Shown here: piece by piece, positions 1 to 64,000 of the stretch | How positions within the stretch are numbered: position 1 is the stretch's first letter | Layout of the letters: each line of letters opens with the position of its first letter | From: Alphaproteobacteria bacterium | Lineage (GTDB): Bacteria > Pseudomonadota > Alphaproteobacteria > CAAGCB01 > CAG-977 | NCBI GenBank assembly: GCA_024413465.1 | Contig: JAKSVU010000002.1 | Span: 75,063 to 139,062, forward strand | Direction of reading: 5' to 3' | Length of the DNA: 64,000 nt | Notes under the pieces: model-generated | Told to the model about the DNA's origin: nothing | Database searches by the model: none | What the model saw: the letters and a program-made list of their open reading frames with translations, nothing else | Position numbers and translations under genes: made by a program

Positions 1-177
1 TTGTATATGCCAACACCAAAAGTAAAAGTCGTTGATACTGTAGGAGCGGGGGATGCTTTTTCTGGAGCATTTTTAGCAAGTTTAATTCAGGGAAAATCGG
101 TAGCAGAAGCACATCAACAGGCTGTAAAAATTTCAGCCTTTGTCGTAGGACAATCTGGTGCTTGTCCTGAATACTAA
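1..177 (+). CDS. PfkB-family carbohydrate kinase, C-terminal fragment (5' partial)
   Basis: Frame 1 is open from the window edge to TAA at 175-177. It encodes ...VGAGDAFSGAFLASLIQGK..., the GAGD anion-hole motif typical of the C-terminus of ribokinase/PfkB kinases. Confidence 0.6.
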   Translation: MYMPTPKVKVVDTVGAGDAFSGAFLASLIQGKSVAEAHQQAVKISAFVVGQSGACPEY

Positions 178-264
178 GATTTTATCAAAAAAAGTTGTAA
201 CCAAATTTAATAAAAATCGTTACACTAGTAGACAAGTAATTTTAATTTAGAAAAGGTTCTTTTT

Positions 265-2034
265 ATGGCTGATATATTAACGATGATAGTTTGTGATGCA
301 AATGGAAATGTGAAAACAAGTAAAGACGATAAAATTGTTACTAAGGATCAAGCAAAGGGATTTTATATTTTTTATGCTAAAAAGAATGTTGATGCCACAA
401 GTAAAAGCGAAATTATTTTGACTATGCCTGTTGGGGGAAATCAAAATGGGTTGTTCCGTTTGCCACACGTTGGTGAAAAAGTTTTAGTATCACAGCAGGG
501 AAATCAATTCTTTTTGATTGCTTATTTGCCAGATACGGAAACGATGGAATTTCGTGAAGAAAGTGCAGATGTAACAGAAGCAAATGAAATTAAAAATTCT
601 GAAGCTTTAATGTTACGCTATAAGTCTCCAAATGCTTTTCCTAAGGAAAATAAGGGGCGAAGTAAAAAGGGTATATCTGAAATTAAATTTTCTACACAGA
701 AAACATACTGGCCTGAAAAAAAGGATACGATTAAATCTGGTAAAACAGTCGATTTTCCAAGTGTTGACAGAATTGACGTTTCATCTTCAGGAGATGTTAT
801 TACTACGGCTCAAAATTATAATGAAATCAATGCTTCTCGCGTAGGGATTTTTGCTGGTGTTCAGAGTGATTTGAAAAAATTAAAAGATAAAGCAACAACA
901 CCGACTGGTGACGTTGCTACAAATGGATTAGAAATTTTACCTCAAGATATTCCAGATGAATTTCCAAGATTTTCTTTGGGGGACGTGCAAATCCGAGCAG
1001 ATAAAAAGATCATGTTGTCAGCTAAGTCAGGAATTATTTTAAGATGTGGTCGTTCTACGATTACTATTGATGATACGGGAATTTGTCTAAAATCTGGAAA
1101 AATTGCGTCAGCTTACCCGACACCAGATGATTCGTCTATTTCAATTACACCAAGATCGGGAGTTTCTATTTCAGGAGACTTTTTGGGGTTAAGTGCAAAT
1201 ATCAAATATTCCATTTCAGAAAGAATGGGAGGGTCAATTTCATCTTTAGCTGGTGTTACTCGAATCAATACTCATGATTTTAGGGTATCGACGAATGCTA
1301 CGATAGAATATGCAAATCAGTGTTTTTGGGCAGGAGCTAGGGGGGTCGAACAAGCTCTCACGTATGTTTCTACTATAACTGGTAAACATGCAGGAGTTGA
1401 TGGAGAAAATGCAGATCATGGTACAATTGTCAGAAATCTTTTAAAACAAGGTGATAAAGTTGCAATTGCAAATGATGTTTTACCGTTGTTGAATAGCTTG
1501 TTTATCGAAGGAAGTGACCATAGACTTAAGGCAGGTGATAGAAATCACAAGGCGGATGAGACAAGATTTAAGGATCCATGTAGTTCAATGATTTCTGTTG
1601 CAAATATTATTTTTTCTATCTTACCAATTGTTAATATGGTTCTTGACATGTCAGTTCCTATGGAAAAAAAGCAAAATAAAGCTTATGCTGAATCGATGAA
1701 TATGATCAATAGCGCCTTATCCTATTCCGTTCTTGCTTATTTGGCAACGACAATTTGTACAGCAACGGCAGGTATCCATTATAATGAATTTGCGTTAAAG
1801 GGAAGCGGAGATATTGATTTGATTTCCAAAAAAATTCAGAAAACAGTTGCAATGAGTACAAAGGGATATTCACCTGTTGCAGGTGTGGGGATAGATGCAA
1901 CACTTAATACTTGGTGGAAAAAAGCTCTTGCTATAGTAGTTGCTGGTGCAGCAGGTGGTGTTGCAATTTGGCAAATAGCAGAAACTTTGCTAAAAAGAGA
2001 CGTTGAAACAATGAAAGATTTGCAGGAGTTATAA
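265..2034 (+). CDS. N-terminally truncated VgrG/gp5-like spike protein with C-terminal hydrophobic (putative membrane-inserting) helices
   Basis: 589-aa ORF with RBS AAAAGG upstream. Residues ~55-90 (GLFRLPHVGEKVLVSQQGNQFFLIAYLPD) match the gp5/VgrG OB-fold motif (FRIPRIGEEVLVEF..G....P.I.G..YN). The following NKGRSKKGISEIKFSTQK resembles the VgrG segment after the OB-fold (NKTRSGIKSRSS..NELRFEDKKG). The middle has beta-helix-like short repeats. The C-terminal ~190 aa contains three hydrophobic 22-24-aa stretches. Confidence 0.55.
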   Translation: MADILTMIVCDANGNVKTSKDDKIVTKDQAKGFYIFYAKKNVDATSKSEIILTMPVGGNQNGLFRLPHVGEKVLVSQQGNQFFLIAYLPDTETMEFREESADVTEANEIKNSEALMLRYKSPNAFPKENKGRSKKGISEIKFSTQKTYWPEKKDTIKSGKTVDFPSVDRIDVSSSGDVITTAQNYNEINASRVGIFAGVQSDLKKLKDKATTPTGDVATNGLEILPQDIPDEFPRFSLGDVQIRADKKIMLSAKSGIILRCGRSTITIDDTGICLKSGKIASAYPTPDDSSISITPRSGVSISGDFLGLSANIKYSISERMGGSISSLAGVTRINTHDFRVSTNATIEYANQCFWAGARGVEQALTYVSTITGKHAGVDGENADHGTIVRNLLKQGDKVAIANDVLPLLNSLFIEGSDHRLKAGDRNHKADETRFKDPCSSMISVANIIFSILPIVNMVLDMSVPMEKKQNKAYAESMNMINSALSYSVLAYLATTICTATAGIHYNEFALKGSGDIDLISKKIQKTVAMSTKGYSPVAGVGIDATLNTWWKKALAIVVAGAAGGVAIWQIAETLLKRDVETMKDLQEL

Positions 2035-2037
2035 GCG

Positions 2038-2424
2038 ATGGATGATAAGACAAAAGATGCTTTTAAAGAAATGGTAATGCCTTTAATTACAGGTATTGGG
2101 ACGACTATTGCTGTTGGTGCTATTACTTCTGCTTTAACAAAATATTTGGTTACAAATTTTGAAGAAAAAGATGTGACAGGAGATCGAGAGGTAAAACCTA
2201 CGGATACGGAAACAACTGTTAATAAAGCTGAGGTTTCAGGAAATGAAACTGAAGGAAAGTTAGCAAAAGATGGCGTGAATGGAACTGAAGGCAAAATTAA
2301 AGCAAACGAAACAAAAGGAATTGCTTCGACAGCTGAAGCAACTGCTGCTGATGCTGGGGCTCAAGCATTGCGTACAAAAGCTGGTGCGATGGAAGTTAAA
2401 ACAAAAGGATTGGAAATCCAGTAA
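2038..2424 (+). CDS. small single-pass membrane protein with Thr/Glu/Gly/Lys-rich tail (possible immunity/accessory protein)
   Basis: ATG lies 4 nt after the upstream stop, with an AGGAG-like RBS (caggag). One hydrophobic helix (PLITGIGTTIAVGAITSAL) is followed by low-complexity ETEGK/TEGK repeats. Confidence 0.45.
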   Translation: MDDKTKDAFKEMVMPLITGIGTTIAVGAITSALTKYLVTNFEEKDVTGDREVKPTDTETTVNKAEVSGNETEGKLAKDGVNGTEGKIKANETKGIASTAEATAADAGAQALRTKAGAMEVKTKGLEIQ

Positions 2425-2492
2425 AAATATAGCATTTATATGTGTGATAAATATGATTTTTAGTGAATAAAAGAGGACGAGGAAAATATAAA

Positions 2493-3746
2493 ATGAGCGA
2501 TAAATTAGAATGGCGAAACAGACATTTTGCATTGCTGAGATGTAAAGATTTGAAAGATGCAGTTGATTCTGAAAAATATGTGTGTCGTCCTGATTTGAAA
2601 GATTTTTACAAGAAAAATTTAGTCGAAGACGTAATTTGGGATTTTGCGGATGCCGGACGATATAAATGTGCTACAGAATTAATGGGATACGTTGGTCATC
2701 ATCGGGCAGTAGTTTGGTGGGCATATCAATGTGCGTTATCTTTGATGGAAGAATTGGAAAAAAATCCAGCACCAACTGTCGATATTGATAATATTGGAAA
2801 ATCATTCGAGCCAGAAGTTCCTGATTTTGCCAAGGTTGAAATTCCTAAGATTACGCCGGAACAACAAGGTGAAATTGATAAAAATATGGCGAATTTAAAC
2901 CAAAAAGTTCAGGAATTGCGTGCAAAATGTGATCCAGAATTGTTGGGGATGGCTGATGAATTGATGGATACTTTTTATCAAGAATTTAAAAAAGTTCACG
3001 GGTATACACCACTTGAATTGATAGATTTAGCTGGAAAAAAATATAGGGAAGAAATTGAGCAAGGAAACGTTGATAGAAACAGTCCTATTTTTAAAGAGTG
3101 TGAAAAGATAAAAGCTCAACTTCAGAACGTTCGTAAGGAAACTTTAGATACGATTCATACAGTTCTCCCTCCTGAATTGCCAGAAGTGAAGAAAGAACAA
3201 TCTTTAAAAGCAATAAAATCTGTTTATAACTGGATTTTGGCTCCAGATGAAATTAACGCAAAAATCTGCTTAGATTGTGGAAATGCTTGTCCAGATGCTC
3301 CGGCTGGAATTTTGGCATATTGTGCATTTTGGGCTTGGGGAGATATGCTTCCTGGTGAAAAAACAGATGTCGTTGTTAAAACACCTGCAGGTTTAATGTC
3401 AAACGGGATATCTCAATTTTTGTTGATGTGTGCTTTGCATAAAGGAGGAACGCGTAAATTAAAAGAACGTTATGCCGAATATTTTAGATTAGGTGTTGAT
3501 GTTTTGACAGGCAGAAATCTTTGGGATGAAGCAGTGATTTCTGGGGAAGTTCCTCATGAAAAATTCCTTCAAGAAAATGAAAATTCAAATGGCGTAGAGG
3601 TTAAGAAAACTTCTCCTGTTCAAGCTGAAGTGAAAGAAAATGATAAAAAAGTGGATGAAAATTCTGATATAGATGATTTTGAACGGAAGGTTACTCAAGC
3701 TGGCTATAGAAAAGAGAAAAAATATACTCGTTGGAAACCAGAATAA
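2493..3746 (+). CDS. hypothetical protein (Cys-containing, no recognised family)
   Basis: The ORF is open from GTG 2463; ATG 2493 is preferred because of the RBS AAGAGGACGAGGA. It is the third gene of the same operon and is followed by the terminator at 3771-3807. Confidence 0.5.
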   Translation: MSDKLEWRNRHFALLRCKDLKDAVDSEKYVCRPDLKDFYKKNLVEDVIWDFADAGRYKCATELMGYVGHHRAVVWWAYQCALSLMEELEKNPAPTVDIDNIGKSFEPEVPDFAKVEIPKITPEQQGEIDKNMANLNQKVQELRAKCDPELLGMADELMDTFYQEFKKVHGYTPLELIDLAGKKYREEIEQGNVDRNSPIFKECEKIKAQLQNVRKETLDTIHTVLPPELPEVKKEQSLKAIKSVYNWILAPDEINAKICLDCGNACPDAPAGILAYCAFWAWGDMLPGEKTDVVVKTPAGLMSNGISQFLLMCALHKGGTRKLKERYAEYFRLGVDVLTGRNLWDEAVISGEVPHEKFLQENENSNGVEVKKTSPVQAEVKENDKKVDENSDIDDFERKVTQAGYRKEKKYTRWKPE

Positions 3747-3770
3747 TTAGAGGGTAGTCGTTTTTATTGT

Positions 3771-3807
3771 AAGGGGAGTCTGAAATTACAGATTCCCCTT
3801 CTTTTTT
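3771..3807 (+). terminator. Rho-independent terminator
   Basis: Hairpin aaggggagtctg/cagattcccctt followed by the T-run cttttttg. Confidence 0.6.
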
Positions 3808-3947
3808 GAAATGGAAATTTTTCCCTTGATGTTTTTTGATTGATTTTCTAAAAAAAGACAATTTTATTGATAAAAATAAAAAAAATACTTTGACGAAAGG
3901 CTCCTTTTTGGTGTTTACTTGCCATAATAAAAATAGGGAAAGTTTGA

Positions 3948-4190
3948 ATGAAAAAAGAAGAAATAGAGGCCTTGTGTTTTGAGGATGCTTTACATGAGTT
4001 GGAGAGCATTGTGAGCAAGATGGATAATGGACAAGTCAAGCTCGAGGATGCAATCAGTATGTATGAACAAGGCAATTTGTTGCGTAAACAATGTGAAAAA
4101 AAATTAGCAGAGGCTCGTTTGAAGGTGGAACAAATTACCACTTCAACTGCGGGACAAGCGATAGGATTAGAACCTTTTAAAGCGGAGTAA
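3948..4190 (+). CDS. xseB: exodeoxyribonuclease VII small subunit
   Basis: 80 aa. FEDALHELESIV...LEDAISMYEQG..L...C matches the XseB family pattern. It lies in the conserved xseB-ispA-dxs arrangement. Confidence 0.85.
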   Translation: MKKEEIEALCFEDALHELESIVSKMDNGQVKLEDAISMYEQGNLLRKQCEKKLAEARLKVEQITTSTAGQAIGLEPFKAE

Positions 4191-4196
4191 AATTTT

Positions 4197-5087
4197 ATGG
4201 TAGATTTAGTTAGAGAATTAAAAGAAACTGCAAAAGCAACCAGAAATACGATAGATCGTTTGTTAAAAGTTCCAAATGGAATGGAAAAGCGCGTTGTTGA
4301 AGCAATGAGATATTCTGTTTTGGCTGGTGGGAAGGCTTTGCGTCCGTTTATGGTTCTTGAAAGTGCAAAATTGTTTGACGTTGAACAAGAACGCGCTTTG
4401 CGTGTAGCTGCAGCTTTGGAAATGGTTCATTGCTATTCTTTGATTCATGATGATTTACCAGCAATGGATAATGATGATATGCGTCGTGGTCAACCTACTT
4501 GTCATAAACAATTTGATGAAGCTACTGCTATTTTAGCGGGAGATGGTTTGTTGACACGTGCTTTTGGTGTCATTTCAAGTGATGAATGTTTATTTGAACC
4601 TCAAATTAGATGTAAATTAATTCACCGTTTGGCAAAAGCTGCCGGAATGACCGGTATGATTGGTGGCCAAATGATGGATATTTTGGCAGAAACAGAAGAA
4701 GAAATGAAATTGCCAGATGTTATTAGATTACAAGAATTAAAGACAGGTTGTTTGTTCTCTTTTGCTTGTGAATCTGGTGCTGTCATGGGCAAAGGATCTT
4801 TGGAACAACAACAAAAATTGCGTGATTATGCTCGTCACTTTGGATTAGCTTTCCAAATTGCTGACGATATTTTGGATGTTGAAGGCGATGCAAACGTTGT
4901 TGGAAAGGCAGTTCGTAAAGATTTGGATGCTCATAAGGCAACATTTATCTCCTTGTTAGGTTTAGAAAAAGCAAAAGAACAAGCAAGATTGTTATCTCAG
5001 CAAGCTGTAGATAGCCTAGCTGGTTTTGATGGTCGTGCAGACAATTTGCGTGAATTAGCACGTTATATTGTGGATCGTAAATCATGA
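4197..5087 (+). CDS. ispA: farnesyl/geranyl diphosphate synthase
   Basis: Both aspartate-rich motifs are present (LIHDDLPAMDNDDMRRG and FQIADDILD). Confidence 0.9.
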   Translation: MVDLVRELKETAKATRNTIDRLLKVPNGMEKRVVEAMRYSVLAGGKALRPFMVLESAKLFDVEQERALRVAAALEMVHCYSLIHDDLPAMDNDDMRRGQPTCHKQFDEATAILAGDGLLTRAFGVISSDECLFEPQIRCKLIHRLAKAAGMTGMIGGQMMDILAETEEEMKLPDVIRLQELKTGCLFSFACESGAVMGKGSLEQQQKLRDYARHFGLAFQIADDILDVEGDANVVGKAVRKDLDAHKATFISLLGLEKAKEQARLLSQQAVDSLAGFDGRADNLRELARYIVDRKS

Positions 5088-6988
5088 TTGATAACGAATC
5101 TGAGTATTCAGATTTATTAAGTCAGATAAATTCTCCCGTCGATTTGCGTCAGTTGCCAATTTGTGATCTTCCTAAATTGGCTCAGGATATTCGTCATAAA
5201 ATTATTGACGTAGTGTCAAAAACGGGGGGACATTTGGGGTCAAGTCTTGGTGTCGTTGAATTAACAATCGCCTTGCATTACGTCTTTAACACGCCGGATG
5301 ATAAATTGATTTTTGACGTGGGACATCAATGTTATACCCATAAATTGTTGACGGGAAGACGCGATCGTTTTGATAAGTTACGCCAAGAAGGTGGCTTGTC
5401 TGGTTTTACGAAACGGTCAGAAAGTGATTTTGATCCATTTGGAGCAGGACATAGTTCTACGTCTGTTTCTGCAGCTGTTGGTATGGCTGCTGGACGTGAT
5501 TTGACAGGACGTAAAAATAATGTGATTTGCGTTATTGGTGATGGATCAATGAGTGCTGGTATGGCATTCGAAGCATTGAATAATGCTGGTGATACAAATC
5601 GCAGAATGATTGTTATCTTGAATGACAATGATATGTCTATTGCTCAACCAGTGGGAGCTTTAAGTCATCATTTATCACAAATTTTGTCTTCTAAAAAATA
5701 TATGTCATTGCGTCAGACTGCTTTGGAAATGTCTGAACGCTTGCCTCAATTTGTGAAAAAAATGGCATTGAAGGTTGAACATCATGCTAAAGGGTTAGTA
5801 ACGGGAGGAACTTTGTTCGAGGAGTTAGGGTTATATTACGTTGGCCCAATCGATGGACATAGTTTTGATCAACTGATTCCAATTTTGACGAACGTGCGTG
5901 ATGCTCCAGAAGAATGTCCTATTTTAATACACGTTGTTACACAAAAGGGAAAAGGTTATGCTCCAGCTGAACAAAAGCCATCAAAATATCATGGAGTTTC
6001 TAAGTTTGATGTAACAACAGGTGAATTTGTCCCAAAAACAAATAAGAATCCAACTTTTACACAAACTTTTTCGGATACGTTGGTTTCGATGGCTGCTCAA
6101 GATTCAACAATTGCTGCAATTACTGCGGCAATGCCAAGTGGAACGGGACTAGATGCTTTTTCACAGATGTATAATTCTCGTTTTTTTGACGTTGGAATTG
6201 CAGAACAACATGCTGTTACTTTTGCTGCGGGGTTAGCTTGTGAAGGGGTAAAACCATTTGTTGCCTTGTATTCTAGTTTTTTACAAAGAGCATACGATCA
6301 AGTTTTGCATGACGTTGCTTTACAAAATTTACCAGTTCGTTTTTGTATAGATAGAGCAGGATTTGTCGGTGATGATGGTGCAACGCATCATGGGGTGTTT
6401 GATTTGGCAATGCTTTGTCCGATTCCAAATATGATTGTTATGGCTCCATCTGATCAGCAAGAATTGCAAAAAATGTTGCTGACAATGCAAGAAATTAATG
6501 ATCATCCTTCAGCTGTTCGTTATCCAAGAGGAAGTGGGGAATGTGTTGAATTGGCAAATAACGTGGAACCTTTGGAAGTTGGTAAAGGTCGAGTTTTGCG
6601 CGAAGGAAAAAAGGTTGCAGTCGTTTCTTTGGGAACAAGATTGAAAGCTTGTTTAGATGCTGCAGATTTAGTTAAAAACCATAAAAATTTTGAGCCAACA
6701 GTTGTTGATGCTCGATTTGCTAAACCTTTTGATAAAGATTTGATTCGTCAATTAGTGAAAAAGCATGATGGATTGGTTTTTGTTGAGGAAGGTGTTACTG
6801 GTGGTTTCGGAACGATGGTGATGAACTGGATGACAAATGAAGGTTTGTCAGATGGTGTTAAATTACGTTGTTTAACGGTTCCTGACGTTTTTGTAGAACA
6901 GGCAACAGCTGAACGACAATATGAATTAGCAGGCTTAGATGCTAAGCATATTAGTCAAGTTATAGAATCTATCGCAGGCAAAAAATAA
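5084..6988 (+). CDS. dxs: 1-deoxy-D-xylulose-5-phosphate synthase
   Basis: 634 aa with a TPP-binding GDG...N motif and transketolase-like domains. It overlaps the ispA stop by 4 nt. Confidence 0.95.
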   Translation: MIDNESEYSDLLSQINSPVDLRQLPICDLPKLAQDIRHKIIDVVSKTGGHLGSSLGVVELTIALHYVFNTPDDKLIFDVGHQCYTHKLLTGRRDRFDKLRQEGGLSGFTKRSESDFDPFGAGHSSTSVSAAVGMAAGRDLTGRKNNVICVIGDGSMSAGMAFEALNNAGDTNRRMIVILNDNDMSIAQPVGALSHHLSQILSSKKYMSLRQTALEMSERLPQFVKKMALKVEHHAKGLVTGGTLFEELGLYYVGPIDGHSFDQLIPILTNVRDAPEECPILIHVVTQKGKGYAPAEQKPSKYHGVSKFDVTTGEFVPKTNKNPTFTQTFSDTLVSMAAQDSTIAAITAAMPSGTGLDAFSQMYNSRFFDVGIAEQHAVTFAAGLACEGVKPFVALYSSFLQRAYDQVLHDVALQNLPVRFCIDRAGFVGDDGATHHGVFDLAMLCPIPNMIVMAPSDQQELQKMLLTMQEINDHPSAVRYPRGSGECVELANNVEPLEVGKGRVLREGKKVAVVSLGTRLKACLDAADLVKNHKNFEPTVVDARFAKPFDKDLIRQLVKKHDGLVFVEEGVTGGFGTMVMNWMTNEGLSDGVKLRCLTVPDVFVEQATAERQYELAGLDAKHISQVIESIAGKK

Positions 6989-7076
6989 ATAATTTAATGA
7001 AATGCTAGGTGACTGTTTTTTTATGAATTATTAATTTGAAAAATAATTATAAAAAAATGCTTGCATAATTTTGTTT

Positions 7077-7125
7077 TGTCAATATATAGTGGAAGTGAAG
7101 AGAGAAAACTCTCTATATTTAGTTT
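7077..7125 (+). promoter_or_regulatory. two NrdR-box-like 16-bp palindromes (tgtCAATATATAGTGg and tctCTATATTTAGTtt), centres 33 bp apart
   Basis: Each matches ~12-13/16 positions of the NrdR box consensus acaCwAtATaTwGtgt as I recall it. They lie 25-70 bp upstream of the NrdD-like mini-gene, after a TTGCAT -35-like hexamer at 7062-7067. Confidence 0.35.
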
Positions 7126-7149
7126 TTATTATTTATATAGAAGAAAAAA

Positions 7150-7344
7150 ATGAACGATAATACAGAAATTTTATTAAAAGATGAAGAACGCCAGCCTTGT
7201 GAAGTTTGGACAAGGGTAATGGGATATTTTCGTCCAATGTCAGAATATAATTATGGTAAAAAAAGTGAATTTGCTGAACGCCGTTATTTTAAACAAGATT
7301 TGGCAATGGAAAAAATTTGTAGTTGCCATCAAGCTGCAGAATAA
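7150..7344 (+). CDS. stand-alone NrdD C-terminal glycyl-radical-domain-like mini-protein (64 aa)
   Basis: TRVMGYFRPMSEYNYGKKSEFAERRYF matches the class III RNR glycyl radical motif RVCGYLGSP..FNAGKQ.EV..R. It is flanked by Cys residues (C17, C58, C60). A terminator follows directly. Confidence 0.55.
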   Translation: MNDNTEILLKDEERQPCEVWTRVMGYFRPMSEYNYGKKSEFAERRYFKQDLAMEKICSCHQAAE

Positions 7345-7365
7345 AGAATTAAAATTGTAAAAATG

Positions 7366-7395
7366 AAAAACAGGAGATTTTCTCCTGTTTTTTTG
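7366..7395 (+). terminator. Rho-independent terminator (A-tract upstream, possibly bidirectional)
   Basis: aacaggaga ttt tctcctgtt followed by tttttg. Confidence 0.6.
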
Positions 7396-7496
7396 TTAAG
7401 GGCAAAATATGCCTAGTTTGATGTGATATTAACTTTTTTTTAAATGAATCAAGATAAGCTGACTGTATATCTATGGATGACAGAAGGAATCAGGTT

Positions 7497-10400
7497 ATGC
7501 GAATAAAAAAGAATTGGAAATTTGCTGGATTGTTAATGCTTTCAACGGCATTGATGCCTGTTCCTGGATATACAAGTGCTACATTGGAAATTTCAAGCCA
7601 ACCCTTAGGGAATCAATACGTTGATGAGCGAACGGCCACGAATGATGTCGAAATTACATCCACTGGAGATATTAAGTTTAATTCAAGTTTTAAGGAACTT
7701 TGGTCATATTACAGTTATGTCACGAATGAGACAGGAGAAGTTTCTTTTGAAAGAATAGGTGACACAGTGACATATACACCTGAACAAGTTCAAAGTGCAC
7801 CGCAAGATTATAAAGGTGATATTGTTTTTAGTAGTAGCGGAAAATTTTCAGATTCGGATGATGCTGGGATACGAATTTACAAAGGGTTAGATGTTTTAGA
7901 GATTGGGCAAAGTGAAATTCAGACGCCGGGGAATATAATTATTCAAGCAGGAACTTTTAATTTTACTCAAAAACAAGGTGAGATTCTGTTAAGAAGATCT
8001 GCTAGTGGTAATTTTACGATTAATGGGGGAAAATTTGTTGTTGGAGAACATGGTAAAGCTCTCATCGGTCAAAAGTTTTATTCTGATGGTGGTTTTGGGA
8101 AAACAAGTACTAAACTTTTTATTAACTCAGGAACTTTAGATATTGCAGCTGGAGGAATTTTACAATTTAGTGGATATAACGTTCAATATGGAGGCGGTTC
8201 TACTAATAAAGTTATGATAACAGATTCTTCTGCGGGAATTTTATCCTTTATTGGGGGAAATAGTGAGTCAGCTAAAACCATAGATATTAAAGATTCAATT
8301 GATTTAAGCCAAGGGGAATTGAATTTATATTCTGGAAATATGATTTTAAATGCTGATGTAACCGTTAAAAAATTTAGTTTTGGAGATACAACGGATGTTG
8401 ACGCTACAATTTTAGGAATTAAAACTCCAGAAGGACAAATTTTGAACGTTGATAAAAGTCATCATCTGACAGTTTCTGAAGATTTTGTTATGAAATCAAA
8501 TTCTCATCTAATTGGTGATGGTGTTCTTTCACTAGAACATGGAGCGAGTGCGACTTTTGGTATTTTGGATTTTGGAACGATTTCAGTAAGTGGTCAAAAT
8601 GGAAGTGATGTCTATGGAACAATCACTTTTATGGGGGCAGCCAATTTGATTAATTTGGAAGCTGAGGGGTCAAAAATTCAAAATAATTCTAATTTAACAG
8701 TTGAAAATTTGACTTTAAAAGCAAATGGGGCTGATAAATCTGAACTTACTTTGGCAAAGGCTGATGAAGGTGGAACTGCATATTTGTATATAGACCATTT
8801 TGATATTGAAGGTGGAACGGTTGTATTTAATCAAGATAGTCAATTGTACATTAGGAAAGATGCGATAATTAATGAATTGACAACGATAAATGGAAAAGGA
8901 ACAATTAATTTTACCAGTGATCCTAGCAAGGAAACAGGTGTTTTAGAATTTAAAGATTCCGTTGAAAATTCAACAAAAACTATTTCAATTGCGGAAACAA
9001 TTAATTTAGTTGTTGGTAATGGAGGAACCGTAGATTTTAATTTATCAAATGGTTTGACTGGTTTTAATCTTGTAAGTGTAGAAGATGGACTGCTAAAGGT
9101 CTCTCAATCAGAAAATATAATACATAAACTTGTTTTGGGACAGGCAGCTTCTTCGAAATCTTTTGTGCTACAAGTTGCAGAAGGAGCTACTTTAAATTTT
9201 GATAAATATGCGTATATTTATCCTGGTGCTCAGCTGAATATTGATGGAACGTTATCCATTAATGGAACGACAGATGAAGGGGAATATGTTGTTTCTGGTA
9301 AATCATCAACGATAGCTGCTGCAAAGGGAACTGAAACAAATGTGGTTGGTTCTGGAACTTTACAATTAATTGGTAAGATCACTTCAAATGCATCCTATAA
9401 CATTGAAAATCTTGTTATTGGTGATGGAACAACGACGACGGTTACGCATGATACAAGAGGAACTTCTTCTTCAGATTGGTCAAGTCAACATTTCGCTCAA
9501 AATTTAACAGTCAATGCAAATGCAATTTTAAACATTGACGGTGGTGAATTGGATACAGCAGGATTAAGTGGTGATGGGACAATAGTTATCAATACAAATG
9601 GAATTTTAGGGGTTGATTCTACTTCAGAATTAACAGGCGTTGGTTCAATTTCAGGTGATGGAACGTTAAAATTATTAAACGCTACAAATATGACATTGTT
9701 AGCAGATTCATCGTCTTCTTTAAAGGTTTCAATCGGAACTGGAACTTTAACAATTGGAACGGATGGTTCAACATCAAATACAAAGTTTGGTTCATTGTCA
9801 TTTAATGATTCTGCGAATGGTGGTTCTGTTGTTATCAATGATGGAAGTTCACTTTCATTGGGCTCAATTAATGTTTCTGGGAAATCAAGTTTAATTGGAA
9901 AAGGGAGTTTATATTTAGCAACAGCTCCAGCAGATTATGGAAAAATTTCCTATATTTCTGGTGGGGGAAATTTAGATTTCAATAAAATTGAAATTACTTA
10001 TGGTGGTTTAATTGTTTCTAGATCAGGAAAAATTGAAGATTTAACTACAATCGGTTTACAAGTTTCTGGATCAGGAACGTTATTGAATGTTAATAAAATA
10101 ACGGCTGATGGAAATTCTGGGGGGATTGGTCTTACAGATGGGGCGTCACTTCAAGTTGAAAAATTTATGACTTCAAGTACTGTTGTTGGAACTGGAACGT
10201 TAGTGGCGGGAGAAGGACAATTTGATTCACATGCAGTTTCTGATTTTATGGGGTATGCTTATCCTGTGTTAGATACGCTAGATAAATCTTTGTCAGGAAT
10301 ATTGACTGTTCAGGGTGAGATAAATAATGTTCGTGTAACTCAAGGAACATTAGAAATAGAGGGAACTAATCATTTTTATGCGAGTGAGTTGACAAAGTTA

Positions 10401-13400
10401 GGTTTGACTGTTCAAAATATTGATGTTTTAAGTGGAGAATTAAAGAATTCATCTAATGGCGGAGAAGGGTTAATAGTTTCTAATTCTGGACATTTTGGGA
10501 ATGGAACAATTGGTGGATTAAGTAAATTAACTGCAGCTAATAATGATGTTAGATTCACATTTGATGGTACAAATACCCTTGTAAGTTATGATATGAATAA
10601 TACGAATTCTGTTGTTCAGATTAATCAAGGGGGAACCTTAAATTTAAAAGATTGGTCAAATGAAACGACTGATCATAAGTTTATAGGGGCAGGAACTTTA
10701 TCTGTGCAAAAGGATTCAGGAGAATTAAAGTCCACAATTGAAAATTTAGGTGTGTTAGAAATTAATGCTTCTTCCTTTACGTTATCGTCACAATTGAATA
10801 ATTTGGGTGAATTAGATTTAGAACAAGGTGGTACAACAATTGCTTCAAATGGAACTGTTGGAACTTTAGTAATTGATCAATCTTCAACAATTGTTAATGG
10901 AACACTTACAATTACGAATAAACTAGACGTTCAAGAAGATACTTCAGGTACAGGTACGTTCATTATTCAATCTGGTTCTGCTGATTTTGGTGCTAACTTT
11001 GCAGGTAATTTAGAAATTGGTTCTGTTGCAAATATCAAAGAGAATATTTCACTTGGAAATGTTACATTCTCTTCAAGTAACGGTGGAACATTGAATATTG
11101 AAGAAGGAAAAACGTTAACTTTGAGTTCTTTGACAACAAGTGGAAGAAACGTTGTTAATGGTGCAGGTGTTTTAGCTGTTAGTGGTTCAGGATCAAGTTT
11201 TGGTGCTCCAATCAATGGATTAGGAAAGTTAGATTTAAAAACGTCTAGTTCAGATGCTACTTTTAATCGAAGTGCAAATATTTCAGAAATTTCATTTGCC
11301 GGAGGTAGTTCAGTTACAGTAAATTCTGGATATACGTTGACTGTATCGACGTTGTCAGGAACAGGAACTCCGAGTGTCCAGGGAGCTGGAACGTTTTCTT
11401 TTGATGGTAATACAAGTGAGTCAGATTTGAACGTTGGTAGTGGATTAGGAACGTTAAACGTTATTTCTGGTAAAATAAAAATAGTTGAAGACGGAACAAT
11501 CGGAAACGTGTCTTTGTCTATGGGTAATTTAGCTGTTGCAGATGGTAAGACTTTGACGGTAAATAACATAGATGGAGCAGGTGAATTATCTGCTGAGGGA
11601 AGTTATTCTGCTAAGTTAGTTCTTAACAATTCTGCAAATTTTGTAAAGAACGTTTCTAACTTTAATACGATTATGTCAACGGGAAGAACTGTTTTTCAGA
11701 ATGGAATTGATGTTACAAACTTGAATATAGCTTCAGGAATGACTTCAATTAATGGAACTTCAAATACAATTGGAACGCTAACAATTGATGGAACTTTGGA
11801 TATTGGTGGGTATCAAAAAGTAAATGCTACAAATGTTACCTTTAATCCAGGTTCTTCCTTAAATTTGAATATTAATCCAGAATCGCTAGCTTTAGGGCAA
11901 ATTCAATCTTCAAATGTAACAATTAATCCTAATGTAGCTTTAAATTTGAATATCGGATATGGTGTGAAAAAGGATGGGATGGAATTCCGAGTTGTTGATG
12001 GCGGTGTTCCTAATGGTGAATTTTCAGTGGTTTCAAATAATCGCTATAATTTGACAAATACAAATTGTTCAGGTGGCTTGTGTTATAAAATTGTTCAGAC
12101 TGCAACAGGGGAAGAAGTTGTAAATCAGTCTGGAGGAAGTAACAATGATGCTGCAGTTGCAAGGGCTGTTTTAGATAGTGAAATTTTCAAACCAACAGAT
12201 AGATTCTACCCAGTTGCGGTACGATTGTATGATTTGTCTTTATATGGAAGTGCCAAGGAATATCGTGATGCTTTGACAACAGTTGCACCTGATGTGACAG
12301 GATCTGCGATGAAGCAATCTATTGACGTCCAATCACAAATCACAAATATTGCTTTTTCAAGATTACAACGGTTGGGGAGTAATTTAGGATCAAGAGCAAC
12401 AAATTATGGTTATAAAAAAGCCTATGGACATGCAGGTGGTAATTACTATAAATATCGTGGTAATTCTAGAAGTTCGTACAGAAGTAGTGATTTAGGTGAT
12501 ATCAAAAAATATAAGCGAAACAATGAATATGAATATTATCGTGTAAAACCGACTACCGTCCAAAAGTATGATGCTAGAAAGTATAATCGTTATCAAGATG
12601 TAACACCTACAACAGGAAAAGTAGAAACTTCGGTTGCTCCAAATTATCAAAAGTATTATGGAGCTTCATCTTCGGATCCAAAACGTTATGAAAGATTTAA
12701 AAATTCCTATGGTGTGTATGAAAATAATGAACGTTTAGATTCTACAGATCCGAAGAAATATTCTCGTTCTCGTGATACCATTTTATATCAACAAGAAAAA
12801 ACACAAACTGTTTTGACTCCGGAAAAGAAGTATCAGCGTAAGATTTTACAGCCATCATCAAATGGAACGGTTGTTGCAGATTCTATGAAATATAAACATA
12901 CAGGATATCAACCTTTCCAAAATAGACTTGATTTTGGCGTATGGGCAGAAGGTTTCTTCAATACAAACGAATATAAAAATGAAAATGATCCAGATGGGTT
13001 CTCTTCGGATACAACCGGATTTGCAACAGGTATGGATATCTCATTTCTTGATATGTTTGCATTCGGCGTTGGGTATTCAAATTCACAAACAGATTTGAAG
13101 ACGTTGAATCGTAAGACTGACGTTAATGGAAATACGTTCTTTATGTATGGTATGGTTAAGCCTAATAATTTCTACGTCAGTGGATTCTTGGGCTTTACAT
13201 CAAATGAATATAAAGAACATAAGAAGATTAAAGGCATTAAAGAAATCGAAGATAATTATGATGGTAGTTCAGTCGGAGCTCAGATTAATATTGGTTATGA
13301 TTTAGGACAATGGCATCCAGAAGTTGGTGTTCGCTATACCAATGCAAAATTTGATGCAAGAACTGATTCTGTTGGTCAAAAGGTTGATTCATACAGTGGT

Positions 13401-13718
13401 ACCGTTGGTACGGCATTGGCAAATGTAACATATGAGACGGATTTACGTAGAACTGATTCCGATGTTGTTTCTGCTGATTTTAGCGTAGGAGTTTCTTATG
13501 ATTTCAAAACAGCAAAACAAAAAAATACTGTTGCTTTAGAAAATGGATCAAGTTATACCGTTGAAGGAGCTTCTTTGGATAAGTTTGGTATTGAAGCCGG
13601 AGCTGGTATTTCATATAAGGCAAATGATCACGTTGAATTTCGTGCTGAATATGATTGCGATTATAAAAAAGATTTCATATCACATTCTTTGAAAGCACAT
13701 GTTCGTTATAACTTTTAA
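7497..13718 (+). CDS. giant classical (type Va) autotransporter with beta-helical passenger and C-terminal beta-barrel
   Basis: The ORF opens at 7473. ATG 7497 is preferred (RBS AGGAA; signal peptide MRIKKNWKFAGLLMLSTALMPVPGYTSA). There are ~1600 aa of Gly/Thr/Ser/Asn-rich pseudo-repeats (GTL, NGT, LxV), then a Y/K-rich linker. The last ~300 aa have alternating hydrophobic beta-strand patterning and end in the aromatic residue ...RYNF. Confidence 0.85.
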   Translation: MRIKKNWKFAGLLMLSTALMPVPGYTSATLEISSQPLGNQYVDERTATNDVEITSTGDIKFNSSFKELWSYYSYVTNETGEVSFERIGDTVTYTPEQVQSAPQDYKGDIVFSSSGKFSDSDDAGIRIYKGLDVLEIGQSEIQTPGNIIIQAGTFNFTQKQGEILLRRSASGNFTINGGKFVVGEHGKALIGQKFYSDGGFGKTSTKLFINSGTLDIAAGGILQFSGYNVQYGGGSTNKVMITDSSAGILSFIGGNSESAKTIDIKDSIDLSQGELNLYSGNMILNADVTVKKFSFGDTTDVDATILGIKTPEGQILNVDKSHHLTVSEDFVMKSNSHLIGDGVLSLEHGASATFGILDFGTISVSGQNGSDVYGTITFMGAANLINLEAEGSKIQNNSNLTVENLTLKANGADKSELTLAKADEGGTAYLYIDHFDIEGGTVVFNQDSQLYIRKDAIINELTTINGKGTINFTSDPSKETGVLEFKDSVENSTKTISIAETINLVVGNGGTVDFNLSNGLTGFNLVSVEDGLLKVSQSENIIHKLVLGQAASSKSFVLQVAEGATLNFDKYAYIYPGAQLNIDGTLSINGTTDEGEYVVSGKSSTIAAAKGTETNVVGSGTLQLIGKITSNASYNIENLVIGDGTTTTVTHDTRGTSSSDWSSQHFAQNLTVNANAILNIDGGELDTAGLSGDGTIVINTNGILGVDSTSELTGVGSISGDGTLKLLNATNMTLLADSSSSLKVSIGTGTLTIGTDGSTSNTKFGSLSFNDSANGGSVVINDGSSLSLGSINVSGKSSLIGKGSLYLATAPADYGKISYISGGGNLDFNKIEITYGGLIVSRSGKIEDLTTIGLQVSGSGTLLNVNKITADGNSGGIGLTDGASLQVEKFMTSSTVVGTGTLVAGEGQFDSHAVSDFMGYAYPVLDTLDKSLSGILTVQGEINNVRVTQGTLEIEGTNHFYASELTKLGLTVQNIDVLSGELKNSSNGGEGLIVSNSGHFGNGTIGGLSKLTAANNDVRFTFDGTNTLVSYDMNNTNSVVQINQGGTLNLKDWSNETTDHKFIGAGTLSVQKDSGELKSTIENLGVLEINASSFTLSSQLNNLGELDLEQGGTTIASNGTVGTLVIDQSSTIVNGTLTITNKLDVQEDTSGTGTFIIQSGSADFGANFAGNLEIGSVANIKENISLGNVTFSSSNGGTLNIEEGKTLTLSSLTTSGRNVVNGAGVLAVSGSGSSFGAPINGLGKLDLKTSSSDATFNRSANISEISFAGGSSVTVNSGYTLTVSTLSGTGTPSVQGAGTFSFDGNTSESDLNVGSGLGTLNVISGKIKIVEDGTIGNVSLSMGNLAVADGKTLTVNNIDGAGELSAEGSYSAKLVLNNSANFVKNVSNFNTIMSTGRTVFQNGIDVTNLNIASGMTSINGTSNTIGTLTIDGTLDIGGYQKVNATNVTFNPGSSLNLNINPESLALGQIQSSNVTINPNVALNLNIGYGVKKDGMEFRVVDGGVPNGEFSVVSNNRYNLTNTNCSGGLCYKIVQTATGEEVVNQSGGSNNDAAVARAVLDSEIFKPTDRFYPVAVRLYDLSLYGSAKEYRDALTTVAPDVTGSAMKQSIDVQSQITNIAFSRLQRLGSNLGSRATNYGYKKAYGHAGGNYYKYRGNSRSSYRSSDLGDIKKYKRNNEYEYYRVKPTTVQKYDARKYNRYQDVTPTTGKVETSVAPNYQKYYGASSSDPKRYERFKNSYGVYENNERLDSTDPKKYSRSRDTILYQQEKTQTVLTPEKKYQRKILQPSSNGTVVADSMKYKHTGYQPFQNRLDFGVWAEGFFNTNEYKNENDPDGFSSDTTGFATGMDISFLDMFAFGVGYSNSQTDLKTLNRKTDVNGNTFFMYGMVKPNNFYVSGFLGFTSNEYKEHKKIKGIKEIEDNYDGSSVGAQINIGYDLGQWHPEVGVRYTNAKFDARTDSVGQKVDSYSGTVGTALANVTYETDLRRTDSDVVSADFSVGVSYDFKTAKQKNTVALENGSSYTVEGASLDKFGIEAGAGISYKANDHVEFRAEYDCDYKKDFISHSLKAHVRYNF

Positions 13719-13973
13719 TGATTAAAAATTTCCCTTGATTAATAAGGCTGTAAAAAGCCCCGAAGATTTTAATAGCATTTTTCAGGGAAATTTTTTGTCG
13801 CTTTTTCTTAAAATATGACAAGTTTTGGTATTTTTTTCTGATATATATTTGTTTGAAACAGAAAAAGTTTCATTTTTGTTCTTTTTATACTTGAAAAATG
13901 AGAACAAATTTGGTACATATAGTTCAATGTTGATTTTAAATTGAATTTATGAAATAACAGAAGGACAAAAAAG

Positions 13974-15041
13974 ATGAGTGATGAACAACAGGATTTACAT
14001 TTGGTGGATAAGAAAACAATGGAAAAAGAAAAAGCATTACAAGCAGCATTAAGTCAAATCGAACGTTCCTTTGGTAAAGGAGCCGTTATGCGTTTGGGAC
14101 AACAGAGTGATGCAGAAGGAATTCAAACAATTTCTTCTGGATCTTTAGGGTTAGATATTGCATTAGGAATTGGTGGACTTCCTCGTGGACGTATTATTGA
14201 AGTTTATGGTCCAGAAAGTTCTGGTAAAACGACGTTAGCTCAACACGTTGTTGCTGAAGCTCAGAAAAACGGGGGGCAGTGTGCTTACGTTGATGCTGAA
14301 CATGCTTTAGATCCTACTTATGCCAAAAAATTGGGTGTTGATATTGATAACCTTTTGATTTCACAACCTGATACAGGGGAACAAGCTTTGGAAATTGCAG
14401 ATACACTTGTTCGTTCTGGAGCAATAGACGTTTTAGTTGTCGATTCTGTTGCAGCTTTGGTTCCAAAGGCAGAATTAGAAGGGGAGATGGGAGATTCACA
14501 CGTCGGATTGCAAGCTCGTTTGATGTCCCAAGCTTTGCGTAAGTTGGCAGGTTCCGTAGCCCGTTCTAATACGTTGGTTATTTTTATTAACCAATTGCGT
14601 ATGAAAATCGGCGTTATGTTTGGTAATCCTGAAACAACAACAGGTGGTAATGCTCTGAAATTTTATGCTTCTGTTCGTATTGAAATTCGTCGTGGTCCTC
14701 AAATTAAAGATAAAGAGGAAGTTGTTGGAAATAGTGCAACAGTAAAAGTTGTCAAAAATAAAGTTGCCCCTCCATTCAGATCAGTTGAATTTGATATTAT
14801 GTATGGGGAAGGTATTTCTAAAACAGGTGAATTAATTGATTTAGGTGTAAAAGCTGGATTGATTGAAAAGGCAGGTGCTTGGTTGTCATACGGAAAAGAA
14901 CGTTGGCAAGGAAAAGAAAATGCTCGTGCTTTCTTGAAAGAAAATCAAACTGTTGCCGATGAATTGGAACAAAAAATTCGAGAAAAAGCAGGATTGTTAT
15001 CTAATAAGATGATAAATGAAGAACCTGAAGAGGAAAATTGA
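13974..15041 (+). CDS. recA: recombinase A
   Basis: Walker [10 protein letters not shown] plus the rest of the RecA core. The RBS is aaggacaaaaaag. Confidence 0.95.
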
Positions 15042-15064
15042 TTTCACAAATTAGCTATTTCAAA

Positions 15065-15103
15065 ATAAGGCAATTCAAGTAATAAGTTGCCTTATTTTTT
15101 TTG
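15065..15103 (+). terminator. Rho-independent terminator after recA
   Basis: ataaggcaa...ttgccttat followed by ttttttt. Confidence 0.6.
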
Positions 15104-15120
15104 AATTATTTAAAAAAATA

Positions 15121-15150
15121 AAAAAAAACCTAGCTTTCGCTAGGTTTTTA
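15121..15150. terminator. bidirectional hairpin terminator (A8-stem-T5) downstream of the minus-strand tRNA genes
   Basis: aaaaaaaa cctagc tttc gctagg ttttt. Confidence 0.5.
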
Positions 15151-15152
15151 AT

Positions 15153-15227
15153 TGGCTCCGCGAGTAGGATTCGAACCTACGACCAGCCGGTTAACAGCCG
15201 GCTGCTCTACCGCTGAGCTATCGCGGA
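15153..15227 (-). tRNA. tRNA-Asn (anticodon GTT)
   Basis: The reverse complement folds as a cloverleaf: acceptor TCCGCGA/TCGCGGA, anticodon loop CTGTTAA, T-arm GGTTCGAATCC, 3' CCA encoded. Confidence 0.85.
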
Positions 15228-15236
15228 ATGATAGCT

Positions 15237-15310
15237 TGGAGGCCGAAACCGGAATCGAACCGATATACAAGGATTTGCAGTCCTCTGCATAACCATTCTG
15301 CCATTCGGCC
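15237..15310 (-). tRNA. tRNA-Cys (anticodon GCA)
   Basis: Reverse complement GGCCGAATGGCAGAATGG...CTGCAAA...GGTTCGATTCC...CCA. Confidence 0.85.
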
Positions 15311-15441
15311 CTTTTCGGTATAGTCTCAATCGACAAGATGGATTTATATACCTATAAAAGTAACTCGTCAATAGAAAAAATAAAATTTTTTACTTTTTTT
15401 TTCAAATGGAAAAATAATCGCAAGAACAAGTATTTCTACGC

Positions 15442-15471
15442 TTGACAAACTTGTTTTTATTTTTTTAAAAT
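15442..15471 (+). promoter_or_regulatory. sigma70-like promoter for hupB (TTGACA-N18-TAAAAT)
   Basis: Perfect -35 hexamer, 18-nt spacer, 5/6 -10 match, ~35 nt upstream of the hupB ATG. Confidence 0.4.
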
Positions 15472-15505
15472 GCCTTTGTATTATTCATTTATGAGGAGTT
15501 TAATT

Positions 15506-15778
15506 ATGAATAAAGCAGAATTAGTTGCAGCAATTGCAAAGAATGCAGGTTTAACAAAAGTTGATGCTGAAAAAGCATTAGAAGCTACAATGGACGCAAT
15601 TGAAGCAACATTGAAAGCTGGTGACGAAGTTCGTTTGGTTGGCTTCGGTACATTTGCTGTTGCTACACGTAAAGCAACAGTAGGTCGTAACCCTCGTACA
15701 GGTAAGGAAATTAAAATCCCAGCTTCTAAAGCTCCAAAATTCAAAGCTGGTAAATTATTGAAAGATGCTTTGAATTAA
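15506..15778 (+). CDS. hupB: DNA-binding protein HU
   Basis: MNKAELVAAIA...GFGTF...RNPRTG is the HU/IHF signature. The RBS GAGGAG supports ATG 15506 rather than the longer ORF from 15470. Confidence 0.9.
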   Translation: MNKAELVAAIAKNAGLTKVDAEKALEATMDAIEATLKAGDEVRLVGFGTFAVATRKATVGRNPRTGKEIKIPASKAPKFKAGKLLKDALN

Positions 15779-15800
15779 TCTTTATTTTTTAAAGATTTCT

Positions 15801-15840
15801 AGAGATCTCTAATTATTCGTAATTAGAGATCTTTTTTTTG
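15801..15840 (+). terminator. Rho-independent terminator after hupB
   Basis: 13-15 bp stem agagatctctaatta/taattagagatct with a T8 run. Confidence 0.65.
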
Positions 15841-15903
15841 TTTTATTTAAGAAAAAGAGCGTGATAATATGACACCAAGTCGTTTTATAGAAAGTTAAAT
15901 AGG

Positions 15904-16590
15904 ATGTTTTCTCCAATCAACCTGAAAGAATTTTATCGAGTTTCTCGGAAAAATATGGTTTATAGACAAATTGTTCCCGAGGGTGTTACAGATTGGAATG
16001 TGTTAAATGCCTTAAAATCAGTTCCACGAGAGATTTTTGTTCCAGAACGTATTCAACCAAGAGCCTATATGGATCAACATATATATGTTGATTCTTATAA
16101 ATTCTTTTTAAAACCAGTTATTTTTGGAAAATTGTTGGAAAAAGCACATTTTACAAAAAATGATTTCGTCTTGAATTTAAATTGCCAGGGAGGATATACA
16201 ACTTTTGTTTTGGCAAAAATGACAAAAATGGTTGTTGGAATTGAAAAAAATATCAATTCATTTTATTTTGCAGAGGATTTTCAGGAAGAACATCAAATTG
16301 ATAATGTTGCTTTTTTTAATACTGAGGATTTAACTTTTTTGAAAAAACAATCTTTGTTTGATGCAATCTTTATCGATTCTATTATTCCAAGAATTCCAGA
16401 ACATATTGAAGATTATTTAACAGATAGTGGGCGGTTAATTTGTGTAACTCTTCCGTTAGATAGTAATATTGGAACTGCTGGGATTTACATAAAAAAACAA
16501 GGGAATTTAGAACTTAATTTTTCAATTGAAACAGATTTAAAATCATTTCCTCGAATTTTAAAAATTGATACAGAAGAATCTGATAACTAA
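15904..16590 (+). CDS. protein-L-isoaspartate O-methyltransferase family protein
   Basis: VLNALKSVPREIFVP motif and methyltransferase fold. Its position upstream of tolC matches Brucella-type synteny. Confidence 0.6.
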   Translation: MFSPINLKEFYRVSRKNMVYRQIVPEGVTDWNVLNALKSVPREIFVPERIQPRAYMDQHIYVDSYKFFLKPVIFGKLLEKAHFTKNDFVLNLNCQGGYTTFVLAKMTKMVVGIEKNINSFYFAEDFQEEHQIDNVAFFNTEDLTFLKKQSLFDAIFIDSIIPRIPEHIEDYLTDSGRLICVTLPLDSNIGTAGIYIKKQGNLELNFSIETDLKSFPRILKIDTEESDN

Positions 16591-16688
16591 AAATATGGCA
16601 ATTAATCTGTTTTTTTATCAACTATTTCTTGATATCTGTCAGTTTTACATATAAATATAATGTAAGTTTTTTAACCTAGGTGGATAAA

Positions 16689-18173
16689 ATGAATAAGAAT
16701 TTAATAAAATCAGTTTTGTTTTTAGGAACTTTTTTGTTGTCTGGAACTGCATCTGCAGAAATGACGTTGCAATCAGCACTGGAAAGAACATTTCAAGAGA
16801 ATCCAACTATTAAAGCTCAAGAACATTACGTCAATTCTGTGAAAGCAGAAATGGATAAAGCAAAGTCAGGTTTTAAGCCAACGGTTGTTGGGACAGGAAG
16901 TTATGGCAACGTTCATACTCATTCCAGAACAAATCCTATTCATTCGAATAATCATAGTAAGCCAGTCAATTATGGTGTTTCTTTAAAACAACCAATTTTT
17001 TCAGGATTATCCACTTACAATGAATTAAAAAAATCAAAGGCAGAATATAGTTCTGCAGAAGCAGCATTAAATCAGGTTCGTCAAGATGTTTTGTTGAAAG
17101 CAGTTGTTGCTTATACAGATGTTTTAGATGCTCAAGCTGTTTTAGATTTAAATATTAACAATGAAAAAGTATTGAAGCGTCAGCGTGATTATACGTCAGA
17201 TCGTTTTCAAGTTGGTGAATTGACAAGAACGGATGATGCTCAAGCAAATGCAAGATATGCTGGTGCTCAATCAGATTTAATTAAAGCGGAAGGTGATATG
17301 AAGGTCGCCTTGGCTGCTTTTGAAGAAATAGTCGGTGTTCATTTGGAAGATCCAAGAGAGTTAGTTGAACCTGTTATTGCAATATTGACGGAGACTCTTC
17401 CAGATCAATTAAAAATTGCATTTTCAGATGTTAATAAAGCTGTTGATATTGCTTTGAAATTTAATCCAAATATTCTTGTTGCTGAAGAAAATTTAAAAGC
17501 TGCGAAGGCAAACGTAAGCGTTGCAAAAGCAGGATATTCTCCAATGTTAGATTTGGAAGCTGGATATAATGTTTATCGTGCTGGTCCACATGGAAGTAGT
17601 GGGTATGATTCAAATTATAAATCCATAGGGGATTTAGGTCGTGAACGTGGTGAAGAAGGTTCAGTTCGATTGGTTTTGACAGTTCCCTTTTACCAGGCAG
17701 GAACAGTAAGTGCTACCGTTAAGCAAACTTTGGGTATAAAGGAAAAAAGTGAGCAAAATTTAATTGACGTAAAAAGAAATGTTCAGAGAAATGTTACTGA
17801 GGCTTGGCAAAAATATCATTCTGTGCAAGATAGTTTGATTGCTTTGCAAGAGCAAGTAAAAGCAAATGAAATTGCTGTTGAAGGTGTAAAAAGTGAAGAA
17901 CAAAGTGGTGCTAGAACGACTTTAGACGTTTTAAATGCTGAACAAGAATTAAAGGCTGCTAAGGTTTCTTTGGTTAATGCTCAAAAAAATATGATTGATT
18001 GTACCTATAATTTATTGGCACAAATGGGGGCAATGACACCAAGTTTGTTAAACTTGTTTGAAACTCCGGTCGAAGTTGTTCCTTCACGAAAAGAGATGGT
18101 GGAAGAAAAAATTGAAAATATTGATGAAAATTCTTTGCCTGTTCAGCAAAAATTAACTAATGATGCTCAATAA
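16689..18173 (+). CDS. tolC: TolC-family outer membrane efflux protein
   Basis: Signal peptide plus two tandem OEP repeats. ATG 16689 with RBS AGGTGGA is preferred over GTG 16680. Confidence 0.8.
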   Translation: MNKNLIKSVLFLGTFLLSGTASAEMTLQSALERTFQENPTIKAQEHYVNSVKAEMDKAKSGFKPTVVGTGSYGNVHTHSRTNPIHSNNHSKPVNYGVSLKQPIFSGLSTYNELKKSKAEYSSAEAALNQVRQDVLLKAVVAYTDVLDAQAVLDLNINNEKVLKRQRDYTSDRFQVGELTRTDDAQANARYAGAQSDLIKAEGDMKVALAAFEEIVGVHLEDPRELVEPVIAILTETLPDQLKIAFSDVNKAVDIALKFNPNILVAEENLKAAKANVSVAKAGYSPMLDLEAGYNVYRAGPHGSSGYDSNYKSIGDLGRERGEEGSVRLVLTVPFYQAGTVSATVKQTLGIKEKSEQNLIDVKRNVQRNVTEAWQKYHSVQDSLIALQEQVKANEIAVEGVKSEEQSGARTTLDVLNAEQELKAAKVSLVNAQKNMIDCTYNLLAQMGAMTPSLLNLFETPVEVVPSRKEMVEEKIENIDENSLPVQQKLTNDAQ

Positions 18174-18238
18174 TAAAAGTTGATGACTTGCACCAATGCA
18201 ATGAAATGGGTATAAAGTTAGAAAATGGATTGTAATTA

Positions 18239-18949
18239 ATGACAGAACAGGTAGATACACAATCAATGGCCCAAATTATGGCCTCTATCAAAAACATTTT
18301 GTCTGAAGAAGATGAAAAAGTTGATGCGATTGATGCCAAGGAAGCACAGGAAAATAAAGAAAAAGCAGCTTTTAGTGTCAAAGATTTTGAAGATCCTCAT
18401 GCGAAAGTTAAAGATCCAGAACCAGAAACGGAGGATAGTCGAGAAGAGAAAGTTGTCGAATTAACTTCGGAAATGGTGATTGAAGAGGAACCTGCTGAGG
18501 TAAAATCTGAAGATAAGAAAAGTGAAGAACCTGTTGTTGAAGTGAAAAAAGAAGAAAAAATTGAACAACCAGTTTCTGAGGCTGTTGAGGAAGATGAGGA
18601 AGATTATAAACCTGTACCAGTTATTCCAGCTGAAGATGTGGTTGAAGAAGATTTGTCAAATTTAATGGCTGAACAAGATGAAAGTGTTGCTTCCATTGAT
18701 AATGATGATGAATCTCTAATGTCTGGGAGTGCTATTGAAGCTGCAACAAGTTCCCTATCTGCATTAAAATCAATAGCTGATGATGAAAGATTATCATTGG
18801 GACATGGTGGATTAACTATTGAGATTATTGTTCGCGAAACGCTGAAACCGTTGTTGCGAGAGTGGTTGAATAAAAATTTGCCTCCAATAGTGGAACGAGT
18901 TGTTAAAAAAGAAGTTGCCCATATTATTGATCGGCTGAATATCAAATAA
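18239..18949 (+). CDS. PopZ-like acidic protein with C-terminal DUF2497 domain
   Basis: Highly acidic Glu/Asp/Pro-rich body and a conserved C-terminal block IVRETLKPLLREWLNKNLPPIVERVVKKEV. It sits immediately upstream of valS, as popZ does in other alphaproteobacteria. Confidence 0.65.
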   Translation: MTEQVDTQSMAQIMASIKNILSEEDEKVDAIDAKEAQENKEKAAFSVKDFEDPHAKVKDPEPETEDSREEKVVELTSEMVIEEEPAEVKSEDKKSEEPVVEVKKEEKIEQPVSEAVEEDEEDYKPVPVIPAEDVVEEDLSNLMAEQDESVASIDNDDESLMSGSAIEAATSSLSALKSIADDERLSLGHGGLTIEIIVRETLKPLLREWLNKNLPPIVERVVKKEVAHIIDRLNIK

Positions 18950-18960
18950 TAAATTTTAAT

Positions 18961-18995
18961 ATCCTCAGACCGATAATATCTGAGGATTTTTTTTG
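18961..18995 (+). terminator. Rho-independent terminator
   Basis: atcctcaga...tctgaggat followed by T8. Confidence 0.6.
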
Positions 18996-19006
18996 AGGAG
19001 TTTTTA

Positions 19007-21652
19007 ATGTTAGAAAAAACGTATAATCCTGCTGAAGTTGAAACAAATATCTATGAAAAATGGGAAAAGTCAGGTGCTTTTGCATGTCATCCGGAAAGTG
19101 ATAAAGATCCGTATTGTATTATGATTCCACCTCCAAATGTAACAGGAAATTTACATATTGGTCATGCGTTAACTTTTACGATTCAAGATTCATTGATTCG
19201 TTATCAACGCATGAAAGGAAAAGACGTTTTGTGGCAACCAGGAACGGATCATGCTGGTATTGCAACTCAAATGGTTGTTGAACGTTTGTTGGCAAAGGAT
19301 GGAATTTCTCGTCACGATTTGGGGCGTGAAAAATTTATTGAAAAAGTTTGGGAATGGAAAGCTAAGTCTGGTGGACAAATTACAAAACAATTGCGTCGTT
19401 TAGGGGCTTCATTGGATTGGCCTCGTGAGCGTTTTACGATGGATGAAGGTTTGTGTCGAGCAGTTCGTCAAGAATTTGTTACATTGTATAAAGAGGGGTT
19501 GGTTTATCGTGCAAAACGGCTAGTTAACTGGGACCCAAAGCTTGAAACTGCAATTTCTGATTTGGAAGTAGAACAACGTGAAACTGTTGGAACAATGTGG
19601 TATTTCAATTACGTTGTAGAAAATGAACCAAACAGATTTATTACGATTGCAACGACTCGTCCAGAGACATTATTCGGTGATACTGCTGTTGCTGTAAGTG
19701 CAGATGATGAACGTTATAAAGATTTAATTGGCAAAAACGTTATCATTCCTATTTGTAATCGTGCGATTCCAATTGTTGCTGATGAACATGCTGATCCAAC
19801 AAAAGGAACTGGGGCTGTAAAAATTACACCAGCTCATGATTTTAATGACTATGAAGTTGGTAAACGCCATAACTTGCCAATGATTAATATCTTGGATTCG
19901 ACAGCTCACTTAAATGAAAATACTCCAAAAGAATATCAAGGCTTAACAACTGCAGAAGCTCGTGAAAAAGTATTGTCTGACGTTAAGGCTTTGGGGCTAT
20001 ACGTAAAGGAAGAACCAAATCCGATGACAATTCCTTATGGTGATCGTTCTGGGGTTGTTATAGAACCATGGTTAACTGATCAATGGTTTGTTGATGCTCC
20101 TAAATTGGCGGTTGAAGCAATTAAAGTTGTTGAAGATGGACGCATGGAATTTGTTCCAAAAACTTGGGAAAAAACGTATTTTGAATGGATGCGAAATATT
20201 CAGCCTTGGTGTGTTTCTCGTCAATTATGGTGGGGACATCAAATTCCTGTTTGGTATGGTCCAGATGGCCACTATTTCGTTGAGGAAAACGTAGAGTTAG
20301 CTCAAGCTGAAGCTGATAAATACTATGGAAAACACGTTGATTTAGTTCAAGATCAAGACGTTTTTGATACGTGGTTTTCTTCTGGTATTTGGCCTTTCTC
20401 AACGTTGGGATGGCCTGATCAAACGGAAGAATTAAAACGTTATTATCCAACGAACGTTTTAGTAACAGCTTTTGATATTATCTTTTTCTGGGTAGCTAGA
20501 ATGGTAATGTTGGGATTGCATTTTATGCATGATGTCCCATTTAAAACAGTCTACATTCATGCATTGGTTCGTGATGAACAAGGACGTAAAATGTCAAAAT
20601 CAAAAGGGAACGTAGTTGATCCATTGATTTTGGCGGATAAATATGGTGTCGATGCATTGAGATTTACTTTATCAGCTATGGCTGCACAAGGGCGTGATGT
20701 TTGTATGAGTGAATCTCGTGTTGAGGGATATCGTAATTTTGTTACGAAGATTTGGAATGCTGCTCGATTCTGTGAAATGAATCAATGTGTTGCTATTAAG
20801 GGATTTAATCCAAAATCTGTGAAAGAACAGTTGAATAAGTGGATTATTTCAAAAACGTCAGTTGCAATGAATAAGGTAGCAACTGCAATGGATGAATACA
20901 AATTTAACGAAGCTGCAGAAGCTGGTTATCAATTTGCATGGGGAACTTTCTGCGATTGGTATTTGGAATTTGCAAAACCATTGTTTAACGGTGATGATGA
21001 AAGTAAAAAGGCAGAAACTCGAGCAACTGCGGCATGGGTTTTAGATCATATCTTGATGATGCTACATCCAATTATGCCTTTTGTAACAGAAGAATTATGG
21101 TCAAAAGGTAATCATGAACAAATGTTAATTTCTACTCCATGGGAAGATTTATCTGAATTTGTTGACGAAAAAGCTGAAGCTGATTTGGATTGGGTTGTTG
21201 GTTTGGTCGGGGCAATTCGTTCTTTAAGAACTGAGATGAATATTGCTCCTGGAACAAAAATTCAAATGTTGTTGGCTGGGGCAAATGATGTCGAAGCGAA
21301 ACGTTTGGTCCAATTTAATACTTTAATTAAGACACTTGCTCGTTTGGAAAGTGCTGAATTGTCAACAAAAGCTGAAGATGCAAAAAGTGCAGCTCAAGTT
21401 GTATATGGAACAACAGCTGTTTTATTGCCTTTAGCTGGATTTATTGATGTTGCTAAAGAAACTGAGCGTTTGAATAAAGAGCTTGAAGGTTTGAATAAGG
21501 TCATTTCTGGATTAGAAGGTCGTTTAAATAACGAGGCTTTTGTCTCAAAGGCTCCAGAAAAAGTGGTTGCTGATCAACGCGTAAGGTTGGCAGAAGCAAA
21601 ATCAGGTGTTATAAAAGTTCAAGAAGCGCTGGCAAGATTAAAAGACTTATAG
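19007..21652 (+). CDS. valS: valine--tRNA ligase
   Basis: 881 aa with the HIGH motif (PPPNVTGNLHIGHAL), KMSKS and a C-terminal coiled coil. The RBS is GAGGAG. Confidence 0.95.
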   Translation: MLEKTYNPAEVETNIYEKWEKSGAFACHPESDKDPYCIMIPPPNVTGNLHIGHALTFTIQDSLIRYQRMKGKDVLWQPGTDHAGIATQMVVERLLAKDGISRHDLGREKFIEKVWEWKAKSGGQITKQLRRLGASLDWPRERFTMDEGLCRAVRQEFVTLYKEGLVYRAKRLVNWDPKLETAISDLEVEQRETVGTMWYFNYVVENEPNRFITIATTRPETLFGDTAVAVSADDERYKDLIGKNVIIPICNRAIPIVADEHADPTKGTGAVKITPAHDFNDYEVGKRHNLPMINILDSTAHLNENTPKEYQGLTTAEAREKVLSDVKALGLYVKEEPNPMTIPYGDRSGVVIEPWLTDQWFVDAPKLAVEAIKVVEDGRMEFVPKTWEKTYFEWMRNIQPWCVSRQLWWGHQIPVWYGPDGHYFVEENVELAQAEADKYYGKHVDLVQDQDVFDTWFSSGIWPFSTLGWPDQTEELKRYYPTNVLVTAFDIIFFWVARMVMLGLHFMHDVPFKTVYIHALVRDEQGRKMSKSKGNVVDPLILADKYGVDALRFTLSAMAAQGRDVCMSESRVEGYRNFVTKIWNAARFCEMNQCVAIKGFNPKSVKEQLNKWIISKTSVAMNKVATAMDEYKFNEAAEAGYQFAWGTFCDWYLEFAKPLFNGDDESKKAETRATAAWVLDHILMMLHPIMPFVTEELWSKGNHEQMLISTPWEDLSEFVDEKAEADLDWVVGLVGAIRSLRTEMNIAPGTKIQMLLAGANDVEAKRLVQFNTLIKTLARLESAELSTKAEDAKSAAQVVYGTTAVLLPLAGFIDVAKETERLNKELEGLNKVISGLEGRLNNEAFVSKAPEKVVADQRVRLAEAKSGVIKVQEALARLKDL

Positions 21653-21654
21653 AG

Positions 21655-21681
21655 AAAAGGGGAGTTAAATCTCCCTTTTTC
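21655..21681 (+). terminator. Rho-independent terminator after valS
   Basis: aaaggggag ttaaat ctccctttttc. Confidence 0.5.
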
Positions 21682-21754
21682 AATTATATTTCTTGCTATG
21701 TATATTCAATCCTTTATAATAAATTAATGTTTTTTTATTGTAGAGGGTTAAATT

Positions 21755-24415
21755 ATGCAGCCTTACATAAGAACAAAACAAGAAGTTCTTGAAGAACTAA
21801 ATGTTTTGGAGAGTAAAGGTTTGTCCGAGGAACAAGCCGTTGATAGCTCTGTTCGTTATGGAACGAATGAATTATCTAAGCCACCAACAGAATCTTTATT
21901 GAAAAAGATTTTTGAATCTTTAACAGAACCAATGGTTTTAATGTTGGAGATTGCAGCTTTAATAGCTTTAGGGGTAAATTATGCTCGTGGATTAAATGGT
22001 GAAGAAACTGAGTATATAGAATGTGTTGGAATTGTTGTTGCAATCGTTTTATCATCAGCTATTTCATTAATTATGGAAGGCAGGAGTGCAAAAGCATTTG
22101 AGGCTTTGAATAAAATTAAAGATGATGTGATGGTTCGTGTTTTCCGTAATGGAAAAGTTCGTTTGATCAATCAGAAAAATTTAGTTGTCGGAGATATCGT
22201 TTGTGTTGAAACTGGTGCGAAAATTCCAGCAGATGGAAGATTATTGGAAAGTACAAATCTCCATATAGAAGAATCTTCTTTAACAGGAGAAAGTGAAGCG
22301 ATAGAAAAAGAAGCTGATTTCATTTGTGAAGATGTAGATACACCGCTAGCAGAACGCAAAAATATGGTTTATTCTAGTACTTTTGTTACTCAAGGTTCTG
22401 GAAGAATGGTTGTGACTGCAGTTGGTGACGATACTGAGATTGGTAAAATAGCTCACGAAATTTCATTTGCAGAAAAAACGCAAACACCACTTCAAGCCAA
22501 ATTAGAAAAATTAGGAAAAACAATTGCGGTTTGGGGCATTTCCTTGGCAATGTTAGCTTTTGTTATTCAAACAGCTTTTTATCTTTACCGTGGAGAAGCT
22601 AATTTATCTAATATTTCTGAAGCCTTTATTACAAGCATTGTTTTGATTGTTGCTTCTGTCCCTGAAGGTTTGCCAACAACGGTTGCCATTTGTTTGGCCA
22701 TTAATATCATAAAAATGAGCAAAGAAAATGCTTTGGTCAAGAAAATGGTAGCGTGTGAAACAATCGGTTGTGTTAACGTCATTTGCTCTGATAAAACAGG
22801 AACGTTGACAGAAAATAAGATGACTGTTGTTGAAGTCTGTGAACATGGTACTATCATTGAACCAAATAAAGTTTCAGACACAAATCTTATTACGAATTTC
22901 TGTGTTAATTCAACTGGTGATATTGGATTTGATGAAAATAAGTATACGTTTATTGGAAATCCAACAGAATGTGCTTTATTAGTCGCTACTGATAAATCTG
23001 GTTTTGATTATAACCAAATCAGAAAATCACATGGTATCGTGCATTGTTTCCCATTTTGTAGCGAAACAAAAAATATGACAACGATAGTTCATGGAGAACG
23101 AGGATTAACGGTTTACACAAAGGGAAGTCCAGAGAAGATTTTGGCAATGTGTTCTTTGACAAATGAAGAACAAGAAAAATATGCTGAAATGATTTGTAAT
23201 TTCCAACAGAAGGCATATCGTGTAATTGGCTTCGCACATAAAGAAATGGCTGAAAAACCAAGTGATTTTGCAGAGGCCAGAACTTTAATTGAAGCAGGGT
23301 TAACTTTTGATGGATTTACAGCGATTGCAGATCCATTGAGACAAGATGTTTATGATGCCGTTCGAAATTGTGCAAAAGCTGGTATCGATATTAAGATGTT
23401 GACAGGTGATAATATTGTCACAGCGAAAGCTATTGCAACTCAATTAGAAATTTTAGATGAAAATCATATTGCGTTAGAAGCTAATGATATCAATGCAATG
23501 GATGATAATCAATTGGCAGAAACTTTACCAAAGATTCGAGTAATTGCTCGTAGTACACCAATTGTTAAAATGCGAGTTGTTAAATTATTGAAAAAACTGG
23601 GGAGTGTTGTTGCTGTTACAGGCGATGGAATTAATGATGCTCCAGCAATCAAAAATGCAGATATTGGCTTGGCTATGGGAATTTCAGGAACAGAAGTTTC
23701 CAAGGAAGCAAGTGACGTTGTTTTGTTAGATGATTCATTTTCAACAATTGTTAAAGCTATTAAATGGGGACGTGGAATTTATGAAAATTTCCAACGTTTT
23801 ATTTTATTCCAATTAACAGTTAACTTATCTTCGGTTGTTATTGTTTTAGCTGCAGTTTTGATTGGTCAACCAGCTCCATTTACAGCTTTACAGTTGTTAT
23901 GGGTTAATTTGATTATGGATGGCCCTCCAGCATTGACACTTAGTTTAGAGCCAGTTCGTGATTCTTTGATGAAAAATAAACCTACGCCTCGTAATGCAAG
24001 TATTGTTACTGGATGTATGTTGAAACGAATTGTAATGACTGGGATTTTAATATCGATATTATTTATGCTCCAATTCTGCTTTAATATCTTGAATATTTGT
24101 GATAGTCAGAAAGGTGCTTCGTTGTTTACCTTGTTTGTTATGTTCCAGTTGTTTAATGCATTTAATTGTCGTGAATTAAATACAAATAGTATGTTTAAAC
24201 ATTTCTTTGCTAATAGGGCAATGCTGATTGCTTTTGCAGCCACGATAGCTGTTCAAGTTGTAATTACTCAGTTTGGTGGAGATTTATTCAGCACTGGTAA
24301 CGGTTTAACTTTAAGATCATGGGGAAAGGTAATTGCTTATGCAATGACAGTTCCGTTGTTTTCTGAAATAGTTAAAATTATTCAAAGAATTAAAAATAAT
24401 ATATCGAAAAAATAA
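21755..24415 (+). CDS. P-type cation-transporting ATPase (type IIA, Ca2+-ATPase-like)
   Basis: Phosphorylation motif DKTGTLT, TGDGINDAPA motif and ~10 TM helices. Confidence 0.85.
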   Translation: MQPYIRTKQEVLEELNVLESKGLSEEQAVDSSVRYGTNELSKPPTESLLKKIFESLTEPMVLMLEIAALIALGVNYARGLNGEETEYIECVGIVVAIVLSSAISLIMEGRSAKAFEALNKIKDDVMVRVFRNGKVRLINQKNLVVGDIVCVETGAKIPADGRLLESTNLHIEESSLTGESEAIEKEADFICEDVDTPLAERKNMVYSSTFVTQGSGRMVVTAVGDDTEIGKIAHEISFAEKTQTPLQAKLEKLGKTIAVWGISLAMLAFVIQTAFYLYRGEANLSNISEAFITSIVLIVASVPEGLPTTVAICLAINIIKMSKENALVKKMVACETIGCVNVICSDKTGTLTENKMTVVEVCEHGTIIEPNKVSDTNLITNFCVNSTGDIGFDENKYTFIGNPTECALLVATDKSGFDYNQIRKSHGIVHCFPFCSETKNMTTIVHGERGLTVYTKGSPEKILAMCSLTNEEQEKYAEMICNFQQKAYRVIGFAHKEMAEKPSDFAEARTLIEAGLTFDGFTAIADPLRQDVYDAVRNCAKAGIDIKMLTGDNIVTAKAIATQLEILDENHIALEANDINAMDDNQLAETLPKIRVIARSTPIVKMRVVKLLKKLGSVVAVTGDGINDAPAIKNADIGLAMGISGTEVSKEASDVVLLDDSFSTIVKAIKWGRGIYENFQRFILFQLTVNLSSVVIVLAAVLIGQPAPFTALQLLWVNLIMDGPPALTLSLEPVRDSLMKNKPTPRNASIVTGCMLKRIVMTGILISILFMLQFCFNILNICDSQKGASLFTLFVMFQLFNAFNCRELNTNSMFKHFFANRAMLIAFAATIAVQVVITQFGGDLFSTGNGLTLRSWGKVIAYAMTVPLFSEIVKIIQRIKNNISKK

Positions 24416-24420
24416 GATGA

Positions 24421-24451
24421 AAAAGGGCTGTTAAAAACAGCCCTTTTTTTT
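24421..24451. terminator. bidirectional Rho-independent terminator between the ATPase gene (+) and htpX (-)
   Basis: aaaagggctgtt aaaa acagccctttttttt. Confidence 0.6.
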
Positions 24452-24486
24452 ATCTTAAAATCAAAAGTAGATTTAATTTGATGTTC

Positions 24487-25407
24487 TTATTTTAAAGAAC
24501 CAAAAATGCCTCCTGATTTCTTTTTATAAGAAATAACGTCAAATTCTTTTTCTAAAGCAGAGATTCTTTTATCTAAAAGAGGGTGGGTCATAAATAATTC
24601 TGTAAAATTTTCACCATTTGTGATTCCAAAAGTTTGTAGCGATTTTGGTAAATTCCCATTTTCAATGTTTTTTAAAGTTGTCAAAGCTGCAATCATATCT
24701 TGTGGACTTGAAGTTAATTCAGCGGAACCTGCATCAGCTTTGTATTCTCGTCTTCTAGAATATCCACAACTGATAAGCATTGCTAGAAAACCAAGAATAA
24801 ATTCAAGTAAACGAATAGTCATATATGATGAAGTATTATATCTGCGATTTGTATCTTCATTATTTCTGTTTTGTAAAAAGATAGTAATTATACGAGCTAA
24901 AAAGTAGACAAAAGTATTAAGAGTTCCTTGGAGTAAAGTCATTGTTACCATATCTCCATTTTTGATATGTGACATTTCGTGTCCAAGAACGGCTTTTATT
25001 TCATTTTTAGGCATGGATTTTAATAGTCCAGTTGATACAGCTATTAATGCACTATTTTTAAAAGCTCCCGTTGCGAAGGCATTTGCTGCCCCATTGTAAA
25101 TCGCAACTTCAGGCATAGTCAGTTGGGCATTTTCAGCTAAATCACTTACAGTATTCAATAACCATGCTTCTTCAGAATTTGTTGTATCAGGTAAAATCGT
25201 TTTTGCATTTACGGATAATTTTGCCATTGTTTTGGACAATAGTAGTGAAATAATTGATCCTGTAAATCCCCATATAGCGCATAAAGCTAGTAAACTGGAA
25301 AGATCATTAGATGCATAATAAGCATCTAATCCTAAGAATGAAACTATAAAGCCAATCGTTAAAAGGATGACAAAATTGATTAAAATAAATAAGAAAAATC
25401 GTTTCAT
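24487..25407 (-). CDS. htpX: M48 family protease HtpX
   Basis: HEMSHIKNGD zinc motif, N-terminal TM helices, RBS GGAGGA. Confidence 0.85.
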   Translation of the reverse strand: MKRFFLFILINFVILLTIGFIVSFLGLDAYYASNDLSSLLALCAIWGFTGSIISLLLSKTMAKLSVNAKTILPDTTNSEEAWLLNTVSDLAENAQLTMPEVAIYNGAANAFATGAFKNSALIAVSTGLLKSMPKNEIKAVLGHEMSHIKNGDMVTMTLLQGTLNTFVYFLARIITIFLQNRNNEDTNRRYNTSSYMTIRLLEFILGFLAMLISCGYSRRREYKADAGSAELTSSPQDMIAALTTLKNIENGNLPKSLQTFGITNGENFTELFMTHPLLDKRISALEKEFDVISYKKKSGGIFGSLK

Positions 25408-25490
25408 TTATTCCTCCAATTTTTAAATAAAATTCTAGATAATCATTATAAAATGATTTGTATGTTGTATCAACAAATGGCTGCGAATTA

Positions 25491-26546
25491 TTAGATTTTT
25501 TGTATACCAGATTTGAGTTGTCCACAGGCTGCCATTATTTCTTGTCCACGAGAAACACGAATTGGTGCAGCATAATGGTGAGCTTCAAGAATAGCTGCAA
25601 ATTTTTTGATTTTTGACATAGGAGAACATTTGAATGGACATCCAGGCCATTCATTAAATGGGATTAAATTGAATTTTACAGCTAATCCAGAAACTAATCG
25701 CATTAATTCATGAGCATCGGCTGGTGAATCATTAATCCCATCCAACATAACGTATTCCATTGTAATATAATTGCGTGTTCCAGCAATATCTTGAAACTTT
25801 TTACAGGCAACCATTAATTCTTTTAAAGGATATTTATGGTTGATTGGCATAATTTTATCACGAATTTCATTTGTCGGAGCATGCAAACTAACCGCAAGTT
25901 TTACGTCTAAGTCTGAGGCGATTTTATCTATAAGTGGAACTACACCAGATGTGGAAAGAGTAATTCTGCGTTTTGAAATAGCAATACCCTCTGGATCCAT
26001 AATGATCTTGAGAGCTTTCTTTGTATTTTCATAATTTAACAAAGGTTCACCCATTCCCATGACAACAATATTTGACAAATAGCGAGGTTCAATTGAAGGA
26101 CTAGGCCATTCATCATAACTATCTCTTGCAGCCATAAATTGTCCAACAATTTCTCCAGCTGTTAAATTACGTGTGAATTTTTGAGAGCCTGTGTGGCAAA
26201 ATTTGCAATCGTTTGGACAACCAACCTGAGTGGATATACAAACAGCACCACGATCTTCTTCAGGGATATAGACTGTTTCAACTTCTCGTTGATCAGTAAA
26301 TTGAAATAGCCATTTGCGAGTTTTATCCGTTGCTGTTAATTCACGAACAACTTTTGGACGATCTAATGTATATCCCTTTTCAATTAATTTTTGACGAAAA
26401 TCTTTCGCTAAACTCGTCATATCGTTAAAGTCAGTTTTTCCTTGCCAGTAAATCCAATGCCAAAGTTGTTTTGCACGAAATGCTTGTTCACCCATATTAA
26501 CCACTTCAGCGGTTAACTCTTCTTTACTTAAACCAATTAAATTCAT
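25491..26546 (-). CDS. rlmN: 23S rRNA/tRNA (adenine-C2)-methyltransferase RlmN (radical SAM)
   Basis: CPNDCKFCHTG radical-SAM motif and the overall RlmN length and pattern. Confidence 0.9.
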   Translation of the reverse strand: MNLIGLSKEELTAEVVNMGEQAFRAKQLWHWIYWQGKTDFNDMTSLAKDFRQKLIEKGYTLDRPKVVRELTATDKTRKWLFQFTDQREVETVYIPEEDRGAVCISTQVGCPNDCKFCHTGSQKFTRNLTAGEIVGQFMAARDSYDEWPSPSIEPRYLSNIVVMGMGEPLLNYENTKKALKIIMDPEGIAISKRRITLSTSGVVPLIDKIASDLDVKLAVSLHAPTNEIRDKIMPINHKYPLKELMVACKKFQDIAGTRNYITMEYVMLDGINDSPADAHELMRLVSGLAVKFNLIPFNEWPGCPFKCSPMSKIKKFAAILEAHHYAAPIRVSRGQEIMAACGQLKSGIQKI

Positions 26547-26905
26547 TGTGCTTTTCCTTTTGAGATGGAATTACTGCTCGTTGACCAAGAAATGAAGAAA
26601 AAGTCAGTACAAAACATTGCAATAACAGCCCAAATAAAATCACCAATAAGGTAGAAAAACATTAATTTTAAATCGAGTTCTCCATCATCTCGTAATGTTT
26701 TTTTGAAAATAAAACGATACATAAAGACAAATAATGCGATAAGCATGTATGGTCTTGAATCTGCAAGTCTTGAAAACTGTTCAGCTTCTTCAGCTGCTCC
26801 AAAAAAAGCCCAACATCCACAAAATATACCTATTAACGTGCAATGGTGAAATAAAACACCAGAAGTGAGTAATAGTGTAATTGTATGTATAATTCTAGAT
26901 ATCAC
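26543..26905 (-). CDS. small integral membrane protein (unknown function)
   Basis: GTG start with RBS aaggaaa. It overlaps the rlmN start by 4 nt (operon) and has three or four hydrophobic helices. Confidence 0.5.
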   Translation of the reverse strand: MISRIIHTITLLLTSGVLFHHCTLIGIFCGCWAFFGAAEEAEQFSRLADSRPYMLIALFVFMYRFIFKKTLRDDGELDLKLMFFYLIGDFIWAVIAMFCTDFFFISWSTSSNSISKGKAQ

Positions 26906-26954
26906 GGCAATTTCCTTTTTTTCTTAATCTATACTCGACAAGAAAATTTTACAA

Positions 26955-26988
26955 CAAAATAAAAAAGTGGAAATTTTCATTTCCACTT
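26955..26988 (-). terminator. Rho-independent terminator downstream of add
   Basis: On the minus strand: agtggaaatgaaaatttccact followed by ttttttatttt. Confidence 0.5.
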
Positions 26989-26999
26989 TCCTTTATTAC

Positions 27000-28271
27000 T
27001 TATCTATTTTTGCTTAACTTTTTCCGTAAAGCTATCATAGAAGCTTTTGGTTGAGCCTTTACTTTATCCTTGCGTTTTTGAATTTCGAGTTTTTTTGCGA
27101 CTTTTTCACTTTCCTTAACGCGATTTTCTAAACGTGCTTTCAAAATAGGATTTTTAGCATTTGCCGCTAATTCAGCCATTTCAGATCTATCTTTTTCATC
27201 CATTTTTGCATAAATAGATTCTTTTACTTTCTTTTTTGTCTGAACATCTGAGAATGAACATTCAATAGCAGATAAAGTAATGTCATACATTTCAGCTTTC
27301 GTAAAATCAAAAGCCTTTTTGCTGACGCGATGTTCCTTACCAGTATTTGTTCCAAAGATACCAGCATCATCAGGATTGATAGAAATCATAATGCCTGCGT
27401 CATACAATTTACGAGCAGGATGATTTGCTAAGTCTCCTTCAAGTTCATTGACAAGAATGCGATTTGATGTTGGGCAAACTTCAACCATAATTTTCTTTTC
27501 TGCCAAATCTTTCATTACTTGTTCATCTTGAATGGCAGAAACGCCATGACCGATACGACTTGCACCTAAGCGAACTGCATCTTTAATACTTTGTGGACCA
27601 CGAATTTCACCAGCATGAACTGCCAATTTTAAACCAGCTTGTTTAGCAATAGCTAAAGCATCTGCAAAGTCATCAAATTCACCGGAACGTTCGTTTCCAG
27701 CAATTCCAAAACCAGTCACCATAGGATGTGGATTATCACGAACAAATTTAGCCACATCCATAACACTTTCTGCTCCGAGATTACGGACTGCAGTTGCAAT
27801 AAAACGAGTTTCTAAACCAGTCTCTTCCTTAACATCTGCAGCTGCTTGACAAATAGCTCCAAGCATTGTTTGATATTTCTTTGCAGATAATTCGTCTTTT
27901 CCTGTTTCTGGATTTTTTTCAACAGCCATATGTGCTGGAGATAAAATCATTTCTGCATATACACCACCAGCTTGTGCATTTTTTGTTAAATAATCTTTTG
28001 CAACATCATAATAATCCTGTGGCGTACGAACCATAGAAGCTGCGGTGTCATATGTCGTAATAAATTGACCGAAATCGCTTTCATCATAGGCATAACGACC
28101 ATTTGGAAATTCTTTTTTGTCGTATTCACCTTCTTTAAATATGAAACCTGCTGGCAATTCTACATTGTGGCGAGCTGCCAATTTTTGAGCCATTTCAGGC
28201 GTAACAGTTCCTTCAATGTGTTCATGCAAAGTTGCTTTTGGCACTGAAGCTGTATCATAATTCTTATTCAT
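27000..28271 (-). CDS. add: adenosine/adenine deaminase-family protein with ~80-aa Lys-rich C-terminal extension
   Basis: N-terminal PKATLHEHIEG (metal-binding HxH), TIM-barrel ADA pattern and an extra K/R-rich tail. Confidence 0.8.
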   Translation of the reverse strand: MNKNYDTASVPKATLHEHIEGTVTPEMAQKLAARHNVELPAGFIFKEGEYDKKEFPNGRYAYDESDFGQFITTYDTAASMVRTPQDYYDVAKDYLTKNAQAGGVYAEMILSPAHMAVEKNPETGKDELSAKKYQTMLGAICQAAADVKEETGLETRFIATAVRNLGAESVMDVAKFVRDNPHPMVTGFGIAGNERSGEFDDFADALAIAKQAGLKLAVHAGEIRGPQSIKDAVRLGASRIGHGVSAIQDEQVMKDLAEKKIMVEVCPTSNRILVNELEGDLANHPARKLYDAGIMISINPDDAGIFGTNTGKEHRVSKKAFDFTKAEMYDITLSAIECSFSDVQTKKKVKESIYAKMDEKDRSEMAELAANAKNPILKARLENRVKESEKVAKKLEIQKRKDKVKAQPKASMIALRKKLSKNR

Positions 28272-28483
28272 TTTAACCTTCCTTCTTGCAGGGCCAATCC
28301 CTACAATTTTTTTAACTATTTATAAAATCCTTATCATACAGAATAATTTAAAAAGGTAGTTTTGTCAATAAAAATTTGTCTAGTTTGTCTAAAAAAAATT
28401 AAAAAAATGACAGGAAAAAGCCAATAGAACATATTAACTTTATTTTATTTTTTCAAAAATACAGGAAAAATTAACTTTTAGAA

Positions 28484-28529
28484 TCGAAAAAATAGAAAGC
28501 CTCCATATTGAAAAACTGTGGAGGCTTCT
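28484..28529 (-). terminator. Rho-independent terminator downstream of the guanine-deaminase-like gene
   Basis: On the minus strand: aagcctccacagtttttcaatatggaggcttt followed by ctattttttcg. Confidence 0.5.
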
Positions 28530-28550
28530 AATACAACAGTATAAATAAAT

Positions 28551-29822
28551 TTAAATCACCTTTCTACCTGCACTGAACACGTCTGTAATATTATGTTCTT
28601 GCATTAAATAGAATGAACGTTCAAAACGTTCGCGTAGTGTTAATTCACGAACTGGCTGTGAAAAATCAGAATCATCAATGACAATAGCATGTAATTCATC
28701 ACCGATGGCAAAACCATCTCCACCACCAAAGAATTTTGCTCCACCAGTTGTTGCAAGATAATATGCTTCTGCAACGGTTAAAAATTCATCAGTATAATCA
28801 GTTTGGATTTTTTTACCTTTTGACGCTTTGATTGCGTCTGTTAAAACGTGGTACATTTCAAGGTGACTACCACCAGCAATATCAGATGCTAATGTGACAT
28901 GAACACCTTCATTCATCATTTTACGAACAGGAGCAATTCCGCTAATTAAGTTAATATTCGAATCAGGACTATGTGCAACATAAACACCATTTTCAATCAT
29001 AGCTTGACGTTCACGTTCATCACTGTGAACACAGTGGGCCATGACAGTTCTGTCATTAAATAAGCCATATTTTTTATAAGATTCCCAATATTGTTTGCAA
29101 TCAGGGTGTAACTCGCGAACCCAAGCTACTTCCGAGGTGTTTTCAGATAAATGGGATTGAATTGGAAGATTTCGTTCATTAGCTAATTTACCCAAAAAAT
29201 CCATTAATTCATTTGTACAAGATGGTGTAAAACGAGGGGTGATAATTGGCTTAATGTATTTTAAATCAGCACAATCATCTAACCATTTTAAAGTTTCAGT
29301 TTTTGATTGTTCTGTTGTTTCAGTCAAAATGTCTCCACTGTTTCGATCCATATTAACTTTGCCAACAAAACCAGTTAATCCCACTTTTTCAAAAATGCGC
29401 ATCAAAATATTAGTTGATTCACGGTGTAAAGATGAAAAAGTGCAGCAACGAGTTGTTCCATTGCGAATCATTTTATTTGCCAATGCGGTGTAGCATTTGG
29501 TCGCAAATTCTGTGTTAGCAAAATGAGCTTCAGTATTAAAGGTATATGTGTTTAGCCATTCAAGTAATGGTAAATCCATCCCCATTCCTAACATTGGATA
29601 TTGAGGTGCATGAAGGTGGGTATCACAAAAGGCTTGTAAAATAAGTTTATCGCCGAAATCATGTTTGATAGCATTTGCTGTATAGTTTGCAGGAATTTCT
29701 GCTTCATTTTTGTATAACCCTGCAATTTTGCCATCATTCAAAACCATATATCCACGAGAGAGAATTTCAAGTGTTCCAAACTTTGGCGCATGAATAATAT
29801 TACCAATTAAAATTTCATTCAT
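28551..29822 (-). CDS. guanine deaminase-like amidohydrolase
   Basis: FCDTHLHAPQ (HxH metal site) plus later His/Asp residues of the amidohydrolase superfamily. It is adjacent to add. Confidence 0.7.
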   Translation of the reverse strand: MNEILIGNIIHAPKFGTLEILSRGYMVLNDGKIAGLYKNEAEIPANYTANAIKHDFGDKLILQAFCDTHLHAPQYPMLGMGMDLPLLEWLNTYTFNTEAHFANTEFATKCYTALANKMIRNGTTRCCTFSSLHRESTNILMRIFEKVGLTGFVGKVNMDRNSGDILTETTEQSKTETLKWLDDCADLKYIKPIITPRFTPSCTNELMDFLGKLANERNLPIQSHLSENTSEVAWVRELHPDCKQYWESYKKYGLFNDRTVMAHCVHSDERERQAMIENGVYVAHSPDSNINLISGIAPVRKMMNEGVHVTLASDIAGGSHLEMYHVLTDAIKASKGKKIQTDYTDEFLTVAEAYYLATTGGAKFFGGGDGFAIGDELHAIVIDDSDFSQPVRELTLRERFERSFYLMQEHNITDVFSAGRKVI

Positions 29823-29995
29823 TGTCTCAATCTTTTACGTTCGTTAATTCATGCCACTTAAGGCGTATCATCTTATCATTATTAGGGAAGGATTGTCAAT
29901 TTTACTTTTTGATTTAAATTAGCTTAATTTTAATGTTTATTTTTTTTGTAATTTTGATATTGTCAATGAAGCATAACTCTGTATTTAAGGAATAA

Positions 29996-31789
29996 ATGAT
30001 GTCATTTTTAAAGAAAAAAAAGAAAGATTTACCACCAATTACAAAAGAAAATGTTTTGATGTATAAACGTGTATGGATGACATACATTGCTCCTAAATGG
30101 AAGTGGTTGGTAGCATCAGTTGCACTTATGTTAATCGCATCAAGTTTTGATGCTTTGTTGGTGATGCAATTAAAGCCAATATTTGATGAAGTTTTTATTG
30201 ATAAAAATCAAACAATGTTGTTGGATATAGGGTTAAAAATTTTGGCTCTTTATTTGGTAAAAGGAACTTTCAGTTATACTCAAGCATTAGTAATGACTAA
30301 ATTATCCATTTTTGTCATTCGTGACATGCAATTTGAGGTCTACAAAAAGCTTTTACGCATGGATAGTAAATTTTATCAAAAACATACTTTAGGCGAAATT
30401 TTAACTCGTTTTGGTTCTGACGTAAGTACGATTAAAAGTGCGACTTTAGGGTCATTAATTACATTTGTTCGAGATGCAGGATCTGTTTTTTTCCTAGTAA
30501 TAGTGATGTTTTATCAATGTTTTGAAATGGCTTGTGTCGTTTTCTTTGTTTTCCCATTGGGCATTTGGCCAATCGTAATTTGTGGTAAAAAAATGAAGAA
30601 AAAATTTAAGCGTAATCGTAAAGTAGGTGAAGATTTCTTTGATATGATTACTCAATCTTTCAAAGGCATAAAAATTGTTAAGTCATATTGCACAGAAGAT
30701 TTCGAATTTAATAACGTAAAATCTTCTATCGAAAAAATGAATAAATTGTCATTTTCAATGGCATGTATTGATTCACTACAACATCCTTTGATGGAATTCA
30801 TAGGTGGTATTGGCATGACCGCTGCTTTAGCGTATGGTGGCTATGAAATTATGAAAGGTAATATGACACCAGGAAACTTCGTCGTGTTCCTGTTGGCTAT
30901 TGTTGCCGCATATAAGCCAATGAAACAGTTAGCGAGTGTTCATATGACATTGCAAACAGGTATAGTATCAATGGAAAGATTATTTTCTATGATTGATATT
31001 GAACCTGCAATTAAGGATAAGCCTGATGCAAAACCTTTGGTGATTACTGAAGGTCGAATTGAAATGAAGAATATTTCCTTTTCTTATGATGACGATGGCT
31101 TAAAGGTTTTAAAAAATGTTTCTGTTGAAGCAAAACCAAATGAAACGATTGCATTTGTTGGTCATTCTGGATCTGGGAAATCAACGTTGATTAATTTTAT
31201 GCCAAGATTTTATGATCCTGAGACAGGATATGTAAAAATTGATGGTCAGGATGTTCGAGATGTGACTGTAGAAAGTTTGCGTCGTCAAGTTGCTTATGTT
31301 TCGCAGGATGTTGTATTATTCCATGATACGATTAAAAATAATATTCGTTATGGAAATCCAGATGCAACGGATGAACAGGTTATCGAAGCAGCAAAAGCTG
31401 CTGCTGCTCATGATTTTATTATGCAAACAGAAAATGGTTATGAGACAGTTCTAGGAGAACAAGGTGCGGGGTTGTCAGGTGGTCAACGTCAAATGATATC
31501 AATTGCTAGAGCTATGTTAAAGAATGCTCCTATTTTATTGTTGGATGAAGCAACCGCTGCATTAGATTCAAAATCAGAACATATTGTTCAACAATCTTTG
31601 GAACGTTTGATGCAAAACAGAACAACTATTGTTATTGCTCATAGATTATCAACAATTGTACATAGTGATCGTATTTTCGTATTTAGCGAAGGTGAAATTG
31701 TTGAACAGGGAACACATGATGAATTGGTTGCTTTAGATGGTATTTATGCTCAAATGTATAAAATTCAATTTATGAAAGAAGATGAATAA
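29996..31789 (+). CDS. ABC exporter, fused permease/ATPase (MsbA-like lipid exporter)
   Basis: Six TM helices followed by an NBD with Walker A GHSGSGKST, signature LSGGQRQ and Walker B LLLDEAT. Confidence 0.8.
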   Translation: MMSFLKKKKKDLPPITKENVLMYKRVWMTYIAPKWKWLVASVALMLIASSFDALLVMQLKPIFDEVFIDKNQTMLLDIGLKILALYLVKGTFSYTQALVMTKLSIFVIRDMQFEVYKKLLRMDSKFYQKHTLGEILTRFGSDVSTIKSATLGSLITFVRDAGSVFFLVIVMFYQCFEMACVVFFVFPLGIWPIVICGKKMKKKFKRNRKVGEDFFDMITQSFKGIKIVKSYCTEDFEFNNVKSSIEKMNKLSFSMACIDSLQHPLMEFIGGIGMTAALAYGGYEIMKGNMTPGNFVVFLLAIVAAYKPMKQLASVHMTLQTGIVSMERLFSMIDIEPAIKDKPDAKPLVITEGRIEMKNISFSYDDDGLKVLKNVSVEAKPNETIAFVGHSGSGKSTLINFMPRFYDPETGYVKIDGQDVRDVTVESLRRQVAYVSQDVVLFHDTIKNNIRYGNPDATDEQVIEAAKAAAAHDFIMQTENGYETVLGEQGAGLSGGQRQMISIARAMLKNAPILLLDEATAALDSKSEHIVQQSLERLMQNRTTIVIAHRLSTIVHSDRIFVFSEGEIVEQGTHDELVALDGIYAQMYKIQFMKEDE

Positions 31790-31808
31790 AATATTCGGAG
31801 ATTAATGT

Positions 31809-32753
31809 ATGGATAAAGTTGCAGTTCTTATTCCTTGTTATAATGAAGTTCTTACAATTGAAAAAGTTGTTCGTGATTTTAAGGCAGCTTTGCCTGAAGC
31901 CGTAATTTACGTATACGACAATAATTCAACCGATAATACTGCAAAAGTGGCAGAAAAAGCAGGTGCAATTGTTCGATATGAACATCAACAAGGAAAGGGA
32001 AATGTTATTCGCCGTATGTTTGCAGAAATCGATGCTCAATGTTATTTGATGGTTGATGGCGATGATACGTATCCAGCAGAAGCTGCAAAAGAAATGGTCG
32101 AAAAGGTATTGAATGATAAATCTGATATGGTTGTTGGAGATAGGTTGTCTTCAACATATTTCGAAGAAAATAAGAGACCATTTCACAATATTGGAAATAC
32201 CTTAGTTCGCGCTAGCATTAATACTCTATTCAAAAATAATATCAAAGATATTATGACTGGATATAGGGCCTTTAGTTATAGATTTGTAAAAACATTTCCA
32301 GTCTTATCGAAAGGCTTTGAAATCGAAACAGAAATGACTATCCACGCTATTGATAAAAATATGTTTGTTGAAAATGTGGTTATTAATTATCGTGATCGCC
32401 CAGAGGGAAGTGAGTCTAAATTAAATACGTATACTGACGGTTTTAAAGTTTTGAAAACAATTGCACGATTATTTTCAACGTATCGTCCTATGAAGTATTT
32501 TAGTGGTTTGTCTGCCTTGTTGTTATTGATAGCGACTGGATTTTTTGTTCCAGTCTTGATTGAGTATATTAAAACAGGATTAGTTCCGAATTTTCCAACC
32601 TTGATTGTTTGTGGTTTTGTTGTTATTGCTGCAATTCAATCTTTTTTTGCTGGATTGATTTTGCATAATAATTATCAAAAAAATCGTCAAGATTTTGAAA
32701 TGAATCTATATAGAGTATCATCGGAAGAAAAAGAAAAGTTAGGTAAAATCTAA
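31809..32753 (+). CDS. GT2 family glycosyltransferase (polyprenyl-phosphate sugar synthase-like) with C-terminal TM helices
   Basis: LIPCYNE...YDNNSTDNT...DGDD pattern of the GT-A fold plus two C-terminal TM segments. Confidence 0.8.
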   Translation: MDKVAVLIPCYNEVLTIEKVVRDFKAALPEAVIYVYDNNSTDNTAKVAEKAGAIVRYEHQQGKGNVIRRMFAEIDAQCYLMVDGDDTYPAEAAKEMVEKVLNDKSDMVVGDRLSSTYFEENKRPFHNIGNTLVRASINTLFKNNIKDIMTGYRAFSYRFVKTFPVLSKGFEIETEMTIHAIDKNMFVENVVINYRDRPEGSESKLNTYTDGFKVLKTIARLFSTYRPMKYFSGLSALLLLIATGFFVPVLIEYIKTGLVPNFPTLIVCGFVVIAAIQSFFAGLILHNNYQKNRQDFEMNLYRVSSEEKEKLGKI

Positions 32754-34232
32754 GTGAAGAAACAGTTATATTTATTAAAAAATATCATATTGAATATATT
32801 CAATCATATAAATCAACATCCGATTTATGCATTTATATCCATTTTTATAGTGTTGTTTTTTGTTACTTTTTATAAGTTTATGAATAAACATTTTACAGGT
32901 TTTACTCCTGAAGAGATTCTTTTTTTCCTTCAAACTCCGTGGACAGGTGTTGATGGTAATATGCTTTTAAAGTTTATAAAAAATTGCCTAGCAACTCCAT
33001 TACTTATCTCGTTCATCCTGTGTAATTTAAAAAGAATAAAATTGAATGTTAACTTTAAATCTTACAAATTTGTTGTAAAAAATTTGAATTTTATTTTATT
33101 TGTTTTTGCCTGGATTTGTATTTCTAAAGGGCTACTAACAAATAAAGATTTAAAAAACTTTTTAGATTTTTTTAACGAAGAATATTCAACTTTTTATGAA
33201 GAAAATTATATTTCAGTTTCAAAAGATGATTTAAAAATAGAGAATAAAAAAAATTTAATTTTTATTATTGTGGAAAGTTTGGAACAAACTTTTTCTGATT
33301 CTGAAGTATATGGAAAAAATTTAATACCTAATTTATCTAAATTAGATGGAATAAAATTTTCAAATTTTGAAAATGGGTATGCTACCGATTATACAGCAGG
33401 GATGATTATAGGTTCTTTTACAGGTTTGCCTCCATATCTTTCTTTGCGAGATTTAAATTATTATGGTCATTTGCAAACGCCATATCCTGCGATACTTTCT
33501 TTAGGGCGAGTGTTGAAAAATAATGGTTATCATACATCTTATATTTTGGGAAGTAAGGCTGAATTCGCAGGAACAAATGAGTTTTTATTTACTCATGGAA
33601 TTGATGAGATGATAGATAGAGGGGATATAGAGAAAGAGTTTCCAAATTTAAAAATAGCAGGGAAATGGGGGTATGGAGATTCAGATGTTTTTTCTGTTGC
33701 TCAGTCGAAATTAATAGAGAGTGTTGCTGACGGAAAAAAGAATTTTTTTATGATGATTTCTACAATAGATACACATGGCAATTATAAGCCTTCAGTCCCA
33801 ATAAATAAGTATGAAAATAAATATGAAAATGGAATCTACAATGCAGATGCAAGTATAGCGAACTTTATCAATTGGGTAAAAGAACAAAGTTTTTACAAGG
33901 ATACTGTAATTGTTGTTGTTGGTGATCATTTGAGAATGGGGAGGGATATTAAATATCCGACATATAGAACGATATTTAATTTATTTATGAATACAGAAAA
34001 GTCTTCTGTAAATATAAATAGAAAATTTTCCCAAATAGACTTGGGGCCAACAATATTGGAAGCTGTAGGAATAAAAATTAAAAACGATGCCTTAGGTTTG
34101 GGGAGATCTGTTTTTTCTGATGAGAAAACATTGTTGGAAAAATATGATACTAAAGATCTTTTTGATTTGATGAAAAAAAAGAGCAAATTTCTTAAAAATT
34201 TATGGTATGGCCCAACAAATAGTTCAGATTGA
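32754..34232 (+). CDS. membrane-anchored sulfatase-family transferase (LTA synthase/phosphoglycerol- or phosphoethanolamine-transferase-like)
   Basis: Five N-terminal TM helices followed by a sulfatase domain (IVESLEQT, GYATDY, VVVGDHL). The GTG start abuts the upstream stop. Markedly AT-rich. Confidence 0.7.
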   Translation: MKKQLYLLKNIILNIFNHINQHPIYAFISIFIVLFFVTFYKFMNKHFTGFTPEEILFFLQTPWTGVDGNMLLKFIKNCLATPLLISFILCNLKRIKLNVNFKSYKFVVKNLNFILFVFAWICISKGLLTNKDLKNFLDFFNEEYSTFYEENYISVSKDDLKIENKKNLIFIIVESLEQTFSDSEVYGKNLIPNLSKLDGIKFSNFENGYATDYTAGMIIGSFTGLPPYLSLRDLNYYGHLQTPYPAILSLGRVLKNNGYHTSYILGSKAEFAGTNEFLFTHGIDEMIDRGDIEKEFPNLKIAGKWGYGDSDVFSVAQSKLIESVADGKKNFFMMISTIDTHGNYKPSVPINKYENKYENGIYNADASIANFINWVKEQSFYKDTVIVVVGDHLRMGRDIKYPTYRTIFNLFMNTEKSSVNINRKFSQIDLGPTILEAVGIKIKNDALGLGRSVFSDEKTLLEKYDTKDLFDLMKKKSKFLKNLWYGPTNSSD

Positions 34233-34335
34233 TAATAATTTAAATTGATTTAAAAGATGCAGAACAATGGTTTTCAATTTAAATAATAAATCCAACGGTT
34301 GCCGTTTTTATGTATTGTTTTATAATGTCTTTTTT

Positions 34336-34827
34336 TTAAATAAATAGCACAATAAAATACATAATAATAGTCGCGTATAATCCAGCAAAAACGTCGTCAG
34401 TCATGACACCCCAAGCATTTAGAACTTTTTCATCAAAATATTTGACTAATCCCATTTTCTTGATGTCAAATAATCTGAATAATCCAAAGCCAACTAAATA
34501 AAGCCACCAATGTTCCAAATTGCCTTGTAATTTGTTACCGATTAATAAAAAAGCGAGTGTTTGGCCGACAACTTCATCAATAACAATCAATGAAGGATCA
34601 TGTTCTGTATATTTTAAAACTTCAACAGAAGCCAGAGTGCCCAATAAAAATGTTATTGTTGCAAAAATTACGATACCTAGCCATCCATAGTGATAGACAA
34701 TAAAAGCAACAGCGGGGATTGTTACAAGAGATCCCGCAGTACCACTAGCTTTTGGACAAAAACCAACTCCAAAAACAGAACAGATGGTGTAACAAATAAA
34801 TTTATAAAGTTTGCTTAAATTATTCAT
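34336..34827 (-). CDS. pgpA: phosphatidylglycerophosphatase A
   Basis: Alignable to the E. coli PgpA core (IDEVVGQ..., FRLFDIKK..., MTDDVFAG). Confidence 0.8.
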   Translation of the reverse strand: MNNLSKLYKFICYTICSVFGVGFCPKASGTAGSLVTIPAVAFIVYHYGWLGIVIFATITFLLGTLASVEVLKYTEHDPSLIVIDEVVGQTLAFLLIGNKLQGNLEHWWLYLVGFGLFRLFDIKKMGLVKYFDEKVLNAWGVMTDDVFAGLYATIIMYFIVLFI

Positions 34828-35567
34828 TTGTTTTGTCCTAAAAAAGTTTTTTGTTGTAATTCATTAAATGATTTTAGTTCAGTGCCATTCAGGATGATTT
34901 CTTCGGCTTCAATGACAGATGGTTGACGATACTGTTCAATCGAAAATTTCTTTAAACTAAGTTCTTTTGCTTTGTATTTCTTTTTGTTAAATAAAACTCG
35001 CCCATTTTCAACTTCAGCTTGTTCAATTTCTAATTTTAAAGTAGAGGCAACAAAAAAATCTTTTGTGTCAGACGTATCAACGGATTTCAAATTGACAATA
35101 TGAATTTTATCAGCTGAAAAAGTATATGGATGAGGATGATTTTGGATTATTAAATTTTTTGTAGAAAATTTTTCTATTTGTAAATCACCAATAGTGGGCT
35201 CCTTTGTCTTAAAGTAAGTCAAAAGTTGCTTAAAATCAATGCGTAACGTTCCAAATATCATAGAACCAGATGTAATTTGTGATACTTTGCTTTCACGAAA
35301 ATTTATTTTAAAGTTTGTAAATTTGAGTGTAATTTTATCTTCTATTTCAAAAAAATCATACGAAATATCAGCCCAAGTAATAGATTGAAATCCCTTTGTA
35401 ATCAGGAAATCAGCAAAAGCTTCGCCTAAATTATCTTTTGTTCTAGATGAATGAGGTAAATTTATCTTGAAAGGTCCATCTGGTAAAGGTTCTTTTGGAT
35501 CGTGGTAAACAGCATCTTGAGCATGAACTGGAAATGCTAATAAAATTAATAAAATAAATTTAATCAT
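34824..35567 (-). CDS. periplasmic hypothetical protein (signal peptide)
   Basis: Signal peptide MIKFILLILLAFPVHAQ. It overlaps the pgpA start by 4 nt (operon). Confidence 0.5.
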   Translation of the reverse strand: MIKFILLILLAFPVHAQDAVYHDPKEPLPDGPFKINLPHSSRTKDNLGEAFADFLITKGFQSITWADISYDFFEIEDKITLKFTNFKINFRESKVSQITSGSMIFGTLRIDFKQLLTYFKTKEPTIGDLQIEKFSTKNLIIQNHPHPYTFSADKIHIVNLKSVDTSDTKDFFVASTLKLEIEQAEVENGRVLFNKKKYKAKELSLKKFSIEQYRQPSVIEAEEIILNGTELKSFNELQQKTFLGQNK

Positions 35568-35628
35568 TTTGACCTTTTTAATATGTTTCGTTATGATGAA
35601 AATATACTTTATTTTTATGAAGATAACA

Positions 35629-36312
35629 ATGAATTTTACGACACAGTTATATAAGGCTAGTTTTATACAGAGAAATGCTAAATTATTGGCAGAAGTTCAA
35701 TTGGAAAGTGGTGAATATGTTTTTGCATATTTGCCTAATATGACAGATTTAAATGGAATATTATTTCCAGGTTGTGAAGTTTATTTATCATATAATACAA
35801 GTGAATTTAAAAGATTACATTACGTTGTTGAATTGGTAAATACGGGAGCCTGTTTGGTCGGCGTGAACGTTGATCATCATTTAGATTTGTTTGTTGAGGC
35901 TGTGGGTGGTTTTCCTGAATTATCTGTATATAAAACAATAATGCCCGCAGAAGAACATACTGTCTTTGATGCAGAATTGATATCAGAACAGAATGAACGT
36001 GCCTTTGTTATCATTGCTCCTATTTACGAAAAAAATGGTATGGCGCTGACTTATCCAGATAGTATTATGGTAGGAAATCGTCAAATTATTCGTCAAATTA
36101 ATCAGGCATTGGATGATAAGTGTAAGGTATACCTTTGTTTATTAGCTCAACGTCAGGATTTTATGGAAGCTAAAATTAATTGGCAAGTTGATCCTGCTTT
36201 TGTTGTAGAGTTAAAAAATTTATGTGAAAAAGGTTTGGAAATTTTTTGTTGTGGTTGTAGTGTAACGATGCAAGGAATCCAAATTATCAATCGATATCCA
36301 TTTAATATTTAA
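35629..36312 (+). CDS. sfsA: sugar fermentation stimulation protein SfsA-like
   Basis: Collinear similarity to E. coli SfsA (N-terminal LIQR...LA.V, CPNT-like segment, C-terminal GVE.. core). The start is uncertain; the ORF is open from TTG 35569 and alternative ATGs lie at 35617 and 35629. Confidence 0.55.
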   Translation: MNFTTQLYKASFIQRNAKLLAEVQLESGEYVFAYLPNMTDLNGILFPGCEVYLSYNTSEFKRLHYVVELVNTGACLVGVNVDHHLDLFVEAVGGFPELSVYKTIMPAEEHTVFDAELISEQNERAFVIIAPIYEKNGMALTYPDSIMVGNRQIIRQINQALDDKCKVYLCLLAQRQDFMEAKINWQVDPAFVVELKNLCEKGLEIFCCGCSVTMQGIQIINRYPFNI

Positions 36313-36324
36313 GGGCAAAAAATT

Positions 36325-37134
36325 ATGGCGAAATCAGGTAAAGTTGTTATTCATACAGATCCTGCAGATTTTGAAGGTATGAGAAAAGCTGGGAAATTAG
36401 CGGCTGAAACATTAGATATGATAACTCCATACGTTGAGGCAGGAATAACAACTGAAGAATTAGATAAAATATGTGATGATTATATTAATGCACATGGAGG
36501 TATTTCTGCTTGTAAGGGATATCATGGTTATCCAAAATCTGTCTGTATTTCTTTAAATCACGTGATTTGCCATGGGATTCCAAGTGATAGAAAATTAGTA
36601 AACGGTGATATTTTAAATATTGATGTAACGACGATTGTAGATGGATGGTATGGTGATACAAGTCGTATGTATACTGTTGGAAAATTATCAGTCAAAGCAA
36701 AAAAATTAGTGGATATCACTTTTGAAACAATGTGGCGTGGTATTGAGCAAGTTAAACCAGGAAATACTCTTGGTGATATTGGACATGCTATGCAATCTTT
36801 TGCTGAAAAGAATAGATGTTCTGTAGTAAAAGATTTTTGCGGACATGGTTTGGGAAAAATATTTCATGATGCTCCAAATGTGTTAAATTATGGAAAGCCT
36901 CATGAGGGATTAGTTTTAGAACCAGGAATGTTTTTCACAATTGAACCAATGGTCAATACAGGTGGAGATGAATTGAAAATTTTAGCAGATGGTTGGACAA
37001 CGGTTACGCGTGATATGGGATTATCTGCACAATTTGAACATTCTTTGGCAGTGACGGAAACAGGGTATGAAATCTTTACAAATTCACCAAAAGGATTAGA
37101 TCATCCACCATATGATTTAAGTTCTTTTAAATGA
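36325..37134 (+). CDS. map: type I methionine aminopeptidase
   Basis: 269 aa with the metal ligand pattern (D..D, H, E, E) and a typical Map sequence. Confidence 0.95.
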   Translation: MAKSGKVVIHTDPADFEGMRKAGKLAAETLDMITPYVEAGITTEELDKICDDYINAHGGISACKGYHGYPKSVCISLNHVICHGIPSDRKLVNGDILNIDVTTIVDGWYGDTSRMYTVGKLSVKAKKLVDITFETMWRGIEQVKPGNTLGDIGHAMQSFAEKNRCSVVKDFCGHGLGKIFHDAPNVLNYGKPHEGLVLEPGMFFTIEPMVNTGGDELKILADGWTTVTRDMGLSAQFEHSLAVTETGYEIFTNSPKGLDHPPYDLSSFK

Positions 37135-37805
37135 GTGAAGAAAACCAACCAAAACATCGAGAACACGTCCGCAAAAGATTATTAGCGGGTGGAAATGAGT
37201 CTTTTCTGGATCAGGATATTGTTGAAGCTTTATTATTATCTGTTGTAAAACGGCAAGATGTAAAAAAAAGGTCCAGAGATTTAATTGATAAGTTTAAAGA
37301 TATTCGGGGAATATTGACAGCCTCTCCTGATGAATTACGCACAATTGATGGTGTAGGAGATTCTATAGTTTGTGTTTTTAAAATTGTTCATGAAATTGCG
37401 AATAGGTTTGCTAAACAGTCCATTAAAGATGGCAATGTTTTGAATAATATGGATGATTTGATTGCGTATCTTCGTATAAAAATAGGACATGAACATAATG
37501 AAAGTTTTATCGTTTTATTTTTGGATAATTCCTATCGAGTTCTAGGTGAATTTGATATTCAAGGGACAGCAAATCAGGCTCTTGTTTCTCCGGCTGATAT
37601 CACCAAAAAGGCTTTAAATATAGGGGCGGTTCATGCAGTAATTGCTCATAATCATCCTTCGGGAGAAATTCAACCTTCTCAACCAGATAAAGAATTGACG
37701 AAAAAATTGAAGAATATTTTTCAAAGTTTATCAATCAATTTGATTGATCATATTATTATATCGTCTGCAGATTTTTATTCTTTCAAATTGAACAGGTTAT
37801 TATAA
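37131..37805 (+). CDS. radC: RadC-family JAB-domain protein
   Basis: HNHPSG JAMM motif and an N-terminal HhH-like region. It overlaps the map stop. Confidence 0.85.
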   Translation: MSEENQPKHREHVRKRLLAGGNESFLDQDIVEALLLSVVKRQDVKKRSRDLIDKFKDIRGILTASPDELRTIDGVGDSIVCVFKIVHEIANRFAKQSIKDGNVLNNMDDLIAYLRIKIGHEHNESFIVLFLDNSYRVLGEFDIQGTANQALVSPADITKKALNIGAVHAVIAHNHPSGEIQPSQPDKELTKKLKNIFQSLSINLIDHIIISSADFYSFKLNRLL

Positions 37806-37864
37806 AAAAAGACAACGACAGAAAAACTATCATTGTCCTTTTAGGAGTTATAACCAAATAAAAT

Positions 37865-39202
37865 TTATCTACTAATCTGTTTGGATTGTGCAACCAACAT
37901 TGTAACTGAAGAATTGCTTTTAGATTTTTGTTCAGCTAAATTATCGGAAGCTTTCAAATTTAATTTTTTTATTCCTTGTTGAACAGATTTTATCATGTCA
38001 TTTGAAAGAGGAATATCAACAGTTGACGTATATAATTTTGCAGAATCAACTTTTAAACGATCTGAAATAGATTTTGGTAATTCGACTTTATCAACAATTT
38101 CAGGATTAAATCCCATACGAATTTTTTTTGCCATGAACAAATAAAGTTTTTCATCTTGAAGTGTTTGTTCTGCCTGAGGATTTTTTTCTCCTTTAATAGC
38201 GGATTGATTTATTTGTTCTACGGCATCTATTGTTTTCAAGATAGAATAATAGATAGGCTTGTCATTCGTAGCAAAAGAACACTTTTTACTGATATCTTGG
38301 CGTGTTTCTGTAATGTATTTATCCGCATAAAAATGATCATTTTTGTTTTTCAAATCTCGTAAAGGCATTTGAGCAACAGTATCGTCGTTATCTTGTCCAT
38401 AACAAACAGCCCCAGCATTATAAATTTCTAAAAATGCTTGAGTGAGATTGTGAATTTGTTTTGCTTTTGGTGTTAAAACGAATTGTTCGAAATCGGGAAC
38501 TTTATCTCCGCCACAGAATGCTTTGATATCTTTTGGTGTGCCATGAACAAGAGGACCTTTTTCATACGAATTTTGACCTAAACAACTGATAACACTTTCA
38601 ACGTCATACCCATTTTCATAGGCTGCTGTAATTCGTTCATCATCATACCAACCACGATAAGCCCCAGCTACACCGTCCTTTTCCCAACCATCTGCAATTT
38701 GAGTATACGTTCCTGCAAAAGCATCACGGGGAGCTGTGTCACCAAGCTCTGCCCATTCATTACAAGCTTTATAAGCTTGAGATTGAGCATCAGCTTCTGT
38801 TGCACGATAAATCATCTGATTTGTTTCATAATCTAAATGTTGGCTTTCATATTCACCACGACCTGCATGGTCTTGCCACAAATGGCGAGCTTCATGAACC
38901 AGACAAGACCGTAATTTGTCTATTCCACATTTTTTATTTAGCGTAATAATGTTTTGGCTTGGTGTATAGCAACCAACAGATTTTCCTAAATCATCAGCCA
39001 ATTTAAAAGGAGTTTCATGTTTTTTCATTTCATCCAAAGCTTCACGACCTGTTGGAATTTTATTCAAGGATTGAAGAATTTGTTCAACCATTAAATAGTC
39101 GCTTTGTTTGCAAATGACGGTTATGCCTTCAATTTCCCATTCGTGTGGACGTTCTTTTGTCTGAAAATCACTTTGTAAAAATATATCGTTAAAGGCACCC
39201 AT
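37865..39202 (-). CDS. HExxHxxQD zincin-like (DUF4157-like) protein, paralog 1 (445 aa)
   Basis: GCYTPSQNIITLNKKCGIDKLRSCLVHEARHLWQD. No signal peptide is evident. It lies 9 bp downstream of paralog 2 on the same strand. Confidence 0.55.
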   Translation of the reverse strand: MGAFNDIFLQSDFQTKERPHEWEIEGITVICKQSDYLMVEQILQSLNKIPTGREALDEMKKHETPFKLADDLGKSVGCYTPSQNIITLNKKCGIDKLRSCLVHEARHLWQDHAGRGEYESQHLDYETNQMIYRATEADAQSQAYKACNEWAELGDTAPRDAFAGTYTQIADGWEKDGVAGAYRGWYDDERITAAYENGYDVESVISCLGQNSYEKGPLVHGTPKDIKAFCGGDKVPDFEQFVLTPKAKQIHNLTQAFLEIYNAGAVCYGQDNDDTVAQMPLRDLKNKNDHFYADKYITETRQDISKKCSFATNDKPIYYSILKTIDAVEQINQSAIKGEKNPQAEQTLQDEKLYLFMAKKIRMGFNPEIVDKVELPKSISDRLKVDSAKLYTSTVDIPLSNDMIKSVQQGIKKLNLKASDNLAEQKSKSNSSVTMLVAQSKQISR

Positions 39203-39211
39203 TTTAATACC

Positions 39212-40315
39212 TTATCTGTTGTTTAACTTGTTTTGTAAAGCTTGTTGCATTGCTACGGATTTTTTTGAATCTCTCGTTGTTTTAGGGGCAGATCTAGATC
39301 CGGCACATATCATTGCAGAAGGATCATTTTCTATATTATCAAAAGTTTTTTTGTTTTCAGTCGAATACATTTTCATATAAGACTTGTCTTCTTTTGAAAA
39401 CAAGAAATGAGAACGGAAATTTTTCTCAATCATTTTAATTGATTCAAAACCAGCAGGAGAAAGTGATAGAGCTTCTGGAGAAGTCAAATAATCAGCATCA
39501 ATTTTTTTATTTAATCCTGGTGTTATGAAAATTTTATCTAACACGTCTTGGTTTGATATTTGCCCACGCAAAGAATCAGATTGAGTAAAATTTTGCTCTC
39601 TACCTTTTAAACCATACTTAATCGCATAAATATGATCTTTTTCATAAGATTGTTGATAGTGAGGATAGTTATACCATTCTTTGAAAGCTTTCTCACTTGC
39701 TTTATCCAAATCTCCAGATTCACTCATTTCTTTATCAAAAACTTGATACATTGGGAATTGAGCAACATGGGACAAAACTTCAGGATATTTATCTTTTATT
39801 TGATAAGCAAAACGAGCTTCTTCAGTCCAAGCTGCAGCTTCACAAGCACGATTAAATTTGAATTGGTCTGCAATATTTAATGAAGATGAATCACTTAATA
39901 ATTGATTTGAATCTGTATCTTGAACAGCATGAACCATTTCATGAAATGCAGTCGCAGCCATTCCTGCTATACTAGAATGTTGGCAAGGACATAACATAAT
40001 TCTTTTATTTCCACCAGACATTGATCCATCAGCATCACCACCATAAGCATTAAACGTAAATTTAAAGCCGGCAGCAGCAACTCTATCAATCAAATCTTTG
40101 CCTGCAGGAACGGAAGAAATAACATCAAATACCTGTTTTAATTGTTCTTTTTCAACTTCTTGAGGATCGCGAACATTTCTAACAGTTCTAGAAACATAAC
40201 CTGCCGTCAAAACGTTTTCAAAAGCAACCTTTAAAGTTCCTTCCATATCTTGACGATTAGGAACAGGTTGTTCGACTTCTTTTTTCTTTCCGAATATATC
40301 TGACAAGAAAGACAT
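39212..40315 (-). CDS. HExxHxxQD zincin-like (DUF4157-like) protein, paralog 2 (367 aa)
   Basis: GGNKRIMLCPCQHSSIAGMAATAFHEMVHAVQD. The RBS is AAGGA. Confidence 0.55.
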   Translation of the reverse strand: MSFLSDIFGKKKEVEQPVPNRQDMEGTLKVAFENVLTAGYVSRTVRNVRDPQEVEKEQLKQVFDVISSVPAGKDLIDRVAAAGFKFTFNAYGGDADGSMSGGNKRIMLCPCQHSSIAGMAATAFHEMVHAVQDTDSNQLLSDSSSLNIADQFKFNRACEAAAWTEEARFAYQIKDKYPEVLSHVAQFPMYQVFDKEMSESGDLDKASEKAFKEWYNYPHYQQSYEKDHIYAIKYGLKGREQNFTQSDSLRGQISNQDVLDKIFITPGLNKKIDADYLTSPEALSLSPAGFESIKMIEKNFRSHFLFSKEDKSYMKMYSTENKKTFDNIENDPSAMICAGSRSAPKTTRDSKKSVAMQQALQNKLNNR

Positions 40316-40406
40316 AATTTTATATCCTTATTAACTATAGTTATGTTATATTTATCGCAAATTAATGTTTTTGTCTATAATTTTTTTCTAAAAAGGCGTA
40401 AAAATC

Positions 40407-40622
40407 ATGAAAGAATATAAGGTTGTTGTTTGGTCAGAATCAATGCTTTCGAAATTTTTCTTTGGTGAAGGAAAAGTAAACGAACGCAGTGTCGAAGATT
40501 TGTTGAATAAATATGCTCGTGAAGGATGGGAAGTTAAGACCCTTTCTCGTGAAAATCGCAGAACACTCCTTTTTGCAAAAAGAGAAGCTCTTGTTTTTAT
40601 TTTAGAAAGAGAAGTACGATAA
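40407..40622 (+). CDS. DUF4177-like small protein
   Basis: MKEYKVV....LLNKYAREGWEVKTLS....LLFAKRE matches the DUF4177 pattern. Confidence 0.55.
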   Translation: MKEYKVVVWSESMLSKFFFGEGKVNERSVEDLLNKYAREGWEVKTLSRENRRTLLFAKREALVFILEREVR

Positions 40623-40640
40623 AAAAAAGCAAGATAAAGA

Positions 40641-41135
40641 TTATCTTGCTTTGTCTGCCATTAACTTATTTAAAACGGCTTGGTTTGAACTTTTTGATTC
40701 AATAGGTGAATCAAAATTTTCTGCCATTTTATGTAAAATGTTTAAATTTGGAACAGTGTACGTATGTTGCCCATTTGACATAGGAACGTAATAATCAGAC
40801 CAAACGTCTTTTGCGCCCATTTTTTTCATTTCTTCAGCGATACGACGATCTGCAAATAAATGACATTTTGGATAAAAAACATCCTTGCGTCCCGGAGCAT
40901 ATTCATAACTGGTTAAACAATAAACACCATTATTGTATCCGATGGCTGGAGTTGGATCATCTTTCAATCTGCGAACAGCGGCTTCTTTTTCGGAAAGATC
41001 GACAGAATGAATTCCTTTTTCACCCAAATTGCTGTATTGCATATTTACGTCAAAATCGATAAATAAATTTGCTGTTTTAGGATTTGCTTTGATAAACTTC
41101 TCTAAAAATCCGACGTTTTTTGTATCTATTTCCAT
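40641..41135 (-). CDS. hypothetical protein (164 aa, no recognised family)
   Basis: Good RBS (tGAGGAAtaatt ATG) and soluble composition. Confidence 0.5.
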   Translation of the reverse strand: MEIDTKNVGFLEKFIKANPKTANLFIDFDVNMQYSNLGEKGIHSVDLSEKEAAVRRLKDDPTPAIGYNNGVYCLTSYEYAPGRKDVFYPKCHLFADRRIAEEMKKMGAKDVWSDYYVPMSNGQHTYTVPNLNILHKMAENFDSPIESKSSNQAVLNKLMADKAR

Positions 41136-41153
41136 AATTATTCCTCACAAACA

Positions 41154-42146
41154 ATGTTGAGAAGAATTGTAGAGCATAATCGCAGAAAAGGAAACTATTT
41201 TTTCAAAGGATCCTTAATTCTATCAACATTTTATCCGATTACTATTTATGGAAATGGTGAGAAAAATCAAGTTGATGTATCAATAGAATGTTCTGAAATA
41301 TTTTCAAAAGCAGATAATTTACAAGGGCTCTTATGTAATGCTAAAAATATTATTGAACAGTTTGATGTTAAAGAAAAAGAATTTGTCGATGTTTTAGAAA
41401 TCGCAAAAAGTAATTTAGAGAATTTAGAAAATAGAATATCCTGTGCTGATGAAGATATTAAAATCATTTTAGATAATCGAAAACAGTCTGATCAAGAATT
41501 GAATAATGTACTAGGAATAAAACAATCTTTTGAAAATAATTGCGATAAAGTAAAAGAATTATTGGATGAAAATGAGCAATTGAAAATTGATTTAAAAAAT
41601 CAAATTCAAAGAACAAAAGAGTTAAATCAAAAAATAGAGGATTTGATACCAGGGGCAACATCTGTTGGACTGGCTTCTTCATTTAATAAAAAAGTATCAG
41701 ATTTAACACCATCAAAATATATTTGGTTATCAATTTTTATAGGATGTTTAATTTGGCTATTTATTGTAATTTTAAATATAAATAAGGAAGAATTATCCGG
41801 AGCCAATGATATTCAATACCTTTTTAAAAATATTCCATTTGTGATAGCTCCGATTTGGGGCGGATGGTTTTCTGCAAGAAGTTATGGTCATATTGTTCGT
41901 TTGCAAGAAAAGTATAATTATAAATCGGCAATGTCCATAGCTTTTGAAGGATATAAAAAGCAATTTGCAGATATTAAAACTTCTGAATCCGTGGAAGGAA
42001 TGCTTTCAATATTATCGATGAAAGTATTATCAGATAATCCCTCTGATGTATTTGAACGAGGATGTAATGATGAAACACCTTTTCACAGTATAATTAGTAA
42101 ATTTATAAAAACTTTCTCAAAGAATAAGGAAGAAAATAAAATCTAA
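41154..42146 (+). CDS. hypothetical coiled-coil membrane protein (start uncertain)
   Basis: Long ORF with a coiled-coil-prone middle (ENLENRISCADEDIKIILDNRKQSDQELNN...QLKIDLKNQIQRTKELNQKIEDL) and one TM helix (YIWLSIFIGCLIWLFIVILNI). The annotated ATG is only 18 bp from the divergent gene start and lacks an RBS. Confidence 0.4.
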   Translation: MLRRIVEHNRRKGNYFFKGSLILSTFYPITIYGNGEKNQVDVSIECSEIFSKADNLQGLLCNAKNIIEQFDVKEKEFVDVLEIAKSNLENLENRISCADEDIKIILDNRKQSDQELNNVLGIKQSFENNCDKVKELLDENEQLKIDLKNQIQRTKELNQKIEDLIPGATSVGLASSFNKKVSDLTPSKYIWLSIFIGCLIWLFIVILNINKEELSGANDIQYLFKNIPFVIAPIWGGWFSARSYGHIVRLQEKYNYKSAMSIAFEGYKKQFADIKTSESVEGMLSILSMKVLSDNPSDVFERGCNDETPFHSIISKFIKTFSKNKEENKI

Positions 42147-42192
42147 CAGAAAAATTAGAATGGTAAAATTTACAGAGGTATATAACATTATG

Positions 42193-43962
42193 TTCAAAAA
42201 GTTAAAGCAAAAAATTCTAAGTTTACCGATGTTTGTGAACTATCGCAAGATGTGGCCATACGTTAAACCATATTCTTTTCGCGCTATTTGTGCGGTATTG
42301 GTGACTTTGCCAATTGGTTCATTTGATGCTTTGACAGCTTGGATTTTAAAACCTTATATGGATGTTGTTTTGGTTGAAAAACAGGTAGCTGCAGCGTCTT
42401 TGATGCCATTGGTTATTGTGGCAGGCAGCTTTTTACAAAGTTTTTGCAACTATGCAGCAACATACTTGAATACTTGGGTTGGTCAAAAAATTACAATCAA
42501 GCTGAAAGGTGATTTGTATCATAAATTGTTGGAAAAGGAAGCAAACTATTTTGATCATACTTCCTCTGGCGACATTATTATGAATTTTTCAAAATGTGCA
42601 GAAACAGCTTGTAGTGGATTGTTGGCAAACGTAAAATTGTTCACAACACGTATCTTTTCATCTATTTCTTTGATTGGTGTTTTGTTTTGGAATTCTTGGC
42701 AATTGTCTATTGTTGCTTTGCTTTTTATGTTTGGAGCATTATTGCCATTAACAAAAGTGCGTAAGAAGATAAAATCAATTATGTCAAAACAAATTGGTGG
42801 AATGGCAGCAATAACAACCCATTATAATGAAACGTTTGCAGGAAACCGTATTATTGCTTCGTATAATTTGCATGAATATCAAGAAAAGAAATTTATGAAT
42901 GATCTGACTGGATTGTTCAAAGTTTCTATTAAGATGGTGCAAAAAACAGGAATGTTGTCCCCGATGATTCACTTTATTATTTCTTTGGGGATTGCTGGGG
43001 CAATTTGGTTGGGAAGTTATTTGATTGTTACTCATCAAATCAGTAGTGGTAACTTCGTTTCCTTTATTGCTGCTTTGTTGATGTTATATGGCCCAATCAA
43101 AGGAATTGGAAATACGTTCACCTCTGTTCAAATGTCTTTCATGATGATGGATCAAGTTTTTGCAACTTTAGAAAGTATTCCAACTATTCGCAACGTTGAT
43201 AATCCAGTTCATATTGATGGAGTTCATAAAGATATCGTTTATGATCACGTCAATTTTGAATATATTCCAGGTAAGCCAGTATTAAAAGATATCAATGCCA
43301 AAATAGAAATTGGTAAAATGTATGCGTTTGTTGGTAATTCTGGTGGTGGAAAGACAACGTTTGTCAATTTAATACCTCGTTTTTATGATATTAAGGGTGG
43401 AAGTATTTTAATTGATGGCGTATCTGTTAAAAATATAGATTTACATGATTTAAGAGAAAATATAGCGATTGTGTTCCAGGATAATTTCTTGTTCAATGGA
43501 ACGATCAGAGAAAACATATTATTGGGCAAAAAAGATTACAAAGAAGAAGATTTACAGAAAGCGATTGAATCAGCTTGCTTGACTGATTTTATCAAAACTT
43601 TGGATAAAGGGTTAGATACTGAAATCGGGGAAAGAGGAGTTTTGTTGTCTGGAGGACAAAAACAACGAGTGGCTATCGCAAGAGCGTTTATGAAAAATGC
43701 ACCGATTGTTATTTTGGATGAAGCAACGTCTGCTTTGGATAATAAGTCAGAAGCGATTGTACAACAAGCTATTGATAATTTGATGAAAGACAGAACTGTT
43801 TTAGTGATTGCGCACAGATTATCTACCGTTAAAAATGCTGATAAGATTTTTGTGATTAATGAAGGAAATATTGTTGAAGAAGGAACTCACGAAGAGTTGA
43901 TAGCATTAAAAGGTGAATATGCAGCTTTGTATGAAATGCAATTTAAGACAAAGAAAAATTAA
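42193..43962 (+). CDS. ABC exporter, fused permease/ATPase (second MsbA-like paralog)
   Basis: Six TM helices plus an NBD (GNSGGGKTT, LSGGQKQRVAIARA, ILDEATSALD). ATG 42193 (MFKKLKQ) is preferred over 42160. Confidence 0.8.
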   Translation, partial: FKKLKQKILSLPMFVNYRKMWPYVKPYSFRAICAVLVTLPIGSFDALTAWILKPYMDVVLVEKQVAAASLMPLVIVAGSFLQSFCNYAATYLNTWVGQKITIKLKGDLYHKLLEKEANYFDHTSSGDIIMNFSKCAETACSGLLANVKLFTTRIFSSISLIGVLFWNSWQLSIVALLFMFGALLPLTKVRKKIKSIMSKQIGGMAAITTHYNETFAGNRIIASYNLHEYQEKKFMNDLTGLFKVSIKMVQKTGMLSPMIHFIISLGIAGAIWLGSYLIVTHQISSGNFVSFIAALLMLYGPIKGIGNTFTSVQMSFMMMDQVFATLESIPTIRNVDNPVHIDGVHKDIVYDHVNFEYIPGKPVLKDINAKIEIGKMYAFVGNSGGGKTTFVNLIPRFYDIKGGSILIDGVSVKNIDLHDLRENIAIVFQDNFLFNGTIRENILLGKKDYKEEDLQKAIESACLTDFIKTLDKGLDTEIGERGVLLSGGQKQRVAIARAFMKNAPIVILDEATSALDNKSEAIVQQAIDNLMKDRTVLVIAHRLSTVKNADKIFVINEGNIVEEGTHEELIALKGEYAALYEMQFKTKKN

Positions 43963-43980
43963 TAGAGATGGTTTTTATAG

Positions 43981-44061
43981 CCCCCTCACCAATCTTTTGT
44001 AAGGTTCGTTTTGTTAAAACTCACCAACAAAAGATGTCCTCTCCCTACAGGGCGAGGTGAG
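43981..44061. repeat. nested palindromic intergenic element (REP/terminator-like)
   Basis: Perfect 9-bp inverted repeat atcttttgt...acaaaagat, flanked by ccccctcacc...ggcgaggtgag, between convergent genes. Confidence 0.35.
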
Positions 44062-44072
44062 AATTTTTGATT

Positions 44073-45263
44073 TTATTTTGATATTAACCAATTTAAAACG
44101 TTTAATCGCTTGATGCCATCATAATTTTCGTTTGGTAGATAATCTAGCGTTAGCAGATATTTCGGGTGATTGTCTTTTATGTTTTGAAGTGGTTTTAGTT
44201 CTCGCTTCAAAACGGTTTCATCCAGAATAGTCTGAGATATTTGATAATAAACAGTTTCTTCTTGATTGACTGCCACAAAGTCTACTTCTGTATCGGCTAA
44301 TTTCCCGACGAAAACGGTATACCCTCGTCTAATCAATTCGAGATAAACGATGTTTTCCAATAAATGTCCGGTATCTGATCCTTTTTTACCTAATAAAGCG
44401 TATCTAATTCCAGTATCTACAAGGTAATATTTGTCTCCGCTTTGTAAATATTTTTTACCTTTAATATCATAACGGGAGGCTGGATATAAAATAAAACTTT
44501 CTGTCAAAGCATTCAGATATTTTTCAACTGTTTGAGGAGATATTTTATAACCAGCAGAAGTCATTGTATCACTGATCTTTTTTACAGAAATAACGTTTCC
44601 AACAGTATCAAATATAAATTTTAAAATTCTGAGAACTTCAGAAGTATCTGATATTTTATGACGAACTAAAACGTCTTTGATGACGATGGAATTAAGAATA
44701 TCGGATAAATAATTTTTGATAGAGGCGTCATCATTGATTTGTAACACGAATGGAAATGAACCATATTCTAAATAACGGGCATATTCTGCTTGTAAATTTG
44801 GATTTTCCGTTTTTGAAATAAATTCTTTAAAAGAAAGAGGAAGCATTTTTATTTCAACGTAGCGACCAGATAATAAAGTTGCCAGTTCTCCGGATAATAA
44901 AAAAGCATTTGATCCTGTAACGTAGATATCAAAACCTTCTTGAATATATAAACTATCAATTGCTTTTTGAAAATCTGCTACATTTTGAATTTCATCCAAA
45001 AAAATATAGTTCTTTTTCCCTTTTTGTGCGTGTTTCATTACAAAATCATATAATTTTTTTGGTTCTAATAAATCGCTGAATGCCATATCTTCAAAATTAA
45101 TAGACTGAATTTGTTTGGCAGAAACGCCATTGTTTTTTAAGTATTCTTGAAATAAAAGAAATAGCGTAGATTTACCACAACGCCGAACACCAGTTACGAC
45201 TTTGATTAATTGTTTATCCTTGAAGGTAATCAATTTATTTAAATATTCCATCCGTTCTATCAT
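44073..45263 (-). CDS. AAA+ ATPase with C-terminal DUF4143-like domain
   Basis: Walker A GVRRCGKST, Walker B IFLDEIQ, and a C-terminal region typical of the DUF4143 ATPase family. Confidence 0.7.
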   Translation of the reverse strand: MIERMEYLNKLITFKDKQLIKVVTGVRRCGKSTLFLLFQEYLKNNGVSAKQIQSINFEDMAFSDLLEPKKLYDFVMKHAQKGKKNYIFLDEIQNVADFQKAIDSLYIQEGFDIYVTGSNAFLLSGELATLLSGRYVEIKMLPLSFKEFISKTENPNLQAEYARYLEYGSFPFVLQINDDASIKNYLSDILNSIVIKDVLVRHKISDTSEVLRILKFIFDTVGNVISVKKISDTMTSAGYKISPQTVEKYLNALTESFILYPASRYDIKGKKYLQSGDKYYLVDTGIRYALLGKKGSDTGHLLENIVYLELIRRGYTVFVGKLADTEVDFVAVNQEETVYYQISQTILDETVLKRELKPLQNIKDNHPKYLLTLDYLPNENYDGIKRLNVLNWLISK

Positions 45264-45551
45264 GGTAACCTCTTTGTTATTTTTTTTAATTCTATTTTAA
45301 ATTTTTATAAAAATCAATAAAAGTTTAAATTGTATTTTAAATAATTTCTAATACGTGATGAGGGAAGGTGTCTGGGAATTTGTTGTGATGTTCATCCCCC
45401 TAACATGTGGGAATAAAATTGGCGTCAGGAACTTTGTTCATTCACTCTTAAGGGCAGCGAGAAGATGGATAATAAATCTTTCCGTTAAACTTATTGATTG
45501 TAAAAATGAATTGGTGTAAAATCGCGTAAAATTTTTTTATGAGGTTTTATA

Positions 45552-47033
45552 ATGATTGTAGCTCAAATTAATCCAATTGCCGGTGATTTAGAAGGTAATT
45601 TGGCTAAAATGTTCCACATTGCAGACCAATGTACAACAGCTCCTGGCGAAACTTTAATTTTCCCAGCTTACGCTTTGACAGGGTATCCATTAGGTGATTT
45701 GGCTTGCGAAAAAGACTTTATCGTTCGCGTTCATCAAATGGTTGAAAAATTATTCCACAATGAACATCCGGTTATTACGGCTATTCCTGATGGCAGTGGA
45801 AAAGCGACTCCTGTTATGGTTACTGCTAAAGGTGTTCAATTTGGAACGAAGTTTACCATTATTCCAGGATTGACAGTGGCTGTTTCCGTTGGTTTCGAAC
45901 CAGTCGATTGCGATGGAACAGATAAATTGATTATTTTGGATGCTCAACCATATCGCGTTAGTGGTGCATTAGAAACGTTAGAATATGCTCGTATGTTTGC
46001 AAGTCGTATTCGTTTACCTTTGGCTTATTCCAACTTGGTTGGCGCAAGCGATGGAAACGTCTTTGCCGGCGGTTCATTTATGTTGGATTGTGATGGTGGT
46101 TTCGTTTCTTGTTTGCCTTTGTGGCAAGAAGGTTTCGCTGATATTGGTGAAATTCATTGGCCATGGACAGAAGAACCAGAAAATACTTGGCATGCTTTGA
46201 CAATGGGTGTCAAAGACTTTGTTGCTAAAAATGGATTTAAAGACGTCTTAGTCGGTTTGTCAGGTGGTTTTGACAGTGCTTTGTGTGCTGCAATTGCTGT
46301 TGATGCTGTTGGTGCAAGTCATGTCAAAACAGTTATGATGCCGTCTCCATATACTAGTGAAGATAGTTTGAAAGACGCAAAAGCTGTTGCTGATTGTTTG
46401 GGCGTTTCTTATGACGTTTTGCCAATTAATGATTTGATGAATTGCTTTGACAAGACTTTGTCCCCAATGTTTAAAGGAATGGAAAAAGATACGACAGAAG
46501 AAAATATTCAGGCTCGTATTCGTGGAACGATGTTGATGGCATTGTCGAACAAGTTTAAAGCTTTGTTGTTGTCAACTTCAAATAAATCAGAAGCTGCCGT
46601 AGGTTATTCAACTTTGTATGGTGATATGTGCGGTGGTTTGGCTCCGATAAAGGATTTGTATAAAACTCGTGCGTATGATTTAGCGATTTGGAGAAATAAT
46701 AATCATCCTCGTTGGATCGATAATGATATCAAAAAGGTTATGCCTTATGAATTGATTACAAAAGCTCCATCAGCTGAATTGCGTCCAGATCAAAAAGATT
46801 CAGACAGTTTACCATCTTATGACAAATTGGATAAGATGTTGGAAATGTTTATTGAACAAGATTCTTCTATTGAAGAAGTGATTGCCGCTGGATATGATGA
46901 AAAAGACGTCAAACGCGTGTTCAATTTATTACATAAAGCAGAATTTAAACGCCAACAGAGTGCTGTTGGAATCAAGATGTCCAAACGGTCTTTTGATGCC
47001 GATTGGATTTACCCAATTACGAAAAAGGTATAA
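45552..47033 (+). CDS. nadE: NAD+ synthetase (short CN-hydrolase-like N-domain plus NAD synthase domain)
   Basis: PP-loop SGGFDSA and the NadE C-terminal domain. The RBS is GAGG. Confidence 0.85.
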   Translation: MIVAQINPIAGDLEGNLAKMFHIADQCTTAPGETLIFPAYALTGYPLGDLACEKDFIVRVHQMVEKLFHNEHPVITAIPDGSGKATPVMVTAKGVQFGTKFTIIPGLTVAVSVGFEPVDCDGTDKLIILDAQPYRVSGALETLEYARMFASRIRLPLAYSNLVGASDGNVFAGGSFMLDCDGGFVSCLPLWQEGFADIGEIHWPWTEEPENTWHALTMGVKDFVAKNGFKDVLVGLSGGFDSALCAAIAVDAVGASHVKTVMMPSPYTSEDSLKDAKAVADCLGVSYDVLPINDLMNCFDKTLSPMFKGMEKDTTEENIQARIRGTMLMALSNKFKALLLSTSNKSEAAVGYSTLYGDMCGGLAPIKDLYKTRAYDLAIWRNNNHPRWIDNDIKKVMPYELITKAPSAELRPDQKDSDSLPSYDKLDKMLEMFIEQDSSIEEVIAAGYDEKDVKRVFNLLHKAEFKRQQSAVGIKMSKRSFDADWIYPITKKV

Positions 47034-47038
47034 TTAAA

Positions 47039-48385
47039 GTGATAGTAGTTCGTTTTGCCCCAAGCCCGACGGGATATATGCATATCGGGAATTTGCGTAC
47101 AGCCATGTTAAATTATTTGTTCGCTTTGAACAAAAAACAAGCTGGTGAAGACGTTTCTTTTGTTTTGCGTATGGATGATACAGATCGTGAACGTTCTAAA
47201 CCAGAATATGAAGCTGCTGTTTATGAAGGTTTGAATTGGATGAATGTCAAATGGGACAGATTAGAACACCAATTCCAACGTTTAGAACGCTATAATGAAG
47301 TTTTAGAACAATTACGCAAACAGGGTCGCGTTTATGCTTGCTATGAAACAGCTGAAGAATTGGAATATAAACGCCGTCGCCAATTGGCTCGTAAAATGCC
47401 ACCTATCTATGATCGTGCAGGAATGCATTTGACCGAAGAACAAATTAAGGCTTATGAAGCTGAAGGCCGTAAACCTCATTATCGTTTTGTTTTGGAACAT
47501 AAAGAAATTTCTTGGGACGATATGGTTCGTGGACATTGCACTTATCATGGTGATAAATTGTCTGATCCTATTATCGTTCGTGAAGATGGTACTTTCCCAT
47601 ATATGTTGCCATCAGTCATTGATGATATCGATTTTGGGATTACACATATCATTCGTGGGGAAGACCATGTTACAAATACTGCTGTTCAAATTCAGATGTT
47701 TGAAGCTTTGGGGGCTCCAATCCCAGTATTTGGCCATCCACCATTATTAACAGGTAAGGAAGGTAAATTGTCAAAAAGAACAGGTTCTGTCAGCTTCCGT
47801 GAATTGCGTGCTGATGGTATTGAACCAATGACAATTGCTTGTTTGTTGGCAAAGTTAGGAACTTCTGACGCTGTTGTCGTTGAAAATACGTTGGAAAAGT
47901 TAGCTCCTCATTTTGATTTAACAAAATTTGGTCGTGCTCAACCTCACTTTGATACAGAAGATTTGTTCAAGTTAAATCCTCGTATCGTTCACGCATTAGA
48001 TTTTAATGACGTCAATAATCGTTTGACAAAAGACGGAAAAGAACCTGTCAGTGAACAGTTTTGGAATGCTGTTAGCCCAAATATCGACAAGTTTGCAGAT
48101 ATTTATAATTGGATTGATATTTGTGGTTCGGAAAAAGTATTTGACTTGTCCGCAGAAGATCGTGAATTTGTTCGTCAGTCTGCAGATTTGTTAGAAAATA
48201 AACCTTTTGATGAAACAACTTTTTCAGAATGGACTGCTAAAATTAAAGAAAAAACAGGCCGTAAAGGAAAAGATTTATTTCATCCATTGCGTTTAGCTTT
48301 GACTGGTTTAGAACAAGGTCCAGAATTGAAAATGTTGTTACCAATTTTGGGATATGAAAAAACGATTGCAAGATTAAAAGGATAA
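47039..48385 (+). CDS. gltX: glutamate--tRNA ligase
   Basis: HIGH motif (PSPTGYMHIGNLRTA) and KMSKS-like KLSKR. The GTG 47039 start (VIVVRFAPSPTG) is preferred over the upstream TTG that overlaps nadE. Confidence 0.9.
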   Translation: MIVVRFAPSPTGYMHIGNLRTAMLNYLFALNKKQAGEDVSFVLRMDDTDRERSKPEYEAAVYEGLNWMNVKWDRLEHQFQRLERYNEVLEQLRKQGRVYACYETAEELEYKRRRQLARKMPPIYDRAGMHLTEEQIKAYEAEGRKPHYRFVLEHKEISWDDMVRGHCTYHGDKLSDPIIVREDGTFPYMLPSVIDDIDFGITHIIRGEDHVTNTAVQIQMFEALGAPIPVFGHPPLLTGKEGKLSKRTGSVSFRELRADGIEPMTIACLLAKLGTSDAVVVENTLEKLAPHFDLTKFGRAQPHFDTEDLFKLNPRIVHALDFNDVNNRLTKDGKEPVSEQFWNAVSPNIDKFADIYNWIDICGSEKVFDLSAEDREFVRQSADLLENKPFDETTFSEWTAKIKEKTGRKGKDLFHPLRLALTGLEQGPELKMLLPILGYEKTIARLKG

Positions 48386-48390
48386 TTTTG

Positions 48391-49758
48391 ATGAAACTAT
48401 ATGTATCAAATACGATGACACGCACCAAAGAAGAATTTATTCCTTTGGATGAAAAACACGTTCGTATGTATGTGTGTGGTCCTACGGTTTATGATAGAGC
48501 TCACATTGGAAATGCACGCCCGATTATCGTGTTTGATACGTTGTATCGTTTGTTAAAATATCTTTATCCAAAGGTAACTTACGTTCGTAATATTACTGAC
48601 GTTGATGATAAAATTATCAAAAAATCTCAGGAAAGTGGTGAACCGATTAATGTGATTACTGAAAAAACAACTCGTTTTTTCCATGAAGATATTTCACACT
48701 TAAACGTTTTAAATCCTAATGTTGAACCAAAAGCGACTGCTCATATTCAAGATATGATTGCTTTAGTTCAGAGATTGGTTGATAACGGGCATGCTTACGT
48801 TGCAGAAGGACACGTTTTGTTTAGCGTTGAAAGTATGCCAACTTATGGAAGATTATCCAAAAAATCTATGAAAGAATTGCGGGCAGGAGCAAGAGTTGAA
48901 GTAGCTCCATATAAAAAAGATCCTGCAGATTTTGTTTTATGGAAACCATCTGATGCAAATCAACCAGGGTGGGATAGTCCATGGGGATTTGGTCGTCCAG
49001 GTTGGCATTTGGAATGTTCTGCAATGAGCTCCAAATATTTAGGCGAAACGTTTGATATTCATGGTGGTGGTTTGGATTTAATTTTCCCTCATCACGAAAA
49101 TGAAATTGCTCAATCTTGTTGTGCTTTCGGTCATGATTTTTATGCAAAATATTGGATGCATAATGGCCATTTGATGGTAAATGGTGAAAAAATGTCTAAA
49201 TCATTGGGGAATTTTTTCACTATTCGTGAAATTTTAGATCAGGTTCCTGGTGAGGCTTTCCGTTTATATACATTGGGGACTCATTATCATCAACCGTTGA
49301 ACTGGATGGCTGACGGATTAAAGCAAGCAAAAGGAACAATGGATCGTTTCTATACGGCTTTAAGAAATACACCAGATGTTGATTTGTCCGATGCTAAACC
49401 TGCAGAAGAAGTGATTGAAGCTTTGTGTGATGATTTGAATACACCAAAGGCAATTTCTGTTTTACATGCTTTGGCAACCCAATTGAATAAAGATAAATCT
49501 GCAGAAACGAAAAAAACGTTATTGGCTTCTGCTCAACTGATGGGATTATTATATCAATCTGCAGAAGAATGGTTTAAAAATCAATCTGCAGAAGAAGGTT
49601 CTTTATCTGAAGCCGATATTTTAGCTTTAATTCAGAAACGTGCAGATGCTCGTAAGGCAAAAGATTTTGCAACGGCTGATGCTGTTCGTAAAGAATTGGC
49701 TGATAAAGGTGTTGTGATTGAAGATACGCCTAATGGGACTCAGTGGAAACGCGTATAA
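48391..49758 (+). CDS. cysS: cysteine--tRNA ligase
   Basis: HIGH motif ([16 protein letters not shown]), KMSKS motif and a zinc-binding Cys pattern. Confidence 0.9.
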
Positions 49759-49780
49759 TTAAATTGATTTTATAAGGCAT

Positions 49781-50195
49781 CTGTCGTGTGCTTCCGGTAC
49801 TTGAATGCTCACGTACAATATGTACGTTCCGCTTCTGCGTTTCGGTTCACACTTCCATCTGCACTTCTAAAATCAATTTTGGGAAATCTGTCGTGTGCTT
49901 CCGGTACTCGAATGCTCACGTACAGTATGTACGCTCCGCTTCTGCGTTTCGGTTCATACTTCCATCTGTACTTCTAAAATCAATTTTTGGAAATCTGTCG
50001 TGTGCTTCCGATACTCGAATGCTCACGTACAGTATGTACGCTCCGCTTCTGCGTTTCGGTTCATACTTCCATCTGCACTTCTAAAATCAATTTTTGGAAA
50101 TCTGTCGTGTGCTTCCGGTACTCGAATGCTCACGTACGGTATGTACGCTCCGCTTCTGCGTTTCGGTTCACACTTCCATCTGTACTTCTAAAATC
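49781..50195. repeat. tandem repeat, 107-bp unit x ~3.9 copies (units begin 49781, 49888, 49995, 50102), each with an internal hairpin
   Basis: Exact 107-nt periodicity of ctgtcgtgtgcttccggtac...; copies are >90% identical. Each unit carries the hairpin acgtaca-ata-tgtacgt (gta loop in copies 2-4). Confidence 0.9.
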
Positions 50196-50323
50196 TGATT
50201 TGAGTAAGCGTCTGTTGAATATTTTTGATTGAAATTAGATTTTGTCATTTTTTTGTCACTATTCTTTTTTTGAAAATTGTCGTATATTAAACTTAGATTA
50301 GAAAATTTTTGGGAGAGGTCGCG

Positions 50324-50866
50324 ATGGTAAAAAATTATAGATTTTCATTGTTGACGGCAGGTTTTGTTTTGTTATGTAGCTCTGTTCAGGCAGAAGATTT
50401 GTCCGCAGATCCTTGGACACAACCAAATCCAACGGAAAACGTTGTTAAGGTTCAACAAGTTGGTCCTGTGATTTATGGAGCTCAACCTTATCAACCAACA
50501 TATGAAGGTGGGGCTTCAAACGTTTGGAATACGAAAATGCCAGAATTTACAGGTGAAATGACAACTTGGAATGATGGGCAAGGACAAAAGGTTAATGCTC
50601 CTGAAGTAAATATGCATAACATTCTTTCAATAACTGAACATTTAAGAAGAATGGGATATAAGATTCCAACCAGTTTTGAAGAAAAAGTAAAAGCTGCTCC
50701 TGAAGCTGTTCGTGTTAGAATTAAACAAGCTATGTCTGATATGGCGTCTGCAAGTGATCCTTTTTCAAAATCAGCACAGTTTGCTAGAAAAACATTGGAA
50801 CAGGAAACAGGGATGACGTTTGATAACGTTATTGGAAATTCGCTTGATTTATTATCATCAAAATAA
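50324..50866 (+). CDS. secreted/periplasmic hypothetical protein
   Basis: RBS GGGAGAGG followed by a signal peptide MVKNYRFSLLTAGFVLLCSSVQA. Confidence 0.55.
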   Translation: MVKNYRFSLLTAGFVLLCSSVQAEDLSADPWTQPNPTENVVKVQQVGPVIYGAQPYQPTYEGGASNVWNTKMPEFTGEMTTWNDGQGQKVNAPEVNMHNILSITEHLRRMGYKIPTSFEEKVKAAPEAVRVRIKQAMSDMASASDPFSKSAQFARKTLEQETGMTFDNVIGNSLDLLSSK

Positions 50867-50885
50867 GATAAAAGTTTTAGTGCAG

Positions 50886-50921
50886 AAAGGGCAGAATGAA
50901 AATATTCTGCTCTTTTTTTTA
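50886..50921. terminator. bidirectional Rho-independent terminator
   Basis: agggcagaat gaaaat attctgctc followed by T8. The T-run overlaps the stop of the minus-strand marR-like gene. Confidence 0.6.
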
Positions 50922-51278
50922 TTCATCCATATTTACGGTTGTTTTAGCTTGTTCAGAAATAATATCACCCATTGCTGTGACAAAAGCAGCCCCTTGAATA
51001 GTTCTTTCAACTTTTATGATACGGCGATCTTTTTCATCAGTTTGTCTTTTTACAAAACCTAAAGCACTTAATTTATCAACAGCTCGGGTAATTGCAGGTT
51101 TAGCGATATTTAATTGAGAAGCTAATCCTTTAATCGTGTGAGGAGGTTGGGATAAGTAAATATGTAAAAGAACGGCGGTTTGACGGGCTGATAAGTCGGA
51201 GGCATCTTCACCTTGACGAACAAATTCAAACATCACTTTGCGCCATAATTCAAGGCCTGAAAAAGGAGTAATATTCAT
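50919..51278 (-). CDS. MarR-family transcriptional regulator
   Basis: Winged-helix pattern (LSARQTAVLLHIY...IKGLASQLNIAKPAITRAVDKLSALGFV.R..D..DRR). Confidence 0.7.
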   Translation of the reverse strand: MNITPFSGLELWRKVMFEFVRQGEDASDLSARQTAVLLHIYLSQPPHTIKGLASQLNIAKPAITRAVDKLSALGFVKRQTDEKDRRIIKVERTIQGAAFVTAMGDIISEQAKTTVNMDE

Positions 51279-51280
51279 AA

Positions 51281-52606
51281 TTATTTTCCTGCAATTGACA
51301 TATTAGGGATTTGGCAAGTTGGAACATTTATTTTATATCTGTCTTCTAAATCATTTGCAATAGACATTGTTTTAAACATATCTACCAAGTTTCCAGCAAT
51401 TGTGATTTCATTAACTGGTGTCGTAATTTTTCCATTTTCAATTAAAAAACCAACAGCCCCTCGACTATAATCTCCGGTGATCAAATTAACGCCTTGCCCA
51501 ATTAATTGTGTTACATATATTCCATATTTGATATCAGAATATAATTCTTCTGGAGTTAGAGTTCCTCCATTCATTTTTATATTGGCAACGAAATTGCCAA
51601 CTCCAAAAGGAGCTCCATTGGAAGTTGGAGCTAGGTTTAATTGACGAGCATAACGTAAATTCAGTAACCAGGTTTTCAAAATACCATTTTCAATAAGATT
51701 TTTTTTGTATTTTGGTAAACCTTCTCCATCATTAGAAGCTGAACCTAAGCCACGTTGAATAAATGGATTTTCTTCAATTGTAACATTTGATGAAAAAACT
51801 TGTTTATTCAATGAATCTTTTAAAAAGGTAGTTCCTTTTGCAACGGCTGCACCACTAATAGCAGATAAAAATTCAAGAATTAGTCCTCGATTTAATTTAC
51901 GGTCAAGAATGACGTCGGCTTTGCATGAATCAATTTTTTTTGCTCCTAATTTTTTAGCAGCACGATCTGCTGCTTCAAGAGCGATTTCTTTATTACTTTT
52001 TAAATCCGAATAATAAACAGCTTCTGATGATGAGTAATCAAGTTGCATTTCATCGTCTTTTTTTGCAAGAACACAGACACTGTTCCCAGATTTTGTTTTT
52101 TTATTTTCATGTTCAAAACCATTTGTTGTCGCAAGATAACTTTTTGTTTTTTGATAATAAGCTCCAGCTCCATCAGAATTTGAAATCATAGGTTGATGCA
52201 AAGCAATTTCTTCTATTTCAAGAGCATTGTTGAGTAAAAATTCAGAAGAATATTCTTTTTCATCCCACAAGTCAAAATCTTGAAATTCTGTTGCATATTG
52301 ATCAGAATTGGGCAAACCACAGTAAGGGTCTTCAGGTAAAACTTTTGCCATATCAACAGCACGCTGAGCAAGACCATCAAGTGTTTCTTTATCAAAAGAG
52401 TTCGTAGAAACAGTAGAACTTCGGTGACCAACAAAAACATTTAATTTTATGTTTTCAGTTTGAGTGTTATCAATGTTTTCTAATTTTCCCATTCTGCAAC
52501 TGGATGAAAGTGAGCATGATGAAGAACTGATTGCTTGAGCATCTGTTGCCCCATATTTTTTCGATTGTTCGAGTAGATATTGAACGGCTTCTTTTGAAGA
52601 AAACAT
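51281..52606 (-). CDS. pmbA: TldE/PmbA-family metalloprotease
   Basis: Family-typical length and C-terminal GxxGD-rich region. ATG 52606 with RBS AAGGAA is preferred over TTG 52630. Confidence 0.8.
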   Translation of the reverse strand: MFSSKEAVQYLLEQSKKYGATDAQAISSSSCSLSSSCRMGKLENIDNTQTENIKLNVFVGHRSSTVSTNSFDKETLDGLAQRAVDMAKVLPEDPYCGLPNSDQYATEFQDFDLWDEKEYSSEFLLNNALEIEEIALHQPMISNSDGAGAYYQKTKSYLATTNGFEHENKKTKSGNSVCVLAKKDDEMQLDYSSSEAVYYSDLKSNKEIALEAADRAAKKLGAKKIDSCKADVILDRKLNRGLILEFLSAISGAAVAKGTTFLKDSLNKQVFSSNVTIEENPFIQRGLGSASNDGEGLPKYKKNLIENGILKTWLLNLRYARQLNLAPTSNGAPFGVGNFVANIKMNGGTLTPEELYSDIKYGIYVTQLIGQGVNLITGDYSRGAVGFLIENGKITTPVNEITIAGNLVDMFKTMSIANDLEDRYKINVPTCQIPNMSIAGK

Positions 52607-52724
52607 TTTAAATTCCTTTCTTTTTTTCAACTTATAACAGATTTTAAAGTAGATTGGTAATTTTTTATTTTATAAAAACAGTAATTTGTGGTATTTTTGT
52701 CGAAAAGATGGAAAGTGTGAAAAA

Positions 52725-54446
52725 ATGGTTGGAAATGCGAACGTTGAATTAACAAATGAACAATTGAATCGATTGTTTGAAATCGGTATTTCTTTATCTG
52801 CAGAACAAGATATGGATGTCTTGTTAGAAACTATTTTGTCCGCTGCAAGAGAATTTACGAATGCAGAAGGTGGTACGCTTTATTTGATGAATGAAGCTAA
52901 AAACCAGTTGATTTTCTCTATCGTTCAAAATGATAAGTTAGGAATTAAGATGGGGGGAACTTCAGATAAAAAAGAAATTCCTTTTCCTCCATTATATTTA
53001 TATGATGAAAATGGTGAGCCAAATAAAAAGAATATTGCATCGTATACAGCATTGACAGAAGAAGTGGTAAATATTCAAGATGCATATGATATTTCAAAGT
53101 TTGACTTTACAGGAACTATGAAATTTGATGCAGCTTCACATTATCGTTCAAAATCCTTTTTAACAGTTCCTTTGAAAACAAGAAGTGGTGAAGTTGTTGC
53201 CGTTATGCAATTGATTAATTCTCGTAATGATGAAGGAGCAACGGTACCATTTTCTCCGTCTGTTCAGAAATTAGTTGAAGCTCTTGCTTCAAATGCAGCT
53301 ATTGCTATCGATAACCAAAGATTGATTAAAAATCAAAAACATGTGTTTGAGGCATTTTTGGAAGTGTTTGCTCGCGCGATCGATGAAAAATCACCTTATG
53401 CGGGAATGCATTGTCAGCGTGTTCCTGAAATTGCTAAGATGATTGCTTTTGCAGCCGTTGCAGATGATACGGTATTTAAAGATTTTGAATTGTCTGAAGA
53501 TGATTGGTATGCCTTCCACTTGGCTTCTTGGTTACACGATTGTGGTAAGGTAACAACTCCAGAATATATTATGGATAAAGCTACTAAGTTAGAGTGTATT
53601 ACGAACAGAATCCATGAGGTGCGTGCTCGTTTCGAAATTTTAAGACGTGATGCACATATCGAATATTTGAAAAAACGTTTGCAAGGTAAAATACCTGCAG
53701 AACAACTTGTAAAAGAATTTAATAAAAAAGTTGCAGAATTAACTTCTGATTTCCAATTTATTGCAGATGTAAACGTTGGTTATACACCATTAAGTGAAGA
53801 AGATTTAGCTCGTATTCAAAAAATTGCTCACAGAACCTATCATCGTTATTTTGATAAATTAGCAGGTTTGTCTTGGGATGAAGTGGAGCGTATGAATGAG
53901 AATATGCCTCCAGCAGAAAATGATAAGGAACCTTTATTAGAAGACCGTATAGATCACGTTTTTGGTGGATATAATCGTGGTGAAATACATAACTTATCTA
54001 TTATCCAAGGAACTTTAACGTCTGAAGAAGCTAAAAAAGTTCGTGAACACGTTGAAACAACAATTCAAATGTTAAAGACTATTCCTTTCCCATACAACAT
54101 TAGAAATGTTGTTGAATATGCCTCAGGGCACCATGAACATATGGATGGGACAGGTTATCCGAACCATTTAACAGGAGACAAAATGTCTATTCCTGCCAGA
54201 ATTTTAGCTATTGCAGATTGTTTTGAAGCGTTGTCTTCGAGTGATCGTCCTTATAAAAAGATTAAAACACTTACGCAAATTTTAGCCATTATGTCTGAAA
54301 AAGCAAAAAGTGGTCATTTAGATCCAGACTTATTCAACTTGTTCTTGAAAGAACGTGTATTTGATGAATATGCAAAGGAATATATGAAACCAAAACAGAT
54401 TGATGACGTTGATATTACAACGTATCTTGTGCGTGCAAGGTCATAA
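52725..54446 (+). CDS. GAF domain + HD-GYP c-di-GMP phosphodiesterase
   Basis: HDCGK and HHEHMDGTGYP motifs with an N-terminal GAF-like domain. ATG 52725 is preferred. Confidence 0.8.
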   Translation: MVGNANVELTNEQLNRLFEIGISLSAEQDMDVLLETILSAAREFTNAEGGTLYLMNEAKNQLIFSIVQNDKLGIKMGGTSDKKEIPFPPLYLYDENGEPNKKNIASYTALTEEVVNIQDAYDISKFDFTGTMKFDAASHYRSKSFLTVPLKTRSGEVVAVMQLINSRNDEGATVPFSPSVQKLVEALASNAAIAIDNQRLIKNQKHVFEAFLEVFARAIDEKSPYAGMHCQRVPEIAKMIAFAAVADDTVFKDFELSEDDWYAFHLASWLHDCGKVTTPEYIMDKATKLECITNRIHEVRARFEILRRDAHIEYLKKRLQGKIPAEQLVKEFNKKVAELTSDFQFIADVNVGYTPLSEEDLARIQKIAHRTYHRYFDKLAGLSWDEVERMNENMPPAENDKEPLLEDRIDHVFGGYNRGEIHNLSIIQGTLTSEEAKKVREHVETTIQMLKTIPFPYNIRNVVEYASGHHEHMDGTGYPNHLTGDKMSIPARILAIADCFEALSSSDRPYKKIKTLTQILAIMSEKAKSGHLDPDLFNLFLKERVFDEYAKEYMKPKQIDDVDITTYLVRARS

Positions 54447-55150
54447 TGCAAATCCGGTTATTTGTACAAGTTTCACTTAATATTGGACAAACGATTTCTT
54501 TGTCTGATGAGCAGGTTCATTATTTAAGAAACGTTTTACGATGTGAACCAGGAATAGAAGTATATTTGTTTAATGGTCAGGATGGAGAATATACAGGTGT
54601 TTTATCCGCCTTGTCCAAAAAAGAGGCTATTGTTCAAGTTTGTCGTCAATTAAAAAAACAACCTGAAAAACAAAATATCCATTTATTTTTCGCTCCCTTG
54701 AAAAGAGATTGTTCAGAATTGGTTGTTCAAAAAGCAACTGAATTAGGGGTAACAAAAATTACGCTTGTTTTGACAGAGTATACGTCAAATAAGCATATCA
54801 ATTTAGATCGTTTCAAGTCCATTGTATTAGAATCTTGTGAACAATGTCGCAGATTAGATGTTCCAGAATTAGGACAGATGGTTGATTTAAAAACGTTGTT
54901 GTCAGAATATGATGAAACTAAGCCAATGTTGGTTCATTTGGATGAAACAGGGCAAGGACAAAAGGCTGAAGTCGTTTTTAAGGGCAAAAAGGAAATAGCA
55001 TTTTTAACTGGTCCAGAAGGGGGATTTTCTGAAACAGAGCGAAATTTAATTAAAAATGCTAAAAATACGATTGGTTTAGATTTAGGACCACGAATTTTAA
55101 GAGCTGAAACAGCAAGTATTGCAGCAATATCTTTATTTACCTGTAAGTAA
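54446..55150 (+). CDS. rsmE: 16S rRNA (uracil1498-N3)-methyltransferase
   Basis: 234 aa; the N-terminal PUA-like region and C-terminal SPOUT region resemble RsmE. Confidence 0.8.
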   Translation: MQIRLFVQVSLNIGQTISLSDEQVHYLRNVLRCEPGIEVYLFNGQDGEYTGVLSALSKKEAIVQVCRQLKKQPEKQNIHLFFAPLKRDCSELVVQKATELGVTKITLVLTEYTSNKHINLDRFKSIVLESCEQCRRLDVPELGQMVDLKTLLSEYDETKPMLVHLDETGQGQKAEVVFKGKKEIAFLTGPEGGFSETERNLIKNAKNTIGLDLGPRILRAETASIAAISLFTCK

Positions 55151-55210
55151 AAAGTTATTGAAAAATTATCATAAAACCTTTATAAATTGAAAGATTATAA
55201 GGAGTAAGTT

Positions 55211-55855
55211 ATGAAAGTTTTTCTTTTTTGTAAAAAAGTTGTATATTTAATTTTAGGTCTGTTATTTTGTGGTATAGGGACAGCTTTCGCTGTTCGGGCT
55301 AATCAAGGAGTTAGTCCCATATCCGCTCCGCCTGTTGTTATGGCAGATATGTTTTCAGGAATTAAATATTTTGGTGGTCCCTTAGCTTTTTGGACCGTTG
55401 TATATAATGGTGTTTTCATATTTTTACAAATGTTTTTGTTAGGAAGAAAATTTACACTTAAATATTGGTTGGAATTCCCAGCATTGTTCATTTTCGGATA
55501 TTTTATTAGTGCAGGGATGTGGTTAACACAATCATATGTCCCCACATCTTATATCCTTTGCTTTGTTGAAATGTTGCTAGGCTGCGTGGCTATGGGATTG
55601 GGAATTGCATTAGAATTACATGCAGATCTCACCTTTTTATCAGGGGACGGCTTTGTAAGTGTTGTTTCGAATAAATACCATTTGAATTTAGGCAAAGTTA
55701 AAATTATGTTTGACGTTGGTTGCGTCATTATTGCCGTTGCAATCAGTTATTTTGGTTTAAGTGGAAAAATTATTGGTATTCGTGAAGGAACGATAGTGGC
55801 AGCATTGCTTGTTGGTCCGATTATTAATATGTTTTTGAAATTCTTAAAAAAATGA
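55211..55855 (+). CDS. integral membrane protein (unknown function)
   Basis: RBS AAGGAG and five or six TM helices. Confidence 0.5.
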   Translation: MKVFLFCKKVVYLILGLLFCGIGTAFAVRANQGVSPISAPPVVMADMFSGIKYFGGPLAFWTVVYNGVFIFLQMFLLGRKFTLKYWLEFPALFIFGYFISAGMWLTQSYVPTSYILCFVEMLLGCVAMGLGIALELHADLTFLSGDGFVSVVSNKYHLNLGKVKIMFDVGCVIIAVAISYFGLSGKIIGIREGTIVAALLVGPIINMFLKFLKK

Positions 55856-55868
55856 GTCATCACATCTA

Positions 55869-57299
55869 ATGATCAAAAGAAATCTGTTTGTTTTCTGTTG
55901 TATCTATTGTCTATCATGGTCATTGTTTCCATTGATTAGAAATTGTTTGCCTATGGATACAATGGAAGCTGTTTACTGGGGAAATTATTTAGAATGGGGA
56001 AATTATAAACATCCTCCTTTTTCTGGATTTGTTGCAAAATTTTTCTTTGATTTATTAGGAAAAACAGATTTTTCTTTATATTTTTTAAGTCAAGTTTGTA
56101 TTTCAATAGCTCTTGTTTATATTTATCGTTTAGTTAAGGTTATGGTAAATGAAAGAAGAGCCGTACAAGCTGTTTATCTGTCAACGGGTATTTTATATTT
56201 TAATATATTGGCTGTTGAATTTAATACGAATGTGTTATCAGTTCCGTTGTGGGCGATGAATGCTTTTTATTTTTATCAAGCAGTTCGTAAAAATAAAATG
56301 AAACATTGGATTGTTTTGGGTATTACTGCAGGACTGAATGTTTTAACAAAATATACAGGCGGTGTTTTGTTAATTGGAATGGGCGTATATATTCTTGCAA
56401 CTCAATCAGGACGAAAACAGCTAAAACACATTGGACCATATTTAACTTGTATAAGTTGTATTGCTGTTCTTATTCCACATATATTGTGGTTATTTCAATA
56501 TGATTTTTTGCCTTTGAGATATATTGCGGGGCGTGGTGGACATGAAAATTCGTTTTTATTAGTTCATTTTGTTCAGCCTATAAAATTTGTTTTGTCTCAG
56601 ATAGCAAATGTTGTTCCAGTTATATTGATTTACTTTATTCTGCGTTTTAAATCAAAAGACGTTTTAAAATTGTCGGGTGTACAGGTTCAATTTATAAATC
56701 TTGTTTTGATTTTCCCGATTGTCTTTATGGCGGTATTGGGTGGAATATTAGGCGTTTCAATGCGATCAATGTGGGGGACAGCAATGATGTTTCCTGTTGG
56801 GATATATTTTGTTTTATTATTGCCTATTCGTGAAGAAGTAAGACTAGAAAAGGTAATGTATTCTCTACTTGCTTTATTGCTGATTGTATTCTTTTTATCA
56901 AATGAAGTAAAAGTTCGTGAAAAAGTAAAATTAGATCCCAGAAAATTTGCACAAGATATAACTGAAAAATGGCAGAGTGAATTCCATCGTCCTTTAAAAT
57001 ATGTTGGAGGAGACGTTTTCTACATTGCTCCTGTATCATTGTATAGTTCTGATCATCCAACTCCAATCGGTGATGAATTAGAATTAAATCCCTGGTTAGA
57101 TCAACAAGATATTCTTCATTATGGTGGAGTGGTTGTAAAAGGATGTAAATCAAAAAAATGTGATGGTGGATGTGAATCATTTTCACCAAAACAAAATTAT
57201 TCTGATACAATGGTATATCAAGTTGATTTAAAAACATTGTTTGGAAAAACAAAAACAATAAAAGTTCGTTATTGCTTTATGAAGCCTCAAGGAGATTAA
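55869..57299 (+). CDS. ArnT/PMT-like polytopic membrane glycosyltransferase (GT83/GT39-like; LgmB-like)
   Basis: ~11 TM helices with an N-terminal loop pattern (YWGNY...KHPPFS). It is the first gene of a four-gene co-directional cluster. Confidence 0.7.
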   Translation: MIKRNLFVFCCIYCLSWSLFPLIRNCLPMDTMEAVYWGNYLEWGNYKHPPFSGFVAKFFFDLLGKTDFSLYFLSQVCISIALVYIYRLVKVMVNERRAVQAVYLSTGILYFNILAVEFNTNVLSVPLWAMNAFYFYQAVRKNKMKHWIVLGITAGLNVLTKYTGGVLLIGMGVYILATQSGRKQLKHIGPYLTCISCIAVLIPHILWLFQYDFLPLRYIAGRGGHENSFLLVHFVQPIKFVLSQIANVVPVILIYFILRFKSKDVLKLSGVQVQFINLVLIFPIVFMAVLGGILGVSMRSMWGTAMMFPVGIYFVLLLPIREEVRLEKVMYSLLALLLIVFFLSNEVKVREKVKLDPRKFAQDITEKWQSEFHRPLKYVGGDVFYIAPVSLYSSDHPTPIGDELELNPWLDQQDILHYGGVVVKGCKSKKCDGGCESFSPKQNYSDTMVYQVDLKTLFGKTKTIKVRYCFMKPQGD

Positions 57300-57302
57300 A
57301 TT

Positions 57303-58355
57303 ATGTCAAAAAATCAGCATCAATTATTAAGCATAATTATTTCAGCTTTTAATGAAGAAGGAAATATTGACGCTTTATATGCAGAATTGAAAAAAGTTTT
57401 ACCAAACGTTGATGTGCCAAACATTGAGATAATTTTTGTAAATGATGGCTCTACAGATTCAACTGCTGAAAAAATTAAAAAATTACAAACAAAAGATAGT
57501 CGCGTCAAATTAGTTGATTTTAAACGTAATTTTGGTCATGAAATTGCTATGACAGCCGGAATGGAATATGCAAAAGGTGATGCTTGCATATTTATGGATT
57601 CAGATTTGCAACATCCACCTGTATTTATCAAGGAAATGGTAGATAAATGGAATAAAGGAGCAGATATTGTTTTAACACGTCGCATAGATAACGTGGCAAC
57701 AAGTAAACTTTACAAATTTATGTCTGCAGCATTTTATAAAATATTAAATTTATTATCTGATACAAAAATTCCTGAAAAAACACCAGATTTTCGTTTGTTA
57801 GATAAAAAGTATACGTCTTTTTTGAAGCAATTTAATGAAGGAGAACGATTATTCCGTGGATTGCTTAATTACATTATGCCAAATGAAGGTGTTGAATATA
57901 TTGAATTTTCAGCTCCGGAACGTTTTTCAGGAACGACGAAGTATTCGTTTGCTAAAAGTTTAGCTTTGGCTTTTTCAACTATCGTTCAATTTTCTGTAAA
58001 ACCGTTGCGTTTTTCAATATACTTGGGTGTATTAACAGCTACATTTTCATTGTTTATGGGCGCATATTTCTTCATTGAATATTTCTTTTTAAATCAACCA
58101 ACACCAGGTTTTGCAACTTTGATGACAATGATTGGTTTTTTGGGTGCAGTCCAATTGATTATGTTAGGAATAGTTGGTGAATATATTGGAAAAATTCATA
58201 TGGAAGTCAAAAGACGTCCATTGTTTATTGCTGATTATATTGAGGCTCAAAAAGTAGAAAAGGTTGCTAAAAAATCTTTTATGACAGAATTAACAAAAAA
58301 ATCTCAAATGAAAAAGAATATTCTAAAAACTAAGAAAAAGGTGGAACAAAAGTAA
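57303..58355 (+). CDS. GT2 polyprenyl-phosphate hexosamine synthase (ArnC/LgmA-like)
   Basis: LSIIISAFNEE...VNDGSTD...DSDLQHPP matches the ArnC/DPM1-type GT2, plus two C-terminal TM helices. Confidence 0.8.
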   Translation: MSKNQHQLLSIIISAFNEEGNIDALYAELKKVLPNVDVPNIEIIFVNDGSTDSTAEKIKKLQTKDSRVKLVDFKRNFGHEIAMTAGMEYAKGDACIFMDSDLQHPPVFIKEMVDKWNKGADIVLTRRIDNVATSKLYKFMSAAFYKILNLLSDTKIPEKTPDFRLLDKKYTSFLKQFNEGERLFRGLLNYIMPNEGVEYIEFSAPERFSGTTKYSFAKSLALAFSTIVQFSVKPLRFSIYLGVLTATFSLFMGAYFFIEYFFLNQPTPGFATLMTMIGFLGAVQLIMLGIVGEYIGKIHMEVKRRPLFIADYIEAQKVEKVAKKSFMTELTKKSQMKKNILKTKKKVEQK

Positions 58356-59174
58356 ATGGTGCAGTTCATTGTTAATGCAGATGATTTTGGTGCATCAAAA
58401 GGAATAAATAAGGCAATTGAAACAGCTTTTAAAGGCGGATGTTTAAATTCGACATCTTTGATGGTAACAATGCGTTATGTTTCAGAGGCAGTATCAATCG
58501 CTAAGGAAAATCCAGAATTAAAAGTTGGATTACACTTAAATCTAACAAATGAATATAGTGCTTGTAAGGCTGAGAAAATACCATTGTTAGTTAATCAAGA
58601 TGGAAAATTTAAAAATGGTTTTTTAAATTTGTTTATTTTGTCTTTGCTTCATCCTATTCAGTTTAGAAAACAGATTTTAAAAGAAACAATTGCTCAGGTT
58701 CTTTTATATAAAAAAACAGGATTAGAGTTTGCTCATATAGATTCACATCGTCATGTCCATCATATTCCAGCTATTTTCAAGATTGTTCGTAAAGTGGCTA
58801 AAAAATATAATATTGATCGTATTCGAGTTGTAAATGAACGCGTTTTTCATACGTATAAATGTAATAAAGATAGATCATTTTTATTCGATGGTGGGTTAAT
58901 TAAGTGGGCTGTTTTAAAATCAATGTATGTTTGGAATCATTATTTCCCAAATGTTTATTTTTATACTATTTTGTATACGGGGAAAATTTATAAAAGTAGA
59001 TTTGAAAATTTTAAAATGCCAGCAGGTTTTGAGGCATTAGAAATAGGAATCCATCCAGGAATGCCAGAATTAGATAAAGATGATCACGTCTTTGATGAAG
59101 CATTTTTATTGCCAGCAAGAACAAAAGAATTTGAAACAGTTTCCACAAAAAATTTGTTGGACGATGTTTTATGA
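58356..59174 (+). CDS. YdjC-family carbohydrate deacetylase (NaxD/LgmC-like)
   Basis: N-terminal IVNADDFGASKGINKAI...TSLM is the YdjC/ChbG signature. Confidence 0.7.
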   Translation: MVQFIVNADDFGASKGINKAIETAFKGGCLNSTSLMVTMRYVSEAVSIAKENPELKVGLHLNLTNEYSACKAEKIPLLVNQDGKFKNGFLNLFILSLLHPIQFRKQILKETIAQVLLYKKTGLEFAHIDSHRHVHHIPAIFKIVRKVAKKYNIDRIRVVNERVFHTYKCNKDRSFLFDGGLIKWAVLKSMYVWNHYFPNVYFYTILYTGKIYKSRFENFKMPAGFEALEIGIHPGMPELDKDDHVFDEAFLLPARTKEFETVSTKNLLDDVL

Positions 59175-59617
59175 GTTTCATTTGGCGTTTATATAAAAAA
59201 GTTGAAGATTTTTGGTTTACCTTTCCTGAAAAATTAAGATATTTATTGGTGGGTGGATTTAATACTGTTTTTGCATATGGCGTTTATCTGTTTTTTTTAC
59301 AAATATGTCATTTTTCTTATAATAGTTCTTTGTTTTTACAAAATTTTATTAGCATCAACGTTTCTATCTTTACGATGAGATATTTTGTGTTTCAAAGTCA
59401 TGGTCGGTTTTGGGCTGAATTTTTTAAAGCTTGGCAAGTTTATATTTTGATGTTGTTGTTAAATTGTGTGTCATTAAATGTGTTAGTTCAATGGTTGCAT
59501 TTACATCCAGCATTGGCACAGGGATTATATATTTTCTTTGGAACAATTATATCCTTTTTATTGCATAAATATTATTCTTTTAAAAAAAGAAATGCAGAGA
59601 ATTTTTCTAAAAAATAA
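59171..59617 (+). CDS. GtrA-like small membrane protein (putative polyprenyl-P-sugar flippase component)
   Basis: 148 aa with 4 TM helices and the N-terminal LRYLLVGGFNTVFAYGVY GtrA pattern. It overlaps the upstream gene. Confidence 0.7.
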   Translation: MSFIWRLYKKVEDFWFTFPEKLRYLLVGGFNTVFAYGVYLFFLQICHFSYNSSLFLQNFISINVSIFTMRYFVFQSHGRFWAEFFKAWQVYILMLLLNCVSLNVLVQWLHLHPALAQGLYIFFGTIISFLLHKYYSFKKRNAENFSKK

Positions 59618-59687
59618 TTGAAAAAAAAGATTATTAAGCTTAAATTGTTATCTTAACAAAATAAAGAATTTTTTAGGAGTTTGGACT

Positions 59688-60602
59688 ATGTGTTGCTGTG
59701 CGTTATGTAAAAATAAGTGGTTCGCACCAGTTTTGTGCGTGGTATCAATTTGTGCATGGTATTTTGTGAAAACATATAATCATATTGATATTTTTAGTAT
59801 TATGAACGTTGATCCCGTTGAAATGACGGGAACTGCAAAAACACCATTTATTTTTTCTATGTGTCTGTTGTTTACAGTAAATTTCATTGCTGTTCTATTC
59901 TATCTTTTTTATAGGTTAGCAAAAAAATTTGAAGGATCTATTTTATGTGGTCCTATTTTAGCAGTTACTGTATTGGCTTATTTATGCTTGATGGGAGGTT
60001 TGTTTTATCCAACTTCTTGTTGGGATTTTATGACACGCGAAGGTGGTCCTGTTGATATAACAACCTATACCTCTTATGTGGTCTTTTTCATAACAATGGT
60101 AAAAGTGCGTCAAGATTATACAGCAACGAAACAGGATAAAGTTCATTGGTGTTTATTCTCATTTTTTGCTTTAATTTGTTTGTTGCGAGAAATGGGAGCT
60201 CAACATTGGTTGCCAAGTAAGGATTCAACTTCATTCAAGATTAAATTTTTTACAAATCCAATGAATCCAATACATGAGAAGATAATTGCTGGAATAATTG
60301 TTTTGATAGTTGTAGCGGCTTGTTTATATGCTGCATATAAGTGGGCTATTCCGCTGGTAAAAGGTTTTTTTGTAAGGCGTTGGGGAGCGTGGCTTGTCGG
60401 TACAATGATAGGATGTGGTTTGCTCTGTAAAGTTTGTGACAGAATGAATGGCTTTTTAAAATCGATCGGATATGTTTGGGAAAGAAGACATTTTACTTAT
60501 GGACTGAATGCTGTTTTTGAAGAAGGTCTTGAAATCATGCTGCCAATTTTGGCAACGGTTGCTTTATTGGCTCATCACAAGAATAAAGATGCTTTTTACT
60601 AG
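59688..60602 (+). CDS. integral membrane protein (unknown function)
   Basis: RBS AGGAG and ~8 TM helices. Confidence 0.45.
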   Translation: MCCCALCKNKWFAPVLCVVSICAWYFVKTYNHIDIFSIMNVDPVEMTGTAKTPFIFSMCLLFTVNFIAVLFYLFYRLAKKFEGSILCGPILAVTVLAYLCLMGGLFYPTSCWDFMTREGGPVDITTYTSYVVFFITMVKVRQDYTATKQDKVHWCLFSFFALICLLREMGAQHWLPSKDSTSFKIKFFTNPMNPIHEKIIAGIIVLIVVAACLYAAYKWAIPLVKGFFVRRWGAWLVGTMIGCGLLCKVCDRMNGFLKSIGYVWERRHFTYGLNAVFEEGLEIMLPILATVALLAHHKNKDAFY

Positions 60603-61522
60603 AACTCGTCTCCCCAAGATGATTTTTTAGCAGATTTATAATTTTCTTTATTTGATTTTGTAATAATTCGGTTTTCTGTACCGGAATTTGTACAAAGGGA
60701 TAGGGTAATTTTCCCAGAAGAAATTTGAGGGTGTCTCAAAATTCTGTTTTGTGGTAATTCTACCGGTGTTTTTGAAAAAGCTAAAAAGGTAAATTTTTCA
60801 TCTTCAAAAGGTGCAGAAGCATTTTTCAATGCTTTGTGTAATTTTGATCTTTCAACGCGAACTGCAAAATGACACCACTCTGTACACAAATTTGTACGTG
60901 GACAGGGTGCTATCATATAAGCTCCGTTATTAATTAATTCTTGTCTGATTTTTTGCATCATTTCTGATGTCTTAGGCATCGCATTATCAATTAAAATTAA
61001 AGTAGATTTTGAGATATTCCAAAGTTTTAATGCGCTTTCAACGGGATTTGAAAGCTCGTTTAAAACATAAGCTGAGACAACTAAATCTGCAGTTTGATTA
61101 AATGTATCAGTTAATATATTTTTAGATGACCAATCACAAAATGGTGCTAATTTTTTGCCAATATCCGATTGTGTTTTTTGAGTTTCAAAGCTTGTTATTT
61201 GTGCTTGTTCAAAGAACTGATGTATAGCAATAGAAGTAGCTCCAGTTCCTGCCCCAAAATCAAAAATAGTCTTAATTTCCGTATTGATTTTTGGAGTTAC
61301 TACTTGAAATGATTTATAACAAGCTGAATAGGTTGCAGGCATACGACATAACGCATAAGTTAAAGATTGTTCGATTGTTCTTAAATCTTTATTTTTATCA
61401 TGAATGTATTTATTAGATAGGTCTGAAGCAGTTTGTTTTAATCCCCTCAAACCAGATAAATTATTATCTGATTTAAGGGTATAATATAAATTTTCAAGAT
61501 CCTGTTGAAATGGATAAATCAT
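60599..61522 (-). CDS. Rsm22-like class I SAM-dependent methyltransferase with C-terminal Cys cluster
   Basis: IFDFGAGTGATS SAM motif and CP..C..WCHF. It overlaps the pyrG stop (operon). Confidence 0.6.
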   Translation of the reverse strand: MIYPFQQDLENLYYTLKSDNNLSGLRGLKQTASDLSNKYIHDKNKDLRTIEQSLTYALCRMPATYSACYKSFQVVTPKINTEIKTIFDFGAGTGATSIAIHQFFEQAQITSFETQKTQSDIGKKLAPFCDWSSKNILTDTFNQTADLVVSAYVLNELSNPVESALKLWNISKSTLILIDNAMPKTSEMMQKIRQELINNGAYMIAPCPRTNLCTEWCHFAVRVERSKLHKALKNASAPFEDEKFTFLAFSKTPVELPQNRILRHPQISSGKITLSLCTNSGTENRIITKSNKENYKSAKKSSWGDEF

Positions 61523-63159
61523 AACAAAGAGGATAATTGTAAAGCAGCTTGAATAAAGCCCTTGAAAATAGGATGTGCATTAAAAGCACGAGATTTAAAT
61601 TCTGGATGGAATTGAACTGCAATATAGAATGGATGATTTTTACATTCAATAATTTCTGGTAAAATACCATCAGGAGATTTACCTGAAATGATGAATCCTT
61701 TTTCTTCCAATTTTGATGCAATTTCCATATTCACTTCATAACGATGGCGATGACGTTCATAAATCATGCCGGCATTATTATAGAGTTTTGATGCTAGAGT
61801 TCCTGGTTGTAAACAACATGGATAAGCACCTAATCTCATAGTTCCACCAACATCTGTATTTTCAGTTCGGATTTGTTTTTGTCCGTCCTTTTCCCATTCT
61901 GTCATTAAAGCAACAACAGGAGTACAATTTTTTGTAAACTCTGTTGAATTTGCATTAGCAATCCCTAAGACGTGACGGCACGCTTCAATAACGGCAGTTT
62001 GCATACCTAAACAAATTCCAAAGAATGGAATGTTATGTTTACGTGCATAAGCTTCAGCGATAATTTTTCCTTCAATACCACGATTTCCAAAACCGCCAGG
62101 AACAAGAATACCATGAATATCTTTGAACGTATCATCAATTTGTTCTGCAGTTTTATGCTCTAAAGAATCAGCTTCTAACCAAGTAATGTGAACTTTAGTT
62201 TTCAAAGCAATTCCAGCATGGCAAATAGCTTCATTTAAAGATTTATAGGCTTCTAATAAGCTAGTATATTTCCCAACAACAGCGATGTTGACGTGATGTT
62301 CCCAATTGTTGATAACTGAAATGACATTTTCCCATCTTGATAAATCTGGTTTTGGTGCAGTATCCATTTTGAAATAGTGAAGGATGCGTTCATCAAGACC
62401 TTCTTCGTGATATTGTAATGGGATTTTGTAAATGCTATCCGCATCCAAAGCAATAATAACATCTTCTGGAGAAATGTTGCAGAATAAAGCAATTTTAGAG
62501 CGTTCACTTTCAGATAACATCATTTGTGAACGACATAACAAAATATTTGGTTGAATACCTGTTTCTTGAAGTTGTTTTACAGAGTGTTGAGTTGGTTTTG
62601 TTTTTAATTCACCAGCAGTTGGAATGTAAGGCAAAAGTGTCAAATGAAGAAATAAGCAATTTTCTTTTCCAATTTCATTTGCATATTGACGAATAGCTTC
62701 AAGAAATAATGTTCCTTCAATATCACCAACAGTTCCGCCTATTTCGTACAGAACAAAATCTTCATCGGTTAAGTCTGATTTGATAAAGTTTTTAATTTCG
62801 TCTGTGACATGTGGAATTGCTTGAACTGTAGCCCCCAAATATTCACCTTGACGTTCTTTTGTTAAAACGTTGTAATAAATTCTTCCACCAGAAATAGAGT
62901 CTGTTTTATGGCAAGGATTATCTATAAAGCGTTCATAATGTCCAAGGTCAAGATCTGTTTCAGCACCATCTTCTGTGACAAAGACTTCACCATGTTGATA
63001 TGGGGACATCGTGCCTGGATCAAGGTTTAAATATGGATCCATCTTACGCATACGAACTTTGTATCCTCTGGCTTGTAGCAAAGAACCTATAGCTGCAGAA
63101 GCCATACCTTTTCCAAGAGAAGAAACAACGCCACCTGTAATAAAAATGTATTTTGTCAT
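61519..63159 (-). CDS. pyrG: CTP synthase
   Basis: 546 aa with an N-terminal synthetase domain (GGVVSSLGKG), the GATase triad region and RBS AGGAG. Confidence 0.95.
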   Translation of the reverse strand: MTKYIFITGGVVSSLGKGMASAAIGSLLQARGYKVRMRKMDPYLNLDPGTMSPYQHGEVFVTEDGAETDLDLGHYERFIDNPCHKTDSISGGRIYYNVLTKERQGEYLGATVQAIPHVTDEIKNFIKSDLTDEDFVLYEIGGTVGDIEGTLFLEAIRQYANEIGKENCLFLHLTLLPYIPTAGELKTKPTQHSVKQLQETGIQPNILLCRSQMMLSESERSKIALFCNISPEDVIIALDADSIYKIPLQYHEEGLDERILHYFKMDTAPKPDLSRWENVISVINNWEHHVNIAVVGKYTSLLEAYKSLNEAICHAGIALKTKVHITWLEADSLEHKTAEQIDDTFKDIHGILVPGGFGNRGIEGKIIAEAYARKHNIPFFGICLGMQTAVIEACRHVLGIANANSTEFTKNCTPVVALMTEWEKDGQKQIRTENTDVGGTMRLGAYPCCLQPGTLASKLYNNAGMIYERHRHRYEVNMEIASKLEEKGFIISGKSPDGILPEIIECKNHPFYIAVQFHPEFKSRAFNAHPIFKGFIQAALQLSSLL

Positions 63160-63302
63160 TAATCCATACTCCTAAAATTTTCTCTTATCATATAAAAGGG
63201 AGGAAAAAAGTAAAGGAATAAGATAGAAAATTTTGATAAACTGATATAATCTTAATTTTTGAAAGAAATGTAAATTTTTCTAAAAGTAAATAAGGAGAAA
63301 AT

Positions 63303-63818
63303 ATGAAAATTGTTATTTTGAATGGAAGTCCAAGAAAAGATGGAAATACAGCCTTTATGGTTAAAAATTTTGTAGATGCAATAGATCAAAGTAAACACGA
63401 AGTTTCTATTGTAGAATGTGCTCACAAAAAAGTGTCAGGATGTTTAGCTTGCGAATATTGCCACACAAAAGGAAATGGAAAATGTATTCAACAAGATGAA
63501 ATGCAGGAAATAATTCCCTTGTTAGAAAATGCTGAAATGTTAGTTTTAGCATCACCTGTTTATTATTTGACAATGTCTGCTCAACTTCAAGCAGTCCTTC
63601 AAAGAACGTATTGTATGATGAAACCACCTAAATTGAAAAAGATGGCATTATTATTGAGTTCACATTCACCTGAAGTTTATGATGCTATTTTAGCACAATA
63701 TCATGCAATCGCAGGATTTTGGGGAGTTGAAGATTGTTTTTCAATAACAGCTTTTGAGGGAGAAAATAAATCTGAAAACTTAAAACAAAAAATAAAGAAT
63801 GTGGCTAGTCAAATTTAA
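63303..63818 (+). CDS. flavodoxin-fold NAD(P)H-dependent FMN reductase / iron-sulfur flavoprotein-like
   Basis: MKIVILNGSPRKDGNT motif and a Cys cluster (CLACEYCHTKGNGKC). Confidence 0.7.
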   Translation: MKIVILNGSPRKDGNTAFMVKNFVDAIDQSKHEVSIVECAHKKVSGCLACEYCHTKGNGKCIQQDEMQEIIPLLENAEMLVLASPVYYLTMSAQLQAVLQRTYCMMKPPKLKKMALLLSSHSPEVYDAILAQYHAIAGFWGVEDCFSITAFEGENKSENLKQKIKNVASQI

Positions 63819-63821
63819 TGA

Positions 63822-63853
63822 AAAAAGGCTTCAAATATTGAAGCCTTTTTTAT
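63822..63853 (+). terminator. Rho-independent terminator
   Basis: aaaaggcttcaa atat tgaagcctttttt. Confidence 0.6.
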
Positions 63854-63935
63854 TAGGGATTTAGTTGTAAAAAGTAAATCTTTTTTAAGAATTTGGGTTT
63901 TATAATCAATAAAAGCTTTATGAAAGGTGTTTCTT

Positions 63936-64000
63936 ATGAAAAAGTTATTAGCTTTGTGTTTGGTTTGTATGTTGTCAGGTTGTTATATACCTAGAAATTC
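63936..64000 (+). CDS. lipoprotein, N-terminal fragment (3' partial)
   Basis: MKKLLALCLVCMLSGC lipobox, running to the window edge. Confidence 0.4.
   Translation, partial: MKKLLALCLVCMLSGCYIPRN

What the first reader, a model, noticed from the sequence alone, without database searches (positions are those of the whole stretch)
265..3807. Orphan operon led by an N-terminally truncated VgrG/gp5-like spike protein with a hydrophobic C-terminal domain
The first gene (265-2034) starts almost directly with the gp5/VgrG OB-fold (GLFRLPHVGEKVLVSQQGNQFFLIAYLPD). It continues with the post-OB segment typical of VgrG (NKGRSKKGISEIKF) and beta-helix-like repeats, but it lacks the ~370-aa gp27-like hub domain of canonical VgrG. 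In place of the usual C-terminus it ends in ~190 aa with three 22-24-aa hydrophobic helices (1465-2034), reminiscent of pore-forming or membrane-targeting C-terminal extensions of evolved spikes. It is co-transcribed with a single-pass membrane protein carrying TEGK-type low-complexity repeats (a possible immunity or chaperone-like partner) and an unknown 417-aa Cys-containing protein (annotated 2493-3746), and the unit is closed by a clean terminator. No sheath, tube, baseplate, Hcp or TssM genes occur in the window, and the flanks are housekeeping genes (a PfkB kinase and xseB-ispA-dxs). This could be a cargo module for a contractile system encoded elsewhere, a decayed remnant, or a spike-derived toxin repurposed for another export route.
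Basis: partly seen in the sequence, partly recalled or inferred. Interest (0 to 1): 0.7.

Follow-up and report, generated by a model that had tools for sequence, protein, structure and literature searches.

The report
Stray spike module of a T6SS
These three genes are a spare, swappable tip for a bacterial "poison spear" (a type VI secretion system) that is encoded elsewhere in the same genome; it belongs to a little-known lineage of gut bacteria in which the spear tip is built from two separate proteins and always travels with two uncharacterised partner proteins.

Summary
Genes 265-2034, 2038-2424 and 2493-3746 form one unit, closed by a terminator at 3771-3807 and flanked by housekeeping genes. 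Gene 1 is a gp5-type spike (OB-fold plus beta-helix) without a gp27 hub. It ends in an all-alpha domain with two strongly and one moderately hydrophobic helices.

It is not a truncated VgrG. In about 30 T6SS clusters from gut Alphaproteobacteria and termite-gut Treponema the order is ClpV, PAAR, separate gp27-like hub, then 1-4 copies of [gp5-like, ~130-aa protein, DUF6931], then TssK-TssL-TssM. A rare fused relative aligns hub and gene 1 end to end. The window's triplet is a dispersed copy of that module.

The same MAG encodes TssK three genes from another DUF6931 paralog on a different contig. All three genes are under purifying selection (dN/dS 0.22, 0.06, 0.09), so this is not a relic.

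Among paralogs, the spike's C-terminal domain and the small protein's hydrophobic N-terminus diverge fast and in parallel. The small protein's tail and DUF6931 stay nearly constant.

Best reading: an auxiliary T6SS spike-effector module with a membrane-active warhead, a cognate small membrane partner and a conserved DUF6931 accessory. The roles of genes 2 and 3 are inferred. It is a new variant of a known kind.

The parts
178..264 (+). AT-rich intergenic region upstream of gene 1; presumed promoter region (not demonstrated)
   Evidence: Sequence read. The consensus scan found no strong sigma-70 match here.
265..2034 (+). Gene 1 (MJ250_01905, MCQ2965478.1), 589 aa: stand-alone gp5-like T6SS spike protein with a C-terminal helical hydrophobic domain
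   Evidence: ORF and identity. Family Pfam hits. Context in about 30 T6SS clusters. Only 351 relatives among 1.84e9 representatives, nearly all starting at residue 1.
265..534 (+). Residues 1-90: N-terminal OB-fold (five predicted beta-strands) that would plug into a gp27-like hub
   Evidence: Phage_base_V match at residues 52-80; 39 of 52 family members hit this model. Strands 3-10, 34-39, 48-52, 72-78 and 81-88 in the AF2 model, pLDDT 70-80. Residue 1 aligns to residue 421 of the fused relative P0288, directly after its hub part.
757..1269 (+). Residues ~165-335: beta-rich region, the spike beta-helix
1297..2031 (+). Residues ~345-589: all-alpha C-terminal domain (CTD), the fast-evolving putative membrane-active warhead
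   Evidence: Helices 345-375, 385-410, 438-463, 472-504 and 550-588. dN/dS 0.34 against 0.18 for the core. Only 22-43% identity among paralogs. In some clusters it is encoded as a separate ORF.
1588..1644 (+). Hydrophobic helix 1 (residues 442-460, MISVANIIFSILPIVNMVL)
   Evidence: Kyte-Doolittle 19-mer mean 2.15. A recurrent strong peak at the equivalent position in relatives.
1702..1776 (+). Moderately hydrophobic helix 2 (residues 480-504)
   Evidence: Kyte-Doolittle 1.29.
1924..1980 (+). Hydrophobic helix 3 (residues 554-572, ALAIVVAGAAGGVAIWQIA) with a small-xxx-small motif
   Evidence: Kyte-Doolittle 1.94. Motif AIVVAGAAG at residue 556, and family-level enrichment z 3.8.
2017..2031 (+). 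C-terminal motif DLQEL-COOH (family consensus ...ELxxL-COOH)
   Evidence: Present at the end of most fused CTDs; stand-alone CTD proteins keep the terminal Leu, usually preceded by an acidic residue.
2038..2424 (+). Gene 2 (MJ250_01910, MCQ2965479.1), 128 aa: small protein with a variable N-terminal hydrophobic helix (residues 12-30, nt 2071-2127) and a highly conserved T/E/G/K-rich tail (residues ~46-128, nt 2173-2421)
   Evidence: Always follows a gp5-like gene. Among paralogs the N-terminal 45 aa are 26-53% identical while the tail is mostly 65-90% (one outlier pair in L002 at 22%). No Pfam or PDB relatives.
2493..3746 (+). Gene 3 (MJ250_01915, MCQ2965480.1), 417 aa: DUF6931 protein, soluble and all-alpha (Pfam domain at residues 233-337, nt 3189-3503)
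   Evidence: PF22011 at 60 bits against a cut-off of 27. 301 homologs, all carrying PF22011. AF2 pLDDT 80.7. No hydrophobic segment. dN/dS 0.086.
3771..3807 (+). Intrinsic terminator closing the unit
   Evidence: 12-bp stem with 6 G-C pairs, a 6-nt loop and a T-run.

Best explanation
The locus is an auxiliary ('orphan') spike-effector module of a type VI secretion system whose structural genes lie elsewhere in the same genome.

Shown:
- Gene 1 belongs to a small family of stand-alone gp5-like spike proteins (OB-fold plus beta-helix).
- In every main cluster of this T6SS lineage, that family sits directly after a separately encoded gp27-like hub and a PAAR gene.
- It is always accompanied by a ~130-aa protein (the gene 2 family) and a DUF6931 protein (the gene 3 family).
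- The window's MAG encodes TssK of this lineage next to another DUF6931 paralog.
- The three genes are under purifying selection.

Inferred:
- Three copies of gene 1 insert their N-terminal OB-folds into a trimer of the hub protein made from the main cluster. PAAR sharpens the tip. This makes an alternative spike that is fired by the sheath.
- The fast-evolving, helical, hydrophobic C-terminal domain is the payload and acts on a target membrane as a pore or depolariser.
- Gene 2 is its cognate partner. Its hydrophobic N-terminus diverges in step with the CTD. It is most likely a membrane immunity protein, or alternatively a co-delivered helix.
- The nearly invariant tail of gene 2 and the invariant cytoplasmic DUF6931 protein form a constant handle or chaperone. 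This would keep the hydrophobic helices soluble and load the module on the machine, possibly by recognising the conserved ...ELxxL C-terminus.
For: Spike identity:
- Pfam/NCBIfam hits to Phage_base_V, DUF2345 and Francisella TssI in gene 1.
- 39 of 52 family members hit Phage_base_V and 20 of 52 hit DUF2345.
- The top profile hits in the PDB are all puncturing spikes.
- The fused relative P0288 aligns to the hub at residues 21-375 and to gene 1 from residue 421.

T6SS membership of the module:
- L002.
- About 30 loci ordered ClpV, PAAR, hub, [gp5-like, small, DUF6931] x1-4, p204, TssK, TssL, TssM.
- TssE, TssF, TssG, the PAAR motif and a stand-alone Phage_GPD hub confirmed by Pfam.

A machine in the same genome:
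- TssK MCQ2966215.1 and DUF6931 MJ250_05725 (MCQ2966218.1) are on the same 55,042-bp contig of the MAG.
- An independent sample (ERR11637135) holds both the syntenic orphan locus (L006) and a T6SS contig whose TssK is at least 90% identical to the MAG's (L051).

The module is functional:
- dN/dS against the 71%-identical relative (L006) is 0.22 for gene 1, 0.056 for gene 2 and 0.086 for gene 3, at dS of about 1.
- Synteny is conserved.

Payload and partner:
- Hydrophobic helices in the CTD.
- An all-alpha CTD.
- The CTD and the gene 2 N-terminus diverge in parallel, while the gene 2 tail and DUF6931 are constant.
- Small-xxx-small motifs are enriched in both hydrophobic parts.
- DUF6931 lacks any hydrophobic segment.
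- Other orphan copies sit among housekeeping genes in other genomes: L001/L021, L003/L025, L009 and L050.
Against: - Gene 1's own domain hits are below the Pfam thresholds, and its AF2 model is poor (pLDDT 46.7). The fold assignment therefore rests on family-level statistics and gene context.
- No hub or PAAR gene accompanies the orphan copy.
- The 55-kb T6SS contig is linked to the window only through MAG binning. I could not read that contig.
- No toxic activity, secretion or interaction has been tested for any family member.
- Gene 2's tail and DUF6931 are far more conserved than typical immunity proteins. Every main cluster carries this module, so it could be structural rather than a toxin.
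- About a third of family members, mostly those with a split or different C-terminus, have no strongly hydrophobic segment.
Confidence: 0.8

Rival explanations
1. A purely structural alternative spike. The CTD, the small protein and DUF6931 are lineage-specific assembly or anchoring parts of the machine, for example tethering the spike to the membrane complex or nucleating the baseplate. They are not a toxin with its partners, and the orphan copies are spare structural parts.
For: Every main cluster contains at least one copy of the whole module directly after the hub, and clusters with a single copy have no other spike. The gene 2 tail and DUF6931 are mostly 65-90% identical among paralogs and 45-65% across phyla.
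Against: Tandem amplification to 2-4 copies and dispersal of orphan copies is the behaviour of polymorphic effectors. So is the rapid, parallel divergence confined to the CTD and the gene 2 N-terminus. Structural parts are rarely kept as 3 or more divergent paralogs per genome.
Confidence: 0.12
2. The T6SS module is the same, but the roles are swapped. DUF6931 is the immunity protein, as annotated for Pseudovibrio and as suggested by its SsdAI-like fold. It would act against a CTD that works in the cytoplasm. Gene 2 would be an adaptor or a co-effector.
Confidence: 0.1
3. A decaying remnant of a lost T6SS or prophage tail, no longer functional.
For: The locus is isolated among housekeeping genes, with no hub, PAAR or structural genes within 64 kb.
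Against: The ORFs are intact and dN/dS is 0.06-0.22 at dS of about 1. The position is conserved in 97% and 71% relatives. T6SS genes are present in the same MAG. There are no phage or plasmid relatives.
Confidence: 0.02
4. A spike-derived membrane toxin that has become independent of the T6SS, for example released by lysis, vesicles or another secretion route.
For: Several genomes of this lineage carry multiple orphan triplets. In the Horse_feces366 MAG, only orphan copies were found by the genome scan.
Against: The N-terminal OB-fold and beta-helix, which are needed only for mounting on a hub and firing, are conserved under purifying selection. The window's MAG does encode the T6SS. The genome scan relied on two exact peptide patterns and on incomplete MAGs, so absence in Horse_feces366 is weak evidence.
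Confidence: 0.04

Closest known systems
Canonical T6SS spike VgrG (TssI), including 'evolved' VgrGs with C-terminal effector domains (own knowledge: V. cholerae VgrG-1 and VgrG-3, Burkholderia VgrG-5)
   Same: A gp5-type OB-fold followed by a beta-helix (Phage_base_V and DUF2345 signals). It is encoded beside PAAR in T6SS clusters. A C-terminal extension beyond the helix serves as a presumed payload.
   Different: There is no gp27-like (Phage_GPD) domain in the polypeptide. The hub is a separate ~410-aa gene in all 21 loci where it was seen. Sequence is so diverged that an exhaustive HMMER search returns only 351 representatives instead of the thousands of canonical VgrGs. It is always followed by the gene 2 and DUF6931 families.
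Phage T4 cell-puncturing device, gp27 plus gp5 (own knowledge; outlined in PMC5924787)
   Same: The hub (gp27-like) and the spike (gp5-like, OB-fold plus beta-helix) are separate polypeptides encoded by adjacent genes, often with overlapping stop and start codons.
   Different: There is no lysozyme domain, and a hydrophobic helical C-terminal domain is present instead. The context is a T6SS (TssE, F, G, K, L, M and ClpV), not a phage. No phage relatives were found.
Francisella T6SS-ii spike: 164-aa VgrG plus PdpA (PMC5924787)
   Same: It is a precedent for a T6SS whose spike lacks the gp27-like head, which another protein supplies. Gene 1 gives a weak hit to the Francisella TssI model (E 9e-4).
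   Different: Francisella VgrG is reported to lack the OB-fold as well, and PdpA is not a Phage_GPD protein. Here the split lies between the gp27 and gp5 parts, and the hub is a bona fide Phage_GPD protein. The score of 19 bits is far below the model cut-off of 100.
Orphan or auxiliary vgrG-effector-immunity islands of T6SS-i (own knowledge: V. cholerae auxiliary clusters, P. aeruginosa vgrG islands)
   Same: A spike gene with accessory genes lies far from the main cluster among unrelated genes, and serves a machine encoded elsewhere.
   Different: The accessory genes are not a variable effector, adaptor and immunity set. They are the same two families (gene 2 and DUF6931) in every copy, and the variable part is the spike's own C-terminal domain.
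Membrane-depolarising T6SS effectors with small membrane immunity proteins (own knowledge: Tse4/Tsi4, Ssp6/Sip6, VasX/TsiV2), and Eag/DUF1795 chaperones for effector transmembrane helices (own knowledge)
   Same: There are hydrophobic, small-residue-rich helices in the payload, an adjacent small protein with one hydrophobic helix, and a soluble conserved accessory that could shield the helices before firing.
   Different: There is no sequence or profile similarity to any of these families. The resemblance is functional analogy only.
SsdAI (immunity to the T6SS deaminase SsdA; PDB 7jtu_B) and DUF416

Membership tests
Canonical VgrG / TssI | N-terminal gp27-like hub domain (Pfam Phage_GPD) in the same polypeptide | tested here: not met
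   No Phage_GPD hit in gene 1. Matches of the family profile start at residue ~1 of nearly all relatives. The hub is a separate gene in 21 loci.
Canonical VgrG / TssI | gp5-type OB-fold (Pfam Phage_base_V) | tested here: met
   Gene 1 scores E 0.008 (17 bits, below the gathering score of 23.8), but 39 of 52 family members match, best E 1e-6, and L014's copy reaches the gathering score. Five beta-strands are predicted in residues 1-90.
Canonical VgrG / TssI | C-terminal triple-stranded beta-helix (DUF2345 / T6SS_Vgr) | tested here: inconclusive
   DUF2345 at E 0.003 in gene 1; 20 of 52 members match, best E 1e-5. Weak PDB profile hits to spikes. The AF2 model is too poor to show the helix.
Canonical VgrG / TssI | Encoded with, and used by, T6SS core genes | tested here: met
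   The family sits between PAAR/hub and TssK-L-M in about 30 clusters. TssK is present in the same MAG. Actual use by the machine is not testable here.
Phage T4-type two-piece gp27/gp5 device | Hub and spike as separate adjacent genes | tested here: met
   (a gap of -4 to +213 nt between hub stop and spike start). The fused relative P0288 shows colinearity.
Phage T4-type two-piece gp27/gp5 device | Lysozyme domain in gp5; phage genomic context | tested here: not met
   No lysozyme family hit. No PHROG hit. No match in 50,697 phage records.
Francisella-type TssI (NCBIfam NF041249) | Score above the equivalog cut-off (100 bits) | tested here: not met
   19.2 bits, E 9e-4, covering only residues 241-317.
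DUF6931 (Pfam PF22011), gene 3 | Score above the gathering threshold (27 bits) | tested here: met
   60 bits, E 3.6e-16. All 84 aligned homologs match.
SsdAI / DUF416-like immunity proteins, gene 3 | Shared fold at a convincing level, and a cognate toxin that it neutralises | tested here: inconclusive
Known T6SS chaperones and adaptors (Eag/DUF1795, Tap-Tec/DUF4123, DUF2169), genes 2 and 3 | Sequence membership in one of these Pfam families | tested here: not met
   No such hits for gene 2 or gene 3, or for their families. Any chaperone role would be by analogy.
T6SS effector-immunity pair (CTD of gene 1 with gene 2) | Toxic activity of the effector domain and specific neutralisation by the adjacent gene | not testable with these tools
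   Only indirect evidence is available: parallel divergence of the CTD and the gene 2 N-terminus, and hydrophobic helices.

The most novel reading that the evidence does not exclude
A whole T6SS lineage, found in gut Alphaproteobacteria, termite-gut spirochaetes and a Deferribacteraceae MAG, uses a phage-like two-piece spike whose gp5 half is itself the polymorphic weapon. A swappable hydrophobic C-terminal domain would insert into target membranes together with, or be countered by, a co-varying one-helix protein. DUF6931 would be a previously unrecognised, lineage-universal class of T6SS chaperone or loader that recognises constant handles: the conserved tail of the small protein and the ...ELxxL C-terminus of the spike. 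On this reading the spike module, not separate cargo effectors, is the primary effector system, and the orphan triplets are an exchangeable arsenal.
Probability: 0.3. Interest if true: 0.75.

Novelty: new variant of a known kind. Interest (0 to 1): 0.55.

Why it matters
Auxiliary vgrG islands are a familiar concept, so the locus itself is not a new kind of thing. The comparative work it triggered does reveal something apparently undescribed, with three parts.

First, a coherent T6SS lineage in animal-gut and termite-gut bacteria builds its spike from two gene products, as in phage T4.

Second, two protein families without any assigned function (DUF6931 and a ~130-aa family absent from Pfam) are as universal in that lineage as the core genes.

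Third, the variable, presumably membrane-active part sits on the spike itself and co-varies with just the hydrophobic helix of its neighbour.

This gives DUF6931 a concrete, testable role. It also offers a compact three-gene system for studying how hydrophobic payloads are carried on a T6SS spike.

Tried and rejected
- **Single-sequence search of gene 1 against PDB sequences:** only a chance hit to midasin.
- **PHROGs for all three proteins:** nothing meaningful.
- **Reaching the MAG's other contigs:** The look-up of encoding contigs on MJ250_05725, MJ250_07220 and the MAG's TssK returned only gene-length catalogue records or no DNA. The T6SS cluster of the MAG could therefore not be read directly. 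Its presence rests on accession adjacency and a shared contig length, plus the relative's contig L051.
- **Genome collection:** it does not hold the MJ250 MAG.
- **afdb50 fold library:** unavailable.
- **Profile searches of the DUF6931 and gene 2 families against PDB sequences and Pfam:** no informative relatives.
- **Literature searches:** one passing mention of DUF6931, and no description of this split-spike lineage or of a T6SS in termite Treponema.
- **Prophage or plasmid origin:** rejected, as there was no match in either collection.
- **TssB, TssC, Hcp and TssA of the lineage:** not seen, because the fetched flanks stop at TssE.

Full report
**Observation.** Homologs of gene 3 all begin M[SA]DKL[ED]W, so its start is ATG 2493, giving 417 aa. 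The genes are 3 and 68 nt apart. They are followed by a strong intrinsic terminator, with a 12-bp stem at 3771-3800 and a T-run to about 3807.

The window comes from an NCBI MAG labelled 'Alphaproteobacteria bacterium'. The genes are MJ250_01905, 01910 and 01915 (MCQ2965478 to MCQ2965480) on a 173,711-bp contig. The flanks are PfkB on one side and xseB-ispA-dxs on the other. No T6SS structural gene occurs in the 64 kb. tblastn with ClpV, PAAR, hub, TssK, TssL and TssM was negative, and Pfam on 20 further ORFs of suitable size gave only housekeeping families.

**Gene 1 is a gp5-like spike.** On its own it gives only sub-threshold hits:
- Phage_base_V at residues 52-80 (E 0.008)
- DUF2345 at residues 239-277 (E 0.003)
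- the Francisella TssI model at residues 241-317 (E 9e-4)

It gives no Phage_GPD hit. At family level the assignment is solid. Of 52 relatives, 39 hit Phage_base_V (best E 1e-6) and 20 hit DUF2345. L014's copy reaches the Pfam gathering score. The best PDB matches of the family profile are all puncturing spikes: the Anabaena CIS spike All3320, phiKZ gp164 and a Vgr beta-helix fragment.

Kyte-Doolittle scanning confirms two strongly hydrophobic segments, at 442-460 (2.15) and 554-572 (1.94), and a moderate one at 480-504 (1.29).

**The module belongs to a T6SS lineage with a two-piece spike.** Gene 1 has few relatives: 8 in the word-indexed search and 351 representatives among 1.84 billion in the exhaustive search. 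Its neighbours are constant, however. A ~130-aa protein and a DUF6931 protein follow it in an Alphaproteobacteria MAG, in a Spirochaetaceae MAG and in a metagenome contig (L002), where three such triplets sit inside a T6SS cluster.

A scan of species-representative genomes with a DUF6931 alignment returned 41 loci. They come from horse, rumen and human gut Alphaproteobacteria MAGs, from termite-gut Treponema and Spirochaetaceae MAGs, and from one Deferribacteraceae MAG. Mapping them with L002's proteins shows one architecture in about 30 loci:

ClpV, PAAR, a ~410-aa hub, then 1-4 copies of [gp5-like, small protein, DUF6931], then p204, TssK, TssL, TssM.

Pfam confirms TssE, TssF and TssG upstream, the PAAR motif, and a stand-alone Phage_GPD hub covering positions 1-296 of the 305-position model.

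In all 21 loci where it was seen, the hub is a separate gene, whose stop lies from 4 nt inside to 213 nt before the spike gene's start. So the split is not an assembly artefact. Nearly all matches of the family profile begin at residue ~1 of the target. One rare relative, P0288 (919 aa), is fused. Its residues 21-375 align to the hub, and residues 421-779 align to gene 1 residues 1-385. Gene 1 is therefore the native gp5 half of a two-piece VgrG, not a truncated VgrG.

**The same genome has the machine.** The DUF6931 search showed two further paralogs in the MJ250 MAG: MJ250_05725 on a 55,042-bp contig and MJ250_07220, which is cut by a contig end. A TssK search followed by cluster look-up found TssK MCQ2966215.1 on a 55,042-bp contig of an Alphaproteobacteria MAG. 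That is three accession numbers from MJ250_05725 (MCQ2966218.1).

I could not read that contig. A Logan contig whose TssK is at least 90% identical (L051) carries p204, TssK, TssL and TssM followed by housekeeping genes. It comes from the same sample that holds the syntenic 71%-identical copy of the window's locus (L006) and another orphan triplet (L050). Orphan triplets among housekeeping genes also occur in the Horse_feces366 MAG (twice) and in a Spirochaetaceae MAG.

**The module is maintained by selection.** Against the 71% relative, at dS of about 1:

| Gene | dN/dS |
|---|---|
| gene 1 (whole) | 0.22 |
| gene 1 core | 0.18 |
| gene 1 CTD | 0.34 |
| gene 2 | 0.056 |
| gene 3 | 0.086 |
| xseB (neighbour) | 0.046 |

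. The position between PfkB and xseB is conserved in 97% and 71% relatives. This excludes a decaying remnant.

**Genes 2 and 3.** The gene 2 family (49 sequences) has a hydrophobic N-terminal helix in 46 of 49 members. Its tail is strikingly conserved (...ETEGKLAKD.V.A..G..KA.ETEA...ALRTKAGASDIE.KALKMT). The family has no Pfam or PDB relatives.

**A pattern that constrains the mechanism.** Identities among paralogous triplets within one cluster:

| Part | Identity among paralogs |
|---|---|
| gp5 core | 41-71% |
| CTD | 22-43% |
| first 45 residues of the small protein | 26-53%, rising and falling with the CTD |
| small protein's tail | 65-90% in nine of ten pairs (22% in the L002 pair) |
| DUF6931 | 66-82% in nine of ten pairs (48% in the L002 pair) |

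In some clusters the CTD is a separate ~150-370-aa ORF. Most fused CTDs end in ...ELxxL-COOH, and the free-standing CTD proteins keep the terminal Leu, usually after an acidic residue. Small-xxx-small motifs are enriched in the small protein's N-terminus (z about 11) and in the CTD (z about 3.8), but not in control regions. The z-values are inflated because the sequences are related.

**Most likely mechanism.** The following steps are shown: membership of a T6SS spike module, presence of the T6SS in the same MAG, and purifying selection.

The following steps are inferred:
- Gene 1 trimerises and plugs its OB-folds into the hub trimer made from the main cluster. It is capped by PAAR and fired.
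- Its variable hydrophobic CTD is the payload and acts on a target membrane.
- Gene 2's variable helix is the CTD's cognate partner, either immunity in the producer's membrane or a co-delivered helix.
- Gene 2's constant tail and the constant cytoplasmic DUF6931 protein form a chaperone or loading handle.

I put about 0.8 on the T6SS auxiliary-spike reading as a whole, and about 0.4-0.5 on the specific roles of genes 2 and 3.

**Rivals.**
- A purely structural module. Its universality in the lineage argues for this. Amplification, dispersal and localised rapid divergence argue against it.
- DUF6931 as the immunity protein. The SsdAI-like fold argues for it. The lack of co-variation with the CTD and the lack of any envelope targeting argue against it.
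- A relic. Selection contradicts this.
- T6SS-independent use. This is unnecessary given, and it is hard to reconcile with conservation of the OB-fold.
- Phage or plasmid origin. No matches were found.

**Comparison with known systems.** The module works like an 'evolved' VgrG in an auxiliary vgrG island, but it fails the defining gp27-domain test for canonical VgrG. Its gene organisation matches the T4 gp27/gp5 pair, without the lysozyme domain and without a phage context. Francisella offers a precedent for a T6SS spike whose head is supplied by another protein (PMC5924787). There the split point and the head protein are different, and gene 1 scores only 19 of the required 100 bits on the Francisella model. 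Analogies to Tse4-, Ssp6- and VasX-type membrane effectors and to Eag chaperones rest on my own knowledge and on function only. No sequence relationship was found.

**Novelty and interest.** The locus is an instance of a known concept, an orphan spike-effector island. The lineage it belongs to appears undescribed: a two-piece spike, universal DUF6931 and small-protein partners, and a polymorphic CTD that co-varies with one helix of its neighbour. I rate it a new variant of a known kind, with interest 0.55.

Noticed in passing
window 7150-7344 (+): A stand-alone 64-aa ORF resembling the C-terminal glycyl-radical segment of anaerobic ribonucleotide reductase NrdD (motif TRVMGYFRP). PF13597 is recorded on the ortholog in L004. 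It sits between dxs and a giant autotransporter and could be a 'spare part' protein.
   Followed up: no
window 7473-13718 (+): A 2081-aa autotransporter (PF03797 on the L004 ortholog) with long low-complexity passenger repeats, immediately downstream of the housekeeping block.
   Followed up: no
window 39212-40315 (-); L050 6168-8338: A DUF6782 putative metallopeptidase gene occurs in the window. Two DUF6782 genes directly follow another orphan spike triplet in a relative (L050). This may be coincidence or a loose association.
   Followed up: partly
L019 (CAVCSV010000011.1): A contig titled Limosilactobacillus gorillae carries a complete Gram-negative T6SS cluster, with the same gene sizes as the UBA6411 alphaproteobacterial locus L024. 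This is almost certainly bin contamination.
   Followed up: no
L051 start; MJ250_07220 (P0034): Assemblies tend to break at DUF6931 paralogs. L051's contig ends 891 nt upstream of TssK, and MJ250_07220 is cut by a contig end. Copy numbers of the triplet in MAGs are therefore probably underestimated.
   Followed up: partly
L027 5306-6136; L030 4985-6624; L044 39-4444: Three variants of the module were seen: a 276-aa DUF6931 fragment between PAAR and hub (L027); the order gp5-like, DUF6931, small protein (L030); and a Deferribacteraceae locus with hub, DUF6931, gp5-like and TssL but no detected small gene (L044).
   Followed up: no
L002 592-879 and 4122-4412: There are two PAAR-like genes in one cluster, one before the first gp5-like paralog and one before the hub. 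L043 also has a PAAR gene directly before a gp5-like gene. This suggests that some extra spikes bring their own tip.
   Followed up: no
window 1836-2294 (-): A 152-aa antisense ORF overlaps the end of gene 1 and the start of gene 2. It has no support and is probably spurious.
   Followed up: no

Follow-up and report, generated by a model that had tools for sequence, protein, structure and literature searches.

In glycyl radical enzymes, the buried radical loop must be presented to an activase. One of the closest described counterparts of the protein reported here is the C-terminal domain of fused class III ribonucleotide reductases (RNRs), the NrdD proteins of phage T4, E. coli and T. maritima, in which the same loop motif occupies the same position after the zinc ribbon. 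In the family that includes the small gene of the window (the whole 64-kb stretch of DNA that was analysed), the loop is instead made from a gene that has a ribosome-binding site of its own, as a separate polypeptide with about 15 additional residues at the N-terminus. In this family, the catalytic chain ends just past the zinc ribbon, and a Met replaces the Cys of the RVCGY motif.

Oxygen cuts fused glycyl radical enzymes at the radical glycine (summarised in PMC8683613). The nearest analogue in function is GrcA (YfiD) of E. coli, which, like Y06I of phage T4, is an autonomous glycyl radical cofactor and a spare part for pyruvate formate-lyase. These proteins are, like the window protein, small stand-alone radical loops that are encoded apart from the catalytic gene. 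As with GrcA, the unlinked small gene co-exists with a second source of the same loop, which is seen in relatives of the window organism, and by analogy it could plausibly replace a radical domain that oxygen has cleaved (for GrcA, PMC8683613). This resemblance is functional only. Unlike GrcA, the window protein is unrelated in sequence to the Gly_radical domain of the pyruvate formate-lyase type and does not belong to the GrcA family. Its parent enzyme is already split and leaves no cleaved stub to displace, its gene follows an NrdR-type operator, and its function is a predicted one. The 2021 study of GrcA mentions spare parts for other such enzymes only as a possibility (PMC8683613), and field papers from 2021 and 2026 know of spare-part proteins for pyruvate formate-lyase alone (2021: PMC8683613).

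Two further systems bear on the locus. In the split class II RNR of Pseudomonas aeruginosa, NrdJa/NrdJb, the C-terminal module is a second gene beside the catalytic gene (PMC9669993). A C-terminal functional module is thus a separate gene there as it is in split NrdD, but NrdJb is hundreds of residues long and carries a Cys-rich, zinc-finger reducing tail rather than the radical. We know of no unlinked extra copies of NrdJb. The NrdR operators of RNR operons are likewise pairs of partly palindromic 16-bp boxes that lie over the promoter, separated by a 15-17 bp spacer; unlike these, the pair in the window is a predicted site and precedes a monocistronic gene for 64 amino acids.

We read the window gene, with a probability of roughly 0.7, as a functional small subunit of a two-gene class III RNR that is unlinked, monocistronic and NrdR-controlled and that likely supplies extra radical subunit.

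Window protein and its radical loop

The small ORF is exactly as an earlier note on this DNA had described it (Table 1), and its product is MNDNTEILLKDEERQPCEVWTRVMGYFRPMSEYNYGKKSEFAERRYFKQDLAMEKICSCHQAAE. It lies between dxs (5084-6988, with ispA and xseB before it) and a gene for a 2081-aa autotransporter (7473-13718). The genome to which the window belongs has a GC content of 34%.

Table 1. Features of the small-gene locus, in window positions
Feature	Position	Strand	Details
Putative sigma-70-type promoter	7061-7090	+	-35 TTGCAT (7061-7066), 18-nt spacer, -10 TATAGT (7085-7090)
NrdR-box-like palindrome 1	7077-7092		tgtCAATATATAGTGg; overlaps the putative -10
NrdR-box-like palindrome 2	7110-7125, or 7108-7123		tctCTATATTTAGTtt with a 17-bp spacer, or ACTCTCTATATTTAGT with a 15-bp spacer; 12/16 in either register
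Predicted glycyl-radical small-subunit gene	7150-7344	+	ATG start, 64 aa; radical Gly is G25 in TRVMGYFRP; unlinked paralogue of the operon-encoded copy
Intrinsic-terminator-like hairpin	7366-7392		AAAAACAGGAGA-TTT-TCTCCTGTTTTT; bidirectional in form; from terminator scan

The homology to the glycyl radical loop of NrdD that the earlier note proposed is borne out by profile searches. The Pfam NRDD family (PF13597) matches the protein at 31 bits, above its gathering cut-off of 26.2, and residues 14-47 align with positions 531-562 of 562, which are the last 32 positions of the model. Matches to the NCBIfam NrdD models are confined to their last 30-35 positions, and the NrdD equivalog scores all fall far under the cut-offs; with 64 aa, the protein is without the ten-stranded catalytic barrel. 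NCBI names it 'anaerobic ribonucleoside-triphosphate reductase', a name that it should not bear given this length and the equivalog scores below cut-off.

The radical-loop motif, RV-x-GY and then FN-x-GK..E...R, is found in the protein as TRVMGYFRPMSEYNYGKKSEFAERR. A radical Gly with flanking Cys had been claimed for it. The Gly is present (G25), but the Cys that stands beside it in the canonical RVCGY is a Met (RVMGY), and the conserved Cys is C17, eight residues N-terminal of G25. The C57-x-C59 pair at the C-terminus is common, though not universal, in the family.

A profile of the small proteins aligns with residues 617-645 of T. maritima NrdD, which form its glycyl radical loop MRIVGYLVPVSAFNKERREIEYPRR. 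Sequence searches of the PDB with the peptide give marginal E-values only (0.23), and the assignment to the NrdD loop is therefore drawn from the Pfam match, the gene context and a fused homologue rather than from PDB matches. An AlphaFold2 model of the peptide alone is uninformative (pLDDT 60). With E-values of up to 10 admitted, the Pfam scan returns NRDD and one chance match, and no match to the pyruvate formate-lyase-type Gly_radical domain (PF01228, IPR011140). The earlier comparison with GrcA/YfiD keeps its value as a reasonable functional lead, but it has no counterpart in a PF01228 match. A search for a phage origin gives just two weak matches, both of them full-length phage NrdDs.

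Split class III reductases

Short homologues of the window protein form 1650 clusters in a search of 5.8 billion proteins. Among the matches listed, all 120 clusters are 55-86 aa long and match NRDD, and the closest homologue outside the window protein's own cluster (P0003) is 75% identical. An alignment of 30 members has 19 invariant columns (R14, Q15, C17, E18, W20, T21, R22, V23, M24, G25, Y26, R28, P29, N34, G36, K37, E40, R44 and F47), every one of which is kept in the window protein. A species-level scan, with one genome per species, confirms at least 595 small-gene loci in the Alpha-, Beta- and Gammaproteobacteria, the Parachlamydiales and the Omnitrophota; 80 species loci kept from these were used for the neighbourhood counts. 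Hundreds of bacterial species have the split form, most of them Proteobacteria and some of them Chlamydiae or Omnitrophota.

The small gene has a characteristic neighbourhood. A gene for a truncated NrdD (nrdD-large) lies directly upstream of it in 67 of the 80 species loci, and in 66 the activase gene nrdG lies directly downstream as well. This order is found in Rhodospirillum centenum, in Martelella and in abundant gut Alphaproteobacteria, and loci L004-L026, L109 and L112 all place the small gene between truncated nrdD and activase. The window protein is not a unique free-standing module, since it belongs to a very large family with a usual site of this kind. The place between truncated nrdD and nrdG marks the small protein as a regular subunit of the split enzyme. 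On megaplasmid pHG1 of Cupriavidus necator H16, a 676-aa protein is followed by a 66-aa gene annotated 'nrdD' (H16_RS32675) and then by the activase. The genome paper of C. metallidurans gives NrdDG as Rmet_5137 and Rmet_5139 and skips the gene between them.

The large proteins have 675-800 aa, typically about 680 aa, with ATP-cone and NRDD domains. They stop just past the zinc ribbon, with a C-terminus of the form ...CPKHGYIxGEHxFCPxCD... plus a short tail (for example ...TFSICPKHGYISGEHKFCPLCDEELIAVKRQQACAC, directly before the stop). They cover positions 3-656 of the 684 positions of NCBIfam PRK08270 at 1135-1150 bits, and the window protein covers positions 649-683 of the same model. Against solved NrdD structures, the large subunits align to the zinc ribbon only, and the alignment ends at residue 610 of 651 in T. 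maritima and at residue 705 of 743 in P. copri. The gap between the two reductase genes is 11-63 nt, the small gene has its own ribosome-binding site, and the activase of the split operons matches TIGR02495 (NrdG2). A fused relative also exists. The NrdD of Acidiphilium multivorum has 627 aa and ends in ...CPVHGYLPGAHHHCPRCAAEEPATIPRACEVWTRVMGYHRPVSSFNIGKQSEFTERRFF...; over the last 47 residues of this enzyme, the window protein shares 60% identity with it. Comparison with this fused enzyme places the split point in the linker between the zinc ribbon and CEVWTRVMGY. By these alignments and gene orders, the small protein is the glycyl-radical subunit, with a gene of its own, of a class III RNR that is split and has a PRK08270-type NrdD and an NrdG2-type activase.

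No description of a split NrdD was found in full-text literature, RNR evolution papers and glycyl radical reviews, a search that had most subscription journals outside its scope. The papers on RNR evolution know NrdJa/NrdJb as a split class II enzyme and describe no split class III enzyme. A split form of class III RNR is apparently both widespread and undescribed. Misannotated small genes, and a truncated large subunit that is treated as a complete NrdD, can mislead RNR inventories. Other small genes are named 'hypothetical protein' or are missed by gene callers, as is the copy with a GTG start in L112.

Unlinked copies and the window organism

Small genes that stand apart from the operon (orphans) account for 13 of the 80 species loci and come mostly from gut or rumen Alphaproteobacteria. 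Three related gut MAGs have a full operon, including its own small gene, plus one or two orphans. The closest species-level relative is the Horse_feces366 MAG (JAKSVT01), whose dxs and ispA proteins are 73% identical to those of the window. It has the operon on contig 24 (L109) and orphans on contig 1 (L027) and contig 2 (L108), of which L027 is syntenic with the window gene and lies about 6 kb upstream of xseB-ispA-dxs. The second orphan, L108, is about 4 kb from a pyruvate formate-lyase-like enzyme with its own activase. The E27__bin304 MAG has operon L028 and orphan L079. The third, the KH347 'Acetobacter sp.' MAG, has the NrdD-large MBS6474118 and the orphan MBS6474209, which falls in the P0003 cluster; the KH347-type NrdD is accompanied by its own 62-aa small gene in all ten operon loci read. 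In a distance tree, which is weak at about 56 aligned positions, orphans adjoin operon copies of related lineages, and this suggests that the unlinked copies arose by repeated duplications.

Within the 64-kb window, tblastn finds no nrdD-large or nrdG, and a query with the E. coli NrdR sequence gives no match to nrdR. Two weak tblastn matches considered as activase candidates are RlmN (25491-26546) and an FMN reductase (63303-63818). Homologue and cluster searches contain no NrdD-large numbered MCQ2965xxx-2966xxx, the range of the window's MAG, and the nearest NrdD-large candidate for the window species (P0282) is known from Logan assemblies only.

The exact window protein is encoded on a Logan contig (L001) from sample SRR18398379, whose DNA shares 96-97% identity with that of the window and thus belongs to the same species. 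A second contig from the same sample (L112) carries an nrdD-large of 689 aa, a small gene that starts with GTG and encodes 62 aa, and nrdG. Its tetranucleotide correlation with the window is 0.97, compared with 0.971-0.983 for the window's own 9-kb pieces, although other low-GC relatives come close to this value, so that the signature is not discriminating. In their flanks, L112 and L113 show synteny with the KH347-type operon (Fe-S assembly protein 70%, RNase J-like protein 78%, 98-aa ORF 60%). The window organism is thus linked to the operon by co-occurrence in one sample, by composition and by synteny, none of which tells close low-GC relatives apart. We consider it likely that the organism has nrdD-large and nrdG. 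The earlier suggestion that it may lack full-length NrdD is correspondingly unlikely; the relatives with an orphan whose genomes could be reached all carry nrdD-large, small gene and nrdG, and L112 comes from the same sample as a strain of the species. The operon synteny of L112 and L113 with KH347 also agrees with the close kinship of the window and KH347 orphans.

The small gene might alternatively have moved away from nrdD-large and nrdG as the sole copy, so that the window gene would be the only supply of radical subunit in a dispersed operon. This would fit a gene that is unlinked in the window, and no NCBI-sourced operon from the window's MAG was recovered. Such a relocation is nonetheless unlikely. 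The relatives with an orphan that can be checked all keep the small gene within the operon (L109, L028 and L017-L026), and in L112, from the same sample as L001, the 62-aa small gene of the operon is intact. Another orphan, P0063 (MCQ2966505.1), has an accession number 1021 away from that of the window protein (MCQ2965484.1); it probably belongs to the same MAG, where it would be an additional copy.

If the genome had no NrdD, the protein could serve a different partner, such as a class II reductase or some other glycyl radical enzyme, or it could have a non-radical role; the earlier note had allowed for another use of this kind. None of the expected partners is in the 64-kb window, and one relative's orphan is the neighbour of a pyruvate formate-lyase-like enzyme. 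However, the sequence is specific to the NrdD loop, with a Pfam match to NRDD and not to Gly_radical, and its core is essentially equal to that of operon copies whose partner is evident. The NrdR-type operator also ties the gene to ribonucleotide reduction. We regard a different partner as very improbable.

Another reading takes the orphan peptide as a regulatory decoy: instead of supplying a working radical, it would vie with the operon-encoded subunit for NrdG or the large subunit and thereby tune or inhibit the reductase. The orphan is a separately regulated paralogue, and it differs from operon copies in the C-terminal tail and at a few positions (V30M, K45R and C46Y). One would expect a decoy to have lost the family-invariant residues, but every orphan keeps them, including the radical Gly and its RVMGY context, and Rhodospirillum centenum and Martelella have the same ERRYF variant in their operon copies. 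These features make a decoy improbable.

The window gene is under purifying selection. Over a 42-codon core, dN/dS is 0.25-0.27 in comparisons with L027, L112 and L107, and the overall range is 0.09-0.33. Compared with the nearest orphan (L002), synonymous sites are saturated and 8% of non-synonymous sites differ. The gene order xseB-ispA-dxs-small gene-autotransporter is kept in five strains of the same species. These strains have one substitution in the 165-nt upstream region versus about 14 in the 195-nt coding sequence, so the regulatory region is more conserved than the synonymous sites. With these strains and the syntenic orphan in Horse_feces366, the ORF is found conserved in related genomes, which had been named as a check on the original proposal.

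Proposed role and control region

In this NrdD subfamily, the large catalytic polypeptide ends with its zinc ribbon, and the remaining 40 or so residues, with the radical glycine, are encoded as a separate peptide of about 60 aa. If the split enzyme operates as fused NrdD does, the loop of this peptide would dock into the barrel of the large subunit, and NrdG with S-adenosylmethionine would take a hydrogen from G25 to give the glycyl radical, both steps by analogy with the fused enzyme. The G25 radical would then yield a thiyl radical with which nucleotide reduction starts. In such an enzyme, oxygen would cost only the 60-aa peptide.

At the window copy, the putative promoter, the tandem NrdR operator predicted over the -10 and the terminator would all serve this gene alone. 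Such an operator would imply repression and derepression alongside the RNR genes. The extra copy would raise the amount of the part that oxygen destroys or replenish it, and an intact 680-aa subunit could be re-armed. A GrcA-like spare-part role is the most likely one for the orphan by this analogy; gene dosage or a condition-specific isoform would look identical to a spare part in sequence data. That gut Alphaproteobacteria have unlinked copies with NrdR-type operators suggests a strategy of repair or dosage for life at oxic-anoxic interfaces.

More tentatively, and at somewhat short of even odds, the class III RNRs of hundreds of species may be two-piece enzymes with a replaceable radical loop, for which the orphans of gut Alphaproteobacteria are true spare parts that re-arm the large subunit after exposure to oxygen. 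If so, pyruvate formate-lyase would no longer be the sole enzyme with a spare-part system, and the activase may act on a free peptide substrate. Cleavage at the radical glycine by oxygen wastes a very large protein, and a free 60-aa loop makes this problem testable. Split NrdD permits the study of activation on an isolated peptide, and it permits radical-peptide docking and the exchange of damaged for fresh peptide to be followed. Cupriavidus necator H16, with its three-gene arrangement on pHG1, is a genetically tractable host, in which loss of nrdD/nrdG is reported to abolish anaerobic growth on nitrate when B12 is absent.

The tandem NrdR-box-like palindromes upstream of the gene, first pointed out in the earlier note, are present as a pair. 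Palindrome 1 matches 12 of the 16 positions of ACACWATATATWGTGT, and its core CAATATATAG fits CWATATWTWG on both strands. Palindrome 2 can be placed in two registers because of the TATAT periodicity, and the palindromes are 33 bp apart or, in the register shifted by 2 bp, 31 bp apart with an equal score. NrdR proteins of four species bind best to boxes with 15-17 bp spacers, and 14-17 bp is the accepted short class (PMC12051234). The window pair has the form that we used to define an NrdR operator, which is two 16-bp boxes like acaCwAtATaTwGtgt with a 14-17 bp spacer. Conservation in relatives holds for one box and not for the other. Palindrome 1 is invariant in the five same-species strains and is kept as gccCCATATATAGTGg in the L002 orphan, whose genome has 52% GC, whereas palindrome 2 is degenerate in L002.

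The only box pair in the 64-kb window that scores at least 24/32 is the one upstream of the window gene. When the window is simulated with a first-order Markov model, a pair with this score appears somewhere in 2 of 30 runs, numbers that are compatible with chance alone. The comparison across the family is the stronger evidence for an operator. Pair scores of at least 22/32 occur in 60 of 91 regions upstream of nrdD operons of the family but in only 13 of 550 control windows. Of the regions upstream of orphans, only 5 of 19 reach such a score (window, L001, L033, L096 and L101). The pairs of L112 and L111 score 23, and those of related low-GC gut alphaproteobacteria score 26-28. NrdR is predicted from these motifs to bind at the palindromes.

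A non-functional remnant of a duplication, preceded by an AT-rich palindrome pair that arose by chance, would account for a short ORF in a genome of 34% GC, where TATA-rich palindromes are frequent, and for the two simulations that reach the pair score. The selection data already contradict this reading (dN/dS <=0.25, with synonymous sites saturated against L002). Five strains keep both the gene and its position, an orthologous orphan is found near xseB-ispA-dxs in the genome of another species, and conservation is higher in the upstream region than at synonymous sites. A remnant is therefore extremely improbable, and a functional small subunit is the preferred reading here as well.

The putative promoter matches the -35 consensus at 3 of 6 positions, and a consensus promoter scan did not call it. 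At the matching positions, the L002 orphan has TTGTCA and an identical TATAGT. Rfam gives no family at gathering score at the locus. A candidate leader hairpin at 7099-7114 falls short of significance (z = -1.27), and the corresponding hairpin of L002 scores z = -0.03. Downstream of the coding region, each of the L002, L107 and L108 orphans is trailed by its own hairpin and T-run.

Cysteines and C-terminal tails of the split reductase subunits

A C-x-C motif is common at the C-terminal end of the small glycyl-radical proteins, where it occurs in CSC, CDC, CAC, CHC and CGC variants. It also terminates several of the truncated large subunits (QACAC-stop, QACSC-stop and QSCSC-stop; family loci L013, L017 and L112). 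An AAE ending is likewise found on many small proteins and on the large subunit of Rhodospirillum centenum (CAAAE-stop). These tails of the split NrdD subunits recall the paired redox-shuttle cysteines known from class I and class II RNRs. In the operon of E27__bin304 (L028), the conserved cysteine of the small protein is displaced by two residues (RQPVECW versus the usual RQPCEVW), which suggests that the presence of this thiol is more important than its precise position.

Regulation and neighbors of other family loci

In R. centenum (L004), the split nrdD operon is preceded by two cobalamin riboswitches with scores of 137.7 and 115.2 bits (gathering score 31.5). One points to this operon and the other to divergent cobalamin biosynthesis genes. 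The anaerobic reductase of R. centenum appears to be under a B12 switch, either in addition to or in place of NrdR.

The Horse_feces366 MAG has a second orphan (L108) with no evident pair of NrdR-box-like palindromes upstream. Approximately 4 kb downstream of this orphan, a glycyl radical enzyme that resembles PFL is encoded along with a separate activase and a small subunit similar to the gamma chain of 4-hydroxyphenylacetate decarboxylase. In one low-GC species (L068), nrdD-large adjoins the small gene and no NrdG homologue occurs within the 10 kb downstream of the two, so the activase gene, too, can be unlinked.

Features of the window and of related loci
Feature	Locus	Coordinates	Strand	Remarks
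Large ORF, 589 aa	window	265-2034		upstream of xseB; no Pfam match
Large ORF, 427 aa	window	2463-3746		upstream of xseB; DUF6931 is the sole Pfam match
Inverted repeat	window	7099-7114		AGAGAG-AAAA-CTCTCT; between both NrdR-like boxes
C-terminal C-x-C of small protein	window	7318-7326
Autotransporter gene, 2081 aa	window	7473-13718		adjoins small gene
Central stretch of autotransporter	window	about 9918-10513		no DNA-level alignment to L001
Cobalamin riboswitch	L004	5279-5492	-	R. centenum
Cobalamin riboswitch	L004	5605-5814	+	R. centenum
Small gene	L028	8761-8958
nrdD-large and small gene	L068	7778-10180
Second orphan	L108	8001-8183		adjoins argG and argH
PFL-like enzyme, small subunit, activase	L108	12378-16183
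Small gene	L112	3011-3199		GTG start

Surroundings of the small gene in the window

Judging from its alignment with the counterpart in strain L001, the autotransporter is a surface protein that varies between strains, because the two proteins are 88.8% identical and a central stretch is unaligned at the DNA level, whereas the flanks retain 96-97% DNA identity. The orphan of L002 also adjoins an autotransporter gene, but on the opposite side. At the place in L002 that corresponds to the inverted repeat of the window, the sequence is GGGATG-A-CATCCC; the folding energy of the repeat is not significant in either the window (z = -1.27) or L002 (z = -0.03).

Annotation errors and probable binning errors

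In the assembly collection, gene calling overlooked the small gene of the L112 operon, and this operon consequently seemed to have none. Many annotations probably fail to show that the enzyme is split, owing to such missed calls and to the labels 'hypothetical protein' and 'anaerobic ribonucleoside-triphosphate reductase'. For several loci whose nrdD operon or orphan is clearly proteobacterial, the record title of the bin names Parabacteroides distasonis, Bacteroidaceae, [Ruminococcus] gnavus or Lactobacillales. The MAGs behind these loci with non-proteobacterial labels (L035, L043, L056, L068 and L085-L087) are probably mis-binned or mislabelled.

Follow-up and report, generated by a model that had tools for sequence, protein, structure and literature searches.

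Minigluzincins (selecase, proabylysin and projannalysin), which are models of the M48/M56 cores, are built of a sheet, a backing helix, the HExxH helix and a third-ligand helix, and they provide a precedent for autoinhibition by a C-terminal tail. The two proteins described here, A and B, have these core elements in common with them, but minigluzincins are archaeal and comprise about 110 residues, whereas the core of A and B lies inside a protein of 370-445 residues with an extra helical domain; the cores are about 20% identical over 90 residues (E 0.1-4). The site-specific regulatory proteases of family M78 (ImmA/IrrE/PprI) have a similar spacing between the second His and the Glu and a helical C-terminal extension, but A and B have no M78 match, do not adjoin an HTH repressor that could serve as substrate and are not embedded in a prophage or ICE. 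Small soluble zincins that lack a signal peptide, like A and B, are also found among the T3SS effectors of family M91 (NleD, HopH1, XopG) and in RavK of Legionella, and NleD cuts one host protein at one site (PMC13325838). A and B differ from these by the lack of an M91 match and of visible T3SS or Dot/Icm genes, and NleD has N-terminal T3SS signals but no basic, Arg-terminated tail. SprT, Wss1 and Spartan have a minimal zincin core and basic flexible regions, and Wss1 and viral SprT are among the fold matches of our proteins, but the profiles score below threshold, a different third ligand is predicted and DUF6782 genes occur in multi-copy arrays. DUF4157 (PF13699) is likewise a minimal zincin without signal peptide and carries an HExxHxxQ-like signature, but its eCIS, Rhs or polymorphic-toxin context and its immunity gene are absent here, and DUF6782 has a helical domain and a basic tail of its own. 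The family to which A and B belong is PF20573 (DUF6782, "putative metallopeptidase"), and they contain its HExxH core, fall into its length class (300-450 aa) and fit its restriction to alphaproteobacterial hosts; a literature search on DUF6782/PF20573 found no paper in the collection used, and a search for RF32 together with secretion systems found nothing.

The genes of B and A follow each other on the minus strand of the window, i.e. the whole 64-kb stretch of DNA that was analysed (Table 1). The open reading frames are exactly those of the initial annotation, encoding 367 aa (B) and 445 aa (A) with 9 bp between the stop of B and the start of A. A terminator scan revealed no terminator-like site in this spacer or in the first 170 bp upstream, and we infer that the two genes are probably co-transcribed, B being the upstream and A the downstream member. 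Since a terminator-like hairpin closes the upstream gene orf164, B and A would form a separate unit; promoter matches in the region upstream of B were no more frequent than in shuffled sequences. A Pfam scan of the neighbourhood gave the genes announced before, a DUF4177 gene, two genes without Pfam match and an AAA_14/DUF4143 ATPase. DUF4177 and orf164 accompany the pair only in its closest relative (L052) and are missing in L004. A mobile-element origin was rejected, as the GC content of the pair is similar to that of the surrounding DNA and tblastn gave no match in a plasmid collection (queries A, B and the relative P0186) or a phage collection (query A).

Hmmscan against Pfam-A assigned both proteins to DUF6782 with 92.9 (A) and 93.0 bits (B; E about 2e-26), far above the gathering cutoff of 27 bits. 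Protein B is 100% identical to an NCBI MAG protein (P0050), and a precomputed PF20573 match was present in all 83 homologs but one fragment, including 49/49 homologs of A. At E ≤ 1, the only further match was SprT-like for A (E = 0.063; 13.6 bits, cutoff 25.6). PF13699 did not match A or B even at this threshold, so that the proposed relation to DUF4157 has largely been refuted; the Peptidase M91 and M78 profiles gave no match either. Yet a fused DUF6782 relative (P0124) was above the gathering thresholds of both, with 32 vs 25 bits for M91 and 29 vs 22 bits for M78, and a second relative (P0089) reached 24.7 bits for M91 (cutoff 25). Sequence searches of the PDB with the single proteins and with the family profile gave nothing significant, the best profile match being IrrE, aligned over G..G.y.p....I.l...HE..H (E = 0.43). 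PADLOC, a search for anti-phage defence, gave no match for A or B. A direct BLASTP comparison of A with B gave hardly any similarity (E = 0.008, 20% identity over 167 aa), which indicates deep, ancient paralogs rather than a recent duplication, but at the sequence level their resemblance is not due to chance, since one Pfam model matches both with 93 bits and HExxHxxQ is invariant. The paralogy claimed initially was thus confirmed in its distant form. From the motif block said to be common to both proteins, HExxHxxQD is indeed found in both, but 'G.Y.P' is restricted to A (GCYTP) and replaced by G-S-M-S-G in B.

AlphaFold (AF2) models of A (pLDDT 89.2, pTM 0.85) and B (pLDDT 86.5) place HExxH and the Glu on consecutive long helices behind a three-stranded sheet. 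In A, the strands comprise residues 66-69, 77-80 and 85-89, followed by the HExxH helix (94-119) and the helix with E136 (125-152); equivalent elements are present in B. Foldseek searches with the core of A gave selecase (probability 0.99), jannalysin and Wss1 as top matches over about 80-95 residues, along with viral SprT-like cores; the core of B matched zincins only, namely M1 aminopeptidases, anthrax LF, IrrE/PprI, thermolysin, selecase and Wss1. Each match to a solved structure is individually weak (E 0.1-4) and covers only about 90 residues. According to the models, A and B have the gluzincin-type zincin architecture of clan MA, in which the HExxH helix is followed by a Glu helix, and by analogy to gluzincins E136 of A is the predicted third zinc ligand.

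Table 1 Position of the genes, motifs and putative regulatory features of the B-A pair, and of the spike-like ORF, within the window.
Feature	Position	Strand	Basis
Gene B, 367 aa	39212..40315	-	open reading frame
Gene A, 445 aa	37865..39202	-	open reading frame
B/A spacer GGTATTAAA	39203..39211	-	sequence
AT-rich divergent intergenic region 5' of B; probable promoter region of the B-A unit	40316..40406	-	sequence; promoter role inferred
Terminator-like hairpin closing orf164	40652..40626	-	
A, N-terminal peptide MGAFNDIFLQSD, hydrophobic-x(2,3)-F motif	39167..39202	-	translation
A, zincin core, residues 26-152 (beta-sheet, backing helix, active-site helix, glutamate helix)	38747..39127	-	AF2 secondary structure
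A, HEARHLWQD (H103, E104, H107, Q110), predicted zinc-binding/catalytic motif	38870..38896	-	translation, alignments
A, RATEAD (R133, A134, E136, A137), glutamate-helix motif	38789..38806	-	translation, alignments
A, AYRGWYDDERITAAYE (W185, Y195, E196), family-specific conserved motif in the helical domain	38615..38662	-	joint A/B alignment
A, disordered basic C-terminal tail, residues 416-445, ends ...MLVAQSKQISR-COOH	37868..37957	-	pLDDT <50 for 420-445, charge
B, N-terminal peptide MSFLSDIFGKKK, B-subfamily consensus M-[SG]-F-[FL]-S-x-[LI]-F-K-K	40280..40315	-	alignment, translation
B, zincin core, residues 52-175	39791..40162	-	AF2 secondary structure
B, HEMVHAVQD (H125, E126, H129, Q132)	39917..39943	-	translation; invariant in B-type alignment
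B, RACEAA (R156, A157, E159, A160), glutamate-helix motif	39833..39850	-	translation, B-type alignment
B, AFKEWYNYPHYQQSYE (W214, Y224, E225)	39641..39688	-	translation, alignments
B, disordered basic C-terminal tail, residues 335-367, ends ...AMQQALQNKLNNR-COOH	39215..39313	-	pLDDT <50 for 335-367, charge
Spike-like ORF (possibly VgrG-like) and DUF6931 gene	265..3746		

The motif is conserved in all orthologs, and the identification of the paralogs as predicted zincin-type metallopeptidases held; none of the refuting conditions named in the initial annotation applied. HExxHxxQ is present without exception in the 49 A-type and 32 B-type homologs, and a joint alignment revealed HExxHxxQ and R-A-x-E-A to be invariant across both subfamilies; the B-subfamily has Ala in the glutamate-helix motif at the site of the Asp of the A-subfamily. 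In 64 distant family members H-E-x-x-H-x-x-Q and E-A-D-A are invariant, and HExxH is kept by 137/141 distant representatives and by every copy of every array. The A-subfamily consensus HEARHLxQNNQGR has no conserved His after the motif. In the AlphaFold models the core is followed by a large helical domain without counterpart among solved structures. Its family-specific motif contains a Trp (W185) and a Tyr (Y195) that are invariant in the joint A/B alignment and a nearly invariant Glu (E196, at least 90%), and these residues may line the cleft.

The termini are conserved as well. A hydrophobic-x(2,3)-F motif is located within the first 14 residues of 155/209 family members. A hydrophobic N-terminal signal was present in 0/141 representatives. 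By hydropathy, A and B themselves have no Sec signal, as had been noted before, and no TM segment (maximal Kyte-Doolittle mean over 19 residues 1.45). At the other end, an acidic protein body is followed by a basic tail across the family, with a mean net charge of +4.5 to +4.9 (range +2 to +7) in the last 25 residues; the value of +4.5 compares with +1.4 in the background (p about 1e-15). The tail carries a motif that is locked to the terminus and consists of four hydrophobic residues, four basic/polar residues, G/S/E and Arg-COOH; a C-terminal Arg is found in 111/141 representatives and in 78% of the locus copies, compared to 9.5% of neighbouring proteins. This signature, an acidic body without signal peptide and with a disordered, Arg-ended basic tail, is new at the family level and, as far as we have checked, the tail motif, the array organisation and the split into A- and B-subfamilies are not part of the Pfam definition of PF20573. 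Long forms of the family are double DUF6782 modules only, whose linkers hold remnants of the tail and of the N-terminal motif, indicating simple read-through fusions; in view of these remnants, 'one tail per polypeptide' was no longer counted in favour of a targeting signal.

An ortholog search, as suggested in the initial annotation, revealed orthologs of A and of B with about 35-60% identity in many MAGs of gut, rumen and faecal Alphaproteobacteria. The DUF6782 family comprises about 1,200 clusters at 50% identity; all named members are from uncultured Alphaproteobacteria, and some members are from marine or sediment MAGs. Both genes are under purifying selection (dN/dS 0.073 for B and 0.096 for A) and pairwise comparison revealed no positive selection. 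Typically, the genes are organised in tandem arrays of 2-7 copies within unrelated housekeeping contexts, and the A-type gene occupies a conserved syntenic site flanked by housekeeping genes in many genomes. A metagenome locus scan gave 4 loci. Neither in nine Pfam-annotated contexts (L001, L004, L006, L046, L049 and L051-L054) nor in the synteny of about 40 loci was there a recurrent secretion, chaperone, immunity or repressor partner beside the members. Neighbour clustering of the latter gave synteny-linked housekeeping genes and no conserved small immunity gene, no HTH gene adjoins a member in the annotated contexts, eCIS, T6SS, T4SS or polymorphic-toxin genes flank no member in the window or these nine contexts, and core genes of T3SS, T4SS and T6SS were not found within the window. 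The designation of the pair as candidate toxin/effector pair is unproven, and nothing supports a tie to a toxin or an injection system. An effector function is kept alive as a possible, yet unproven, reading by three features: the genes form tandem multi-copy arrays, the C-terminal tail is basic and the fused relative matches the NleD family M91.

From these data the following model is proposed. B and A are anciently diverged, probably co-transcribed members of DUF6782, a family whose genes multiply by local tandem duplication. Both proteins would be synthesised in the cytoplasm, lack a Sec/Tat signal and a TM segment, and consist of four parts: a short conserved N-terminal peptide, a minimal gluzincin core, a helical domain and a flexible basic tail. 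In the predicted core, an edge strand is followed by the active-site helix with HExxHxxQ and by the R-A-x-E-A helix, whose Glu, the putative third zinc ligand, lies about 29 residues past the second His as in IrrE-type zincins. The family-specific helical domain (200-270 residues) probably completes the substrate cleft and sets the specificity. By analogy to their nearest profile relatives, M78 (ImmA/IrrE) and M91 (NleD), A and B may be zinc endopeptidases that cut specific protein targets, presumably different ones for the two paralogs, rather than general degradative peptidases. That the assignment to DUF6782 and the mechanism of a zinc endopeptidase both apply to A and B is, in our view, likely. 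The most plausible role of the tail is that of a signal recognised at the free C-terminus, and our preference, a tentative one held with limited confidence, is that A and B would leave the cytoplasm without the Sec pathway, as effector-like proteins. Among T4SS translocation signals, positive charges clustered at the C-terminus form a known class (PMC10025392). Against export we count that core genes of T3SS, T4SS and T6SS are absent from the window and from the flanks of members in the annotated contexts, that descriptions of T4SS signals do not include a strictly conserved Arg at the terminus and that the A-type gene is syntenic, vertically inherited and flanked by housekeeping genes; the tail was not placed with confidence by AF2.

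It is possible, though somewhat doubtful, that the proteins instead stay in the cytoplasm, perhaps at the membrane, as proteases controlled by latency. The terminal carboxylate and Arg of the tail would then plug the cleft like a product, in the manner of minigluzincin zymogens, or the tail would dock the enzyme on an anionic membrane or nucleic acid until a signal arrives. The nearest solved folds are indeed the minigluzincins, and a motif locked to the terminus fits the recognition of a terminal carboxylate; an acidic body with a basic tail, the conserved syntenic position, the purifying selection and the absence of secretion genes nearby agree with this as well. The N-terminus FFSNLFKK of the B-type proteins is, we assume, similar to amphipathic membrane-targeting peptides. 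In addition, the C-terminal tail of proabylysin reportedly touches the zinc and blocks the enzyme (PMC5557861). But the tail is undocked in the AF2 models (pLDDT <50), it is basic throughout its 30-45 residues and thus exceeds the needs of a plug, and seven or more diverged copies per genome are unusual for a cytoplasmic regulatory protease without a co-encoded partner.

A more specific form of export, in which A and B are effectors of a VirB/D4-type or other T4SS, the basic tail is the signal for the coupling protein and the arrays are an effector arsenal against host, protist or neighbouring cells, is rather unlikely. Its basis is the basic and disordered stretch of 20-45 residues at the C-terminus of an acidic protein, since positive charges cluster at the C-terminus in the T4SS signals of Agrobacterium and Bartonella effectors, and in VirF 19 residues are enough (PMC10025392). 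The tandem paralog arrays, the host-associated organisms and the sequence kinship with the NleD/M91 effector family are in line with this, and RavK, an effector protease of Dot/Icm, gives the same pattern of remote homology. The window and the annotated flanks are, however, free of T4SS genes, the plasmid collection did not contain the family, terminal Arg and hydrophobic block match no published consensus and some members come from marine or sediment MAGs.

Loss of catalysis with retention of the zincin fold, i.e. a function as scaffold proteins, is very unlikely. The Asp of the E-A-D motif is lost in the B-subfamily and no member has a demonstrated activity, but His, Glu, His and the downstream Glu do not vary in any copy of the arrays or among the hundreds of divergent sequences, the pattern expected of an active site under selection. 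Even less credit is given to SprT/Wss1-like proteases for DNA-protein crosslinks, in which the basic tail would be a DNA-binding element and the FxxxF peptide at the N-terminus a possible ligand of the sliding clamp. Weak SprT-like matches (A at E = 0.063, and also relatives), the fold matches to Wss1 and viral SprT and the DNA-repair genes nearby (RadC in the window, UvrA at 12 loci, UvrB at L001, RNase HII and a DNA methyltransferase at 5 loci) speak for it. Every SprT score is below threshold, however, the third ligand is predicted to be the Glu about 29 residues downstream and not the His of HExxHx5H, the repair genes track synteny in related genomes and are not independent, and there is no reason for a repair protease to be encoded in arrays of 5-7 copies. 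Least probable is a pair of DUF4157-type toxins that a T6SS or a contractile injection system would deliver and that would belong with the spike-like gene where the window starts: the DUF4157 signature resembles HExxHxxQ and a possibly VgrG-like ORF with a DUF6931 gene exists, but PF13699 is unmatched, the VgrG-type scores of the ORF (17-19 bits) are below threshold, about 36 kb of housekeeping genes lie in between, sheath, tube, baseplate, PAAR and adaptor genes adjoin no member in the annotated contexts, and there is neither an immunity-like neighbour nor a PADLOC match.

Taken alone, the pair is an unremarkable example of a Pfam family that is already catalogued, and it is the picture at the family level that counts: the conserved active site, the arrays of 2-7 copies in uncultured, often gut-associated Alphaproteobacteria and the Arg-ended terminal motif give a testable handle on the function of about 1,200 protein clusters. 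A wider bearing may lie in a non-classical targeting signal. If the tail is an export signal, as we tentatively prefer, effectors could be predicted in poorly known gut bacteria; if it is a latency plug, the zymogen principle of minigluzincins would reach large bacterial proteases. In its boldest form, which we consider rather improbable, DUF6782 would comprise site-specific zinc proteases that are exported or translocated, an arsenal so far overlooked, with a novel short linear export signal read at the free C-terminus; tandem paralogs such as B and A would hit different proteins of the host, of protists or of neighbouring cells.

Export by a T1SS was also considered and set aside: there is no HlyD-type partner, and the tail is rich in Lys/Arg, unlike typical T1SS signals. 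MsbA-like ABC genes are located within a few kb of family members in the window and at L037, L042 and L045.

The two ORFs, B (upstream) and A (downstream), were found exactly at the positions and with the lengths and the 9-bp gap given in the initial annotation, and the HExxHxxQD motif is present in both proteins. Both matched one Pfam model, PF20573 (DUF6782, "putative metallopeptidase family"), with 93 bits (cutoff 27, E about 2e-26), which shows that A and B are DUF6782 members; the shared motif is not due to chance. The initial annotation had described tandem DUF4157-like zincin paralogs, and the zincin paralogs stood, but the family did not: DUF4157 matched neither protein even at E<=1 in Pfam and was rejected in favour of PF20573. 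The sole other Pfam match was a sub-threshold one of SprT-like to A (13.6 bits), and searches of NCBIfam, PADLOC and PDB sequences gave no match for A or B. The family is known but uncharacterised, and A and B are its new members.

Features of the DUF6782 gene pair, the rest of the window and other DUF6782 loci
Feature	Position	Strand	Remarks
Gene B	39212-40315	-	367 aa ORF
HEMVHAVQD of B	39917-39943	-	
B-A spacer			9 bp, GGTATTAAA, between both ORFs
Gene A	37865-39202	-	445 aa ORF
HEARHLWQD of A	38870-38896	-	
DUF4177 gene	40407-40622	+	
orf164	40641-41135	-	no family match
Coiled-coil/TM protein	41154-42146		330 aa
MsbA-like ABC exporter	29996-31789	+	ABC_membrane + ABC_tran
MsbA-like ABC exporter	42160-43962	+	ABC_membrane + ABC_tran
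AAA_14 + DUF4143 ATPase	44073-45263	-	full-length match to PADLOC candidate defence family PDC-S01, 528 bits
Spike-like ORF	265-2034	+	589 aa; three independent sub-threshold VgrG-type matches
128-aa ORF	2038-2424	+	after spike-like ORF
DUF6931 protein	2463-3746	+	60 bits
Autotransporter	7473-13718	+	2,081 aa; C-terminal beta-domain PF03797, 99 bits
Double-module DUF6782 protein	L039 4877-7030		
Double-module DUF6782 protein	L043 7150-9303		
Double-module DUF6782 protein	L051 3400-7683		
Double-module DUF6782 protein	L049 2822-4594		
FlgE of horse-faeces MAG	L004 1-1035		annotated at 1,299 residues, unusually large

A and B are the only DUF6782 copies in the window and have the GC content of their surroundings. 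Upstream, orf164 ends in a terminator-like hairpin, and the B-A spacer contains no such site; therefore, the pair is probably one transcription unit. Compared with L052, the locus of the closest relative (87%), gene A has a dN/dS of 0.096 and gene B one of 0.073; neighbouring genes have similar values (0.056, that of orf164, and 0.156), and both A and B are under purifying selection. The orf164 and DUF4177 genes adjoin the pair also in L052 and are absent at the locus of a horse-faeces MAG; downstream of A, RadC is found in the window and three unknown ORFs in L052.

Compared directly, A and B resemble each other very little (BLASTP, 20% identity over 167 residues, E = 0.008). The 49 orthologs of A are mostly 33-47% identical to it, with two close relatives at 87-96%, and the 34 orthologs of B are 38-60% identical, plus relatives at 87-100%; all but one fragment carry the PF20573 annotation. 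Since each protein has its own ortholog set, A and B are ancient paralog subfamilies and not products of a recent tandem duplication. Both subfamilies occur in single MAGs even when unlinked, for example in MJ247 (proteins P0003, P0052), IJ752 (P0031, P0068) and RGIG5000 (loci L021, L053). B is 100% identical to P0050, a protein of an NCBI "Alphaproteobacteria bacterium" MAG. One NCBI source calls this DUF6782 protein "NAD(P)H-dependent oxidoreductase", a product name that is probably mis-assigned.

AlphaFold2 models built from the A and B ortholog alignments are confident, with a pLDDT of 89.2 and pTM of 0.85 for A and of 86.5 and 0.83 for B. In A, a long helix (94-119) bearing H103-E104-x-x-H107 comes after a beta-hairpin (20-31), two helices and a three-stranded sheet (66-69, 77-80, 85-89), and the next long helix (125-152) bears R133-A134-x-E136-A137. 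In the model, this layout is that of a canonical zincin/gluzincin, with E136 of A (E159 of B) as predicted third zinc ligand. Foldseek searches of the PDB with the core returned zincins only: selecase (probability 0.99), jannalysin and Wss1 for A, and M1 aminopeptidases, anthrax lethal factor, IrrE/PprI, thermolysin and selecase for B; among viral models SprT-like cores were found. E-values were weak (0.1-4), and the high-probability minimal-zincin matches align only ~80-95 residues. The zincin-type core is shown, as is conservation of the active site in every paralog. The helical domain of 200-270 residues after the core had no Foldseek match but has family-specific residues, W185, Y195 and D273 being invariant and E196 nearly so (A numbering). 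The last 26-33 residues are disordered in both models (pLDDT <50).

This C-terminal tail is the most informative new feature of the family. A hydrophobic N-terminal signal is absent from all of 141 representatives; Arg is the final residue in 111 of them, and the mean net charge over the last 25 residues is +4.3 (body about -6.7). A terminal Arg is found in 78% of family members versus 9.5% of 296 other proteins of the same loci, and tail charge is +4.5 versus +1.4 (Mann-Whitney p about 1e-15). Right-justified alignment revealed a motif locked to the terminus: hydrophobic residues at -10 to -7 (62-70% of sequences), K/R/N/S at -6 to -3, G, S or E at -2 (basic in 1%) and Arg at -1. Furthermore, 155 of 209 members have a short N-terminal peptide of the pattern hydrophobic-x(2,3)-F; B-type proteins begin with M-[SG]-F-[FL]-S-x-[LI]-F-K-K. 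This family-level signature is undescribed as far as the searchable literature shows, and it allows clear experiments.

The nearest profile neighbours of DUF6782 are M78 (ImmA/IrrE) and M91 (NleD), and a fused relative, P0124, scores above the gathering thresholds of both; these two families are single-site, single-substrate proteases. We infer that A and B are zinc endopeptidases, with the variable helical domain as the likely specificity module; cleavage would therefore be site-specific, with targets that differ between paralogs. For the tail, export or translocation is the leading, though tentative, reading, and a T4SS as the route in particular seems unlikely. Clusters of positive charge at the C-terminus are a known class of T4SS signal, and 19 residues of VirF are sufficient (PMC10025392); effector-like tandem arrays and host association fit, and effectors built on a minimal zincin have precedents in RavK and NleD. 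However, there is no visible secretion system, DUF6782 genes are syntenic core genes and a fixed Arg at the very end has no counterpart among published signals. That the tail is a latency plug or docking element of a cytoplasmic enzyme is conceivable and ranks only slightly lower: in minigluzincin zymogens the enzyme's own C-terminal tail touches the zinc and blocks it (PMC5557861), and the anchoring of the motif at the free carboxylate would fit, but AlphaFold2 leaves the tail undocked and so many copies are unusual for a regulator in the cytoplasm. Non-catalytic proteins are improbable; HExxH is kept in 137 of the 141 representatives, mostly as HE(A/C/S)RHxxQ. That the tail is the DNA-binding element of a SprT-like repair protease is weakly suggested by repair-gene neighbours, but these track synteny and the family does not qualify as SprT, making this very improbable; the DUF4157/eCIS model, left without its profile match, is barely credible.

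With a cutoff of E<=1e-3, a profile search of 1.84 billion representatives gave 1,206 family clusters, of which 126 reached E<=1e-30; all members with a name come from uncultured "Alphaproteobacteria bacterium" MAGs. When one genome per species was scanned, 38 loci emerged, in MAGs from human gut, rumen and horse faeces and in a few environmental ones; one of these loci is on a contig binned under a Limosilactobacillus name. B-to-A adjacency is common to the window, L052 and the horse-faeces MAG (L004/L008; 59% and 63% identity), where the flanks are wholly different: an RND efflux operon precedes the pair and a radical-SAM gene follows it; this MAG has at least seven copies over four loci. 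Elsewhere, A-A tandems (L006, L011, L024), an A triple (L030), a B-B tandem (L053) and arrays of five (L046), six or seven (L049) and four (L051) diverged copies were found. Members of about 590-720 aa contain two modules per chain, and their linkers retain a tail remnant followed by an N-terminal motif remnant; they are therefore read-through fusions of tandem genes. Members of ~730-746 aa (P0100, P0103, P0104, P0134, P0144) contain a single complete module, with several partial and degenerate core-like repeats on its flanks. In many genomes an A-type gene (F) has a conserved position (SNF-type transporter, ClC channel, glutathione peroxidase, F, convergent UvrA), and another paralog group lies downstream of RNase HII and a DNA methyltransferase. 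The proposed toxin/effector pair is unproven. Annotated contexts and synteny analysis showed no recurrent neighbour of family members among secretion, chaperone, immunity, HTH or phage genes; tblastn gave no match in a plasmid collection (A, B, P0186) or a phage collection (A).

The window is otherwise ordinary chromosome (DXS, polyprenyl synthase, RecA, PCMT, TolC-like OEP, ValRS, P-type ATPase, M48 peptidase, RlmN, adenosine deaminase, two MsbA-like ABC exporters, sulfatase-family protein, PgpA, SfsA, Map, RadC, NAD synthase, GltX, CysS, PmbA, glycosyltransferases, CTP synthase). The spike-like ORF scored 17 bits with Phage_base_V, 18 with DUF2345 and 19 with T6SS_TssI_Fran (cutoff 100), and the region 265-3746 is possibly an orphan spike locus that has diverged strongly; the window holds no further T6SS genes. 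The passenger domain of the autotransporter matched nothing in Pfam or NCBIfam. Nothing joins the DUF6782 pair to the autotransporter or to the spike-like ORF; the suggested link to the latter is unsupported. The AAA_14 + DUF4143 ATPase stands alone between an ABC exporter and NAD synthase. In the window and in L037, L042 and L045, MsbA-like exporters are encoded a few kb or less from DUF6782 genes; no HlyD-type partner was seen, and this proximity is possibly coincidence; the exporter at 42160 begins 13 bp past the coiled-coil/TM protein. The contig of L017 (CAVCSV010000033.1), labelled "Limosilactobacillus gorillae", carries an alphaproteobacterial DUF6782-UvrA synteny block and is probably mis-binned within that MAG. 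Besides the large flagellar hook protein FlgE of the horse-faeces MAG, a fliE, fliQ, fliR and flhB cluster is found in L053; the gut Alphaproteobacteria here are flagellated.

Follow-up and report, generated by a model that had tools for sequence, protein, structure and literature searches.

The spacer between cysS and the gene of a small secreted protein (sp180) contains a genuine intergenic tandem duplication of a 107-bp unit, the copy number of which varies among strains of one species; the unit itself is restricted to two sister species. Here, the window is the whole 64,000-nucleotide stretch of DNA that was analyzed. The core of the unit is, as judged from aligned versions of it, a long hairpin with comparative support, i.e., one in which base pairs are preserved by compensatory changes. 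This 67-nt hairpin is most likely maintained by selection and read as RNA on the + strand. The explanation that we favor, with a chance of being right that we place just short of even, is that the array would consist of duplicated copies, variable in number, of a lineage-specific RNA hairpin module that acts in cis to insulate or stabilize transcripts between cysS and sp180.

Using Tandem Repeats Finder, we detected one array at this locus (49779-50195; period 107, 3.9 copies, 96% matches, 0% indels, score 764), whereas none of the other tandem repeats in the 64-kb window scored above 55. A first-pass annotation made from the sequence had described a 107-bp array of ~3.9 copies with a few substitutions between them, located between cysS and a signal-peptide gene starting at 50324, and had proposed a repeat-finder run as a check; the array was recovered as the strongest repeat of the window, between the cysS stop (49758) and the sp180 ATG (50324). 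The four unit starts given there, 49781, 49888, 49995 and 50102, were reproduced both by a gap-free alignment (96% mean column identity) and by a repeat search of the window that returned 107-107-107 spacing. Units 1-4 differ at seven variable sites within columns 1-94, and unit 4 is divergent from column 95 onward. Each unit consists of the 67-nt imperfect hairpin and a pyrimidine-rich linker that makes up the remaining ~40 nt and holds CUUCC and CUUCU motifs. The G+C content of the array (43-46%) is above that of typical spacer DNA in the window, and the array is pyrimidine-rich on the + strand, a skew opposite to that of the flanking genes. The positions of all features are given in Table 1.

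The open reading frames predicted inside the array had been dismissed as artefacts of the repeat, and we reached the same conclusion. The period of 107 is not a multiple of 3, and over successive units the + strand ORFs shift among the three frames. On the opposite strand, each unit contributes one 36-codon ORF, with neighboring ORFs overlapping at GTGA. None of the 98-aa, 63-aa and 36-aa ORFs in the array has a Pfam or PADLOC match, and the ORFs are destroyed in the single-copy alleles described below. Stop codons on the + strand number one per unit, compared to about 4.5 expected from composition by our own estimate, and this scarcity is not significant. A coding reading of the array was rejected on these grounds (period, lack of a family match, and ORFs not preserved in the single-copy alleles).

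Table 1. Features of the cysS-sp180 region and the evidence for each (positions in the window)
Feature	Position	Strand	Basis
cysS (cysteinyl-tRNA synthetase), end of the nadE-gltX-cysS run	48391..49758	+	ORF; Pfam tRNA-synt_1e, DALR_2, CysS_C on identical product
5' flank of the array, imperfect direct repeat of the unit tail	49756..49780	+	Shuffle test; includes left arm of 16-nt inverted repeat
Tandem array, 3.9 copies of the 107-bp unit	49779..50195	+	Tandem Repeats Finder, alignment, repeat search
Units 1-4	49781-49887, 49888-49994, 49995-50101, 50102-50208	+	Unit 4 diverges after column 94
Predicted hairpin, unit 1 (columns 6-72), 67 nt; tip palindrome 49811-49827	49786..49852	+	RNAalifold, single-sequence folds, pair counts
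Predicted hairpin, unit 2, 67 nt	49893..49959	+	RNAalifold, pair counts, per-unit fold
Predicted hairpin, unit 3, 67 nt	50000..50066	+	RNAalifold, pair counts, per-unit fold
Predicted hairpin, unit 4, 67 nt	50107..50173	+	RNAalifold, pair counts, per-unit fold
Promoter-like TTCACA-N16-TAAAAT	49846..49873; also 49953-49980, 50060-50087, 50167-50194	+	Consensus scan, weak
Putative sp180 promoter and leader block: TTTTGTCA-N7-TTTTGTCAC, ribosome-binding site GGGAGAGG	50240..50323	+	Cross-genus conservation; outside the array
sp180, 180-aa protein with Sec-type signal peptide	50324..50866	+	ORF, gene order, 59 homologues
Canonical intrinsic terminator after sp180, 15-bp stem then T-run	50884..50917	+	Terminator scan

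The hairpin and the substitutions in its paired columns

The first-pass annotation had assigned to every unit a hairpin with a 7-bp stem. This is correct for unit 1, the tip of which is perfect (ACGTACA-ATA-TGTACGT), whereas units 2 and 3 (ACGTACA-GTA-TGTACGC) form 6 pairs with an A/C opposition at the base, and unit 4 carries a third variant that had not been listed (ACGTACG-GTA-TGTACGC). The relevant structure is, however, not this short palindrome, which is only the tip of the 67-nt hairpin. Using RNAalifold, we folded six versions of the unit, namely, the four units of the window, that of a conspecific assembly (L082) and that of a sister species (L085); these versions represent three lineages, four of them being paralogues of one genome. 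The consensus fold is one long imperfect hairpin that spans columns 6-72 and contains 23 pairs in three helices, and the consensus sequence folded by itself has the same minimum-energy structure. Folding of a single unit, a check proposed in the same annotation, gave the 67-nt hairpin for each unit alone, at -17 to -20 kcal/mol.

The substitutions among the six versions preserve this structure. On the + strand, all 135 of the 135 pair cells hold standard pairs (127 Watson-Crick and 8 G·U), and the 11 substitution events that fall in paired columns leave every pair intact. Three pairs have undergone double changes in L085 (19-60, AU to GC; 27-52, GC to AU; 37-41, AU to UA), and the one-sided changes in paired columns found among the units and L082 yield G·U on the + strand in 5 of 5 cases. 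The mirror structure on the - strand contains 8 broken cells; the covariation term is -1.14 for the + strand versus -0.08 for the - strand. We distributed the 19 observed substitution events randomly over the predicted fold of the consensus sequence by itself, and zero broken pairs were obtained in 0.16% of the trials and at least three compensatory pairs in 0.1%. Base pairs kept through compensatory substitutions, the generic mark of a structured cis-acting RNA, are found here at P of about 0.001-0.002, in a small sample. It should be noted that the assignment to the + strand is weak, because the folding energies per unit are equally good on the - strand, and because a C-to-T bias could mimic the G·U-only pattern, the changes at unpaired sites being likewise mostly C to T on the + strand.

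Paired changes can also be created at the DNA level, without selection on RNA, by quasi-palindrome template switching (correction), a process that tends toward more perfect palindromes. If so, the array would be a neutral minisatellite, i.e., slippage-duplicated quasi-palindromic spacer DNA in which the hairpin is kept only by template switching between its arms; we consider this explanation unlikely, although it has to be taken seriously. At the hairpin tip of L085, 4 changes are clustered within 5 nt, and the tail of the terminal unit has 5 changes within 10 nt; both look templated, unlike point mutations. In addition, the DNA from cysS to the sp180 promoter block is unconserved among genera, varying freely in length and content; one copy of the unit is evidently enough in three strains; and no known RNA family, canonical terminator or significant promoter signal was found at the array. 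Against these observations, the hairpin has identical bulges and internal loops in all six versions, which counts against palindrome correction because correction would not leave the loops unchanged. Furthermore, G·U intermediates, the classical path for double changes in RNA, are available to two of the three double changes, and 0 of 11 events in paired columns breaks a pair. Finally, the identity of the unit between the window and L085 (83-87%) is similar to that of the mostly coding flanks (84-86%).

Copy number, distribution and origin of the unit

Three Logan assemblies from three different samples (L082, L083 and L084; 95-98.5% nucleotide identity to the window) contain one unit each, with private SNPs and with flanks identical to those of the window. 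The gap between cysS and sp180 is 244 bp in all three versus 565 bp in the window, and the difference is exactly 3 x 107 (321 bp). Thus, the expectation of the first-pass annotation that copy number differs between strains holds (4 in the window versus 1 in three conspecific assemblies), whereas the accompanying label "hypervariable" is not supported: the units are 2-6% divergent, a level close to that among the strains, which points to slow turnover of the array. The array is variable but not demonstrably hypervariable. An elevated mutation rate in the unit, which we had considered, was withdrawn, given that the strains are only 95-98% identical genome-wide.

Two copy-number states, 1 and 4, were seen, the single-copy state in short-read assemblies and the window in a metagenome-assembled genome; the count of four in the window is that of the assembly. 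A misassembly of strain variants of a single-copy unit could yield four spurious copies, and the three other assemblies of the species with one copy, as well as the identity of the window sp180 to MCQ2965516.1 (from an NCBI metagenome-assembled "Alphaproteobacteria bacterium"), are in line with such an artefact. Nevertheless, we regard it as very improbable. The internal junction of the window, TCAATTTTTGGAAAT joined to CTGTCG, is absent from the single-copy alleles, in which the tail is TCTGATTTGAGTAAG; because these alleles contain no internal junctions, the multi-copy state was not assembled from single-copy templates, and reads over a real junction must exist. Presence of the junction k-mer AATTTTTGGAAATCTGTCGTG denotes at least two units. 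Moreover, two junction variants are present in the window, its units can be told apart by their SNP combinations, and tandem repeats are more commonly collapsed than expanded by assemblers. Conversely, the single-copy state in L082, L083 and L084 is probably real, because their contigs run straight through the locus, which is unusual for a de Bruijn assembler across a multi-copy repeat.

The tails at the internal junctions resemble the tail of the L085 unit and not the derived terminal tail common to the window and L082. Together with a divergence among units close to that among strains, this suggests that the duplication predates the split of the window and the single-copy strains, and that contraction gave rise to the single-copy alleles. 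The 5' flank of the array resembles the unit tail plus the 3' flank (an imperfect direct repeat, the score of which was equaled in 4 of 2000 shuffles), so that the hairpin is already flanked by ~30-nt imperfect direct repeats in the single-copy locus. Such repeats are a natural substrate for replication slippage or unequal recombination, through which an array could arise, grow and shrink. Unit 1 is enclosed by the two arms of a 16-nt inverted repeat, 49761-49776 and 49864-49879, which are 94% complementary. The microhomology TCTGTYG was considered as the end-points of the duplication, but it implies a period of 110 bp rather than 107, and it was replaced by the ~30-nt flanking direct repeat.

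Beyond the species of the window, the unit is carried by the sister species L085 (~85% identity). No unit is present in L088, a third species (~82% identity to both the window and L085), and searches with blastn and a covariance model found nothing unit-like in the cysS-sp180 spacer of more distant relatives. From this distribution, it appears that the unit was gained once, in the ancestor of the two sister species, in a fast-evolving spacer. The L085 contig ends inside the unit, an observation that fits a multi-copy array or low coverage alike.

A search for the unit elsewhere, another of the checks proposed at the outset, gave no further copy in the window, in related loci or in the collections searched. 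Specifically, no second copy was found in the 64-kb window by repeat search, blastn or the covariance model, and no additional copy by the covariance model in 22 sources. A 39-nt pattern of the unit, exact or degenerate, had no match in genome and metagenome contig collections, nor did a 34-nt pattern covering all known variants in metagenome and viral contig collections, nor the unit itself in a blastn search of plasmids and phages. Rfam searches at the gathering score returned only two tRNAs in the window and no match to the array; at E <= 10 over the region, only a chance SmY match (11.5 bits) was obtained. Neither a mobile-element gene nor a transposase is found among the ORFs annotated between 37.9 kb and 63.2 kb, the genes of this region having housekeeping and envelope functions, and no target-site duplication was recognized by eye around the unit.

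Flanking genes and candidate roles of the hairpin

The closest genomes, in which CysS is 77-81% identical, are MAGs of uncultured Alphaproteobacteria; their source, where stated, is faeces or gut, e.g., horse faeces. The order nadE-gltX-cysS-sp180 is kept in 7 of the 7 nearest genomes and in two relatives found via sp180 homologues. In every relative examined, sp180 directly follows cysS, always without an array outside the unit-bearing lineage, and the spacer in those relatives is about 90-200 bp. The sp180 protein has no Pfam or PADLOC match, and its AlphaFold2 model has a pLDDT of 48.6 (57-sequence alignment). The ~85 bp ahead of sp180 are identical in L082-84, nearly so in L085 and L088, and recognizable in L002-L008; because this block is conserved across genera, it probably represents the own promoter and leader of sp180. 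The last unit had been thought to degenerate into the promoter region of this gene, but the block starts ~45 bp after the end of the array.

The genome of the window uses ordinary terminators, e.g., the one after sp180. Two relatives have a canonical terminator near the end of cysS: in L088, it is located directly after cysS, in the same spacer (AAAGGCAGA-AACAG-TCTGCCTTT then TTGTTTTTT), and in L004, it overlaps the cysS stop. The terminator scan gave no terminator-like site between cysS and sp180 in the window and in L082, and several other relatives are likewise without a terminator after cysS, so that the positional argument for an insulator is soft.

We propose a cis-acting role for the hairpin in transcripts that run from nadE-gltX-cysS in the direction of sp180, a gene with a promoter of its own. 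There, it would serve as a 3'-end barrier, a stabilizer or a terminator-like insulator. REP-type extragenic palindromes and intercistronic hairpins of alphaproteobacterial operons act as such barriers or stabilizers. Four units, compared to one, would provide stronger insulation or stabilization and would change the coupling of sp180 expression to the upstream genes. The effects suggested in the first-pass annotation, i.e., modulation of sp180 or attenuation of read-through, are plausible in view of the canonical terminators that L088 and L004 have after cysS. From the sequences, we infer the transcription of the hairpin, its strand and its insulating role. This explanation is favored by the compensatory upkeep of the hairpin, the conservation of the unit at the level of the coding flanks, its co-orientation with both genes, and the terminators that occupy the spacer in L088 and L004. 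It is weakened by the lack of a U-tract, by the several relatives without a terminator, and by context folds that are uninformative: in long-context folds of the spacer, the units pair with one another instead of forming four separate hairpins, and the fold of the single-copy locus is no better than those of shuffled sequences (z = -0.83).

Each unit also contains a sigma-70-like match that faces sp180 (TTCACA or TTCATA, N16, TAAAAT; score 10/12 or 9/12). It is conceivable, if improbable, that the array is a multiplied distal promoter or operator of sp180, in which TTCACA-N16-TAAAAT would be combined with a 7-3-7 palindrome binding a dimeric regulator, and four units would raise or buffer transcription. 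Both hexamers are unchanged in L082 and L085, where the intervening spacer has changed, and the symmetry of the tip palindrome survives an A-T to T-A swap in L085. However, the -35 hexamer falls within the hairpin stem, which alone could explain the conservation of this hexamer, and compensation is seen across 23 pairs in 67 nt, much more than an operator would span. Such matches are no commoner in this AT-rich genome than in shuffled sequences (72 found versus 84 +/- 9), and sp180 has its own cross-genus promoter block 3' of the array.

The same promoter-like site could instead belong to an array of small-RNA genes, the promoter in the tail of one unit driving the hairpin of the next, so that a trans-acting CU-rich RNA would be made at a dose rising with the number of copies. 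The site ends ~12 nt ahead of the next unit and ~18 nt ahead of the hairpin in that unit; the structure of the hairpin is conserved; and the linker motifs CUUCC/CUUCU could pair with Shine-Dalgarno sequences. We nonetheless hold this to be quite improbable, considering that in the single-copy strains the only promoter-like site is downstream of the hairpin, and no such RNA would be made there, that no terminator follows the hairpin, that Rfam gave no credible match even at E = 10, and that the promoter evidence is weak.

A broader reading takes the insulator and the small RNA together. In this case, the 67-nt hairpin would be an undescribed, genus-restricted structured RNA under purifying selection, and tandem amplification from 1 to 4 would be a dosage mechanism for either a tunable insulator or stabilizer or a multicopy small RNA; we regard this as possible but doubtful.

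Comparison with known systems

The locus is a real but fairly ordinary variable-number repeat. Its units are arranged head to tail, it is non-coding, and its copy number varies among strains in metagenome assemblies, all three being features of intergenic VNTRs; the initial description of a non-coding, long-unit intergenic tandem repeat is in agreement with this. It is not an intrinsic terminator, the hairpin being followed by UUCCAUCU with no U-tract, nor a CRISPR, given that the repeat takes in the entire 107-bp period and leaves no unique spacers. At the gathering score, the array does not belong to an Rfam family, including those of tandem alphaproteobacterial small RNAs, e.g., cuckoo/CcsR.

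Like MIRU-VNTRs, the array consists of tandem non-coding units between co-oriented genes, in a number that varies among strains; MIRUs were reportedly described by Supply et al. as 40-100-bp non-coding tandem units between co-oriented genes, with strain-variable copy number. MIRUs are dispersed at dozens of loci, and their small ORFs overlap the flanking stop and start codons in the same orientation. Unlike MIRUs, the array is located at one locus (in the 64-kb window and the related loci), and its sole unit-sized ORF is on the opposite strand; i.e., neither dispersed loci nor same-orientation, flank-overlapping ORFs are found.

REP/BIME, ERIC and Correia elements are imperfect palindromes in transcribed spacers after the stop codon, at times clustered, where they form RNA hairpins with proposed roles as exonuclease barriers or in gene uncoupling. 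By analogy, 3' stabilizers of the REP/BIME type are most plausibly the working model for the 107-bp unit. REP-type elements, however, occur in tens to hundreds of dispersed copies and are linked to RAYT transposases, whereas the unit occupies a single locus, unlike REP/BIME or MITE elements, and no mobile-element gene is present among the ORFs from 37.9 to 63.2 kb.

The geometry of the locus, a structured tandem repeat array immediately upstream of, and co-oriented with, the gene of a ~180-aa protein, is also that of type III toxin-antitoxin loci, in which case the array would be a ToxI-like RNA antitoxin, the processed units of which neutralize the downstream protein. Geometry is all that speaks for this reading, which we consider effectively refuted and almost certainly wrong. 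The sp180 protein has a signal peptide and is not ToxN-like (no match to ToxN/AbiQ, Pfam or PADLOC), all relatives examined have an orthologue of it but in no case an array, and conspecific strains have one unit. In addition, there is no attenuating terminator between the array and the gene, and the unit of 107 nt is three times longer than known ToxI-type units, which are ~36 nt.

The closest analogue is found in Wolbachia, where VNTR-105 and VNTR-141 are intergenic, and VNTR-105 has a period of 105 bp with hairpins and four complete periods in wMel (Riegler et al. 2012, PMC3287509). VNTR-105 is, like the array, alphaproteobacterial, intergenic and non-coding, with a hairpin in each period and a period of 105 versus 107 bp, and in both cases the copy number differs among close strains and the loci are lineage-restricted (PMC3287509). 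The Wolbachia hairpins are 23 bp with a 9-bp stem and have been discussed as triggers of DNA slippage (PMC3287509). There is no sequence relationship between the two, and, unlike the Wolbachia VNTRs, the array has a 67-nt hairpin with interspecies compensatory changes, and only 1 and 4 copies were seen, with no graded series.

The locus belongs to an uncultured gut lineage and is adjacent to a conserved secreted protein, sp180, and the 244-bp versus 565-bp spacer between conserved genes can serve as a strain-typing marker for the species. If neutral, the array is one more bacterial minisatellite. Most known bacterial cases of repeat-number variation act through promoter spacing or reading frame; if the hairpin works at the RNA level, the array would be a clean natural case of repeat-number variation that acts via RNA structure.

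Spacer between cysS and sp180

In the third species of the genus (L088, approximately 82% identity), which lacks the repeat unit, the spacer between cysS, the cysteinyl-tRNA synthetase gene, and sp180, the gene for a 180-aa signal-peptide protein, is approximately 250 bp long (SRR18398425 contig) and entirely unrelated to that of the window, with a canonical intrinsic terminator in place of the repeat unit. From one species to another the whole spacer is replaced, and both of its edges remain conserved.

A cluster of 5 changes in 10 nt sets the last unit's tail apart from the internal tails. In this derived form, the tail (50190-50201) and positions 50232-50243, 30 nt downstream, make up a 12-nt inverted repeat with 92% complementarity; the change looks like either a templated (quasi-palindrome) mutation or the result of selection for leader structure.

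Reading frames in the array and elsewhere in the window

Each repeat unit carries a 36-codon minus-strand ORF, the GTG start of which overlaps the stop TGA of the neighboring unit's ORF (GTGA), because 107 = 111 - 4. These ORFs are probably meaningless, given that the peptide is hydrophilic and had no match in a family search, the Shine-Dalgarno sequence is badly placed, and the ORF is truncated in the single-copy strains, i.e., the conspecific assemblies with one unit in the spacer. Upstream of the array, the longest gltX ORF, 460 aa from a TTG start, shares 31 nt (47003-47033) with the end of nadE; the true start is probably downstream, because gene calls on conspecific contigs place the start of a 448-aa GltX after nadE.

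Elsewhere in the window, a 2081-aa ORF probably codes for a large, repetitive adhesin of the cell surface; DNA repeats of families D4 and D12 lie inside it, around 9.2-11.9 kb. DUF6782 is a putative metallopeptidase family. The Rfam and ARAGORN scan of the window yielded no match beyond the tRNA pair.

Features of the window and of the L088 spacer
Feature	Position	Strand	Match or remark
36-codon ORF, one per unit	49916-50026 and neighbors	-	
2081-aa ORF	7473-13718	+	autotransporter beta-domain (PF03797), C-terminal
Two adjacent paralogous ORFs	37865-39202, 39212-40315	-	both DUF6782
tRNA-Asn(GTT), tRNA-Cys(GCA), adjacent	15153-15310	-	Rfam/ARAGORN
sp180	50324-50866	+	homologues P0001-P0059
Canonical intrinsic terminator	L088 640-662		

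The sp180 family and its upstream block

A Pfam search with sp180 gave no match, and the AlphaFold2 model reached a pLDDT of only 48.6. Across the homologues, members are approximately 180-230 aa long with a signal peptide, the hosts are uncultured alphaproteobacteria only, and invariant residues are numerous, e.g., W31, the G62-G63 and N66-x-W68-N69-T70 region, and H106-L-R108. In every relative examined, cysS lies directly 5' of sp180. The upstream block (50240-50300) is kept from genus to genus and carries a direct repeat, TTTTGTCA-N7-TTTTGTCAC. It aligns at approximately 69% nucleotide identity with ...GACATATATTTGTAACTATTCC... in the relatives and is a possible operator or a possible promoter of unusual type.
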